Source of the DNA: Eledone cirrhosa
Lineage: Eukaryota
Direction: 5' to 3'
NCBI GenBank assembly: GCA_964016885.1
Contig: CAXHJY010000594.1
Span: forward strand, 1-60,044
DNA: 60,044 nt
In this document: positions 1-60,044 of the stretch, one piece after another
Numbering within the stretch: position 1 is the stretch's first letter
How the letters are laid out: each line of letters opens with the position of its first letter
The notes under the pieces: model-generated
Told to the model about the DNA's origin: nothing
What the model saw: only the letters and a program-made list of their open reading frames with translations
The model's database searches: none
Program-made: the position numbers and the translations under genes

Positions 1-24
1 TATATAAAGATATCTATATGTATG

Positions 25-74
<50 letters not shown>

Positions 75-282
75 GATATCTATATGTATATATATATATT
101 ATATATATATATATAGATATCTATATGTATATATATAAGATATATATATATATATATATACAGATATCTATATGTATGTATATATATATATATATATTAT
201 ATATATATATACATATCAATATCTATACATATATATATATACACATATCTATATGTATATATATATCTATATACACACACAA

Positions 283-317
<35 letters not shown>

Positions 318-445
318 GATATATATATATATATATATATATACTATATATATATATACACATATCTATATCTATACATATATATACATAGATCAGTACA
401 TATATTTCTATTTGTCTGCGTGTCTTTTACACACACAAACACCGT

Positions 446-535
<90 letters not shown>

Positions 536-582
536 TACATACATACATAGATATACATATACATACATATATGTTTATATAT
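1..582. repeat. (TA)n/(CA)n compound microsatellite
   Basis: Directly visible dinucleotide runs. The YI/HT ORFs here are artefacts. Confidence 0.95.
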
Positions 583-992
583 AGATATTCTACTGTTAAA
601 TATATATTTCCCTTCTATAAAGTTACATAATAACATTCATTTGTCACAGCACATCTACTTCAGTAGCAACTAGAATAAGAACAACAAACGCAATGACGAC
701 AACAACAATAATAACAACAACAACAGCAGCAGTAGCAACAACAGTTAATATATAACGACATTTACTTGTTAGCAATGATTATATTACACACATGGTTTAC
801 CAAGAAAAGCTTTTCCTTCCCCTCGCCAAAATGCTTTGCCCGTTGTCCAATTTGAACAGTTTCGTCTAACGAATGACAAATCTGACCCCTTTTGAATGTA
901 ATCCACCCCGTACCACCATACTCCGCCCCACCGTGTCATTTTGACCGACAAAGCGTTGTGTAAAATATTGTTTGTGTGTCAGTGCGTGTCAG

Positions 993-1462
<470 letters not shown>

Positions 1463-1845
1463 GGTAGATGGTAGAGGAGGGGGGGGGGGAGAAAGAAAAG
1501 AGTAAGAGAGGTTGTGGATTTGTGCTTGTGTAACGTAAGTGGCGGTGTCTTGTCTCGGTGGATTTCGTAATGGCCACGTAGATGGTTGTTTAAATAGCTA
1601 GTCACAGATGAAAATCGAAGAGAAAACTGCTAGCTTGAAGAATTGAAGATAAAAGTGCTTCATTTTTCATTATTGGTTGTGATGTTTCAATTCATGTGTT
1701 TTCCTTTGAAAGTCAGAACTGGCTTTAAGAAGCCACACGGATCAGAGGGTCGCAAAGCTTACGATCGACAAACGACAGTCTGAATTGAACACACCTTTCA
1801 TATTCTGGCTGGTTTCAAAGGTTGATTTTCATTTTTATTTTTGCC

Positions 1846-2172
1846 ACACACACACACACGCACACGCACACGCACACACACACACACACACACACGTTTG
1901 CTTTAAGCCATTACTATTTCTACTACTACCATTACCAGTGCTTCTACAATCACTCCACCTTTACTCCCAACACAGCCACCACCAATATCACTACTTACTG
2001 CGACGACGACGACGACGACGACGACAATGATGACCAATAACACCACGACGAACAATAAATATAACAAATATCACCACCACCACCACCACCACCACCACCA
2101 TCATCACCACACCATCTTCTACTCCCACTCTTTCTTCACATCCACTATCCCCAGCTACAATCACTTTATTAC

Positions 2173-2225
<53 letters not shown>

Positions 2226-2266
2226 TATTATACACACACACATATATATGTATAAATATATATTAT

Positions 2267-2298
<32 letters not shown>
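1846..2298. repeat. (CA)n, (GAC)n, (CAC)n and (TA)n simple repeats
   Basis: Visible runs. Confidence 0.9.
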
Positions 2299-2299
<1 letters not shown>

Positions 2300-2979
2300 A
2301 TGTTAGTATCCAGAGGATACAATTTAAGATGGCTGGATGTGGCTCGAGGAACACTTGGCTGCTATTCCTAGGAGACTGAATGACCTAGTAGACTTGAAGG
2401 AAACTTGGTTGTTGTTATTTAGCTCTTGATTAACTCTCATCAAACACTCCGATGTTAAAATGTGTTCGAATTATGATCGTCACATCTTTTTGTATACCCG
2501 GAATTACATTGTACAGTAAATACTTTATACACGGGTGTAATTTGAGGGTGATTTGACTGCTGTTTTTCAGAGGTCAGATGACTTAGAAAAAGCTCCATTG
2601 TTGAACACCGAGGTCAGCCGATTTAAATTGGGGTCAACTTAAATAAGAAAAAAACACCGGGCATTAGTATAAACTAGAGTCGGATATGGCCGACAATTAA
2701 ATGAAATTGAATGAAATGAAAACTATCAACGAAAATCAACAATCAAATGAAAAAGAAAACCAGGAAGCCGGACCGTATTCAATGGTTGGCGAAAGTACAG
2801 CATTCGCAATCAAATTACAGGTTGTGCTTATGATCATGAAACCGTTGTTCAGGACTTTGTAGACTCCAACTCCGCCAAAAAAGTTTTACAAGTTATTAAA
2901 ATTACACAGCAAAGAAATGGGTAAGATTTACAAATTAATCATTTGGAATTTAAACCTAACGGTTTGCATTAGCCTACAC

Positions 2980-3296
2980 CAGGGGTGTGCCGCATATTCC
3001 ACTGGCGGGCCACTTTTGAACATTGGAACAACTATTAGGGTCATTAATATTTATTAAGCACTATTCCAAAGATTCACTACAACTTCTTTCCATAACATGG
3101 AACTGGGAAATTATAACACACATAACCCTATCAGTGAAGCCCTTTAGTATAGGTCAACTAACAGAAAATTGTATTACGGTTACGAAAAAAATTGTAAATA
3201 AGCCTACAAGGTAAAAATTAGTAGCGGTCATCGCAGGCTACTCATTGGACCGGCGGGCTGGATTGTGGCTCGCGGGCCGCTTGTTACACGCCCATG
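2980..3296. mobile_element. hAT-type non-autonomous DNA transposon (MITE)
   Basis: Left end CAGGGGTGTG and reverse complement of right end CATGGGCGTG match 8/10. Flanked by an 8-bp near-duplication gcctacac (2972-2979) / gtctacac (3297-3304). Subterminal GCGGGCC motifs are typical of hAT/Charlie-like elements. Confidence 0.65.
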
Positions 3297-3485
3297 GTCT
3301 ACACTAATGCAAATATTTTTTTAGAAAACGAGACAGCAAGAGGACTGAGTCTAAAGATCAGCGAACTTCCTTGGTGACGAACTGGATTGGAAATTCTTTT
3401 ATGTCTTGTAGGGCAAGGTGAATACACAATGAAACTATGGCCATTAAAAGCAATAGAAACAGCTAAAAAATTACTTTAATGGTAA

Positions 3486-3526
<41 letters not shown>

Positions 3527-3564
3527 CAAATAAACAAATCATTATTAGCATTTAGCGAAGATCG

Positions 3565-3905
3565 CTAGATTAGCCGGATCGTTAGAGCGTCGGACAAAAT
3601 GTTTAGCAGCATATGCACCGGCTTTTTAAGTCCTGAGTTCAAATCTCAACGTGGTCAACTTTAGTTTTCATCCTTCCGGTGTCCATAAATGTGTATGCAG
3701 AAGAAGGCCCCGCAGTAAACGATGAATTGGCAGAATCATTATAGCGCCGATCATTATATCTGGCTCTTCTCGTTGTAAGTTTAAATCTCTCCGAGGTTAA
3801 CTTTGCATTTCATACTTCTGGGGTCGATAAATAAAGTACCAGTTAAATCGATTTTCTCTCTTTCTCCAAAAGTGCCAGCCTTTTGCCAATGTTAGGAATA
3901 GTTAT
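3565..3905 (+). mobile_element. Two degenerate tRNA-derived SINE copies in tandem
   Basis: B-box-like gagttcaaatc and core (ttaactttgcatttcat...ggggtcgataaataaagtaccag) matching the other copies. Confidence 0.75.
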
Positions 3906-4046
3906 TACCAATATAATAATCTCTGTCATCTTCTCCCACCACCCACCACCTTCCTTTTCCTCGTCCTCATCATTACTCTCATGGCGATGATCATGACAAT
4001 CACCCTCTTCTCCCTACTCATAGTATTCACCATTATTAATCGACAA

Positions 4047-4240
4047 GGGCGGTGGATTGGCAGTATCGGCTGAAGGTCAGACGCCATGCTTTGCAGAATA
4101 GAGTTACGCCCCTTTACGTTCTGAATTCAAATTCCGCCGTGGTAAACTTTACCTTTCATCCTTACGGGGTCGATTAAATAAAGTACCAGTAATGCACTGG
4201 GGTAATTGCTGGCCTTGTGCCAAAAGTAGAAACAGTTATT
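4047..4240 (+). mobile_element. tRNA-derived SINE, short subtype, with TSD
   Basis: A-box-like TGGCAGTATCGG, B-box-like ATTCAAATTCC, core, and 3' end ggccttgtgccaaaagtagaaac. Flanking near-repeat ttattaatcgaca (4033-4045) / ttatttatcgaca (4236-4248). Confidence 0.9.
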
Positions 4241-4572
4241 TATCGACATCTTCATCATCGTCGCTCACTCACCACCTTCTTCCTCCTCCTCAACATCATC
4301 ACCTCCATCATCATCATCATCATCATCACCCTCCTCATCATCATAACCATCCATTTTAACAGGTCTCTCCTTTCTCTCCCTCTATCCCTCCCTATAACAT
4401 GTTGACACAAAGCTAGTCACCACTACACCTTCACAAGTGCTTGTTGTCCCAGCTCTGTTGTTCATGTTATTGTTACCTACCACGCCATTTACCTAGCAAC
4501 GTCTGGCTTCATTGGACACGCCTCTTTCCTCTCATAGGAATCGTTTCTTTAAGTCAACCATTCTCCGTTTCA

Positions 4573-4649
4573 TTCTTCTTCTTCTTCTTCTTCTTCTTCT
4601 TCTTCTTCTTCTTCTTCTTCTTCTTCTTCTTCTTCTTTTTCTTCTTCTT
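4573..4649. repeat. (TTC)n microsatellite
   Basis: Visible run. Could be the (GAA)n tail of a minus-strand retroelement. Confidence 0.9.
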
Positions 4650-5187
4650 GGAAGTGGCAAGTAAAAGAGTAGCATATTTCTATGTTTCCACAAATGGAAG
4701 GTGTCTCCTATGTTCCCAAAGAAACAGTTGGAAAAGTCCCCGAACCGATGTATTGCACACAGTGTATGTCTTCGAACGGGGTAGGACATATAGAAGGGTA
4801 TGTTTTATCTTTAATACCCAAGATGAGATGAGATGACAAGTGGTGTGGGTGCATCCCATCACCGGCATTCACGAAACTGGATATTAAGGGTGACGTGGAT
4901 TCTAGTCACATCTTCACATTGGTAACCGAATGGTATGTGCAGATATGTCATCTTGTAGGATTATGTTCATGCAAGTATTGTTGACGCTCGGTTTCTTGCC
5001 CTAGGAAGAAAGAAGCAGCAACAGAAGACAACAGAGAATGTTTTACAAGCACTTCCAGTTGTAGCTCAAAAAATTGCGGTAAAAATCGTTTCATAATTAA
5101 CGCTCAAAATTATCTTGCGACGACAGTGAGGAAATAGAAACCGTTTGAGGAAATGACAAACTGTCAATGTAGGCAAAAAACACAATT

Positions 5188-5712
5188 TCCTAAAATCATA
5201 ATATAATATAGGGGCTGCGTCCTGAATATATATTTTATTATCCCGTTTGTAAAATAAGTTGGATTACTTTGAATAAATAATGAATGAATATTACATAATT
5301 TATGTACTAAATTTCACAACTCTTGATAAGTAATTTTATTTCTTATTTCAAGATTCACTTCTTTAAAATTTTCAAATGTCAACACTTCCGGTTAGCGTCC
5401 GTTATATTATAACACTTATCACATCGCTTATATAAACGTTCATATATTTGCATCGTTATATATGGTTTATATTTCCGTCGCTAATTTTCTCCTAATGCAG
5501 TTTATATATAATATCGTCTTTTTTAAATGTATGATGGATTACTTTACTAATTGCAGCAGACAGTGTAACACAGCCTCTCTTCAATTTCTGTGCATATTCT
5601 CAATTACGGTTTTTACGTATCATATCTAAATGCATATATATTTGCGTATAATATCAATATGCACACTACACATGCTAGCAGAAAACCACTCTTCGGGTGG
5701 TTTTTCTGCTAG
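5188..5712 (+). mobile_element. Helitron-like non-autonomous element, family H1
   Basis: Reverse-complement homolog of 16857-17377 over about 500 bp. Ends in the palindrome CTAGCAGAAAACCAC...GTGGTTTTTCTGCTAG followed by T. The 5' boundary is uncertain. Confidence 0.65.
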
Positions 5713-6337
5713 TAAATATAATTATTTAAAATGTATAAAAGGAACATTGCGGAAGCTGGAAAATTATTATATTCTTATGTACGTTCAATTTTTTTCTTAA
5801 TTTTAAAGGACTCACACTCATTTTGATTCTGTAACAGAAATTATTTAGGTAATCTCCCATTGTCCACATCACGGTTGGGATCACTGGCAGATTTTCCAGC
5901 CGTCCCATACGTGATTCAATAGGCAAGCTTCCATATCCTTTTCCAGTGGACAATAGCTTTGTATATATGTGTATTATGTGGCACATTTCAAATAAGTCGA
6001 TGTTTACTTTTAAATATTTGTGCAGTTATAACGTTACTTTACATTCATGTTAAATTTAGTTTGTTTTACATCGCTTTATTAATTTGAAATTTGTAAAACA
6101 TTTACAATAATGATAAATAACGGAACACAATTTCACATAAACTTATTACATATAACTCATTACGAAAACTGTGGAATCTCACGTGTCTCTTTAATATCGC
6201 TTTGTTCTTCAATAGGAACAAAATGAAAATACTTATGACAAAAACCGAAGCAATAGCTTCTATGTTGGCAATAACTCATGATACAAACATGCCAATCTAT
6301 GTTTAGAATCCCGAGCAACGCCGGGCCATTCTGCTAG
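5713..6337 (+). mobile_element. Segment ending in a Helitron-like 3' terminus, family H2
   Basis: Hairpin CCCGAGCAACGCCGGG then ...CTGCTAG|T. Same terminus as 17641-17668 on the minus strand. The 5' limit is unclear. Confidence 0.5.
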
Positions 6338-6424
6338 TATAAAATAAAATTGTCTCTTTGCCATTTGCTCATATTGACTTGTTTCGGAAAAGATGGGCTT
6401 ACACTGGTTCTTAGAGCAGGAAAA

Positions 6425-7260
6425 CCCTCGTCCGTAACTCGAGATCCAGGCCTTTTCTAACCAGCACTGCCACCCCGCCTCCAATTCGATACCATCTAAG
6501 AGATGTGAATATCTGATTTCGTTAGAAATTGGGTTTAGTGCGTGCTTGTCGGAAATCTTGGTCTCGCTAACGGCTGTCACATCCATATCTAGTGAACTGA
6601 AGTCATTCAGCAAGCGTCCTTGCTTCCAGGACGACCCCAGACTACAAACATCCTACTCATACAACAGCCATGTTGGCCTGGTTAGTCAAGAGAGAAAAAA
6701 TGGGGGCTAAATACCCGCCGGGTGCTGTCGGAGGTCTTGTGGTTCGATTTCCATATTTGTTGGGGTTTTCTTTGGAACCCCCTTTAAAACCTACTCGTGG
6801 CTCTACGGGACCCCACGCGATGCGGAAATCTTTCCCTAATACCTTTTGTAGGTACCCAGGGTCATCAGTACCTTCATTAGAGATTCAAACACTTTAAATA
6901 CGCTGGTGCCAAAAATATCTCCCTCTTTCTCACTCTTTACTTCGTGCCATGAGGGCTATCAGTTCTTCGTTGGCCTTTCTTACTAGCACGAGTGTTTCTA
7001 TGCGGTGTTGTTTACTGTTGAATTTGTGTGTCTGTGTGTTTTCTTTTGGTTGTGGTTGTGGCAGGGTTGATGGTGGTGTCGATGGTGATTGTGTTACCAG
7101 TTGGGGGTGGTAGTGGAGGCGGTGTTGTTTCAGATGTATTTGTGTTTGGTGTGGGTGTTCGTATCGTGTCAGACTTCTTGCGCGTCTTTTTTTAACTTTT
7201 TCGGTTTGGGTCTTTCCTCGTCTCTTTCACTGGGAGAAGAGTTGGTGCATGTCTCTGATA
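6425..7260 (-). mobile_element. Tx1-like retrotransposon fragment (ORF1 C-terminus plus APE N-terminus)
   Basis: ORF 6260..6613 LNDFSSLDMDVTAVSETKISD matches LNDLRSIEMDVIAVNETRISD in the full copy. Nucleotide similarity to about 32840-33550. Confidence 0.85.
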
Positions 7261-7906
7261 ATGGTGGGAGTGCAGCAACCCCAGCATTAATAAGAATAAA
7301 TTCAGCAATTGCAATTTTACTGTATAGAGTTAAATATGTTGCCATACTATTAGGACACATCTAGAAACTCTTTTACAGAGAGAGAGAGGGGGAGCTTTCT
7401 TTACGGATCTCTTGGGTGCATTTGTTGGAGTCTTTTGTTGTTGGTGGTAGAGGTGGTTTTGTTGCTGCTGTTATTGTTGGTGATGTTATTGATCTCTCAC
7501 CCGACATGTTTGGAGTACTCTTTGACAGGGAAAGTGATCTGGTTCCGGATGATCGTTACCAAGCAACTGATTACACAAATAATATGTGCGTAGCTTGACA
7601 CAAATGGACGAAGGAAGAAAACGATACACTCATTGAATGTCATGTAAGGGCAACATTGGAGGGAAGCGGTGGAGTAGGGCCACGTACTTTGGATGTTTGG
7701 ATGGAAAAAGACATGTTTTCGATGTCAGAAAATAAAATAATGAATCAACTGTTGGTTATTAGGAGGAAGGGTTGGTTAATTGAGGTAGAAATATCTTGTG
7801 TTAGTGAACGTTTAAGTGAACCCGCAGATGAGCAACAGAGGGAGGTTAGAGTAGAAACCGAAGCCGTTTCTACAGTTGAAATCAGATAGAAAAATAGACA
7901 TCACAA

Positions 7907-7968
7907 GGGCAGTGCTCCAACATTACCTCAGCCGGATGGCTGGAACAGGTAAAATAGTAAAATAGTAA
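7907..7968 (+). repeat. CR1-type 3' tail motif (...GGCTGGAACAGGTAAAATAGTAAAATAG)
   Basis: Matches the LINE end at 47627-47680 and the minus-strand copy at 51522-51581. Confidence 0.65.
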
Positions 7969-8401
7969 CAGAAATAAGGAAAGTATGATGAGACTGTTAG
8001 GACTGCTGAAAAGGAAGGTTAAAGATTGAACCTTAGTAGTGCTGAGGATGGTTATACACGAGGGGGGGGGGGGGGGGCTAGTTAGATGATGAATCGCTTG
8101 AATTACAAAGATGGTTTATGGATTTGATGAATGCATCATGAATATAAGAAGAGTAGATAGGAGTATGAAGAATGAAATTACAAAAAAGATTAATGTTCGT
8201 CATACCACATATCTAGACAGAGAACATAACGCAAGCAAAGAACTTTATCCGAGCTATTGCACTACTTGTTGAGGAAAAATTACAACAAATGAAATCAAAG
8301 TAGCGTAGGGCAAAAGAACCATGGTGGGTTCTATAAAGTAATGGGACAATTAAAACAGGATTTTGTCAAAAGACCGGAAGATAAGAAATAAGCAAAATAA
8401 T

Positions 8402-10488
8402 CCAGTAACGCTGATGAGGAAAGACGAGAACACGACGGATATCTTAGGCAATTTCTGGCCCATAACTCTGCTAAATATAGAGTTTAAGATTTGTTGCCAA
8501 TGTGTTAACGAAGACGTTGGTGCCTGTCGTCCAGGGTCTGGTAAGGGAGGTGCAAACTTGCGAAATCCCGACCAGTTCCATACATGAAAACCTCCACCTC
8601 ATGCAATACATCATAGAGAGGGTAGGGCGTAAACCTGGCTTCGGTGGGACTCTGATCAATTTAGATCAATCAAAAACTTTCGATAGGGTCGACCATCGAT
8701 ACCTGGAGGCAATTCTCAAGGCAGCTGGGATGAGAGACCTGATCGCTGCATTGCACAGCGGCATCCGCTCGATGGTCAAAGTTAATGGTCATCTTTCAGA
8801 CCTCCCGATCGGCCCGTCAAGGATGCTCTCTCTCCTCCCTCCTGTACGTATTGACTCTCAAGCCTTTACAGTGGAAGCTGGAGTTGTTGCAGAACATCCG
8901 GCTCGAAGCAGGACGTGAAAAGGCTGTGTCGGCATATACGGACAACATCACCGTGATGGTGTTGGACACCTTGGAAATCGAGGTGGTCGGAATATGAAAA
9001 GTTGACGGGAGCAAAACTAAATCCGGAAAAGTCGTTGGGCTTGCAACTCGGCACCTGGAGAGGCAAGTTTATGTCATTCAACAACGTTGTAGGGCGCTGA
9101 ACGGACGAACCGGTAAAGCTGTTCGGTGTCTGGTTCGGCCTAGATCTCCAGGTGGATAACATTTGGGACGAGGTTACGACCAGGGGCCACTCTCACACAG
9201 AAATGGGCCGAGAGGAAGCTGTTCCTGAAAGGCCGGATGGAGTAGTTAATGCGTACATCGCATCCGTCATCTATTACCGCCTGACAATCGTGCATTGCCT
9301 CCGTTCACGCCTCACCAAATTGGAACGGCTCCTTTTCAACTTCTTGTGCAATTGACAGGTTCCGTTGGTGAGGCTGTTCATCTGCTGCCAACACCATCTA
9401 CATAGAGGGCTGAGCAGGCCTGGGTAATGATGCGCAAACATGCGTTGGATCTGCGCCATCTCCAGAAACGTTGTCTAACGGTGAACAGGTGTGGTCGCAG
9501 TTTGTGAGACAAGTCTTTCCACAGCTCGTCTCTTTGACTGAACTGCAGTCCTGGGTCAAGAAGAGACGAAGACTGGGTGCCTGGCATCTGGAATGTTGCC
9601 AGGTGCTCACTGCCATCTACAAGGCATGCATTACTGACTTGTGGAGTTATGTGGATCAGCTGTTGTTGCATGTGGGATGGATCCATCTATGAACCGAATC
9701 CATAGTAAAGATCACCCCACTGCCTTCTTTTGACTGGGAAGGGCAAGCAGTTTTCCTGTCTGGTAGTGGTAACAAAGGAGGTTGTGTTGTGGACCAGGTT
9801 GAAAGGACTGAAGTCAGACACTTTTCTCTTCGGCCAATCCCTCATCAGCTTTTTCAAGTTTAAAGGAAGGTGAGGGTGGAGAGAGAAGTACTGCCTCACA
9901 AGTACATTTTCTAAAAGGTGAGTGAATGTGGCGAGAATGGCCTGCGTGAATGGGCTGGTTAAATTGAAGAGGAGAGGGATGCCCATCCCGGGTGCCCTCG
10001 AAGCGTCGGATGGTTCAGGATTGGTGGGACACCTGAGTCGGCCCCGAGTTGTTAACCCCTACCGGGGAATTTATTTTGTTGGCGAAACCAACAGGTAGGA
10101 GCCCCAAGGATAGACCCCGAGCAAGATGGTTAGATAACATCCATAAGCTTTGCTGGTCACGCTTGGGGATCCAGCCGGACCAGTTGGAGACGGTTGCTTG
10201 TGACAGGAGCCGCTGGAGGGAGTGTTTGAGGACTCTGCCCCCCCCCCCACGGCACTCTGAAGAAGAAGAAGAAGAAGAAGAAGAAGAAGAAGAAGAAGAA
10301 GAAGAAGAAGAAGAAGAAGATATTTATATAAATGTTTTATTTTATATTTTTTCATTATTAATTGTTTTTGTTATTGTGTAATTTTTACTCAGTTTTATTG
10401 TAAATCCCCACTGGCCCTGTCTTTCTATTGTCCCCTTTATATCGGCCCTTGTGTCCAATAAACGAAACCATTATTATTATCATTATTA
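8402..10488 (+). mobile_element. 5'-truncated Tx1-like retrotransposon (RT to 3' end), decayed
   Basis: Motifs FWPITLLNIEFKI, LINLDQSKTFDRVDH, RQGCSLS and AYTDNIT. Colinear with 29420-31580. Internal deletion of about 300 bp near 9625. AATAAA at 10457-10462 and (ATT)n tail at 10470-10488. Confidence 0.92.
10078..10320 (+). mobile_element. RTE-clade (Rex3/Expander-like) 3' end with (GAA)n tail, nested in the Tx1 3' UTR
   Basis: KPTGRSPKDRPRARWLDNIHKLCWSRLGIQPDQLETVA...WRECLRTLPP resembles Rex3/Expander C-termini. Second copy at 16550-16832. Confidence 0.8.
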
Positions 10489-10494
10489 GATAAT

Positions 10495-10885
10495 GGGCGG
10501 TAGTTTGGCAGTATCGGTAGAGGGTCGGACGCCATGCTTTGCTGCATAGAGTTACGGCCCTTTATGATCTGAGTTCAATCCCGCCGAGGTTAACTTTGCC
10601 TTTCATCCTTACGGGGTCAATAAAATAAAGTACCAGTCACTCACTGGGGTCGATTTAATCGACTTTTCCCTCCCCCAAAAATTGCTGGCCTTGTGCCTAT
10701 ATAAGAAAATTATTAGAGTTATGGCCATTTTCGTTGTGAGTTCAAATCCCGCCAAGGTTAGCTTAGCCTTTCATCCTTAAGGGGTCGATAAAATGAAGTA
10801 CCAGTAATGTACTGGAGTAGATTTAATAGACTTTTCCCTTCCCCTTCAAATTGCTGGACTTGTACCTAAAATAGAAATAACTGTT
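10495..10885 (+). mobile_element. tRNA-derived SINE (long subtype) followed by a 5'-truncated second copy
   Basis: Full head, core and tail directly after the Tx1 (ATT)n tail. The second copy begins right after the first copy's ATTATT tail. Confidence 0.9.
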
Positions 10886-11002
10886 AATGTTATCAACACT
10901 CTGCTTCTTCAGGATATCAACTACGGTGAAATACCAAACACAGAATCCTACATCGGCTCAAACTGGTGAACCAGCAGTGACTAAACGTTATACACCAATA
11001 TA

Positions 11003-11712
<710 letters not shown>

Positions 11713-11915
11713 TCTATTTTTTGTCTCTTATTGGTAGTTTCTTTCGAATAGATTTCTTGGAAATCTTCCGAAACTGTCACCAAATGTTGGTAAGGTTTGA
11801 TTTCTCCTGCCAAACATTTTTCCTAGAGAAGTTTTTCATTCCACTCATCACATTCGCGTTGGCACATTTCCTACCTTGTCTGTCTATCAGTCTGTCGTTC
11901 TGTCAATCTCTCTCT

Positions 11916-11955
11916 ATATATGTATGTGTATGTGTGTGTATGTATGTATGTATGT

Positions 11956-12001
<46 letters not shown>

Positions 12002-12112
12002 GTGTATGTATGTGTGTGTGTGTGTGTGTGTGTATGTGTGTATGTATGTGTGTGTGTGTATGTATGTATGTATGTATGTATGTATGTATGTATGTATGTA
12101 TGTATGTGTGTA

Positions 12113-12147
<35 letters not shown>

Positions 12148-12522
12148 ATGTGTGTGTGTGTGTGTATGAATGAATGTATGTGTGTGTGTATGTATGTATG
12201 TATGTATGTATGTATGTATGTATGTATGTATGTATGTATGTGTGTGTGTGTGTGTGTGTGTATGTTTGTATGTATGTATGTATGTATGTATGTATGTATG
12301 TATGTATGTTTGTGTGTGTGTATGTATGTATGTATGTATGAATGTATGTATGTATGTATGTATGTATGTATGTATGTATAAATGTATGTATGTATGTATG
12401 TATGTATGTATGTATATATGTATGTATGTATGTATAAATGCATGTATGTATGTATGTATGTATGTATGTATGTATGTATGTATGTATGTATGTATGTATG
12501 AATGTATGTATGTATGTATGTA

Positions 12523-12553
<31 letters not shown>

Positions 12554-12698
12554 ATGAATGAATGTATGTATGTATGTATGTATGTATGAATGAATGTATG
12601 TATGTATGTATGTATGAATGAATGTATGTATGAATGTATGTATGTATGAATGAATGTATGTATGAATGTGTGTATGTATGTATGTATGTATGTATGTT

Positions 12699-12729
<31 letters not shown>

Positions 12730-13110
12730 ATGTATGAATGAATGAATGTATGTATGTATGAATGAATGTATGTGTGTATGTGTGTATGTATGTATGTATG
12801 TATGTATGTATGTATGAATGAATGTATGTATGAATGTATGATTGTATGTATGTATGTATGTTTGTGCGTGTGTGTGTGTGTGTGTATGTTTGTATGTACG
12901 TATGTATGTATGAATGAATGTATGTATGTATGAATGTATGTGTGTGTGTGTATGTTTGTATGTATGTTTGAATGAATGTATGTATGTATATCTTTGTATG
13001 AATGAATGAATGAATGTATGTCTGTATTAATCTATCTATCTATCGATTTATCTGTCTATCTATCTGTCTATCTATATATCTGTCTGTCTGTCTCTCTGTC
13101 TGTCTGTCTC
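11916..13110. repeat. Tract of about 1.2 kb of (TATG)n/(TG)n/(TGAA)n/(TCTG)n
   Basis: Visible tetranucleotide runs. Confidence 0.95.
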
Positions 13111-13429
13111 TGGGTATTCCTGTATCTGTGTTTTTATATTCGTATATCTATTTCTCTGTCAATCCTGTCCGAATTTTGTGTGTGCGTGTGTGTACCCCCC
13201 CCCCCCCTATATATATATACACACATATACACACATATACACATACACATATATCTACGTACACATACACACTTTTTTGACATTCGCTGTCATCAGCTAA
13301 TTTGATTTGATAATCTACAACATAAACAGATACAACAATAACAACTATAACTACAACACCAAACATGAGAAATAGCTCGATTGATTAAGTTTAGTATTAA
13401 ATATTATGTTGAAGGTGTGTGGTGGTGGG

Positions 13430-14225
13430 GAGGGACAAAATGGTAGCTCGCCAGGTGAAATGCCTTGTGGTATTTATTTAACCTTCTTCTTGTCTTGAGT
13501 TCAAATCCCAGAGGGATTCAACTTTCCTCACTCAACGTTTCTAACATCTATACAAAATACCCCCCCCCCCACATATATATATATTGTGGTCGATTTATTC
13601 ACTTTAAAAATGTGGCCTTGTGCCAATATAGAACACTATAACTTAACAGAATGTTTAGAGTGTCGTACAAGTGACTTGCCGTACTTCTTGTTGTTGCTTA
13701 TGTTCTGAGTTCAAATCTCACCAAGGTCAACTTTGCCATTTATCCTTCTGGGGTCGATAAAATAATTGTTTCTACTTTAGGCACAAGGCCAGCAATTACC
13801 CAGTGCATTACTGGTACTTTATTTTATCGACTCCGTAAGGATGAAAGGCAAAGTCAACCTCGGCGGGATTTGAACTCAGATCGTAAAGGGACGTAACTAT
13901 GCTGGAAAGCATGGCGTCCGACCCTCTACCGAAATGTACCAGGCAAAGGTCGATACAATCGGATTATCCCTCAAACTAAATCTCCTGGTCTTGTCTCTAA
14001 ATTCGAAACCATTTAGTCTGGTTGAATCATTACCATATCGGGCAAAATGTTTAGTAGCAGTATTTATTCCAGCCTACTACTATATCAGTTCAAATTCCAC
14101 CGAGGTCAACTTAGCCTTTCAAGATTCCAAGGTCGATAAACTAATGTACTAATCAAGAACTGGAACGCGATTTAATTGACTGCCCCATCCCCCAAATTAC
14201 TTTTCTTGTACCTAAATTAGAAAAC
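13430..14225. mobile_element. SINE cluster: three degenerate plus-strand copies, one interrupted by a minus-strand copy (13762-13932)
   Basis: The core ...ggggtcgataaaataa is broken by the reverse-oriented SINE and resumes at gtaccag (13936). Confidence 0.8.
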
Positions 14226-14409
14226 CAGGAGTTGCGATCGGTAGATAATGTCAGCAATGGAAATACCATTGGAAGAATTGTTTCCTTGGTTCAATTTGAC
14301 GAGTTTCACCAAATTCGCTAAGCGAATAAGGCATGGGGTCTTGTCGCTTGAACTCAATCCTATACTATTCTGATCCTTATTGTCACCCTTATTGACAACT
14401 CAAATTTTT

Positions 14410-14540
14410 CAGCTTAGTGGACTGTTGCGACGTGGAATAAAGTGTCTTTCTCAAGAACGCAATGCAGCGCCCGATCTGATCAAGGAATTGAATTCACAAC
14501 TTTACGATCATGAGTCCAGCTCTCTAACTACTAAGGCATG
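14410..14540 (-). mobile_element. Second tRNA-headed SINE family, fragment
   Basis: Reverse complement resembles 37127-37242 (tRNA-like head plus gttcttgagaaagacactttatt). Confidence 0.55.
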
Positions 14541-14998
14541 ATATTCCAGTAATTACGGAAACGTTTGACACTTTTTGCTGGGATTATCATCCAATCTTAA
14601 TAATCCCTTAACAACAATCGCAATGACCTGTGGGAATGATGTTAAGGAATACAGTCCTGGTTATTAAAATAATTGTTTAATAATAGTATTACATCTGTAC
14701 CACATGAAACCACAAGTCAGTTAAGCGTAAATCATTGTTAGTTTCTCAGTCAAGAAATTCTGTCTTGAAATGTGTCTATGTCCTCCAATATGATTGGCTT
14801 GATTGACACACTCTGGCCAATCACATAGTTTTATCTGTAAATTGAACACAAACTGTAGGTATACTATTTACATGCAGATAATCTACAGTTGCTCTGACAA
14901 GACAGTATAAACAGAATGCATCATGGGAACCTCGACTGATTGTTTGTTCTTCGCCCTCTATTCCAAATGTTGACTGGTCAACTACATTTGCTGTGATA

Positions 14999-15199
14999 TA
15001 CAAGTGTGGCTGAAAAGTTATTAGGCTGACCATGAAGGAGTGATGTTAGAGCTGTGAAATCTTGTACACATTAATTTCAACTCTACTTATTAATAATTGC
15101 ATTATTTCTTTTCGGGGACTATGTTGTACAATACACCTCAATTGGTCATTCTATGAGAGCATCCTCGACTGCCTATGAGTTTTTAAGCCGACCCTCGTA
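14999..15199. mobile_element. Tc1/mariner-type MITE
   Basis: Left TACAAGTGTGGCTGAAAAGTTATTAGGC versus right reverse complement TACGAGGGTCGGCTTAAAAACTCATAGGC. TA at both ends. Confidence 0.55.
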
Positions 15200-16159
15200 T
15201 TAAGGTATGTTAGACAGGTTGATAATATACTTTTTATTGAAGGTGTAGGGTGCTGAAGCGCACAAAATAACTGCAATTACAATCAGTTGCTCTAAAATAG
15301 CTTATAAAAATCGGGTAAAACCTTCAGAGACGGAAAAAGCTGGTGTCAGCGGCCGCTACGTGGAATCGAATTTCGTATATCTCAGATAATCGCTGAGTGC
15401 TCTCAACCATTGAACTAAGAGACCTCTGGAAACATCTTACCGTTTACATTAAGGAGTTGAATCAAACGGTTTTTTTTTAAATTAACAAATATCATGTGCG
15501 AAGCTCGAACTTTTGAATTTACCAAGCGCCAAGGGAATAAATTTATAGATATTATAGGATTCTCAACCACACCACCTGGTTCTTCGGATACCTTTATCAT
15601 TGTCCACTCTGCTATAAACATTCTGGCCAGGTTTCTGTTTGAGGATATCTTCCTCACACCCTCCTTCTTACATGTCTCAAAGATTCTGCCCTTCCCCATT
15701 TGATTAAACAATGAAAAGCACTCTAATTTTGAAATATAATATAGCTGGCATATATTATTCAATGTGATCCGTGTTGCTTAAAATCATCCAAACTTGACAC
15801 TTTGAAGGTATAAGAGTCCATGATATTCAATTCGTGTTACAACGTCTTTTCTTTTTTTATTTTTACTGGATTGAGCCATCGAACTCCTGTTAAGAAGGAG
15901 CAGTGCAGTCAACGTTTATATTCAATTCTAATGGCCCACAACACATTCTATGATATTTATTTCACCGTCGTCCTACAATACAAAATACAAAGTGGATACT
16001 GACAATACTGTAGAGTATTCCTGTTAGGTTTGAATCTAACATGTTCTCATGTAGTGCTTATATAAACACTGACTCACAGGAACTCATAGCTAAAGCACCA
16101 GCATCCACTCTCAAACATAGAATCCAAGACGGGAAAACGCCCGTCTCTCTCTCTGTCTG

Positions 16160-16277
<118 letters not shown>

Positions 16278-16549
16278 AGCATTGATCGTAAATATATTAT
16301 ACATCTCATTATGAAAGTTTCCTTCCATTTTTGTATTGAAATTTAACTCTGAACATCCTGTACCACATGAAACCGCATTAGAAAGATATCCTGAAAAGTT
16401 CAAAATAGTACTATGTCTGGATCACATTAAAAATCCTACACATTTTCACAATGATCTGTCTACTAGTAAAGATACTAACATTTTTGACTTGACAAACCTG
16501 ATTTTCGATATGTTCTATTAAATCTTATCAAGATGTTAAGAATTAATGA

Positions 16550-16832
16550 CTTCTCCGAATTGAGAGATCACAGCTCCGATACTATGGGCATGTGGTTAGA
16601 ATGTCTCATGAAAGAATCGCTGGACAGATTTTATGGGAAAAACCAACCGGCAAAAGACCTAGGGGTAGACCCCGAGCAAGATCGTTGGATATCATCCATG
16701 AGCTTGGCTGGTCACGTTTGGGGATCCAGCCGGATCAGTTGGAAACGGTTGTTTCTGACAGGACCCACTGGGAGGAGTGTTTGAGAACTCTGCCCCACGA
16801 ACCTCTTAGGTATAAGTGGGTGAAGAAGAAAT
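16550..16832 (+). mobile_element. RTE-clade (Rex3/Expander-like) 3' fragment
   Basis: ORF 16592..16834 VRMSHERIAGQILWEKPTGKRPRGRPRAR...LGWSRLGIQPDQLETV, followed by a short GAA tail. Confidence 0.85.
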
Positions 16833-16856
16833 AGGAAAAGATAAGAATTAAAGACA

Positions 16857-17377
16857 CTAGCAGAAAAACCACACTTCGGGTGGTTTTCTGCTAGCATGTG
16901 TAGTGTGTATATATATATATGTAGAGTATATATATATGTAGATACATCAAATAACATCGTAATTGACAATATAAACAGAAATTGAACGAAGACGTTGTTA
17001 CACTGTCTTATGTAATCAGTAACGTAATCCATGATACATTTAAAAAAGACGATATTATATATAAACTGCATTAGGAGAAAATTAGTATGTTTATTTAAGT
17101 GATCGCCACAGGAAGTGTTGACATCACACACTCTCTCTTTCTATATATATGGTAGTTGAAGTGGTGGTGGGGGCAACGATATACCAGAAGTGTAACTTTG
17201 AAAAGAAGTCAATTTTAAATTATTTATTTTTACGAAATTATTTTTGTTTACGAAATTTAGTAGATAAATTATGTAATATTCATTCATTATTTATTCAAAG
17301 TAATCCAACTTATTTTACTAACGGGATAAAAACAAACCGTACGCAGTCCCGCAGACCTTCCTTTATTATAGTTTAGA
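16857..17377 (-). mobile_element. Helitron-like non-autonomous element, family H1
   Basis: Minus strand reads A|TC(17377)...hairpin-CTAG(16857)|T with no TSD. Homologous to 5188-5712. Confidence 0.7.
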
Positions 17378-17640
17378 TTATAAATTTACCTGACCTAAAC
17401 GAATGTATTGATGTTCTTGTTTGCATTTATATCCAGGTCTGTCCTGGTGGAACATAATTATCCTATCATTGAAGGCATTCCAACCAAGACTATACCGAGT
17501 CGTTTCTTTTTTAATTCTATTCGGGACTATAATATTTAATATCTTTTGTATAGCATGGTAGTGTTTAGTTTTGAGGGCGATTTGGCTACTATATCTATCA
17601 GATAGAACGGCTTCAGAAACATTTTTTCTTATAGATTATA

Positions 17641-17779
17641 CTAGCAGAATAGCCCGGCGTTGTTCGGGAGTTGCTCTAGGGTTCTTATATATTTGATATA
17701 TATTTATCCTTATTGAGCCTCGTGAAATAAATACGTTTGTTTATATTTTGTTATTGTGTATCCAAAAATATCTGTACAC

Positions 17780-17859
<80 letters not shown>

Positions 17860-18289
17860 CAGATTAAAGTTTAAGCAAAGAATCGCTGCTTTCAACCTTA
17901 AACGGGATGTTCTGAAACTAAAAAAAATCAATCTGTGAACACAGAAGTAAATATTTCGAAAAACGTTACACACTGTATATATATATATACACACACACAC
18001 ACACAGCTACGTCATAATATCGTAATGCAGACAGCGAGACATACAGACAGATATTATAAGGGCACAACGTTATATCTATGTATCTATCTAAAAAGAAAGA
18101 CTAAGAATTATAGAGAGAGATCGCTAAATCGCCTAATGCGATCCCTAGGGCATTGAAATTTTGAAATATTTTTTGTTCACAGGACCATAAGTATTACATG
18201 TGTAAAGTTTGAAAACAATCGGTTGGGTGGTTCTCGAGTTTTAGGGAGTCAGACAGACAGACATACATTCTCTGTTTTATACATATAGA
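17641..18289 (-). mobile_element. Helitron-like non-autonomous element, H2 terminus
   Basis: Minus start TCTATATGTATAAAA followed by (TCTG)n. Minus end CCCGAACAACGCCGGG-CTATTCTG-CTAG|T. Confidence 0.7.
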
Positions 18290-18467
18290 CTAGCAGAAAA
18301 CCACCCACCAGGTGGTTTTCTGCTAGTCTATATATATATTACACACACAGAAATGTATATATATTTCTGTGTGTATATATATATATATATTACACACACA
18401 GAAATGTATATATATTTCTGTGTGTGTATATATATATATTACACACACAGAAATGTATATATATTTC

Positions 18468-18502
<35 letters not shown>

Positions 18503-18985
18503 TACACACACAGAAATGTATATATATTTCTGTGTGTGTATATATATATATATATATATTACACACACAGAAATGTATATATATTTCTGTGTGTATATAT
18601 ATATATTTCTGTGTGTGTATATATATATATATATATATTACACACACACAGAAATGTATATATGCTTCTGTAGCACTCCTCAATTCCCCCCTCTCTCCCT
18701 CCCGCTATCCCCCTCTCGTAGTCTGTTTCTTTCTTTCACTCTCACTCTCTCTCTCTACGCGTGCGCAAAAAACATTCGCACGCGCGCACGTGTTTTAGCG
18801 TCTATTCACTCTCTCTCTCTCCCTCTCTCCCTCCCGCTATCCCCCTCTCGTAGTCTGTCTCTTTCTTTCACTCTCACTCTCTCTCTACGCGTGCGCAAAA
18901 AACATTCGCACGCGCGCACGTGTTTCCACTGTCGGACAGACAGACAGACAAACAGAGAAATTGCTGGTTATATATTATAAGGAGA
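18290..18985 (-). mobile_element. Helitron-like non-autonomous element, H1-type terminus, with internal minisatellites
   Basis: Minus start A|TCTCCTTATAATATATAA followed by (TCTG)n. End palindrome at 18290-18326. Contains about 7 hairpin units (18335-18660) and a duplication of about 120 bp (18690-18925). Confidence 0.65.
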
Positions 18986-19302
18986 TAAGACTTCCAATCC
19001 AAATTGTCGTTACGCTACTCCACGGAGGCGTAATATATACGAACCTAAACGGACTGAGTGGTATTCTTGTTTAAATGGAGGGGAAATACGAAAGCAAAAG
19101 TGTGTATAGGATCAATGATATATAAAAAAGTAAGGAATGTGTACTTTGAAAGTATTATGAAAAGAAATTGGCAAAATATGAAGGGGAAGGACAGGAATAA
19201 TATTATTGCCTCTATTAACATGTTTGCAATACCAACTATTCTGCACAGCATTGTATTATATAAATTGGAACCTACCAGAATTATACCCAGTAGTTTTACA
19301 CC

Positions 19303-20208
<906 letters not shown>

Positions 20209-20689
20209 CACCACAATATACATTCACTAGATGTATATTCCGCTGAGAATAAGTGGCACAGCACTTGTGTGTATCATCATAGGGCAGTTTTAAGATGGCG
20301 ATTATGAATGTTACGCATTATCTTTCAGACAGCCATGGACAACCCTCCTTCGTGCTGTGTTAGAATACGATCGAGTCCAAGGTAATAAAACCCTCATCAG
20401 AGCAATAACGAAATTCTCACCAGAAATTGGATTAGATTTTGAACAGCTAAAATCTAACACTAAGGCAGTGATTCAAATGGTGATAAACATGTCACATGTA
20501 TTGTCCATAGATGAAGAGACATGAAATCCTGCTTTTACATCACAAATATTTACTGTTGTAAGTTGAATTAATGCTGCAAATATATATAAATATAAAAAGT
20601 AATTTGTTGTATAAGCACCGAAGTATTTTTCGTATGTATATATACGTCAGCAAATATAAACCAATATATATATATACACGTGTAGGCGT

Positions 20690-20977
<288 letters not shown>

Positions 20978-21197
20978 AATGGAATAGAATGGCACCGAAA
21001 ACAATAAATGGAATAGAATGAAACGAAATTTCATTTCTCACTCTTAGTACGGCACTTACTTAAATGTAAGTATGTATGTATGTACGGTGCGCCCAGCCGA
21101 CTGATCTCACTCGATATGCAAATTAGGCTGCTCAGCCGTTAATATGCATAAGGAAAGTATACACTTTCAGACGTTCAACCATCTGGCAGGAAGGTAT

Positions 21198-21240
21198 ACG
21201 ATGCTGACGATAGCTAATAAGCTTGAAACTAGTACATCGT
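21198..21240 (+). ncRNA. Minimal type I hammerhead ribozyme motif (Penelope-like)
   Basis: ACGATG-CTGACGA-TAGCT(AATA)AGCTT-GAAA-CTAG-TA-CATCGT: perfect 6-bp stem I, intact core, palindromic stem III and GUA triplet. Confidence 0.85.
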
Positions 21241-21444
21241 TCCTGTGTCAGTGTTGAACAAAAAGGTGACGTGGTTGCCTAAACACTGTACGGTGTAATT
21301 CGGGCTGTTTGTTTGTTTACAAACAAACAAACCGAGCATTATAATAAATGTTCGGTAAACCGATACGTGCATATATATATATGTGTGCATGTATGTATAT
21401 ATATACATACTACTGTACGTCTGTATACATATATGTATGTACGT

Positions 21445-21516
<72 letters not shown>

Positions 21517-21654
21517 AATCAAACTCCTTTCTAGTAGCACGTAGCCTGCCATAGTCCACTTTGCTGCTGGTCAATTGTCACGTGACAATCCTTTCATTCG
21601 AAATCTTCATTGACAACGAATGGCTGGGAATTCTTGTCTTTCAAGACAGAGAGA

Positions 21655-21732
21655 GTCTCCTGATTATTTAGGATTTCTCGCGATATTCTACTCAGAATTT
21701 CATTATTTTCCTAATGAAACTGCTGTAGGGAC
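21655..21732 (+). ncRNA. Degenerate hammerhead ribozyme motif
   Basis: GTCTC-CTGATTA-TTTAGGA...TCCTAAT-GAAA-CTGCTG-TA-GGGAC, with one core substitution (CTGATGA>CTGATTA). Confidence 0.65.
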
Positions 21733-21815
21733 ATTAAAGTGAGTAAGGAAAGTTTTTTTTTCTTAACTTGTTTGCTTTCCCCATATTTTATATCGTTTCT
21801 ACATATTGTATATAT

Positions 21816-22340
21816 AATGTATAATAAACAATACAATATAATTACCTCATTACCAGAGGTTTCCCGAATAAGACGAATACGAAAGAAACGTCCTCATTCG
21901 TTCGTCGGACAAGGCAATATATCAAAGCTTTCCATCTCATTCTTTTAACAACCTTCTCTACTTTGTCTATCAGCATTTTCGTGTAGAAAGTGTTAGAAGG
22001 TGTTGGGATATTCTTGATAGAGTAATCCAAAGGGTATTTACCCATGTTCAGTATTGGTTTAAAATCCTATTGACTGAAGAGTGCTCGACTTTAAAAGGGC
22101 TGGAAGGTGCCAATCTCATAAAAATGTAGAATATGCTGCGATCATTCCCTTGGGAGCTGTATAAGTATTGAAGTTTCCGTTGAAAATTGAAAAAGTCATA
22201 GGAGTGAAGAGTGCTCTATGTAAGTACCAGAGCAAAATTTAATGTATAATAAACAATACAATATAATTACCTCATTACCAGAGGTTTCCCGAATAAGACG
22301 AATACGAAAGAAACGTCCTCCCCATTCGTTCGTCGGACAA
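21816..22340. mobile_element. Penelope-like element remnant: direct repeat of about 97 bp flanking the ORF N-terminus
   Basis: 21816-21912 is repeated at 22240-22340. Minus ORF 21842..22045 YSIKNIPTPSNTFYTKMLIDKVEKVVKRMRWKA resembles, from recall, Naiad-type PLE N-termini. Partial hammerhead halves (CTGAAGAGTGCTC-like) near 22075 and 22204. Confidence 0.65.
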
Positions 22341-23474
22341 GATATATATATATATATATATATACCACAATTCGACCAATCCGCCACAATTGCCATACTT
22401 TATTTTATCAAGTCCGAAAGGAAATGATGGATGGCAAATTTGACCCCACCGAGATTGGAACTTGGAACGCAAACAACCAGAGAACGTACATCATGACGTC
22501 AGGTCAGACGTTTAAACAATTCTCCCAATTAGTAACTGCAAATGCTACAATGAGAAATCTAAATATGATCAGTGGTTTTAATATGATATTTCATAACCAC
22601 TCAGATGTGTTCAACCCCTTGTATAAATAGTCAAAGATTGAGCCTTGATATAATCGCTCAGTGGTCTATAAAAAATAGCAGCCACATTCCCATCAAATCA
22701 CCACCTGTGTAGAAGAACGTTATTGCCGCTATTTTGTAGAGGAATTTAGAGAAGAAATTAGAAATTTAGCTGACCTTACCCCAGACATGCCAACCTCTAA
22801 AAACCAAAGCAGGGAGTACCATGTAAAAAGGTGCCCCAAAACAGGGAGAAATGAGGGTAAATGGGGAGATTTTATATAATGAAAGCTATACCCATTTTCA
22901 CAAGAGAAGACATATCTCACCTATCCCAAAGTGGGTGGGTGATCTCCCCGTCGGAAGGGGAGAATTGACAGGTCTGTTACCTAGATTTATTGTTCTTGTT
23001 ATTCTTTATGTCCAGGCCAACCCTTGTTGAGCTGACCTATTATCAAGAGCATTCCAGACACGAACATTCTGCACTTTTTAATTAGACAGTGTGTATCCAG
23101 GACTACGTTGTATGATGTTATAAGATGTTATAAGAGTGTGGCTTTGATGTTTCATAATTTCTCAGATCTGTGAAACTTAGTAGTCGTTGAATTGGACATC
23201 CGTCAGTTGTTCTAGTTATTCGAGCAATGGAACAGCTGACTAGTGAAATTAACATGTAAGTGTTTGAGTATTCTAGACACAAATACTCTTAACGTAAATC
23301 AACGTGACGCAGTGTGACTAGTCTGGGCATTTGAATTACAGACTATAGTAAATGATACCTACCCAAGGTGCCAGATACTGGGATCGAACTCGAAACATTG
23401 AAGCGAACTTCAGTAACATGCTGTCAGATAATCTGTTTGTCGGTCAGTCGGGTTTTCTCTACCTGTCTCTCTGT

Positions 23475-23628
23475 AATAAAGCCAGCAATTGTGGGGGAGG
23501 GGAAAGTCAATTAAATCGACCCCAGTGCGTGACTGGTACTTTATTTTATCGACCTCATAAGGATGAATGGCAAAGTTAACCTCGGCGGGATTTGAACTCA
23601 GATCATAAAGGGCCGTAACTCTATGCTG
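23475..23628 (-). mobile_element. tRNA-derived SINE, truncated
   Basis: Core and B-box in reverse. Flanked by tctgtaataa on both sides. Confidence 0.85.
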
Positions 23629-23811
23629 TGTGTCTGTAATAATGTGAACAATGACAATAACAATGAGCTCACGATGGAATCTCTATAGTGCCACTCCATC
23701 TGTTAAAAATAGCAGCTAAAACACACCCTAAGAACAGAAAAAATATTATTGCCGCTACTTTGTTTATAATATGAAGCATTGCGTATAGCAATGCATTACT
23801 AAATTGAAACG

Positions 23812-24000
23812 AGAGCGGTGAATTGACAAAATCGTTAATGTATCAAATGAAAGGCATTATAGTATTTTGTTACAACCCTCTATGTTCTGCTTTCAAATCC
23901 CGCCGAGGTCAAATTTGCCTGTCATCCTTCTGGGGTGGAAGGAATTACGTACCAGTTAAGTACTGGGGACCGTATAATCGACTTTTCCCTTCCACCAAAT
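23812..24000 (+). mobile_element. Degenerate tRNA-derived SINE
   Basis: gcggtgaattgac...ttcaaatcccgccgaggtc...gtaccag. Confidence 0.7.
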
Positions 24001-24284
24001 GTAAGAAAGCGTTATTAAATTGGTACGAAGATTCTAGAAATAAAGTTTCATGCATAAAGCAAACAGGCTTTCATCGGTTATATATTCTGCTAAGAAAAGA
24101 CCACATTGGATAATGTATATCTAGGTACTCATCAGTAAGAAGCTAAACAACAACTACTAATATGAAGCTGCTAAAAGAGCTAATATGGCCGACTTGCTAG
24201 TAATTATAGCCAAATCTCTCTCAAGTCACATACCACCGTCATATAGAAGGAATTTAAGACAATGATCATCTGCCATTATCGTTG

Positions 24285-24645
24285 CAGCAAAGAGTTACGG
24301 CCCTTTATGGTCTGAGTTCAAATCCCGCCGAGGTTAACTTTGCCTTTCATCCTTACGGGGTCGATAAAATAAAGTACCAGTAATACACTTGGATAATTGC
24401 TGGCCTTGTGCCAATAGTAGAAACAATTATCATTGGTGGATTGGCAGTATCGGTAGAGTCGGACACCCTGCTTTGCAGCATAGGGTTACGATCCTTTACG
24501 GTCTGAGTTCAAATCCCGCCGAGGTTAACTTTGCCTTTCATCCTTACGGGGTCGATATAATAAAGTACCAGTAACGTACTGGGGTCGATTTAATCGACTT
24601 TCGCCTCCCCCAAATTACTGGCCTTGTGCCTATACTAAAAATCAT
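24285..24645 (+). mobile_element. Head-to-tail SINE dimer (short plus long subtype)
   Basis: Two cores joined through ATTATCATT. Flanked by cattatcgtt on both sides. Confidence 0.9.
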
Positions 24646-24844
24646 TATCGTTCTAATGCAGTGACAGACGTCTATAATCTTTCTCCAGCCATTTCATGAT
24701 AATTGTGGTCTCGTGGTCGGGTGATTAGCTCTTGCGATATAAGAAGGATTTGAAATCTTAGACAGTGTTTGAACTAAGAACACCAAGTGGCAGAATAGAC
24801 AACACAAGGTGTCTCACCCTACGCTCTAACACATTTCCAAATCC

Positions 24845-24970
24845 ATCGACCCCGAAAGGACGAAAGATAAAGTTGACTTCGGTAGTATTTGAACTCAGAA
24901 TGCAGAGATCCAGGAGAAATACTACATAATTTTCTATCCGATGCTCCTACGATTTTGCCAATTCACCGCC
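24845..24970 (-). mobile_element. Degenerate SINE 5' half
   Basis: atcgaccccgaaagga...tttgaactcag...gccaattcaccgcc. Confidence 0.75.
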
Positions 24971-25549
24971 TAGGTAATATACTACGCCAGAGAAAACGTA
25001 GGAATGGACATTGATCAATGTGTTTGCTGAATCAGATTTGGCATGGGGCTAGAATACAACAAGAACAGCAACATAAATTTAGAGAAAACAAAATCGACAT
25101 AGTTTTACATGATAAAAATGCAACAGAGAATTTTAACAACCGACATATTACGTTAATTCACACGTCTGAAATTATGTCTCCACAAATATTGAGATGTGAA
25201 AGCGTAAATCTGAGGTGATAAAGACTGAGACAGACATAATTTCAGAACAGAATAAATTATTACATACATGTAAATTATGATTGTTATTAATTTGATTGGA
25301 ATGGAAATGAAGTTGCTTTTGTGAAATCATGGACAGATTGCAAATGTTTAGATATTGACAGTTCGAGAATATAGAAATATATGTTCCGAGCTACAGACCA
25401 TTTCCGAATTTTGCACATTTGCATATATTTCTTCCAAGACGTTTTACTAGTAAGAATTTATTCATATAAGAAAACAGCAGGTTCTCATTTATCTTACTCG
25501 CTTTGGAATAATATAGTAAAAAACAAAACAAAAAAAAAACGGTTTTTAT

Positions 25550-26037
25550 TTTAAGGACAATGCCAATAATTTGAAGGAGGGGAAAGTCGATTATATTGCC
25601 CCCCCACCCCGTATTTATCTGTCAGGATGAAAGGGAAAGTAAGCCTCGGTGAGATTTGAACCCGTAAATTTAAAATACGAAACAATTACCGCAAGGCATT
25701 TTATTTGACGTGCTAACGATTCTGCCATTCCACCGTCCCAAATAACAACAACAACAACAACAAAAACAATAATAATAATTGTTTCTACTTTTGGCACAAG
25801 GCCAGCAATTAACCAGTGTATTACTGGTACTTTATTTTATCGACCCCGTAAGGATGAAAGGCAAAGTTAACCTCATAAAACAATAATAATAATGATCTCT
25901 GATTTAGACACAAGGCCAGCAATTTCTTTTTTTGTGGTGGGGCAGTCGATTAAATCGATCCCCAGTACGTGACTGGTACTTTATTTCATCGGCCCCTTAA
26001 GGATGAAAGGCAAAGTTAACCTCGGCGGGATTTGAAC
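25550..26037 (-). mobile_element. Three head-to-tail SINE copies joined by (AAT)n
   Basis: Copies at about 25550-25738, 25770-25875 and 25890-26037. Confidence 0.85.
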
Positions 26038-26129
26038 ATATATTGCTGTGTTATCTTTGTTGTTGCCATTGCAGCTGTTGTGGCAGTCGCTGCTGCTATT
26101 GCTTTGGACGATTCCTGTGGTTTCGGTGC

Positions 26130-29100
26130 CTACGCCACTACTGCCAGATGTGTACCATCCAGGAGGTCAATCATCTCAGGGATGGAGTCCAGGGATTGTT
26201 GGTCAGTTTGGATGAGGTGCACCATCCTCATTCCGGGCGAGCTTTCCTTCCACCCCTTATGGACTTCGAAGATAGTGGTTCGATCCCCGATGTTGATTGC
26301 AGTAAGATGTCATGAAGATCACATCGTTCTTCAAAGTGTAATTTCCCCTCTTCCACTGCAACGTATCCGAATTTTCCCCTTCGAATTATCAGGATTTTCA
26401 GTTCCAACTTACAGCCATGGGCCTTTTGGGTGTTTGATTCTAGGGTGCGTTCAACATTCTGTCTTATACGTAATTGTGAGGAAACGTAACTCCTCAATTA
26501 CTTCTAAGGTGGACAGGGTGACTTTGTGACCGTTTTTTAAAACTGGTTGAGTAGCTTACGCGTCTAATTTTCTAACTAGTTCCCCCTCTACTCTATATTT
26601 CTCTTTTGCTAGCGCCTTACTGAACCTAATGGATTCTATTCTAATCGCCCTTTTTAAGGCGAACCACCATTTGTTGTTGACGATGCCCCTGTTACGCCCG
26701 CTTAACTAATCACTAATCCTGTCTCTGTAGACTTTGTGTTCCGTGAGCGACGCGTTTAGCTTCCAGTAGCCGGGTCCCTGTCAATGAAACCTTTCTAAGT
26801 CGACCACACAGATCACAAATTTGTGCTCTGTGTAGTCAACTATCTTGAATTGTGGACAACCTATGCTAGAACATCTATTTCCTTACAAAATACCCTATCT
26901 AGATACGATCTGGATGACTCGATGCGGTTTGTCCATTTCTACATTGGCGCATTCAGGAAATCCAATCGGTATCTGCCAGACAGTTGCAAATATCTAAGTA
27001 GTTTGCAAGGTTTTACATCCCTCCCCCATACGCTAGTCCCACACAGTCCCAGTGGGCACCCAAGATCCCGTTCAAATCGCCCACTAACATTAAAGAGCGA
27101 GACGTTCGTGGGACGTTCCTGAAAAAATCAGGCCATCCTGCACATGTCGGGCATAAACAGCCTTTAGCCTGAAAGCATAGCCTTCACTGCTGGTCACGTC
27201 CAGCATCACCGACTTACCTTCTGTATCTAGGAAGATAGCCTGTATCAAGAGATCCAGGCCTTTCCGAATCAATACAGCAACTAAACCTCCAGATGCCGGA
27301 CGGCTGGTAGATGGGTACACCTCGTAGCCACCGAAAATGGGTGCGAAAGCTTTTGTCCCTGAAATTCTGGTCTCGATGATGGCCACATCTATGTTCATTA
27401 ATCTGAGGTCGTTTAGCAGGTGACTGCTTCCACGACAACTCCCATGCCAGGTGTGTTTACGTTTCTTATTCTGAGTAAGGCCATGTTGAAAAAGAGTAGG
27501 AACAGGTGGGAAAGACCATTTACCTCAGTTCTGTGGAGGAAGGGTGGTTCCTCCATCCTTCTGGCTAATTGTGGCCCTCTCCGCAAGGACGTCTTTGTAT
27601 ATTTTTCTGGAGAGGGTTTCACGGAAATCTCCATGTCATTGGCATGTCTTCCATAGACGTTGGTGCTGGTTGTGGTGTGGTGAATTGTGGTGGCGCTAGT
27701 GTTGTTTCTGGAGTGTTGGTACACTTGCTACCGTTGCTGCTGTTGTTGTTGGTCGAGCCAGTAAAGGAAGTGGCGTAGACAAGAGTTGTGGCTTTAATTT
27801 TTGGTCAACTTCTTGGAGCAAAAGGCCTTTAGGTGGGTTTCAGTCCCCACACACGTGACACCTTGGCCTTCTACTCTCGACGGCCACGGTGAGGTGGCTG
27901 CTGTCGTCGAGGTCTATTACTTTTGAAATTTCTTGGATGTTCTTCTAGTCCGTTTGGACCAGGAGCTCCATTCCTGATCCGGACCAGTTTTGTTGTTTTG
28001 TTTTAATATTCTCAAGAATTTTGGTGTCGTCCTCAATGTCAGTAGTCATCATCAGGGAAATGCTATTGCCGGTGGAAACTGAGTTACTCGCACTCTTGCG
28101 AGCCTTTGACCGCAGCAGCTTGTGACCAGAATGAGATTATCACTCCTTAGTGGTTTCATGGAGTGTTCTTTGGCTTCCTGTGGGGGTTACAAAGAACACG
28201 TCCATGGTTCCATATTTTTTCCACGCGTGATGTGCGTTTTTTGAGCCCACACATGTCTCAAAGCCTTTTGTATCTGGGATTCCGATGCCCGCTCCATCCG
28301 GAGTGTCTTTATGCTAATTGTACGATATGATACCGTATATAGCCGCCGGTGTTCCATGATGTTATATGGAGGAGTAAAGCTGACACTGTATCCATTTTTT
28401 TACCATTCTCCTGGCCTCATCCATTTCGTCGTGGGTCACCGTGACCTTTTGATTTTTGTTTGCAGCTCTCGAAAAAGAGACGTTTGGTCTTGCGTTGCTG
28501 TTGCTGTTGTTGTTATTCTTACTGTTTCTGTTGTTGCTGTTGTTGTTATTGTTGTTGCCATTTGCGTTGCGTTCTTGTCGGCGTTACTGTTATTTTTAAT
28601 GTTTGCTTGGGTTATATTTATTGTTGCATTGCTGGTGGTGTGGCTGTTATTGATATTGTTATTCATGTTGTGGTTACTGTTATTGCTGTCCATGTTCTTA
28701 TTTTTTGTGTTCTCACAGTTGTCTGTGTTGCTTTTAATTTTTGTTTGTTTGTTGTTGTGGTTGTGTTAGTGGTATTGGACATACTTGCTGGCATTGTGGT
28801 GTCATTATGGCGAGTTCACATAGGTAAATATTGGCAAAGGTGGAAAATCTATTTTGTTAGCAGTTGCTGCACAGGATAAATTTTGGATATCGTTGTTGTT
28901 GTTGTCAACGATGCTGTCTCTAGTGTTGGCAATGGTAGAAAAGTGTACAGTGGTGGTAGTGGGAGCGGTGTCAACATTAAAGCCGTTGTCACGTGACAGC
29001 TGGCTTAACTCTGGGGGATGTATTCCATCCATATATTTTGAGAAAAAAATTTGCTTGAAAGATTAAAGCTCAAATATTTGGGCGAAGGCCCAAATATTAT

Positions 29101-29197
29101 TGAGTGTCATTTTTAGGGAGCAATATATATGAATTTATCAGCAGTTAACAACAAAGCTTTCGGAGCTCACAAGCTCACAATAACATGTCTTCACATA
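26130..29197 (-). mobile_element. Older Tx1-like retrotransposon (5' UTR, ORF1, APE and linker; 3' part missing)
   Basis: APE motifs DVAIIETRISGT and LKAVYA, and a GPGYWKLN-type stretch near 26755-26780. Frameshifted CCHC knuckle CHVCGD..THLKAFC near 27815-27860. 5' UTR hairpin shared with the full copy. Confidence 0.85.
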
Positions 29198-29370
29198 TAA
29201 TAATTGTTTCTACGTTTGGCACAAGGCCAGCAATTACCCAGAGCATTACTGGTACTTTATTTTATTGACCCCGTAAGGATGAAAGGCAAAGTTAACCTCG
29301 GCGGGATTTGAACTCAGACTGTAAAGGGATGTAACTATGCTAGAAAGCATACCGATACTGCCAATTCACC
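29198..29370 (-). mobile_element. tRNA-derived SINE (short subtype) between two Tx1 copies
   Basis: Head ggtgaattggcagtatcggt, core and tail, all on the minus strand. Confidence 0.9.
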
Positions 29371-29693
29371 TAATAATAATAATTGTCTCTACTTTTGGCA
29401 CAAGGCTAATAATAATAATAATAATGATTTCATTTATTGGCCACAAGGGCCGACATATAGGGGACAATACAAAAGACTGGGACACTGGGGTTTTACAGAA
29501 AAATCGAGTAAACAATATGAATAACAATAACAAAGTAACAATAACAAAGTAACAATAAAGTAACAATAAAATTACAACAAGAAAAAATTCCCCAATAAGG
29601 GGGATGACCAGCTAGGGTTCGCTCAGTCCTGAACGACCCGACGCTTCGAGAGCACTATGGAAGGGCACCCTTCTCCTCTTCAAATTTACCTAC

Positions 29694-32600
29694 CTACAGG
29701 CGCATGATCAGAGTAGGCCCACTCACACGGGCCATTCTCGCCACATTCACCCACCTTTCAGCAAATGTACTGGGGGGCAGCACTTCTCTCTCCACCCTCA
29801 CCTTCCTTTCCAAGTGAAACTTGAAAAAGTTGATGAGGGATTGGCCGAATAGAAAAGTGTCTGTCTTCAGTCCTTTCAACCTCGTCCATCATACAACCTC
29901 TTTCGCTACTGCCACCAGACAGAGGAAAATTGCCTGCCCTTCCTGGCCAAGAGAAGGCGGCGGGTCGATCTTCACTATGGACTCGGCCGATAGCCGGATC
30001 CGTTCTACACGCGACAACAGCTGTTCAACATAACTCCACAAGTCAGTAATGCACGGACACTGACGAGTGCGTGCAGAACGGTTTCGTCGCTCTGCGCGCA
30101 TCTCCGGCAGGTCTGTCTGACAGCACTTCCGTGCCTGGAGAGTTTATCTCGAACCGGCAGTACCTCCCGGTAGCACTGCCAAGCGAGGGATTTTTGGAAA
30201 TTAGCCATCGTCCCCGGCTCGAAAATCCTCCGGTACAGACTGGTTAGTTCGACTTCGTTGACTCCCAGAGCCTCTCCGAGTGCGTCGTCGCACTTGCCCA
30301 CCACTAATCCTCTATAGAACTCGAGAGTGGAAGTTCCACTGACCGCATTGCCCGCCTGGTAGAGGGCAGTGAGTGCCTGGCAACATTCCAGATGACAGTC
30401 ACCCAGTCTCGGTCTCTTCTTGACCCAGGACTGCAGCTCAGTCAAAGAAACGAGCTGCGGAAAGGCCCGTCTGACAAACGGCGACCATACCTGTTCACCG
30501 TTTAGGCAGAATATCTGGAGATGCCGCAGCCTCAGCGCGTGCCTGCGCATCATTAGCCACGGCATGTCCAGCCCTCCACGTAGAGGGTGCTGGCAGCAGA
30601 TGGACCGCCTCACCAGATGGACCCCTCCACAAGAATTTGAAGAGGAGACGCTCCAAGATGGCGAGGCGCGAACGGGGCCAAGGGACGACAGTCAGACGGT
30701 AGTAGATGACGGACGCGATGTACGCGTTCGCCACCTCCGCCCGACCTTTCAGTGATAGCTTCATCCCAGCCCATTTCTGGGTGAGACTGACTACTCTGCC
30801 CGTCACCTCGTCCCAATTCTTATCCACCTGGAGATCTGGCCCGAACCAAACCCCTAGCAACTTTACCGGTCCGTCCGTCCAGCGCCTAACGACGCTGTTG
30901 GACAGCATGGACTTGCCTCTCCAGGTGCCGAGTTGCAAGCCCACTGACTTTTCCGGGTTAAGTTTTGCTCCCGTCAACATTTCATATTCCTCCAATAAGT
31001 TGCTGACCACCTCGATTTCTGAGGTGTCCGACACCATCATGGTGATCTCGTCCGCATAAGCCGACACAGCCTTTCCGCGTCCCGGTTCGAGCGGGATGCC
31101 CTGCAACAGCTCTAGCTTCCACAGTAAAGGCTCGAGAGTCAATACGTACAGAAGGGAGGAGAGAGGGCACCCTTGATGGATCGATCGGGAGACCTGAAAC
31201 GGTTCCGAGAGGTGGCCATTAATTTTGACCATCGAGCAGGTGCCGCTGTGCATTGCAGCGATCCAGCTTCTGAAGACGGGGCCGAAGCCAGCCGCCTTGA
31301 GGACAGCCTCCAGGTACCGATGGTCGACCCTATCGAATGCTTTCGATTGATCTAAATTGATCAGAGCCCCACCAAAGCCAGGTTTACACCCTACCCTCTC
31401 TATGATGTATCGCATTAGGTGGAGGTTGTCGTGTATGGACCTGGTTGGGATTGCGCAAGTTTGCGCCTCCCCAACCAAATCCCCGACGACAAATCTTAAA
31501 CTCTATGTTGAGCAGAGTTATGGGCCCGAAATTGTCTAATGTGTCCCTCTTGTTCTCGTCTTTCCTTATCAGCGTCACTACTCCCCGGCTCACAGAACTG
31601 GGAATACTCCCGTTTTTCTGCCAGTTGCAGTAGAGGGCTTCGAGGAGATTGGAGAACAAGTCTGGCATATTTACGTAAAGCTGGTAGGGCAGGCCATCCA
31701 AACCGGGTGACTTGCGCCTCATGCAGCCGACAAGGATATCCTGAATCTCGGCTGAAGTAATTGGCCTTTCGCAGCGCCCAGCATCAGCCGTCGAGAGTTG
31801 CGGCAAGCCATCGAGGTAGGGACTGAAGTCCGCCACCATCTGTGACCCACCACTTCCCCCGAACAACCGAGAAAAATGTTGGCGAAAGGCCTCACACATC
31901 CTCTTGTAATCGCTCAGCTCGTGCCCATCTCGGTACGTCAAAGACCGAATCGAGGTTTTATTACCACGCTGCGCATCCGCCACGCGGGCCCATCGAACAG
32001 CTTTGGTTCCCTCGTTTCTCAGAGCACGCGCCTTAGCTCTGACAATGCAACCTTCGTGTTTCGCATTGAAGAAATGGTCTAATGCCATTCTCGTCGCTAG
32101 CACATCAGTTGCAATGCCACTACCAATAGCCTCGTCTAACTTATCTACCAACTCCCCCTCCTTTCTATTTTTCTCTAATGCTAGTTCTTTGCTAAACTCC
32201 ATCGAGATTACTCTAATCTCTCTTTTGAGAGCCCCCCCCCCCCCACCATCTATTGTTGACGATTCCCCCTGTCAACTTTTTCTTAACTGAATTGTTGACC
32301 TGGTCCCTATAAGCCTTACGTGCCGGAAATGACAGGTTTAGCTTCCAGTAACCAGGTCCTAACCTACGCGTCTTATCTAGGTCGACCATACAGATCACAA
32401 ACTTGTGATCTGAATAGGCGACCGTTTCAAAACGTGGACAGCTTACACTATTTCTGTCTATTTTCCTAATGAATATCCTGTCTATATACGATCTAGATGA
32501 CCCTAAGCGGTTAGTCCAGGTCCATACTGGCGCATTAGGGAAATCTAGTCGGTACCTGTCAGACAGTTGGAACTGGCTGATCAGGTTCTTGAGGCTTTTG

Positions 32601-33085
32601 CACCCCTCGCTCCTATCGGATACTCCCACACAGTCCCAGCATGCGTCTAAGATGCCGTTCCAGTCCCCCGCTAACAGTAAAGGGCGAGACGTACCCAGAA
32701 AGGCTTCCAGGCGTCTAAAGAAGTCCGGTCGTCCTGCCCCAGTAGGAGCATAGACGGCCACCAGTCTAAAGGCACCACCTTCATTATTGTTCACGTCCAG
32801 GACCACCAACTTCCCGTCCGGGTCCCGGAAGATCGACCTTACCTCGAGATCCAGGCCTTTCCTAAACAGCACTGTCACCCCGCCTCCCATTCCCGGCCGG
32901 CTAACAGATGCAAATATCTGATAGTCGTCGAAAATGGGGGCTAGTGCGCGCGTGTCGGAAATCCTGGTCTCGTTGACTGCAATTACATCCATTTCTATAG
33001 ACCTGAGGTCGTTGAGCAGGTGACTCTGCTTCCAGGACGATCCCAGGCCTCGAACATTTAAATATCCTACTCTTAATACGGCCAT
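29694..33085 (-). pseudogene. Tx1-like ORF2 (apurinic endonuclease, reverse transcriptase, C-terminal zinc motif), frameshifted
   Basis: Motifs LNVRGL, VYAP, GDWN, IDRIF, SDH, GPGYWKLN; KSPGLDGLP, LDQSKAFDRVDH, QGCPLS, YADE; CRRCAQSDETVLH. Split over ORFs 32213-33085, 31384-32202, 30495-31478, 30005-30613, 29889-30101 and 29694-29879. Confidence 0.93.
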
Positions 33086-33116
33086 GTCGGCAGGTTAAAC
33101 AGAGAGAGAGGAAGGT

Positions 33117-35104
33117 TTACTTACCTTCCGGGCTCTTGTGAAGGTCGGGTTGTTCAACCTCCATAGTTAGTGGGGTTTCTTTTGGGAACCCCTTTAAAAG
33201 TCTTGAAGTGGGTTTTACGTTCGGGGTTGCCACGTCCCGAGGAAAGCTGTCTCGTATTTCTTTGAATATATCGAGCGACATTCGCACCAGAACCAAATCT
33301 TCCGGCACGCGAAATGTGCTTGATTTAAAAATTTCCCCCTCTTTTTGTATATTTTCACTTCGTGCTACGAGGGTCATCAGTTCCTTGTTGGCCCTCCTGG
33401 CGAGAACGAAGTTTTGTATGTTTTGTTGGTGTGATTTTATTTGTTTGCGTGGCTGTGGTGGTGATGGTTTTGGTGGTGTTGTTTCGGTTGTATCTGTGTT
33501 TGTTGTGAGTGCGGTGTCTGTGGTTTCAGATGTTTGTGTGTATATTTGTTCTTGCGTCTGTTTCGGCTGTTTGCGTTTGGGGGATTCTGGTGATGGTGAT
33601 GGTGGTGTTGATGTTGGTGTTATTGGAGAGTTGTTTGCGTGGGTGGTGTCTGCGTTTTTTATTGTGGGTGCTTTTGTGCTTTGTTGAGTTTTTTTTCTTT
33701 TTGTGTTTCCTTTTTTGTATTTTGGGGGATTTTGGATTTCCCTCATTTTCACTACTGGTAGATGAGGGGTCTGTGTCTGTAAGTGTGTCTGTATGTATGT
33801 TTATGGTTTTATTGGTGTGTATATTTTTTGGGGAAGGGGGTATTTGACAGCTTTCCTCGTTTCTCCCCTGGGTGGTCAATGTTGGTGGTGGTCTTTCTAT
33901 TGGTGTTGTTGTTGGTGGTTTTGCCGGTGCTGGTGTTGGTTGTGGTCCTCGCCCCGGCGTCGGCAGCAGTGGAGCCTTTCGACCACATGCCTCTTTCAGC
34001 AGTTGAGGGCAGAAGGCCGCAAATGGGTTTTTTCCCCACAAACAAAACACTGCGGCCTTTCGCCTTCGGTCATAATGTGAATGACCGTCCCATTCTGAAG
34101 GCGGATGTGGTCCGGGATTGTCTTCACATTCTCGGGCCTGATCTGGAGAAGGTTCTCCAGGTCAACCCCGGACTAGTTCTCTCTGGCCGTTCTGCTCACT
34201 TCTATAGGGACTGTATCCGTCCCCTCCACAATCACACATCCCAGAAGCCACCACATGTCAAGTCCTGGTGGGATTCTGGGAATGCGGAGACGGGCCGTTC
34301 TTTTTCCCATGTGGGAGGGGTACATTATGACCTTGCTGGTTTTGCTAGGAGTCATAGCGTGTTTCATAGCGAGGGCTTCTGACTTGAACAACACTGAAAT
34401 GGTGCCGTACTGTCTGCCCCTCTCTATGTACTGGGTGTCTTCTCTGATGCTCCTCAGCGCGACTTCGACATATTCTTGTGGAATTAAAGCTGCCCTTTTG
34501 GTTTGTGCTGAGATGCATCTATAATGCACCGTTTTGCGCTCCACTGCCTCAATAGCTTCTACCGTGACAGTTAAGTTGGCCCAAGTTTGCTCTTGCTTGA
34601 TGAGCTTCCATGCCTGGGCCAACTTTTCATCTTTGTTTGAGAGGTCCATGTTGAAGCATGGCCTCTTTTTTGCTGCTGCCGCAGCGAAAGTGTTCTTGTT
34701 TTCGTTGGGGGTGTTGTTGTCGTTGTTCTTGTTGGTATTGTTGTTAGCACTGTCGCTGTTATCATTGTTGTTTTTGTTGCCACCGTTGTTCTCGGTGCAG
34801 TTGGTATTGTTGCTGTTGGTGTTGTCGCTATTTGTTTTCATGTTAGTGGTGTTGATATTGTTGTTGTAGTTGTTATTTTTTTTTTTGTTATCTGTATTTT
34901 CGTTGTCGCTGTTACTGTCATTTTTTTGAAAATTAGAGTTCTTATTGGTATCATTGGTGTCTTTGTTTACCTTGTTTTTGGTGGTGTTTGTGTTATCAAT
35001 GTGTGTTAATTTCGCTGTAGTGCTCCTCTCAACTTCTACGTCGTTGTCGCACGACAGCCGACATATCGCTGGGGGGGGGGGGGGGGGGGGGCTGGCTCAG
35101 CCAT
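33117..35104 (-). pseudogene. Tx1-like ORF1 (gag-like nucleic-acid-binding protein), disrupted
   Basis: N/T-rich N-terminus, globular segment (ORF 34173-34841), CCHC knuckle CFVCGEKTH..AFC near 34005-34052 across a frameshift, and a P/T/K-rich C-terminus ending just before ORF2. Confidence 0.8.
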
Positions 35105-35310
35105 GTTTTTTTTTCTTCGTAAATTTTTTAACATGTAAAATAAAGTTAAAATATTTGGGCCAAAAGGCCCAAATATTATACTTTACCCTTCACGGGGCAA
35201 AGTCTAAGGGCTTATATCCCTTACACAACAAGAAATATTTAACAACAAATAATGTTAACAGGCAAATAAAGCGACTTACTGGGAGCGAGCAAAATATGTC
35301 CGCTTAGACC

Positions 35311-35517
35311 AATAATAATAATAATAATAATTGTTTCTACTTTTGGCACAAGGCCAGCAATTACCCAGTGCATTACTGGTACTTTATTTTATCTACCCCG
35401 TAAGGATGAAAGGCAAAGTCAACCTCGGCGGGATTTGAACTCAGATCGTAAAGGGACGTAACTATGCTGGAAAGCATGGCGTCCGACCCTCTACCGATAC
35501 TGCCAATCCACCGCCCT
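35311..35517 (-). mobile_element. tRNA-derived SINE (short subtype), full length, tail abutting the Tx1 5' end
   Basis: Complete head, core and tail, with (AAT)n on both sides. Confidence 0.92.
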
Positions 35518-36076
35518 TAATAATAATAATAATATTCTTTAATCACTAGTCACATAACGGAAGTAGTACAGATTTGAATAACAGGAAGATCGCTATAACA
35601 ATATAGATCGCTACTTTACTGCTATGAAAAGTATCCATTATCATCGATGAAATAACATCAAAAAATAGAAAAATAGAAAAAAATAGAAAACAAAAGAGGA
35701 AAATATTGAATGCTACCAATGTAAGTAATACATTTAACTTATTAGTGACATGTTATTGTTTCTTTGTACATAATATAAGTGATATATTGCAAATGTTCGA
35801 ACTATAGGCCGATTAGTCACTAAATATAAACACAAAAATGGTGCCCGAGTCAAATCAATATCAGAGTCAGCTCAAAATAACAGCAACAAACATTAAGCAC
35901 AATATAAATGAAAGCCGTATAATTCTGCTCAAGCTTTTGACCTAATAGTTAAGGTATTGGACTCACAATTATAATGACGTGGGTTCGATTCCTGAACCAA
36001 CCGGCGTTTTGTATTCTTTAGCAAAATACATTATTTCATGTTGTTCCTGTCAGGAATTGCCACCGACAGTAATATT

Positions 36077-36291
36077 GGTTTCTTATATAGGCACAAGGCC
36101 AGCGATTTTGGGGGTGGGGAAAGTCGATTAAATCAACCCCAGTGCGTGACTGGTACTTTATTTTATCGACCCCGTAAGGATGAAAGGCAAAGTTAACCTC
36201 GGCGGGATTTGAACTCAGATCATAAATGGCCGTGACTCTATGCTGCAAACCATGACGTCCGACACTCTACCGATACTGCCAATCCACCGTC
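36077..36291 (-). mobile_element. tRNA-derived SINE (long subtype) with 20-bp TSD, inserted in a different SINE
   Basis: ttgccaccgacagtaatatt at 36057-36076 and 36292-36311. A tRNA-like head of the host element lies at about 35935-36050. Confidence 0.92.
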
Positions 36292-37126
36292 TTGCCACCG
36301 ACAGTAATATTAACAACAGGAAGATCAATGGAAACATTGTTTACATGGTCCGATCTGACGATAAGCACCTTTCCTATCGTTTGTTGTTTAATCCTGTCAG
36401 AGTAATAGTCGAAGAGGCGTATGATGGAAGGCATTCCAACCATGACAGTCACGCCGTTTTGTCAATCAGGAATCCCATTAGTTAATGCGCACTTTTTTAT
36501 TTTAAAAAGTGTGTGTGTGGGGGTAAATTTGAGTGTAGGTTATATTTGAGTGTATTGTGTGCGTGTGTACTATTTGTGTTTGTGTAATTGTATAAGCGTA
36601 CACACCTGTGTGCAAAAGTTATATAGTCGATTATTGAGTCACTATGTATGTGTATTAGTATGGCTATTTCTATGTATTTATGAATCTATGTGTATATTTA
36701 TGTATGTTGTATGTATCTTCTTCTTCTTCTTCTTCTTCTTCTTCTTCGCTTTTAACATCTCGTGCCGAATTTCACCATCCCCAGCATCATTGCTCTACTT
36801 TAGATTATTCATCCAGATGCACTTTTTTCTTTTTTAATTCTCTGAAATTCTTCTAAAAAAAAAACTTTACTACAACAGCAATAAAATGTTTAATGTTTTA
36901 TAGTCTTGGACATTATAATTGTTATACTTACAGATTAAATTTACTGATTCGATGGTAACTTTCATTGTCTTGAAATGTAAGCTTATCCAGTCTATTATTT
37001 AACCACATCGTTACCATATTTCTAATGAAAAACACTGCCTATAGTTTTCAAATCATTTTGTACATAATGAAGTATCGGAGGGTTTAATAATATAACTATT
37101 TTCTCTTTATTCATCTGTTATGTGAA

Positions 37127-37242
37127 GGCGTGTGGCTGAGTGGTTAGAGAATTGGATTTACAATCTTGAGGTTGTGAGTTCGATTCCTAAACCGGGTGAT
37201 GCTTTATGTCCTTGAGCAAGACGCTTTATTTCACGTTGCTCC
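37127..37242 (+). mobile_element. Second tRNA-headed SINE family
   Basis: A box TGGCTGAGTGG, B box GAGTTCGATTCC, then gtccttgagcaagacgctttatttcac. Confidence 0.7.
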
Positions 37243-38714
37243 TTCTACTGGAGTTGAGACCGATAGATAGTATTAGCAATTAGAAAGACCAGCGGAAACA
37301 TTGTTTCCTCGGTGCGATTTGACGAAAGTCGATCGATCCTTTTTTTTTTTATCTGGTATTTGGAGCATAAATTAAAGTTTCTTACATAGAATTTTGAAGG
37401 AATTTTTTTTTTAGATAAATACAAATCTTTTAAAATAAATATCTTAATATTATATTGGTAGTTTCGGACGATTTAGTGTAAAACGGGTTAAACTCTTCGT
37501 AGCACAATCAAGTACACCACTAATTATAGGTACAAATGTAAATTTGTATGCAGTTTGTTTATCAATATTTTCTTTCTCAATAATTATATATATATTGTTT
37601 GTTTTCTATTTCAAACAACTTTTCTAGATGTGTTAGGGAGAAGTTTTGATGGGGATATTCCAGTACATCTTTTGAATTGAAATGTGTGAATGTACTCAGA
37701 CATATTTGTTATATTCACCCCAGGATAGTTATTAATACGGATGGCATTATATATTGTTTTACTAATTACGTCATGCCACATAGAAAGGTAATAACGTGAT
37801 GGTATTTTAGAACAACTGCTGAATTTTAGAACAATAGCAGATTCGTGAGAGATAATTTATCTTTTAGTTCACACTGTCTCGTTTTGTTCGACAGGCGTGT
37901 AATATTTTTTATAGCTCAAACACATATTACACTCACATTCAAGATCGACTAAACCTTTTATCGTTGTTAGCATCATTCTCAATATTGGTAGAGTCGTTAG
38001 TACATAGGATTAAATACCTCAGTAGTTCTTTTGGTGCTCTGCGCTCTGAGTTCAAAGTCTGCCGAAGTCAGCTTTGCTTTCCATCTTTTCGGTGATGATA
38101 AACAAAGTACAAGTTCAGGGATAGATTGTGAGAGTATCGGATGATAGGACTTTTGTATCTGTTCGAGCTCTAAACTTTCTGAGTTCAAATCTTGCCTGAA
38201 TTCAAATCTCGTCTGCTGTCACCAGAAAATTTTCCTTCTTTTGTTTTCAATATTCCGATTAACATACTCTTGGATAGCTTTTGTTTGTATGCAGAGGCTT
38301 TTCACTTCACGTCTTTGTTGAGATATGTTTGTAACGTTGTTCTACGTTTCGCAGGAGTTGAGTGTTTCTTAAGGTTCCCTCTCCTCTTGAAATCTATTTT
38401 GCTTTTAAATCTACTCTGCTTTTCAGCACTAACTTAATGGATTTATTTTTTATTATTGTTGTTCTTATTCAGCAGGCGCTGTCAGGTGATACCATACGAG
38501 TCTCTCATACTATATGAGCTGATATTAAGTCTCATTACACAGATGAAAAAACATTACAGTCGTTACTCTGAATCGAGTATGAGTTGGTATTATGTATCAC
38601 ACTTTTGCTAAGGGTTTTAGATACCCACGCACTCGTAATAAAATACAGACGCTCTCTTCAATTTCCCTCCTTTGATCCAGCAGAAAATCTAGGATGAAAT
38701 AGTTGGGAGGAAAA

Positions 38715-38845
38715 GTGGCTGGTACTTTCTTTATCGGCTCCGAAAGGATGAAAGGCAAAGTGAACCTTGGGGGGATTTGAGCTCAGAACGGAGAGACGTG
38801 GAGCATATATCATACCCTTTAATGACTCTACCAAATCAACGGCCT
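38715..38845 (-). mobile_element. Degenerate SINE 5' half
   Basis: ctggtactttctttatcgg...aaggatgaaaggcaaagt...gatttgagctcag. Confidence 0.7.
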
Positions 38846-38910
38846 ATTAACATTACTATTTTTCTTGCAGCTTCCACTTGATGTTAGGATCTTTTTGGTT
38901 TTAATAATAA

Positions 38911-39635
38911 CTAGACCACCTGTGACCCGTTGGGTCAAGTTCACTTCAAAATACTTTGAAAAAATCATGTTCACTTAAAAACAATTTTTAAATAATTGTT
39001 TCTACTTTAGGCACAAGGCCAGCAATTACCCAGTGCATTACTGGTACTTTTAAATCATTTTTAAATAATATACACAGACATGTATATAATGTGAAATGAA
39101 ACTGGAAGGCCCATATATATGCATTGTGTATAGAAATATAGAAATGTGCGTGTGTGTATACATATATATATATATATGTGTGTATGTATATATATATATG
39201 TGGGAGTCTGTTATTCTATATACACTGGTCATAGACAAACACACACATATACACACACATATATATATACACACACACTCACACGCACACACATATATAT
39301 ATACACAACAACACCATCAGCTCTCTCTCTCTCTTCCATTCTCCTTCTCTGTCTCCTCTCCCTCTCTCTCTCTATGTCTCTCTTTCAATCTACTCTCTCA
39401 TAACCACTATCGCTTTCTCTCTATCCTTCTCTCTCTCTATTTATGAAGGTATCCGAAACAACTCCCGTATCTCGGGAACCCGTACATCGATTTACGTGAA
39501 ACTTGTTTTATTCCATTTGTATTCGCCTTTCAGGGTCAAGTTCCTTTCAAAGTATTTTCCCATTATGCGCTCCTTTGGCTGTATTACATTACAGACAAGC
39601 AAGCAAGCAATCGCAGAATTTTAGTAATATATAGA
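38911..39635 (-). mobile_element. Helitron-like non-autonomous element containing a SINE tail (38993-39050) and microsatellites
   Basis: Minus strand A|TCTATATATTACTAAAA followed by (TTGC)n, ending in hairpin TGACCCAACGGGTCA then CTAG|T. Confidence 0.6.
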
Positions 39636-40369
39636 TGGAATAGATTGTCTCTATAGTTCCGTCAAGTATCTCAAATATTGGCGCCAATACTCGCACTGCT
39701 TATTCATTTTAAGAGGAAAATTTTAGGTCTGTTGTAATGCACTTTGTATGATATATTCTCTGCATATGTACGTGTATGTATGATGTATGTATGTGTATAT
39801 GCCTGACTTTGGGTTCGCTATTAATTCATCGCATGCTATTACATCGCGAGAAGTACCCAGTATGGCAATCAAACGCAAGATAACCTTGTTAGCCAATACA
39901 TCGTCATAAATTTATCATTATTTCAAATAATTCATCAGTAAATTCATCCTCATGCTTTTTATTCGCAGAGTAAATACGTAGGTAAATATTATTTAAGGTT
40001 TTTATTTGCAAAGTAAAATACGATGCATTTCATTAAAAATGCAAAAGAATTTCAAACACAAAAAATTCCATTTGACGATCTAGAAATTTTAGAAATTTTG
40101 AAAGAAGAACAATAAAAAAAGTGTAGTATTAATCAAACAATATATCACCTGTGTAAGAAATTGTACGTGGCATAAAGAAATGTAAAGATAATACAGCAAG
40201 AACTCAACATATCATTAACGAATATCAAAATCGCGAAATGCTGGATTATTTAAGAGCGATTTTGTCTTTTTAGAATGTTGCTGCCTTCTTTCAATTTAAG
40301 ATAGTGTGTTTTTTTTACTACATTATTTTGTGGTGTTATTTTTAAAAGTATCTTCGATTTGTTTTTTTT

Positions 40370-40372
<3 letters not shown>

Positions 40373-40418
<46 letters not shown>

Positions 40419-40485
40419 GTACATAAATATATATATATATATATGTGTGTGTGTGTATATATGTATATATATATATGTATGTGTA

Positions 40486-40572
<87 letters not shown>

Positions 40573-40589
40573 CATACATATATATATAT
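40373..40589. repeat. (TA)n microsatellite
   Basis: Visible run. Confidence 0.95.
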
Positions 40590-40814
40590 TGAGTAAATGG
40601 GATATTAATAATATTTTTAACTTTGAAAAAGATGTACATTTTTAATGAAATGCGACATATTTAAATAATATTTGCAGATAGATTTATTCCACAGATTAAA
40701 GTCCTTCTGAGGAAGTTGCCAACAAAGAATTTGTCACAATAATTAATTTACTGACGATGTAATGGTTGACGGCATCATTATATTACGATGGCATTACATT
40801 GGAAAATGATTACA

Positions 40815-41066
40815 TTGCGACGTCATTATATCACCTAGTGACGTCATTGCCTTGCGACGTCATTGCCTCGTGACATCATTGCCTCGCGACGTCATTACAT
40901 CACCTAGCGACGTCATTGCCTTGCGACGTCATTGTCTCATGACATCATTGCCTTGCGACGTCATTACATCACCAAACGACGTCATTGCCTTGCGACGTCA
41001 TTGTCTCTCGACGTCATTGCCTCGCGCCGTCATTGCCTCGGGACGCCATTGTCGTGCGACGTTATT
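40815..41066. repeat. GACGTCATT minisatellite with a 69-bp higher-order period (21+16+16+16)
   Basis: cgacgtcatta(c/t)atcacc starts at 40818, 40887 and 40956. Confidence 0.9.
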
Positions 41067-41142
41067 AACTGGTACCAGATGATGTAATATTATTGTGGTG
41101 CAATTTAATTACGTTGCAGTGTTATTACGTTACAACATCGTA

Positions 41143-41358
41143 GGGCGGTGAATTGGCAGGATCGGTAGAGCGTCGAACAACATGCTTCGCGGTATATAGT
41201 TACGGCCCTTTACCTTCTGAGTTCAAATCCCGCCGAGGTTAACTTTGCCATTCATCCTTACGGTGTCGATAAAATAAAGCACCAGTAATACACTGGGGTC
41301 GATTTAAACGACTCACCCCTCCCCTTCAAATTGCTAGCATTGTGCCTAAATAGAAACA
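41143..41358 (+). mobile_element. tRNA-derived SINE (long subtype), full length, with probable TSD
   Basis: gttattacgttacaacatc (41121) / gttattacgttgcagcatc (41359). Confidence 0.92.
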
Positions 41359-41896
41359 GTTATTACGTTGCAGCATCATTACTAAGCAACGTCATAAGCA
41401 ACGATACCTTGCAGTATCATTGCCTTACGATGTCTTTACCTTGTGACGAACTTAGTAGGCGGTGAAATTACAGGTGATGTGTATACCATTATGTTATTAC
41501 ATACAATGAATTCATCGGGCAGCTAAAGTGTGTATATGTGTATGATTGTATGTGAGTGTATGTGTGGGTGAGGAGTCTGTAAGGCAGATGTTTTGATAAG
41601 CAGCGCTGCCATGCTAAACTTACTATGCTGGCATAAATATAAACATACAAACTATATTTTAGTTCTATCTATAATATACCTACTATCTGATTTAATTTTT
41701 GTTTCTGAGTAAGTATTATAAGATTTGAAAACAAGTCGTAACCAGATTTATACCAAATTCTGCAAGAATAGAGTTATAATAGCGAAGAATCAATTACCAT
41801 ATTTGGTGGGTATGGTGGTCACTTAGTACACCCATTATATGTGCCCCTATGTACCACCAGAAAATGTATAAATACCACCATATCACATTGACAGTC

Positions 41897-41948
41897 GGCT
41901 TTCCTGATGATTTCCTTCGAATGAAACAGTTCTAGTCCAGTAGAACCC
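41897..41948 (+). ncRNA. Hammerhead ribozyme motif with degenerate stems
   Basis: GGCTTTC-CTGATGA-TTTCCTTCGAAT-GAAA-CAG...CAG-TA-GAACCC. The paralog at 51469-51517 (minus) has CTG-TA-GAAGCC, which restores stems I and III. Confidence 0.65.
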
Positions 41949-41973
41949 ATTTCTATATTAAATATATATATAA

Positions 41974-42025
<52 letters not shown>

Positions 42026-42040
42026 CCCGCCTCTCTCTCT

Positions 42041-42131
<91 letters not shown>

Positions 42132-42133
42132 TA

Positions 42134-42522
42134 TAAACAAGAAGTATAAGTCAACAGGTTAAAATTAATTTCATTTCTTCATATTTGTTGTAATACATAT
42201 TTCAGTGATAACCATTATTCAATAGTTATGACCTCATTAGACAGCTGGAACTTGAACAGAAAAACCAGAACAACATTATGTTTTTCTGTTTTTTTTATGT
42301 TCAAGTTCTAGCTGTCTGATGAGGTCATAGCTGTTGAATAATGGCTACCACCGAAATATATATAACAGCGAACATGAATAAACGAAGTTAATTTAAACCT
42401 GTTGACTTACATTTCTTGTTTTTAAATTACCCCGGAGTAAACAGACCCACCTGCGCACCTCGTTGAGTGCTCTACCTTGCATACTGAAGTGTCGGTAACT
42501 AACCAACACATTACTCAAATTT

Positions 42523-42523
<1 letters not shown>
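42134..42523 (+). mobile_element. Penelope-like fold-back remnant (inverted arms of about 140 bp plus 3' tail)
   Basis: 42134-42275 is an imperfect reverse complement of 42279-42422, and the right arm contains a hammerhead. Confidence 0.8.
42311..42369 (+). ncRNA. Minimal hammerhead ribozyme motif
   Basis: GCTGT-CTGATGA-GGT..TAGCTGTT(GAAT)AATGGCTA..ACC-GAAA-TATATA-TA-ACAGC. Confidence 0.85.
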
Positions 42524-42584
<61 letters not shown>

Positions 42585-42614
42585 AGATCAAAAGATGGTT
42601 AAAAGAGTTCCACG

Positions 42615-42685
42615 TATTTTATTATGCGCATTTCAGAAACAAATATCATCATGGGATGATATCTGCGTTCTCATCAGATAAAGTA
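42615..42685 (-). ncRNA. Hammerhead ribozyme motif (inverted copy)
   Basis: TACTTTAT-CTGATGA-long stem II-GAAA-TGCGCA-TA-ATAAAATA. Confidence 0.75.
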
Positions 42686-43808
42686 GGGAGACATGATATG
42701 AAGCTTAAAAAACACTTGTGAGCAGTGAAGTTTTAAATCAACATATGAAAAATAAAATAAGATGGATATATGAGATTGGGGAAAAAAATGAGGATGGGGG
42801 GGGGGGGGTAGGAAAAGGTAAGGGAGAGGAAGAAAGAAAATAAAGGATGGTATAAGAAGGAAGGATGAGAGAGGAGGAGAAATGAGTGATAGAGAGAGAG
42901 AAATAGCCTTTACAACTGAGAAAACATTGTACTCATTCCATGTCGTTGTGATCCCCTATCTTTCTTCTTTTTATCCTTTTTCCTTCCATCTTTTTTTCTT
43001 TTTTAATTTCTAATCTTTAATCTGTAACTTTTACTTCCCAATTACTTCTCAATTCATATTATTACTCACTACAGCATTTTCCATTTTTCCATTTTCCCTC
43101 ATATTATTGGCCATAGAAACTATATTTTTTAATATATAATAATATTACCATTAGAACATTTTTGTAAACATATGTACTTTTTGACGTTAGATATTTTTTT
43201 CTTCCTTAAATTCTCTTTTTTCTTCTCTCCTTCCGTGTTCGTTTTAAACCTATTATTTACTTTTACATGTTACAATACATAAAAACAAACTTAAAACCTA
43301 AATAATTCCTCTAAGTTCATAATTCATTTATTATTCTCCTTCTTTCACATTATATCCTTAATATCAATAATATTTTAATTTTAATAATACATATTAATAA
43401 ATTCTTTTTTTTTTTCGCACATATTATTAAACCCTTCAATATATAAACATAAATTAATACTATTCCTAATACCTTTTTCTTCAATCATAAACATCAACAT
43501 CCATAAACCTCATTAACTTTTAATTTCAAAATCTTTTAAAATTATCTATTATCTCCCAACGGTTTTTTAATTTCTCTCTGTGAGACAATATTTTCTCAGT
43601 TGTAAAGGCTATTTCTCTCATTCTATCACTCACTTCTCCTCCTCTCTCACTCTTCTTTCGTATACACCTCTCCCACCATCCTTTATTTTCTTTCTTCCTC
43701 TTCCTTACCTTTTCCAAATCTCATATATCCATCTTATTTTATTTTTCATATGTTGATTTAAAACTTCACTGCTCACAAGTGTTTTTTAAGCTTCATATCA
43801 TGTCTCCC

Positions 43809-43879
43809 TATTTTATCTGATGAGAACGCAGATATCATCCCATGATGATATTTGTTTTTGAAATGCGCATAATAAAATA
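43809..43879 (+). ncRNA. Minimal hammerhead ribozyme motif
   Basis: TATTTTAT-CTGATGA-GAACGCAGATATCATC(CCAT)GATGATATTTGTTTTT-GAAA-TGCGCA-TA-ATAAAATA: 8-bp stem I and palindromic stem III. Confidence 0.82.
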
Positions 43880-44037
43880 CTTGGAACTCTTTTCACCATC
43901 TTTTGATCTTATATTCTACTCCAGTCCTATAAACTGTAGAATGCTACTTATCCGATATTTGCATTGCTTTATTGTGCTACAATAAAACTCACCTCCTACA
44001 TTATATATATAAATATATATATATATAAATATATAAA

Positions 44038-44089
<52 letters not shown>

Positions 44090-44147
44090 AATTTGAGTAA
44101 TGTGTTCAGTACGCAGGGTAGAGAACTCAACGGAGTGCACAGGTGGG

Positions 44148-44178
<31 letters not shown>

Positions 44179-44299
44179 GTGAAGATAGACATAGAATATT
44201 CGAAAATATTCTGTATGTTTATAATAAACATTTTGAAGACCTAATCGCTATAGAATAGAATACGTCACGTATTACAATTATATACAAATATATATATAT

Positions 44300-44645
44300 A
44301 TATCACAGAAAAAAGAGAATCAATGTTGCGACGAAAGGAATTTATTGGAGATATTACAATTGTTTCTCGGGCGACCAGCTCGAGGCACGATCGATGTGGT
44401 GATCAAACCTGAGTCTGAAATCGCGCGGTCCTCGAATACGTCTCGATTCTACGAAGCAGATTTTCCTACATCGATCGTGCCTGGAGCTGGTCGCCCGAGA
44501 AACAATTGTAATATGTCCAATAAATTCCTTTCGTCGCAACACTGATTCTCTTTTTTCTGTGATATCATACTCTGCTCTATGAGGGCATCGAGTGCTCATA
44601 CGGCCTACCGCATACGGACGCTTTAAGCATCCAACACACCAATTA
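44300..44645 (+). mobile_element. Fold-back element (near-perfect inverted arms of about 98 bp), probably Penelope-like
   Basis: 44300-44398 versus 44468-44564. The arms carry the hammerhead 3' half GAAA-CAATTG-TA and AATAAA. Confidence 0.7.
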
Positions 44646-44674
44646 TATATATATAGTCATTACAATGTTAATAT

Positions 44675-44856
44675 CAATAATTGTTTCTACTTTTGGCACA
44701 AGGCCAGCAATTACTCAGTGCATTACTGGTACTTTATTTTATCGACCCCGTAAGGATGAAAGGCAAAGTTAACCTCGGCGGGATTTGAACTCAGATCATA
44801 AAGGGACCTAACTCTATGCTTCAAAGCTTGGTGTCTGCATCTCTACCGATACTGTC
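44675..44856 (-). mobile_element. tRNA-derived SINE (short subtype)
   Basis: Core and tail in reverse. Confidence 0.9.
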
Positions 44857-45322
44857 AATAATAATAGTTGATATCACTTAATGATATTTGAATAAATTGA
44901 GTTTATTAGTAATCCTAGAGTCGGAAGAAGTGAATAGCCGTGTCTGAACTCATTTTTCAGGCTCCAGGGGTACTTTATGAAATTACAGCGAACTCCTTAA
45001 CCTTACAGTCATGTATCTTTAAGAGTATATATGTTTGTGTGTTTCTATGCGTCTTCATATTCATTCTAACCATATATGTATAATACATATATTGTATGTA
45101 CATATTGAAACATGATTTCAGTCACAGCTGTTATTTGAGAATTTATCTAAAATATTATCAGCCACAAGACATACCCCGGTGCCGCGACAACAACAAATAA
45201 CACACCAATCAAACCATCACCATAACCGAAAACATAATCACAGTAACACTAATATACACCAATGCCACCATCATCATCATCGCAACAACAACATGTATAT
45301 ATGCATATATATATATACATAT

Positions 45323-45387
<65 letters not shown>

Positions 45388-45499
45388 TGTATGTATAGTA
45401 TATTTGGTAATATACTGTATGTTTAATTAAAAACATTTTGAAGACCTTCCGCTATTGTTTTAAAGTAGTGACTATGTCACTTACTTCTTTTTGCAGCAA

Positions 45500-47676
45500 A
45501 GGAAGGGAGATAAGCTGACAGATCTGTTTCACACTGTTAGTGTTCCTCAGAGCCTAGTACTCGCCGACCTCTGCCGAAAATTATAGAATTAACTGATATG
45601 TGGTCCGAGAGAACCCACAGACACACAGCCATCAAGAAGCACCGGGACCTTATCCAGCCTTAACTTCTACAAGGTTAACTGGAAAAAGATCAAGAGAGAA
45701 CTCCGGAAGCAAATATGGAGCGAATACACCGCCACACAAGACACCAACACACAATGTCAACACTTCATGACAACGATACACACTATATGCCAAAAGTTTG
45801 TCCTGGAGAAAAAGGCCAACAGACACAAAAATCTTATTCCCAGAGATAGAAAAATTCTTATGAGACGAAGAACCAAACTCTCAAACCAGTTGAATGCACA
45901 ACAAGAAAACAAAAACGAGAAGGAATCCTATTTGAAATGTGCACTACTTGACACCGAGAGGGCAAAGAAAGAAAGCAGGGCCATAGAAAATATTAAAACA
46001 AACCCTAAGGCTTTCTTTAAATTTGCAAAAGAAACTGCCTCGGTACACTGCAAGATTGGGCCACTCTTCCATACAGACGGTTCATTAACCGAGAATCCCC
46101 AAGAGATAAGTGAAATACTGAACGAACAGTACAAAAGTGTGTTCACATGTCCACTGAGGCACATGCAAATAACAAAGCCAGAGGAGTTATTTGATGCCAC
46201 AACACTCCATGAAGAAATGGTGACCATCAACCACATAGACATAACGGAGGAGGATGTGGTATACGCCATAGATGAAATTCGAACAGACTCAGCTGATGGA
46301 TTCCCAGCAGTCCTCTTAAAAACATGTAAGCGAGCCTTAGCAACTCCACTGAAGACGCTTCTTCAGAAGCTCCTTGGCTAGCGGTATACTACCCAGGGAG
46401 CTGAAAGAAGGCACAATATGCCCTATCCAGAGCGGAGGCCAAAAACTATAGGCCAGTCTCCCTGACGTCACATATCAATAAGGTCATGGAGCGAATCATC
46501 AGAAAGAAACTGATCACTTTCCTAGAGGAAAATGACCGCCTGACTAGCACGCAGCATGGCTTCCGCCCAGGAAGAAGCTGCCTTACACAGCTGCTACATC
46601 ACTACGACTGGGTACTTAAACAACTGCTAGACAGCTCACATGTGTACGTGATATATATTGACTTTGCGAAGGGCTTTGACAAGGTCAACCACGGAATGAT
46701 ATGTCACAAACTACACGAACTCGGCATAACTGGAAAAGTAGGTGAGTAGCTGCATAACTTCTTAAAGGACAGAAGCCAGACAGTCGCAGCAAACGGGGCC
46801 CTCTCAAAGGAAACATCAATAACAAGTGGGGTGCCCCCAGGCACAGTCCTGGGACCATTACTGTTTTTGGTGGCTCTCTCAGACATGCCCTCTGTAGAAT
46901 ATACAACAACATCCCTCACTAGCTATGCTGATGACACTAAGGTAACACAGGCAATCAAAAACCCGGCTGACGCTGCCCTTTTACAAGATCTGGATGCCAT
47001 ACACAAATGGGCGGAAGACAAAAACATGCAGTTAAATTCTGGCAAATTCCAAGCCCTACAATACAAACCTGCAAACACAAATATAGTACAACACAGTTAC
47101 ACAGGAGCAGAAGAGACCGATATACCGTGTCGAAATCGATACGAGACCTGGGCATAGACATGAACGATAATGCATCTTTTTCCTCACACATCATGAAAGT
47201 GGCGACAATGTGCAGACGACTCGCTGGTTGGATCTTGAGGACTTTCCGGACAAGAGACCGAGACACCATGTTCCACACCTTGGAACGAAGACAGGAGTGA
47301 TACGCAGTGATCTACATGTGGAAAATCCTAGAGGGACAAACACCAAACTTTCGCATTGGGAGCTGGACCAACCGTCGAACAGGACGTCACTGTGCAATAG
47401 CCTGGGGTTCAAGGGCCTTCAACTCTTCAACAAACTGCCCAAAGATATGAGAGATTTGCATGATGTGGATGTGGAGGTCTTCAAGAAACATCTCGACACC
47501 TTGCTAACCAGGATCCCAGGTGAGCCCACAGCAAGGCACGAGGGAAACCTAAGGGCAGCAGCAACAAACTCCCTCTTGCACCAGTGGCCAACCAATACAG
47601 GCTGGAGATAAAATGTGTATCAACAAGGGCGGTTCCCCAGCATGGGCTGGAACAGGTAAAAGAATAAACGAATAAA

Positions 47677-47680
<4 letters not shown>
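45500..47680 (+). mobile_element. 5'-truncated, decayed CR1-group LINE (RT region to 3' tail)
   Basis: Motifs NFYKVNW, IKTNPKAFFKFAK, NYRPVSLTS, QHGFRPGRSCLTQLL, YIDFAKGFDKVNH, SGVPPGTVLGPLLF, YADDTK and RDLGI, with stops and frameshifts. Confidence 0.9.
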
Positions 47681-47761
<81 letters not shown>

Positions 47762-47919
47762 ATATATATATATATAATTATAAGTTAAGAGAGAGATAGA
47801 GAGAGAGAGAGAGATAGAGAGAGAGAAAGAGGAAGCAGGGGTACACATGTATGTGTATGTAAATAGATATCATGTCATGTCATATATATATGTATATATG
47901 TATGTATATATGTATGTAT

Positions 47920-48523
47920 GTCAGGTCACCAGTTGGTGCTACTGGTAACATGTATCCCAGCACAACCTGTCTCATAGTCGGGTCGTTGGCGACTAAACTG
48001 GCAACCCCATGAAGGTTTCTTGGTGAGGAGGGTGACTTTGGACATCCTGCAGGACTAAAAACAAAACCTGTCAAAGGGCAAAGGAGCTCTTAAGAGTCAA
48101 TGACCCTCCAAAATCACCGGGAAAGATGACCCCTTAGCCTTTGTCAAGGCAGAATTCTAGGAGAAGGAAAACTGATATAACACCTGAAACCCTGATGGTA
48201 TCCAATGATGTTGACTTGTTCTTCTTTTTGGTAAATATCATCTTGGTTAAGAGAGTGGGACTGGCTTTGTGCAGTGCCTTTGCTCACTATAAAAGCTTAA
48301 CGGCACAGGCATTGCTTTATATCTGGAGATCTCTCTGCACTTGTCGTCACATGGTACCATGGGCCCAGCACTGTGTCAATAATTGTGACAAGTGTAGTGT
48401 TTGTACCAGAGTTTTCAAGTCGCTGGCTGGACTAAAAAGTCACACTCGTTCAGCGCATCGGTAGGGGTTCTCCTACATGGTTATAAAGTAGTGGCCGTAC
48501 TCGAAAACGAGTTGGCAGCCACC
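47920..48523 (+). mobile_element. Non-autonomous RTE-derived element (family R1, about 600 bp) within (TATG)n
   Basis: Near-identical copy at 56975-57581. Ends with CSVCTRVFKSLAGLKSHTRSAHR*, hairpin ACTCG-AAAA-CGAGT and an (ATGT)n tail. Confidence 0.8.
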
Positions 48524-49305
48524 ATGTATGTATGTATATATGTATGTATGTATGCACATACATACATATACATTATTTTGTAATTTGGCAAAGAATATCA
48601 AAAGTTATGAGAGCACACAATATTAGGGTAGAGATGTAGAATTACTATGGCATCATTGAGGTCCAATTGTTTCTCTGAGATAGGTTTTAGAACCTCAGCC
48701 CATATCGACTCTAATTTATAATGAGAACTTCCAAACATCGTCTATATAGACTAATGATCTGGGACCAAGAAACAATTGCACATAAATGATACCGTAGTTA
48801 GTGTAATAAATATCTCTCTCTATGTCTCTCTCTCTCTCTCTCCCCCTCTCTCCCCCCTCTCTCTCTCCCTCTTTCTCTCTCTCACTCTCTCTCTTTCTCT
48901 TTACATATATATATATGTACGAGGTTAACAGGTGATAAATTATATTTACTAATATATATATATATATATATATATATTCAGAGAAAGAATATTAGAAAGA
49001 CGTTCATACAAACACACACACATATGCTGTCAAGTTAAATGAATAAATCACCTGCTAACCTGGCAGAGAATCTCATATAATCTTTAAGACGTAGAACAAC
49101 AGATGTTTCAGTGAAGACTTAATAGGAATTTACTCACCTACACGCGACAGATTAGTGTGAAGAAACCATAGGTTCAACGAAATAAGAAATATCAGTAATG
49201 TACTGGAAATCAAGGAAAAGTGTCAATCTTTAGATCGCACCATAGAAACAGAGTTTCCCTTATGGTCGAGTAAAATAGGCGGGTGCTAGCTGCTTTTTCT
49301 AGCAA

Positions 49306-49985
49306 ATGTCTTGGTTGTCCATCGTATACGATGATGACATCTTCTTTATTTTAGTTCCCGTCTGCCGTGGGCACGAAGGTGGCTGTAGAGGCCGTTCCTT
49401 GACTTGCAGGTCCGGAGACACCTGTTACATCCGCCTCTTGCCCATCGCCGCAAGGCTTTGGGAGTGCACGCTAAAGAAGAGACCTGTGCGGGAAAGGTTT
49501 ATAGTGAGAGGGCCAGTGCACAGTGACGGTCCCACTCACTCGGCCGCAGAAGCCAGAATCCGGTGGTACGGAGGACCGTCACGACCAGGGACTTCCTTGG
49601 CTGCAGTGGATGGCCTCGACGTCTGTAGCGCCTTGCCGTACCCTAGCGCTCCACACCGCTTGCTGTCGCCGCCTTCGTGACCGTTGGGACGATGTTGTCC
49701 TCCTCCACTCACTCCGCCTGGTCCAGTCTTCGCATGCAGGGGCAGGCATCCCCTATCTAAGTCACCGGGGAGTTTCAGACCAGTCCGGCTACCCTCAACC
49801 TGGTTTGGCCCGCCATCCAAGGCGGTTTACCAAGGTGTGGCCGCTGTCGCATGCTACAGCTTCTTGGGGCCCCAGGTGAGAGCTGAGTGTCAGGTGGGAC
49901 CGAATGCGGGACGAGCTGTCGTGAAAAGGGCATGGCTAGTCCCCCCTACAGAGGTACATGCCCCTCCCTGACACCCCAGGCAATA
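49306..49985 (-). mobile_element. Non-autonomous RTE-derived element (family R2): GC-rich 5' UTR fused to the 3' end
   Basis: Minus strand encodes CNRCLRTCKSRNGLYSHLRAH...* near 49350-49430, then hairpin CATCGTATACGATG. No RT or APE in between. Confidence 0.8.
49798..49977 (-). ncRNA. HDV-like ribozyme candidate
   Basis: P1 GGGGTGT/ACACCTT, P2 ACCTGG/CCAGGT, P3 GGC/GCC, P1.1 CC/GG, P4 CCGCC/GGCGG and J4/2 GCCAA occur in the correct nested order at the element 5' end. Confidence 0.65.
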
Positions 49986-50039
49986 CACACGTATATACAT
50001 ACGCATACATATGTACATGTGTATATACATATTTGCACA

Positions 50040-50228
50040 TGTTTGGATGGCCGTTGACTCTTATCAGTTCTTCCGCCCTTTGTCAGGTTTGGGTTTTTGT
50101 CCTGCAGGGTGTCCAAAATCACCCTCCTCACCAAGTAAACTTGGTGCGGTTGCCGGTTTAGTCGCCGACGACCAGACCATGTGTCCTGGTTTACATATTA
50201 CCAGTAGCACTCAAGAGTGACCTGACAC
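50040..50228 (-). mobile_element. Diverged 5' fragment of family R1
   Basis: gtcaggtcac...gtgctactggtaa...ggcgactaaac...ggtgaggagggtga...ctgcaggac is shared with 47920 and 56975. Confidence 0.8.
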
Positions 50229-50356
50229 AAATGTATTACTCACCAAACGCCCAACATTTACCTCCTTTCTGTCACCGTTATATCACGTGAAAATTCTCTT
50301 TCCCGAGAATTTTTCACTTGTAAACGGTCAATTAAACAATTAGTCCTTTCCATTGA

Positions 50357-50450
50357 GGGGTCTCTTGAGAAACCGGTAGCCTCACGTCCCTAGTGCGCCT
50401 TTGTTGCATTATAGCTGCATACCAATTGGCGAAACTATAGTTGAGACTTT
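50357..50450 (+). ncRNA. Strongly degenerate hammerhead motif
   Basis: GGGGTCTC-TTGAGA...C-GAAA-CTATAG-TT-GAGACTTT. Stem I and the palindromic stem III are present but the core is damaged. Confidence 0.4.
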
Positions 50451-50583
50451 GGAGAAAAAGTGTATTTTGTCTATTTTTCTCCTCAAAAGAACTAGCGTCC
50501 GAAAGACCCTTTGCTATGTCAAGCGTTAACCTAATATATTCATTCTATATACTGTACCGATGGTGTTGTTATTTCTGTTTACC

Positions 50584-50707
<124 letters not shown>

Positions 50708-51017
50708 TTACATTAATTTCTCTATTTTCATTTATATATTTTACTCGGAGCTTTCCTTGAGTGCTTATTAATATTTGTGACTAATCCCAGTTTAAAAAAA
50801 AAACTGCGATAATATTGCTTATGCTGAACTCTATATTTTTGTTGAGTTTTTTCGGAATGTTTTGACTGGTGTTTCTTGTAAACAGATTTTCGTCTCATCC
50901 TGGCATCACTAGCGTGCGTCCATGTGTGTTTTGTTATTTCAACTCTACACGCTGTTCACTTGCCTGCTTTTAGTTCCTCTCTGGCATTGTAGCAGTTTTA
51001 TTTAGTTAACGTGTTGA

Positions 51018-51097
51018 GCACTACTGAAGATCGAATCCAACCGTGACTAACCCCACTGAAAAGTTACGTGAAATAGTCTTTTAAGACTATATAGTGC
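51018..51097 (+). ncRNA. Type I hammerhead ribozyme motif with a complete stem III
   Basis: GCACTA-CTGAAGA-[T..CGTGACT/AGTTACG..T]-GAAA-TAGTCT(TTTA)AGACTA-TA-TAGTGC. Lies between direct repeats cttacattaatttctctattttcatttat (about 50707 and 51240). Confidence 0.78.
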
Positions 51098-51262
51098 ATT
51101 TGTAGTTTTCCACAAATTGATGGTTAAGTATTTTTTCTTGATTATAAGATTGTATTACTTATCCCAAATCTTACGTTAAACATTTTTCATCTTGATGTTA
51201 TTATAGTCGCTTATATGTCTGAATTGTTGTTGGTTTTTGCTTACATTAATTTCTCTATTTTC

Positions 51263-51320
<58 letters not shown>

Positions 51321-51413
51321 TTATTTTTATGTATATATATATGTATTTTTATCTTATATATATATATATATATATATATAAGATAAAAATACATATATAT
51401 ATACATAAAAATA

Positions 51414-51468
<55 letters not shown>

Positions 51469-51471
<3 letters not shown>

Positions 51472-51517
51472 TTCTACAGGACAACAACTGTTTCATTCGG
51501 GAGAAATCATAAGGAAA
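51469..51517 (-). ncRNA. Degenerate hammerhead motif, paralog of 41897-41948
   Basis: TTTC-CTTATGA-TTTCTCCCGAAT-GAAA-CAG-TTGTTGTC-CTG-TA-GAAGCC. Confidence 0.55.
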
Positions 51518-51521
51518 TATA

Positions 51522-51580
51522 TACTCTTTTACTCTTTTACCTGTTTCAGCCATCCGGCTGAGGCCATGCTGGGGCACCGC

Positions 51581-51581
<1 letters not shown>
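51522..51581 (-). repeat. CR1-type 3' tail (GGCGGTGCCCCAGCATGGCC...GGCTGAAACAGGTAAAAGAGTAAAAGAG)
   Basis: Matches 47627-47680 and 7907-7968. Confidence 0.75.
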
Positions 51582-51659
<78 letters not shown>

Positions 51660-52324
51660 GTGTCTTTCCTTTACGAGTTTTGTGTAATTACTGAAAGAAT
51701 TAAATAAATAATCAATTAATCAGAGCTATTTAACAATTATAAATGTGAAGAGAAAATAGACAAAATATACATAATTTTTTCTTCAAAGTTCCGACTGTAC
51801 ACTTTCACCGTGTGGTGTGCAGTCAAAGTGCACTAGGGCCCTAAGGCTATCTGCTTTTCAAGCGACCCCTCAATAAAATGATGAAATCTTATACTGACCG
51901 CCACCAGTGGAAAATTCTCCGGAGGGAGAATTAAAACGGTCGCAGAAGGGTGGTAAGGGCTGGACGTTTGGCGAGCAATATATTTGCTAGAAAAGGCAGC
52001 CAGTATACCCCCTTTTCATTCGATTGTAATATATAGACATGTAAATATGCCAGAAATACGAATTTCCCTGTAAATTGAGAAAATAGTAAACACCTTTAAT
52101 CAATATTCAAAGCTATTTAGGTTTTCATCAGAGGGTGTGTTTATAATTTAAACAACCACCATTCTGTGTATATATATAGATTTATCTTTATTAGGCACTT
52201 CCTAATTAGCTACCAACACGAGCGCTAATTATACGTAAATTAGCACGAATGGGTATATAAGCCAATCAAATACGTGTTTCCTTGTGGTTGTTTAGATGAT
52301 ATATACACTTAGGGTAATTCAGTA

Positions 52325-52395
52325 AAGGGAATTGCACCCTATTGTGTGTACAGTCTGTTGTTGGGTGACATCGGACCATACTTTTTCGAAGATCA
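52325..52395 (+). pseudogene. Tc1/mariner-family transposase relic
   Basis: LHPIVCTVC followed, in another frame, by GDIGPYFFED. Resembles the LHP...VWCG...GIIGPYFFE motif of this family. Confidence 0.5.
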
Positions 52396-52589
52396 CATTG
52401 GGAAACATATGCTTTACGTGGCTCCCTCTGCCAGGAGTTGCTACCAGCCGATAATTTCAACAATGAAAAGGCTACTGACGATTGGATACCTTGTTTCTTC
52501 TTTTTCACTTGTTCTCTTTACGTTTTCAATTTACAAAGAAAAAAAATCAAAAATAGTGGTGTGGAGGGGGAAAATACTATGCTGTTGGC

Positions 52590-52850
52590 TGCTGCCCCCA
52601 CCGTGACTGCTGCATTAGCCATTCCACCTCTTAGAGCTCCTTCAAGCGGGATGCTCTCCTCCCGATTTCTTGGGAGAAATGACAGTCCGGCCACCTAAGA
52701 CGCCAGAAGTCTCGATAGCGACTCAAGCGGTCAGTCAAATCCCGATATTTAGTCATCTTCCGGTGCTCTGCGTTGAGGGCGGCGGTACCTGGATGTGTGG
52801 TACCGGACTCAGAACACATGGCGTCCCAAATAACTGATGCCCCTTCCAAA
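52590..52850 (-). pseudogene. Restriction-like endonuclease relic of a CRE-type non-LTR retrotransposon
   Basis: VIWDAMC...GTAALNAEHRKMTKY...VAIETSGVLG...EIGRR...NAAV, across frameshifts. Confidence 0.65.
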
Positions 52851-53890
52851 GATTTATATATTTACATTTTAGCGTATGGGTACGTGGGTACGTGTTGTTT
52901 ACACATACACATGCGCGAGCACGCACATATATGTACATATAGATTTAAATATGCCCACATATAAATATACAAGCATATATATGCAGACTTATGCACATAC
53001 ACACCTACACTTATATATATATATTTATATATATATATATATTCAGACATATGGACACACACCTACACAAACACATATGTATATATATATACTTATACAC
53101 GCCACGCATACACACACACACACACACTTACACACACATATATTTACACAAACACAGTCGTTTCGTTATACAACCTTTTACAAGAATACATGTAAAAAAT
53201 ACTTATATGCACGAACATTAATGTTCATATATTATTTTTACACACACACATATGCACATATTTGTAGATACACATGTAGATGCATGTGTATATGTGTTTG
53301 AAGAGAGAGAGAGGGAGAGAGAGAGTGAGAGAGAGGGGGGTGAGGGGGAGAAGGAGGAAGTACAAGGTTAGATGATTCACGTAGTTAGCTGTACCCTGCT
53401 GTCTAAATCAATGTCGTCTGCTTTTGTTTGTTGTGGCTAATAATCGAGAGATTAATTTCATACACTCATACACATACACTCTCTCTCACACACACCATAA
53501 CACACAGACACACACCACACCACAGCACACCACATCACACACACGCAAACAAACAGATAGACAGAGTATCTTTCATTCAAAACACTTCCTATCATCTTCC
53601 TTTCTCCTCTTCACTATAGACTTCTCGTTCCATTACTCTTTTTCTAGCCTTTTCCTCTCTTAATTCCATTCAATCTCTCGCCATCTACCCGTTTACTCTT
53701 TACCCCGTCTCTCTCATTCTCATTCCCTTTCTCTACTTCCTATTTTTTCCACCTTCACTCTTTGCTTACTTTAACTCTCCCCCTTTTCTACCTCTTGCTG
53801 GTACTTTCCCCACATTCAGTCCCTCATACTTTCTCTCTATCTCACTCTCTGTTTCTTTCCTTTTCACTCAACCTTTAATTATCTCACACA

Positions 53891-53892
<2 letters not shown>

Positions 53893-53971
<79 letters not shown>

Positions 53972-54364
53972 TCTCTCTCTATCCTCTCATATGACTCAAT
54001 CTTTCATTCTAATATCTCTTCCCCTTCCTTTCTCCCCTCTCCCCCCTCTCTCTCTCCTTCTTTCTCTTACACACTCCTCGTTAGCCAACGTAAAAGTTAC
54101 TACGTGGTCATTCAACTTGCTAGAAATAGCAACCAAATCTCATTTAAATCACTTTCTCCATTGACTTACAAAATGTCGGTGGGATTGAATAGTCATGGAT
54201 TATATAGTTAACATGGGATGGTCACAGTTGGAATGCCTTTGAACATAGTTCTTCTCGATCAGAGCTGATCTAAACAACAAGAACTCTTCATTGTATTCCA
54301 GCTACTTTTAAAAAAAAGTTTTCTCCCTTTGCATCATTTAACGCCCTCAATTCTCCCTAGAGTT

Positions 54365-54438
<74 letters not shown>

Positions 54439-54495
54439 CTCTCTCTCTCTCTCTATCTATATTTCTCTCTCTATATATATATATATCTCTCTCTC
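53893..54495. repeat. Two (CT)n tracts (53893-53980, 54369-54495) around a degenerate repeat
   Basis: Visible runs. Confidence 0.85.
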
Positions 54496-55489
54496 TTCTA
54501 CTCAGTCCCACCTTTCAAATTTCCATTCGCAATTTTTCTCTTTTAACCTTTATCGACTCTCACGACATGATATTTCCGCGTGGTTCCAAGATTGGTGGGA
54601 GAAGTGGGTAGGATAAACCAGGGCTGATGGAAGATTCTCAGACAGGAGACCCGGTTCAAATGCTTGCAATAACGACGCAGGTGTGCCTGAGTAGTTAAGA
54701 AGTTCGCTTCACAATCGTGAGGCTCTGGGTTTGATCCCACTGCACGGATCCCACTGCACGGCATCTTAGGAAAGTGCCTTTAATGTTGCCTCACAACACC
54801 TTAAGCCATGTGTGACTCGTTGAGTGTATTGTGTCTGTATAGTCGATCACATATATGCCCCAGTGTATCACTGGTACATATTTTATTGACCTCTGAAAAA
54901 GTGAAAGTCAAAATTGGCCTCGAAAAGACTTAAATCCTTAACGTAAATCGCCATGGCTATTCACAGCAAGAATGTATCACGCGACTTTGTAACAAAGTCA
55001 CTGCCAACGAGGGAGCTTCTACGTGGTCACTTGACATGCTAGAAGTATAAAACAAGTGCCCTCAAATAAAGCCCTCCATTTCCATTGGACAATGTAGTCC
55101 GAGTTACACTAAAAGATGGAATAGTTAAGGATTGAATTCCATTGCTCAATCATAACTGATCTGGATCTCAACGACTCACCACTCTACCCCCCAAACAGCA
55201 TGTCTTACCCTGACGTAAATTCACTCGAACACGCGGGATTTATCCAGGGAAGGAAGGGCTGTGTCCACAACCTTTTCAAGGTTCCTGAAATGGAAAAGAA
55301 GATGTGAAGAAACTATCCTTACTTCGAAGATCTGGCTCAGATAACTGGGGCTATATGGTGGCGTTAAACCAGATGATGAATTAAGTTCACAGCAGGATTT
55401 GAACTCAATAACACAATTCTTCCCATCCAATGCTCTAAGAATTTCGCGATTCCACCACCTCAAACGAGTAATTTATTTTATCGATTTCA

Positions 55490-56480
55490 GTAGTTATTTT
55501 GTACATTATTTAAACAACACCAGTTGTTCAATAGTACTTTATATAGTCAACTATTCCAATAAATAATTAGTACTTCATTTTATCAATTCACGTACTTGAC
55601 TGGTACCTTATTTTACCAACAACACCTGATACTTGACAGGTACTTTATTTTATCAACCACAGTAGATAACTGGTACTTTATTTTATGAGTCTCAGTATCT
55701 ACTTTATTTTATTCCTAACACTTGACTACTACTGTGATTTATCAACCAAAATAGTTAATTAGTAATTTGTTTCATCAATCCCAGAAGTTAACTGGTACAT
55801 AATTTCATTAATTCCAGTAGTTAACAAGTACTGCTTTCACCAGTCCAAGTAATTAACTGGTACATTATTTTATTACTAACCTTAGTAGATAATTGATACA
55901 TGATAGAATCAAACGTGAGTGTTGGTCTGTGAAACATATATATACACCAGATCCAAACACAAAGGAACCAAACGCCCTCTGCCACTGCCTCCGTTTCTCC
56001 CGTCCTCCCCATCTCTCACTATTATGAGCAAATGGGGGCCCACGCGCTAGCTGCCCCACTTTATCAACAAACCTAGTAGTTAATTAATACTTCATTTTAT
56101 CAGCCCAAGTACTTGACTGGTACTATATTTTACCAACAACCTCTGTACCAAACTGGTACATTATTTTATTAAAATCTCGTAGTTAACTGGTACTATATTT
56201 TACCAACAACCTCTGTACCAAACTGGTACATTATTTTATTAAAATCTCGTAGTTAACTGGTACTATATTTTACCAACAACCTCTGTACCAAACTGGTACA
56301 TTATTTTATTAAAATCTCGTAGTTAACTGGTACTATATTTTACCAACAACCTCTGTACCAAACTGGTACATTATTTTATTAAAATTTCGTAGTTAACTGG
56401 TACTATATTTTACCAACAACCTCTGTACCAAACTGGTACATTATTTTATTAAAATCTCGTAGGTAACTGGTACTATATTC
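55490..56480. repeat. Satellite-like array of 32-36 bp ACTGGTAC units ending in five near-perfect 70-bp dimers (56116-56478)
   Basis: tactatatt recurs at 56121, 56191, 56261, 56331, 56401 and 56471. Confidence 0.92.
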
Positions 56481-56974
56481 TCTTAATTCTTGAAAGATAA
56501 CACAAAATATATTAACAAGTAAAATCTGTAAGCTGAGAAAACTTTTTAAACTTATAGAATTTGCATTACACTGTTTTTAACACACATACATACACACTCT
56601 CACACAGACTGACACACACGTGCCCATACAGACACACATGTATGTATGTATGTATGTATGTATGTATGTATGTATGTATGTATGTATGTATGTATGTATG
56701 TATGTATGTATGTATGTATGTATGTATGTCTCTCTCTGTCTGTATATATGCATTTGTGTATGTGTCTGTGTGTCTGTCTGTATGCATGCATGCATGTATG
56801 TATGTATGCATGTATGTATAGTGTGCATGCATGTTCGTCTGTATGTATGTATGTATTTATTTATGTATTTATGTATGTCTGTGTGTATGTATATACATAG
56901 GTATGTATGTACGTTCGTATGTATGTATATATATGTACGTTCGTATGTATGTATGTATGTATGTATGTATGTAT

Positions 56975-57581
56975 GTCAGGTCACCAGTTGGTGCTACTGG
57001 TAACATGTATCCCAGTACAACCTGTCTCATGGTCGGGTCGTTGGCGACTAAACTGGCAACCCCACCAAGGTTTCTTGGTGAGGAGGGTGACTTTGGACAT
57101 CCTGCAGGACTAAAAACAAAACCTGTCAAAGGGCAAGGGAGCTCTTAAGAGTCAATAGCCATCCAAAATCACCGGGAGAGATGACCCCTTAGCCTTTGTC
57201 AAGGCAGAATTCTAGGAGAAGGAAAACTCTGATATAACACCTGCAATCCTGATGGTATCCAATGATGTTGACCTGTTCTTCTTTTTGGTAAATATCATCT
57301 TGGTTAAGAGAGTGGGACTGGCTTTGTGCAGTGCCTTTGCTCACTATAAAAGCTTCACAGCACAGGCATTGCTTTATATCTGGAGATCTCTCTGCACTTG
57401 TCATCACATGGTACCCATGGGCCCTGCACTATGTGTCAATAATGGTCACAAGTGTAGTCTTTGTACCAGAGTTTTCAAGTCGCTGGCTGGACTAAAGTCA
57501 CATTCGTTCAGCGCATCGGTAGGGGTTCTCCTACATGGATATAAAGTAGTGGCCGTACTCGAAAACGAGTTGGCAGCCACC
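56975..57581 (+). mobile_element. Non-autonomous RTE-derived element (family R1) within (TATG)n
   Basis: Copy of 47920-48523, with (TATG)n on both flanks. Confidence 0.85.
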
Positions 57582-57829
57582 ATGTATGTATGTATGTATG
57601 TATGTATGTATGTATGTATGAATGTATGAATGTATGTCATGTATGTATGTATGTATGTATGTATGTATGTATGTATGTATGTATGTATGTGTGTGTGTGT
57701 TGTAATAATACACATTTACGGGAGGTATGAAGTATGTGTGTGTATGTGTATGTGTGTATTTAATTTATCAAGTAAAGTTACTCTTCATAAATCTTTTCCC
57801 ATTTCACCCTGAACTAATCATATGCGCGT

Positions 57830-59110
<1,281 letters not shown>

Positions 59111-59249
59111 CAAACAAGACTAAAACAATGCACTTTCTGCATTATTCTGTTACTATGGCAACGACAAATTTCTTTTCTAAAACAACAACAACAACAACCA
59201 ACAAGAAGAAGAAGGGTGGTAGGGCAACAACAAGAACAATAAAATATTC

Positions 59250-59284
<35 letters not shown>

Positions 59285-59494
59285 CTACTAGCATGATATA
59301 ATAAAATAGTGCAGCAATGCCATATGATGAATGTAAGCAGTTAATGACCCTAGCGGTATGACTGTGTGGTGGGGGTGGTGGCAGGGTCTCTCTGGTAGAG
59401 AGAGGAGGGTCATTGACAGGAACAGTATTTCAATCTAGGGACGGATGGTGTGGGGGTGACGATGAGGAGTTGGGTCAAATAGAGATGTTGTGAT

Positions 59495-59971
59495 AGAGAG
59501 TGGGAGAGAGAGAGAGAGAGGGAGAATGTGGTGTGAAGGAGAGAGAGAGAGAGAGAGGAGGGTGGGTGGGAATATGTTATTGAGAGAGAGTGAGGTAGAG
59601 AGTGAGAGAGCAAGAAAAGGGTGAAAAGGAGAGAGAAGGAGTGGGAATATGTTATTGAGAGAGAGGGAGAGAGAGAAAGAGAGAGGTAGAGAGAGAGGAC
59701 GAGAGTGAGAGGACGAGAATGAGGTGTGAAGGAGAGAGAGAGGAAGAGAGAGAGAGAGAGAGAGAGAGAATGAGAGAGCGAGAATGAGGTGTGAAGGAGA
59801 AAGAGAGAGAGAGAGAGTAGAGAGCAAGAGAGAGAGAGAGAGAGATTGAGAGAGTGAGAATAAAAGGAGAGAGAGAGAGGAAGAGAGAGAAGAAGAGAGA
59901 GAGAGAGAGAGAATGAGAGAGCGAGAATGAGGTGTGAAGGAGAAAGAGAGAGAGAGAGAGAGAGTAGAGAG

Positions 59972-60026
<55 letters not shown>

Positions 60027-60044
60027 GAGAGAGAGATTGAGAGA
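59495..60044. repeat. (GA)n-rich polypurine tract with a repeated gagaatgaggtgtgaagg unit
   Basis: Visible. Confidence 0.9.

Follow-up and report, generated by a model that had tools for sequence, protein, structure and literature searches.

A co-oriented train of Tx1-like LINEs and tRNA-type SINEs in an octopod contig, probably stacked by re-use of an ATTATT-like target

The window, a single 60-kb stretch of octopod DNA chosen for the pattern described here, contains at positions 25550-35533 a 10-kb train of retrotransposons. The first-pass annotation had described the train as co-oriented, and every unit does lie on the minus strand. It had listed seven units in order; there are nine, a 36-bp stub and a third Tx1-like fragment with ORF1 homology having been overlooked. 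In the order in which they are read, the features are:

35519..35533, minus strand: (ATT)5 run, a copy of the target, upstream of the train
35311..35518, minus strand: SINE of the short-tail type, full length, ending in (ATT)7, 2.2% from the window majority
29407..35310, minus strand: Tx1-A, a full-length LINE of L1/Tx1 type, ending in (ATT)6
29371..29406, minus strand: SINE tail stub of 36 bp, then (ATT)4; it matches the end of SINE 35518 at 97% identity
29197..29370, minus strand: SINE of the short-tail type, with slight 5' truncation and an internal deletion
26561..29196 (start approximate), minus strand: Tx1-B, an older relative with 5' UTR, ORF1 and endonuclease, its 3' part lost
26040..26560, minus strand: Tx1-D, fragment of a third relative with ORF1 homology at 26115-26294 and non-ATT joints at both ends
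25875..26037, minus strand: SINE of the long-tail type, 5'-truncated, 7.5% diverged
25770..25874, minus strand: SINE of the short-tail type, 5'-truncated, lying between the two copies of a perfect 17-bp duplication, (ATT)4GTTTT
25553..25738, minus strand: old SINE preceded by a GTT run, its divergence 30%

The joints are mostly of ATT, as had been annotated, but two of them (26561 and 26040), not one, lack it, and the last joint, before SINE 25738, consists of ATT plus GTT, which corrects the earlier description. Both Tx1 5' ends had been placed right behind SINE ATT tails. That order holds, but the 5' end of Tx1-B was placed through a palindrome common to the 5' UTR of Tx1-A and cannot be fixed exactly; on the minus strand ATTATTAT lies between SINE 29370-29197 and Tx1-B. 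SINE 29370 does not directly follow a Tx1 tail, as had been thought, but is preceded by the stub, which is a SINE truncated at its 5' end or else a long duplication that Tx1-A produced. The train SINEs differ from the window majority by 2.2, 2.2, 3.8, 7.5 and 29.9%, and the units thus differ in age. No RNA gene (tRNA, U2 or other) that might be a target was found near the train by ARAGORN, or by Rfam at 35300-36400. A run search with 29150-35560 listed 16 rows that contain part of it, three of these with over half of its words; they are not counted as evidence.

Further copies of both families lie outside the train:

8404..10488, plus strand: 3' half of Tx1-C, 79% identical to Tx1-A, ending in a motif of the Tx1-A type and an ATT run
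10495..10880, plus strand: tandem pair of SINEs of the long-tail type, immediately behind Tx1-C
24283..24650, plus strand: SINE dimer, read by eye, flanked on both sides by CATTATCGTT, which recurs with one mismatch between its two units
36070..36293, minus strand: stand-alone SINE, 20-bp duplication starting AATATTA
4046..4240, plus strand: stand-alone SINE, 13-bp duplication starting TTATT
38990..39050, minus strand: 5'-truncated stand-alone SINE, 13-bp duplication starting ATTATT
41143..41366, plus strand: stand-alone SINE, 19-bp duplication starting GTTATTA

The ORF1 of Tx1-A (about 33120-35105) is broken, and its ORF2 (29697-33085) has four frame changes and one stop. The latter nevertheless matches Exo_endo_phos (2e-14), RVT_1 (8e-17) and zf-RVT (3e-6) in Pfam, and it has the ORF2 architecture of the L1/Tx1 group, an N-terminal APE endonuclease, a reverse transcriptase and a C-terminal zinc motif, with the catalytic motifs present. 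An intact relative, P0007, matches human L1 ORF2p at 2e-74 and R2 at 9e-18. The label Tx1 is our assumption from the architecture; the reverse transcriptase tree was a quick search that contains no named Tx1 reference (Xenopus Tx1L, Kibi, Koshi, Keno) because no named Tx1 protein was among the matches. The ORF1 of the window has the motif CxxCxxxxH, after which the sequence breaks. Tx1-B is 68% identical to Tx1-A in DNA over 957 bp and is broken off directly past the endonuclease, at 26561. The ORF1 piece of Tx1-D is 35% identical to that of Tx1-B over 60 amino acids (E 7e-8 in the pairwise comparison, 2e-5 against the whole window). The 5' part of Tx1-C is inverted, at about 6428-7250. LINEs of the L1/Tx1 group usually carry a 3' poly(A) tail; Tx1-A and Tx1-C end in (ATT)n instead. 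The Tx1 sample comprises two 3' ends and two 5' ends, and both 5' ends, from two copies only, stand behind ATT repeats. The target-site duplication of Tx1-A is unreadable because it lies inside the repeat.

The SINE head has an exact pol III B box and an A box with one mismatch, and neither ARAGORN nor Rfam reports a tRNA there. The copies are short, dispersed and 5'-truncated and have target-site duplications, as is found for tRNA-derived SINEs. The family may resemble the octopus CORE-SINEs OR1/OR2, for which no sequence was found for comparison in the literature searched. An assignment to the MetaSINEs was tried and dropped: the body is unlike the BivaMeta and BivaMD alignments by eye, and a motif search for the 66-bp Meta domain returned nothing, both in the available part of the PMC4824008 supplement.

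The tail of the SINE contains a motif, GGC-CTTGT-GCC, which resembles the 3' end of the LINE:

29439..29451, minus strand: Tx1-A 3' motif GGCC-CTTGT-GGCC, a predicted small hairpin common to the SINE tail

This common 3' motif, absent from the first-pass annotation, is equally far from the ATT run in the SINE and in Tx1. All eight strict matches to the hairpin in the window are, by position, tails of SINE type or of Tx1, and the other long LINE of the window (45593-47670) has a different 3' end. Upon comparing the SINE tail with the ends of Tx1-A and Tx1-C, the ATT run having been removed, between 3 and 47 of 2000 shuffles equalled the score in seven of the eight comparisons; the eighth was not significant, 181 of 2000 shuffles scoring as high. 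SINE and LINE thus have 3' sequence in common, over a stretch that is short and with statistics that are modest. In an alignment of the hairpin 86% of the cells pair, two of the four pairs vary on both sides, and 8 of 500 shuffles reach the score. The covariation score is 0.181, but it is higher, 0.222, when the partners are slid by +1. The hairpin occurs in the centroid structure of four of nine sequences, and no fold of the tails beats shuffles (z from -1.6 to +1.3).

A related lineage is found in another animal. A search of the public assembly G001 with the whole 218-nt SINE gave 33 matches. They all fall on the SINE tail (169-205), at E 0.005-0.04, and their spacing resembles that of the ends of the Tx1-like units in that assembly, which carry the SINE/Tx1 tail motif at their 3' ends. 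The G001 lineage is sister to that of the window (SH-aLRT 96 in a quick tree); its ORF1, of 692 amino acids with a full CCHC, is homologous to the window ORF1 and 33% identical to it. The units form pure, one-strand, head-to-tail arrays on 16 host contigs, with a dozen copies over 70 kb. One dimer has an 18-bp word three times, on its 5' side, between the two units and on its 3' side. Array neighbours are nearly identical, at 3461-3465 of 3465 nt, which fits unequal exchange equally well. These units end in AATAAA rather than (ATT)n; the arrays are therefore no demonstration of an ATT target. The long-tail SINE is closer to the ends of the G001 units than to that of Tx1-A, and the direct partner may therefore be another subfamily. 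In viral contigs, neither two tail patterns nor a protein alignment gave a match. In metagenomes, 80 loci are distant (best segment 22-44% identical). Of 94 distant loci, five gave chance-like matches to the hairpin pattern and three have an (ATT)4 run, a weak result in that many of these loci stop before the 3' end. Because the 3' motif is common to the SINE, to Tx1 and to the sister LINE lineage, the SINE is likely a non-autonomous partner of the Tx1-like lineage of the window, mobilised in trans.

The insertion sites of the SINEs were compared for the 16 pieces with definable ends, 12 short or old body fragments, SINE 25738 among them, being omitted. An exact 5-mer of (ATT)n occurs in the 32 nt upstream of 14 of the 16 SINE 5' ends, against a background of 12.7% and 3 of 16 on the opposite strand, so that the ATT-type target and the same-strand bias proposed earlier are borne out within the window. 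Among SINEs that abut no family tail the 5-mer is upstream of 8 of 10; in the local controls it occurs in 17 of 100 windows (Fisher p 9e-5), and on the opposite strand in 1 of 10. Seven of the eight (ATT)3+ runs in the window are followed within 16 nt by a SINE or Tx1 family 5' end; the count also registered two more runs of the AAT class, in other phases, which were left uninspected. Clear duplications that start with an ATTATT-like word are observed at 4046, 23628, 25874, 36293, 39050, 41143 and 10495, and the target-site duplications are 9-20 bp long. SINEs 13932 and 26037 have no upstream ATT word, and no duplication was found for SINEs 10717 and 26037. No preferential use of SINE tails among ATT words is apparent outside the train, where 3 of the 11 5' ends lie next to a tail (p 0.36, with roughly 19% expected). 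What is targeted is probably a short word of the ATTATT type rather than the SINE itself.

The train is probably a stack of separate insertions of the Tx1-like LINE and the tRNA-type SINE, the latter likely copied by the enzyme of the LINE; duplication of the ATTATT-like target at every insertion is the likely reason for the growth of the stack. Sequential insertion is supported by the perfect 17-bp duplication, which includes non-repeat bases, around SINE 25874, as well as by the age differences between units. The first-pass annotation had each insertion lay down a new (ATT)n. That holds only in part: where a stand-alone SINE has a clear duplication, the ATT of its 3' joint belongs to the duplicated target, and the next target therefore derives mainly from the target-site duplication rather than from a newly written tail. 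We propose that ORF2p would recognise the small 3' hairpin of either LINE or SINE RNA. Its endonuclease would nick the bottom strand and free a 3' end reading AATAAT, which would pair with the (AUU)n end of the RNA and prime reverse transcription, a role comparable to that of the T tract and poly(A) in L1. A second nick would fall 9-20 nt downstream. The RNA-DNA pairing would set the orientation of the insertion, the duplication would leave both ends of the new insertion with a target, and (ATT)n runs of greater length would be hit more often. A later deletion may have joined Tx1-B to the Tx1-D fragment.

Tx1 might instead target the SINE 3' end. Tx1-A would then have cut in the tail motif of SINE 35518, the stub would be a long duplication, and SINEs 35518 and 29370 would be a former dimer. 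A single event would account for the stub, whose 36-bp match to the end of SINE 35518 places like sequences on both flanks of Tx1-A; a SINE tail precedes both Tx1 5' ends, and transposon-targeting Tx1 families are described in the available sections of PMC4494074. This is unlikely, however, in that all other duplications are of 9-20 bp and begin with ATT, the one in G001 measuring 18 bp, and there is no tail stub behind Tx1-C.

It is less probable still that each joint between neighbours goes back to one event rather than to separate insertions, the reverse transcriptase having jumped from one RNA template to another with a common tail, or read-through having occurred. Many downstream units are 5'-truncated, SINE sequence lies behind both intact Tx1 3' ends, one 10-bp word flanks the dimer at 24283-24650, and template switching has been proposed for SINEU (PMC4494074, available sections). 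Nevertheless, SINE 25874 is flanked by a perfect 17-bp duplication of its own, ages within the train span 2% to 30%, and the SINEs behind Tx1-A and Tx1-C are of different types. An equally low probability is given to mobilisation of the SINE by another LINE ending in (ATT)n, in which case only ATT-rich nicks would be common to both families and the likeness to the Tx1 end would reflect an old capture or chance. The shortness of the common stretch and its modest statistics would allow this, and RTE-type elements whose 3' repeat corresponds to the beginning of the duplication are known from the part of PMC6007223 available; against it stand the equal spacing of motif and ATT run, the confinement of the strict hairpin matches to SINE-type and Tx1 tails, and the different end of the LINE at 45593-47670. 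A chance pile-up in an AT-rich, repeat-dense region (about 28 SINE-like and four Tx1 pieces in a 60-kb window selected for its pattern) is very improbable, being largely refuted by the strand-specific upstream motif with its p of 9e-5 against local controls and by the single orientation of nine units.

With sequential stacking as the preferred reading, a broader proposal is made more tentatively, with somewhat less than an even chance of being correct. An abundant octopod tRNA-SINE would be driven by a LINE of the Tx1 lineage through a conserved 3' stem-loop, with (AUU)n priming instead of poly(A). The two would be an animal SINE/LINE pair of the stringent type in the L1 group, and the lineage would build self-renewing one-way arrays, mixed in the 10-kb train here and pure elsewhere. 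Of the Octopus vulgaris assembly, 11.6% is SINE sequence, and the majority of the recently active families are unclassified (PMC13282606, accessible part). Naming the copying LINE and the target word makes octopus SINE expansion testable and predicts clusters of copies. No octopus Tx1-SINE pair, (ATT)n-specific Tx1 or Tx1-tailed animal SINE was found in the literature searched; Repbase, Dfam or subscription papers may hold such a pair or element. L1-clade-tailed SINEs were rare in a 2012 survey: its 58 pairs included three, and those described came from maize, sorghum and a green alga. In them, as is predicted here, a structured 3' end is common to SINE and LINE (Ohshima 2012, PMC3472496, available text). 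The supplements of that paper, as far as available, have no entry for octopus, OR1 or OR2.

Tandem growth through re-use of the target is already known from R1, SINEU-3 and Zorro3, and the train alone is therefore of modest interest. The following comparisons refer to the available sections of each paper. Crocodilian SINEU was inferred to be mobilised by Tx1 from a target in common with Tx1-Mar (Kojima 2015, PMC4494074). Tandem copies of SINEU-3 sandwich a target-site duplication and were read as sequential insertions, like the train. SINEU has snRNA heads, poly(A) tails and a Mariner target, whereas the SINE here has a tRNA-type head and an ATT word; no LINE resembling SINEU-1 at its 3' end was found (PMC4494074), whereas here SINE and LINE have a 3' motif in common. 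Microsatellite-specific Tx1 families include Kibi for (TC)n, Koshi for (TTC)n and crocodilian families for (TTCC)n/(TTTC)n (PMC4494074). They resemble the present element as L1/Tx1-type LINEs that insert into a simple repeat; here the probable target is ATT, about two units suffice for the SINE, and the element's own 3' end repeats the target unit. R1 forms tandems by repeated insertion at the same site, with the duplicated target between units (McGurk and Barbash, 10.1101/158386); unlike R1, the train combines three LINE relatives, two SINE types, mixed ages and a microsatellite-word target. Zorro3 of Candida albicans inserts into a tract matching its own 3' end, and the nicked strand has been proposed to anneal to the end of the RNA; it differs in using poly(A) rather than (ATT)n and in having no SINE partner and no large target duplications (PMC1965478).

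The chain of SINE and Tx1-like LINE units at about 25553-35533 (the train) is real, and the minus-strand orientation assigned to it in the first-pass annotation is borne out in the window. Nine units are present rather than the seven counted earlier, the SINE stub and the third Tx1 fragment having been overlooked. SINEs are named by their 5'-end coordinate.

SINE 35518, minus strand
35310-29407, minus strand, Tx1-A, with endonuclease, RT and zinc domains
29406-29371, minus strand, SINE stub of 36 bp
SINE 29370, minus strand
About 29196-26561, minus strand, Tx1-B, 3' part missing
26560-26040, minus strand, third Tx1 fragment, ORF1 homology to Tx1-B and Tx1-A
SINE 26037, minus strand
SINE 25874, minus strand
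SINE 25738, minus strand, old

The joints, described before as mostly (ATT)n, comprise five ATT runs, two of other sequence, and a last one of ATT plus GTT. The units differ in age: divergence of the SINEs in the train ranges from 2% to 30%, and Tx1-A and Tx1-B are 68% identical. The 5' UTRs of Tx1-A (35141-35179) and Tx1-B (29064-29100) have in common a 39-bp palindrome (87%) and are otherwise unlike. A decayed tRNA-like stretch (35931-36001; tRNA E 0.98, under the Rfam threshold) is situated 400 bp upstream of the train.

The window is rich in microsatellites and SINEs, having about 28 SINE-like pieces, of which the 16 with definable ends were used for the target counts. An exact (ATT)n 5-mer occurs within 32 nt upstream of 14 of these SINEs (background 12.7%), compared with 3/16 on the opposite strand. 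Among SINEs abutting no family tail (that of a SINE or Tx1 of this family), 8/10 have this 5-mer, an ATTATT-like word, against 17/100 windows further upstream (p 9e-5); on the opposite strand it was found in 1/10. Target duplications of 9-20 bp that start with the word and extend into unique bases flank the SINEs at 4046, 23628, 36293, 39050 and 41143, and SINE 25874, within the train, has a perfect 17-bp duplication starting likewise. The word is absent from the upstream flank of SINEs 13932 and 26037, and no duplication was found for 10717 and 26037. Seven of the eight runs of (ATT)3 or longer in the window precede a family 5' end. Family tails are abutted by 8/18 of the 5' ends (p 0.014 against roughly 36 in 185 sites expected); outside the train the number is only 3/11 (p 0.36), with no enrichment. 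Thus, ATT targeting holds for the SINE, and a preference for family tails over other ATT sites is not shown. In the copies with word-first duplications the ATT bases of the 3' joint fall inside the duplication, and therefore the SINE itself contributes hardly any ATT, if any, and copies the target. The ATT target proposed earlier stands, and the proposal that each insertion lays down new (ATT)n is only partly borne out.

A young SINE lies antisense within an older copy of its type (13698-13932), where the insertion site resembles TTTATTTTAT; this is the sole opposite-strand nesting seen. A second microsatellite-seeking element is a 650-bp repeat whose two copies, 95% identical (47900-48545 and 56960-57600), lie within, and end in, (TATG)n; we take it to resemble an internally deleted RTE-type element.

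The SINE ends in GGC-CTTGT-GCC, about 12 nt and ATT; Tx1-A and Tx1-C, a fourth relative, end in GGCC-CTTGT-G(G/T)CC, about 13 nt and ATT. With the ATT run removed, the score between SINE and Tx1 tails was equalled by 3-47 of 2000 shuffles in seven of eight comparisons, and by 181 in the other. A search of the whole SINE against G001, a public assembly titled as an Arenicella MAG, gave 33 matches, every one on the SINE tail (E 0.005-0.04). Two pairs of a four-pair stem in the motif change on both sides (86% paired), with a score that 8/500 shuffles attain, but sliding the partners as a control gives a higher score, and RNA folding is not significant. These results argue moderately for a 3' sequence common to SINE and Tx1, and suggest a predicted 3' hairpin weakly. 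Short SINEs lack about 30 nt, a small palindrome and a C-rich tract, ahead of the motif; in the long type this stretch is partly common to G001 LINE ends. Because the long-tail SINE is nearer to those ends than to that of Tx1-A, the direct partner may be a LINE subfamily whose end is absent from the window. MetaSINE identity was dropped, there being no resemblance by eye.

Tx1-A is a dead copy, as its ORF2 has four frame changes and one stop. Tx1-C (6428-10488), with two SINEs behind its tail, is split: its 5' part, with the end of ORF1 and the start of the endonuclease, is inverted, and about 1.1 kb of unrelated DNA with decayed reading frames (7250-8400) lies between this part and the 3' half; its 3' UTR has a ~280-bp insertion ending in (GAA)20. 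Among named relatives, the Tx1-like RT is closest to one in Argonauta hians (63% identity), which, together with the density of SINEs and microsatellites, makes an octopod host likely. Domains and the best solved-structure hit place the LINE in the L1/Tx1 group, and it is a putative member of the Tx1 clade proper. Another LINE (45593-47670, plus strand), whose RT shares just 23% identity with the Tx1 relative, ends ahead of an (AT)n run and lacks the shared motif.

Host contigs inside G001 carry a sister lineage of the window LINE (RT 49-51% and ORF1 33% identical; SH-aLRT 96 in a quick tree), whose units have at their ends a C-rich tract followed by GGC-CTNGT-GCC and AATAAA. Sixteen eukaryote-like contigs, C3-C19 (loci L081-L119, L131, L134, L136-L151), a contamination flag for an assembly titled bacterial, consist largely of head-to-tail intact Tx1-like LINEs of two subfamilies, about 49% apart. 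The 89 ORF2 matches on them share one orientation within each contig, and a 91-kb contig has 12 consecutive copies. One dimer has an identical 18-bp word at its 5' flank, joint and 3' flank, as double insertion leaves it; at the start of another array no such repeated word is present. Junction words (11-18 bp) vary between arrays. Since neighbouring units are near identical, unequal exchange may have lengthened the arrays, and binning probably favoured their contigs. The arrays show that the sister lineage stacks at a re-used site; they do not imply ATT as its general target.

The likely mechanism behind the train is that ORF2p binds the 3' motif on LINE or SINE RNA, nicks an ATTATT-like site, chosen by the endonuclease or by pairing, on the bottom strand, primes by pairing with the (AUU)n RNA end, and duplicates 9-20 nt of target. 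Every event would leave two targets of the same orientation, and long ATT runs would be struck more often. Since the duplications fall inside the repeat, most of the order of events in the train cannot be read, although SINE 25874 is clearly later than the run ending SINE 26037. Alternatively, the stub may have arisen as a long duplication when Tx1-A cut in the tail of SINE 35518.

The process that made the train is of a known kind. In its working the train resembles the R1 double insertion (10.1101/158386), tandem SINEU-3 with Tx1-Mar (PMC4494074) and Zorro3 at poly(A) (PMC1965478); in RTE-type elements, a 3' repeat matching the duplication start is reported (PMC6007223). Of the 58 pairs in a 2012 survey, three have a SINE with an L1-clade tail, and its supplements name no octopus (PMC3472496); no report of an octopod SINE/Tx1-type pair was found in the literature searched, Repbase and subscription papers lying outside its scope. 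New are the array-forming sister lineage in G001 and the likely Tx1-type partner for an octopod SINE, with a common 3' motif and an ATT target.

Follow-up and report, generated by a model that had tools for sequence, protein, structure and literature searches.

An abundant SINE of the octopod Eledone cirrhosa shares its 3' terminal motif with Tx1-group LINEs, its probable source of retrotransposition

Background

Which LINE copies the most abundant SINE of the octopod Eledone cirrhosa? The question is raised by a 60,044-nt stretch of its genome (contig CAXHJY010000594.1 of assembly GCA_964016885.1, hereafter the window), in which LINEs and SINEs end in a similar short motif followed by ATT-type repeats. 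An earlier note on this DNA had proposed that the SINE is mobilised by an (ATT)n-tailed LINE of the Tx1 group, and had considered such a pairing uncommon. In well-known stringent pairs, for example UnaSINE and UnaL2 of the eel, SINE and LINE have a common terminal stem-loop and a short-repeat tail. Stringent pairs of this kind are also described for the CORE- and V-SINEs of bivalves (PMC4824008). The L1 clade, by contrast, is named as the exception to tail sharing, with three cases against more than 800 LINE families, and the same 2013 review left undecided whether ancestral L1-like elements were stringent (PMC3747384).

Few precedents for a pairing with Tx1 were found in the literature searched (which includes PMC3531059, PMC10294476 and PMC5753468), in agreement with the earlier note. 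A short common 3' end is described for ZmSINE2 and ZmSINE3 with LINE1-1_ZM in maize, and for SINEX-3_CR with L1-1_CR in Chlamydomonas (Ohshima 2013, PMC3747384). For the crocodilian SINEU, movement by Tx1 (Tx1-Mar) was inferred from a shared target and overlapping age (Kojima 2015, PMC4494074). Microsatellite targets are known from several Tx1 elements, namely (TC)n in Kibi, (TTC)n in Koshi and (TTCC/TTTC)n in crocodilian families (PMC4494074, PMC3812793). As regards octopuses, abundant SINEs and recently active L1-Tx1, Dong-R4, RTE and CR1 elements have been reported, with no partner LINE named in the passages cited here (PMC13282606, PMC8967140). The octopus tRNA-SINEs OK, OR1 and OR2, which are CORE-type, abundant like the SINE studied here, and have a tRNA-like head, as it too may have, are likewise mentioned in the passages cited with their partner LINE unnamed (PMC4824008, PMC4758252).

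Results

Architecture of the window

Read along the minus strand, the centre of the window is a nest of a SINE, (ATT)7, a LINE, (ATT)6, a 23-nt SINE end, (ATT)4 and a further SINE. The LINE, here called Tx-A, is a full-length, decayed copy of ~5.9 kb (29426..35310, minus), and the same 5' start was found in 10 of 20 copies. Its ORF1 region (33120..35096, minus) is frameshifted, with a zinc-knuckle remnant near 34050, and its ORF2 (29697..33094, minus, as spanned by tblastn) is distributed over several frames, with Pfam matches to an AP endonuclease (PF03372), a reverse transcriptase (RT; PF00078) and a C-terminal zinc-binding domain (zf-RVT, PF13966). The LINE body closes with a predicted hairpin GGCC-CTTGT-GGCC (29439..29451, minus; pair probability 0.95-1.0, and covariation, see below) and, as its final bases, AATAAA then GAAATC (29426..29438, minus). 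The complete end, GGCCCTTGTGGCCAATAAATGAAATC at 29451-29426 on the minus strand, is followed by (ATT)6 (29408..29425, minus), the tail or target repeat of the LINE. Right after this tail stands a 23-nt SINE 3' fragment that starts within the hairpin (29384..29406, minus), and a SINE of the short subfamily (29205..29370, minus) lies in the same ATT array. At the other side of the LINE, its insertion site is the (ATT)7 (35331-35311, minus) downstream of a full SINE of the short subfamily (35332..35517, minus), which carries the terminal motif TGGC-CTTGT-GCCA at 35356-35344 (minus).

A second, 5'-truncated Tx-A-like LINE (8387..10469, plus; ~79% identical) has its end at 10444-10469 (plus) and an ATT repeat at 10470-10488, with a SINE of the long, older subfamily directly behind its tail (10493..10710, plus). 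Other SINEs are a short-subfamily copy with a target duplication of 13-14 nt (4045..4234, plus) and a long-subfamily copy with one of 20 nt (36076..36292, minus). The SINE ends compared here lie at 4211-4234 (plus) and ~35355-35332 (minus); re-reading of the window sequence located every LINE and SINE end string that the earlier note had quoted, each in its place.

Diverged Tx1-like pieces are located at ~29190-26560 and 7157-6428 (both minus), with 68% identity to Tx-A at the ORF1/ORF2 junction, and one of them begins immediately behind the SINE at 29205. An inverted repeat (AATATTTGGGC ... GCCCAAATATT), possibly a promoter or an RNA element, is common to two diverged Tx1-like 5' UTRs (~35180-35150 and 29100-29070, minus). 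The window further contains a CR1-like LINE that ends in a TAAAAGAG-type repeat (45524-47663, plus), a Dong/R4-like fragment (19058-19306, plus) and a short repeat (~20650-20870, plus; also in sample blocks C4 and C9) whose end resembles that of an RTE-like LINE with (TGA)n; this repeat could represent another SINE/LINE pair or simply a truncated RTE.

Tx1-group LINEs

Possession of an ORF1 with a zinc knuckle is a feature of Tx1-group LINEs, and sister copies of Tx-A encode an intact one (CX2CX4HX4C), the window copy being frameshifted. A protein 76% identical to the window RT (P0001) scored 271-315 bits against four YTX2/TX1-named proteins and 172-174 bits against human L1 ORF2. The best Atlas cluster for a sister ORF2 was 'Transposon TX1 149 kDa' (0.98; such names are automatic), and a cluster look-up and NCBIfam returned no clade names for the LINE proteins. 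In an RT tree that, after a coverage filter, was without Dong rows and comprised neither an L1 row nor a curated Tx1, the window group joined the YTX2-named proteins against CR1 and RTE (99/96). Moreover, (ATT)n stood on both sides of all ten full-length Tx-A copies. Judged by bit scores, automatic names, ORF1 zinc knuckle and repeat targeting, the window LINE is a member of the Tx1 group.

The Tx-A end is a true family terminus in all 30 loci examined (the window being one) among 40 of 3001 candidates, and all 30 continue past it into an ATT-type repeat. Exact-pattern counts over the whole genome gave 1,888 occurrences of the 20-nt Tx-A end and none of the reversed pattern. Three related Tx-like groups were present in the genome sample described below: two tailed by (ATT)n, Tx-A and Tx-B, and a set of (ATCT)n-tailed families. 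In the RT tree the (ATCT)n families form the sister of Tx-A, and Tx-B pairs with a protein of Argonauta hians, a homologue of the window RT (63%) placed within the same LINE group. The (ATCT)n families (random blocks C1, C3, C4, C5, C8 and C28) end in and insert into (ATCT)n, often as head-to-tail arrays, and this is a target switch in which the terminal stem was kept. An unbroken ORF2 of 1139 aa with a CCHC motif was found in two Tx-B copies, which form a tandem pair with 99.7% identity (G000:C21:10,025,700-10,037,600; L202-L203).

The SINE

The SINE is ~190-220 nt long and dispersed, with a series of 5' truncations and with target site duplications (TSDs). Its 24-nt short-subfamily end occurs in at least 150,743 exact copies in the genome, and the reversed pattern is absent. 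In a 1.2-Mb sample (18 blocks) we counted 137 SINE tails, which with 14 in the window make 151 (123 short and 28 long subfamily); extrapolation of the sample density to the 3.0-Gb genome gives roughly 340,000 copies. Motifs resembling A and B boxes lie 63 nt apart (35505-35494 and 35442-35431, minus, in the SINE 35332..35517). ARAGORN found no tRNA gene within the window, and a scan of two SINE copies against Rfam was likewise without a tRNA match. The SINE would probably be transcribed by Pol III. The SINE is probably of the same lineage as the octopus OR1/OR2. A reading of the SINE body as U2 was rejected (Rfam E=1, 16.7 bits against a cut-off of 46 bits). One as a Meta domain found no support by eye, the body looking unlike BivaMeta and BivaMD as described in PMC4824008. 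At some sites (L053-L055 in block C3, 44633-45203; block C5, 75938-76312; block C7, 66332-66707) two or three SINEs form tandem arrays spaced by the same target duplication, which suggests that a used site is reused.

Comparison of LINE 3' ends

Eleven LINE end types (three Tx-like, five Dong/R4-like, two RTE-like and one CR1-like, with 2-22 copies each) were taken from the 1.2-Mb sample; they represent LINEs common enough to appear there, with clade labels read from peptides. Misassigned rows (four ATT-tailed ones from the TATC set, two from the Dong-D set, one from CR1 and one from RTE) were removed beforehand, and the RTE-TGA set possibly contains an RTE-tailed SINE alongside LINE ends. When repeat tails were excluded and alignments anchored to the terminus, the Tx-like types alone were significant for both SINE subfamilies (14.3-20.5 bits, p 0.0007-0.0013), the other eight having p of at least 0.056. 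Such Tx-like scores (14-21 bits) were reached by at most one in 1500 dinucleotide shuffles, and a 2.52-Mb control of reversed sequence predicts 0.0001-0.007 such end matches across the 11 families. The similarity between SINE and Tx1 ends on which the earlier note relied therefore exceeds both kinds of control. When 1.26 Mb were scanned with the SINE tail, the top recurring non-SINE matches were Tx-like ends. Among Tx ends, those with (ATCT)n equal Tx-A in their match to the SINE and surpass Tx-B. Without anchoring, CR1 showed a weak match to the short SINE (13.1 bits, p=0.004).

Insertion sites

The duplications of the SINE begin with ATTAT exactly where its body ends. Target variants (ACTAT, GTTAT, AATAT) are present in both duplication copies, which indicates that the SINE 'tail' derives from the target, and the perfect ATT run after the SINE is at most 6 nt long in 101 of 151 copies. 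The (ATT)n in which the SINE had been said to end is thus present as sequence, but most of it represents the first bases of the target duplication.

A TSD was called at 53 of 151 SINE ends and at 12 of 39 Tx-A ends, with medians of 17 and 18 nt (Mann-Whitney p=0.56) and lengths of about 12-21 nt in both. The 39 Tx-A ends come from the 143 (out of 1888 exact ones) in which ATTATT is followed by a base other than A, their ATTATT start thus being given by construction; the caller found no TSD at 27 of them and fired at 6 of 60 control sites. Duplications of 38-40 nt (eight SINE calls, one Tx-A call) are likely tandem duplicates. The TSD comparison covers SINE and Tx-A: for LINEs, a first caller working over 7 kb had picked up largely artefacts of simple repeats, with no usable lengths for Dong, RTE or CR1. 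At sites away from ATT runs and element ends, the base before the SINE duplication is C or T in 32 of 34 cases, compared with 59% of 5471 background ATTAT sites (binomial ~5e-6, calculated by hand), and it is C or T at all seven comparable Tx-A sites. The short SINE itself ends in A. The pyrimidine points to an endonuclease preference for ATAAT/R on the bottom strand, which resembles the TpA cut described for human L1 (PMC13295347). The TSD lengths and target motifs of SINE and Tx-A, for which the earlier note had wished to see a comparison, are accordingly alike.

SINE and Tx elements also insert into each other's tails on the same strand. Target stringency is not the same in the two: the ATT runs at 13 random Tx-ATT ends (5-60 nt, median 16) are longer than those at SINE ends, which could be due to longer AUU tails on the LINE RNA or to a looser, unsampled Tx1 family.

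Chimeras and ages

At five loci a SINE body runs into a Tx1 end, the junction lying within the common motif: L144, one of 14 pattern matches, and L260-L263, all four of four. Their crossover points and LINE ends differ. On the flanks of L144 there is a 17-nt near-duplicate (low in complexity, judged by eye), as would result from a template switch within one insertion; gene conversion would also fit. A pattern search for the reverse chimera (LINE body with SINE end) gave a single match, a plain SINE.

Ages were estimated as divergence from the column majority. Medians are 2.1% (n=25) and 3.2% (n=41) for short SINEs and 10.5% (n=11) for long ones, and divergence is ~5% (n=15-20) in Tx-A and 6.4% (n=9) in Tx-B. 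Pairwise identities overlap too, and the activity periods of SINE and Tx1 thus overlap, as the proposed partnership demands. Dong-B and Dong-C are equally young, however, so age does not discriminate between the candidate drivers.

The terminal motif

All three Tx-like groups end in a 4-nt stem, a C-N-N-G-T loop, the second 4-nt stem, AATAAA, GAAA and the repeat. The motif reported for the (ATT)n-tailed Tx1 is thus real, but it belongs to the whole Tx1-like group, including (ATCT)n elements, rather than to one family. Three stem types occur (GGCC/GGCC, AACC/GGTT and TGCC/GGCA), and four Watson-Crick pairs are possible in 44 of 58 Tx-like ends, a set that includes loci chosen for Tx-A. The SINE carries TGGC-CTTGT-GCCA in 64 and TGGC-CTTGT-GCCT in 44 of 151 copies, followed by a 6-nt spacer and GAAA, without AATAAA. 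Altogether the common motif comprises ~26 nt, with ~18 of 26 columns matching. A pattern search for a LINE with the exact SINE stem plus AATAAA gave 14 matches, all of them SINE bodies, and hence no such LINE family is evident.

Among the 39 short-tailed Tx-A insertions, a set selected for its short tails, eight are only 23-34 nt long, reaching back roughly as far as the first (5') base of the terminal stem (e.g. L213, L214, L216, L220, L223, L226), several with clean duplications of 16-18 nt; this suggests stalling at the stem.

Discussion

A probable Tx1-group driver and the possible role of the hairpin

Taken together, we consider it probable (roughly 80%) that the SINE is copied by the ORF2 protein of ATT-targeting Tx1-group LINEs, a reading drawn from sequence comparison. 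The mobilisation by (ATT)n-tailed Tx1 that had been proposed finds support in the terminus and the ages, and independently in TSDs, target, polarity and chimeras. Since the (ATCT)n sister families keep the stem and not the target, the ATT-tailed families are the likely drivers. In the mechanism we envisage, the AP-type endonuclease would nick the bottom strand at 5'-ATAAT/R-3', and the freed 3' end would pair with the AUUAU that closes the RNA body. The ORF2 protein would grip the RNA by the small stem with its C-N-N-G-U loop, reverse transcription would start at the last base of the body, and a second nick ~17 nt away would create the target duplication. Probably transcribed by Pol III, the SINE would have retained stem, loop and GAAA, and would have lost AATAAA because it was not needed.

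Given a Tx1 partner, the balance of the sequence evidence leans, at about three to two, towards a hairpin that is needed. The stem covaries across LINE families and SINE: both sides have changed in three of four pairs and 90% of cells are paired, a result reached in none of 500 shuffles, with ten hand-picked rows of uncontrolled relatedness. The loop CTTGT is nearly invariant across the 151 SINEs, and the stem is also where the 23-34-nt Tx-A copies (8 of 39) stop. A less likely, though by no means negligible, alternative keeps Tx1 as the driver and gives the hairpin another role: recognition would be relaxed, any RNA ending in AUUAU could pair with the nick, and the 26 nt would be a relic of a template switch onto a Tx1 end at the birth of the SINE. 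Such a relic would suit the folding of the SINE, in which upstream pairing competes with the stem. While LINE-end hairpins fold well (pair probabilities 0.6-1.0), the SINE hairpin differs from the predicted minimum-energy fold in 60-nt context, where its pairs are compatible and weakly predicted (median probability 0.45 in short and 0.26 in long copies, 0 in one window copy; 0.95 and 0.69 in 32-nt context). Furthermore, the youngest SINE subfamily (GCCT, the one with the median of 2.1%) is mismatched in the outer pair, and there is hardly any conservation in the spacer that separates stem from GAAA.

Dong elements as a possible source or driver

The claim that Tx1 is the best LINE match holds at the terminus, among the 11 end types, but not for internal sequence. 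Without anchoring, Dong-B matches the long SINE subfamily with 23.3 bits (p=0.0007), above any Tx end (19-21 bits), in a gap-free alignment of 18 of 21 positions. As no peak of at least 23.3 bits occurred in the 2.52-Mb reversed control, this match is real. The SINE tail could accordingly stem from the Dong-B 3' UTR, its likeness to Tx1 being convergence in a piece that happened to suit Tx1, and LINE-derived pieces may indeed come from a LINE other than the current partner (PMC5786205). We regard this as improbable, despite the better match of the older subfamily, because the matching stretch covers 21 nt and lies 46 nt before the Dong-B end, in the loop of a 9-bp stem (L052:6970-7015, L111-L135) whose arms the SINE lacks, and because the younger subfamily scores lower (16.2 bits). 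The transfer may also have run in reverse, with Dong-B capturing the piece.

Still less probable is that the actual driver is a Dong/R4 element or another, unsampled LINE. In its favour, three Dong-like families with TAA tails share the microsatellite target in this genome, Dong elements are described as targeting TAA repeats, a snail being one example (PMC3812793), both Dong-B and Dong-C are of recent age, and the targets of the SINE are looser than those of Tx-A. Against Dong, the TAA-tailed families sit in these repeats on the opposite strand, with 8 of 15 of their ends meeting a Tx or SINE end tail to tail, and have no end similarity to the SINE (p of at least 0.16). Dong-B ends in (CATA)n at 25 of 25 loci examined, and a genome-wide pattern for SINE/Dong-B chimeras had no match, a weak control with a longer pattern and a rarer subfamily. 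Finally, chance similarity between two short, A/T-rich ends, conceivable for so short a motif with so few matching columns, can be dismissed in view of the dinucleotide shuffles and the 2.52-Mb reversed control, the independent insertion signature and the chimeras.

Comparison with known systems

As is proposed here for the octopod SINE, SINEU was inferred to be moved by Tx1 LINEs, and some SINE families of that system have a weaker target preference (PMC4494074). SINEU elements, however, have U1/U2 heads, poly(A) tails and ~10,000 copies per genome, and for SINEU-1 the passages cited report that no LINE with the same 3' end was found (PMC4494074); the octopod SINE has Pol III-type boxes, no poly(A), a 3' terminus in common with Tx1-group LINEs and at least 150,000 copies. 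The maize pair combines an L1-clade LINE with a tRNA-SINE, and its hairpin covaries with a conserved loop (PMC3747384). The maize and Chlamydomonas pairs differ from the octopod case in being from a plant and an alga and in their poly(A)/poly(T) ends (PMC3747384), whereas here the LINE is an animal Tx1-group element with a microsatellite target. Preference for a simple repeat is shared with Kibi and Koshi, from whose targets, as published, (ATT)n and (ATCT)n are distinct. In comparison with the stringent L2, CR1 and RTE pairs, the LINE belongs to another clade, and there are clear duplications of 12-21 nt together with a target motif. No octopus SINE/Tx1 pair and no Tx1-derived SINE tail was met with in the literature searched, although entries in Repbase, Dfam or SINEBase could hold one.

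Conclusions

We propose, at even odds, a stringent recognition in an animal lineage of the L1 superclade: octopod Tx1 ORF2 proteins would recognise GAAA and a 13-nt stem-loop (C-N-N-G-U loop) in place of poly(A), this module would have outlasted the change of target between (ATT)n and (ATCT)n, and capture of the module would have raised a single Pol III SINE to several hundred thousand copies. If true, the octopod SINE would be, for the literature searched, the first of tRNA type whose tail derives from Tx1, and ~26 nt would suffice to make an RNA a substrate. The apparent ATT tail of the SINE is largely target DNA. A minimal covarying motif, an unbroken ORF2 and two natural targets make the question of L1 stringency testable by a reporter assay. 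In this octopod, Tx1 would be the likely engine of a SINE that forms a major part of the genome.
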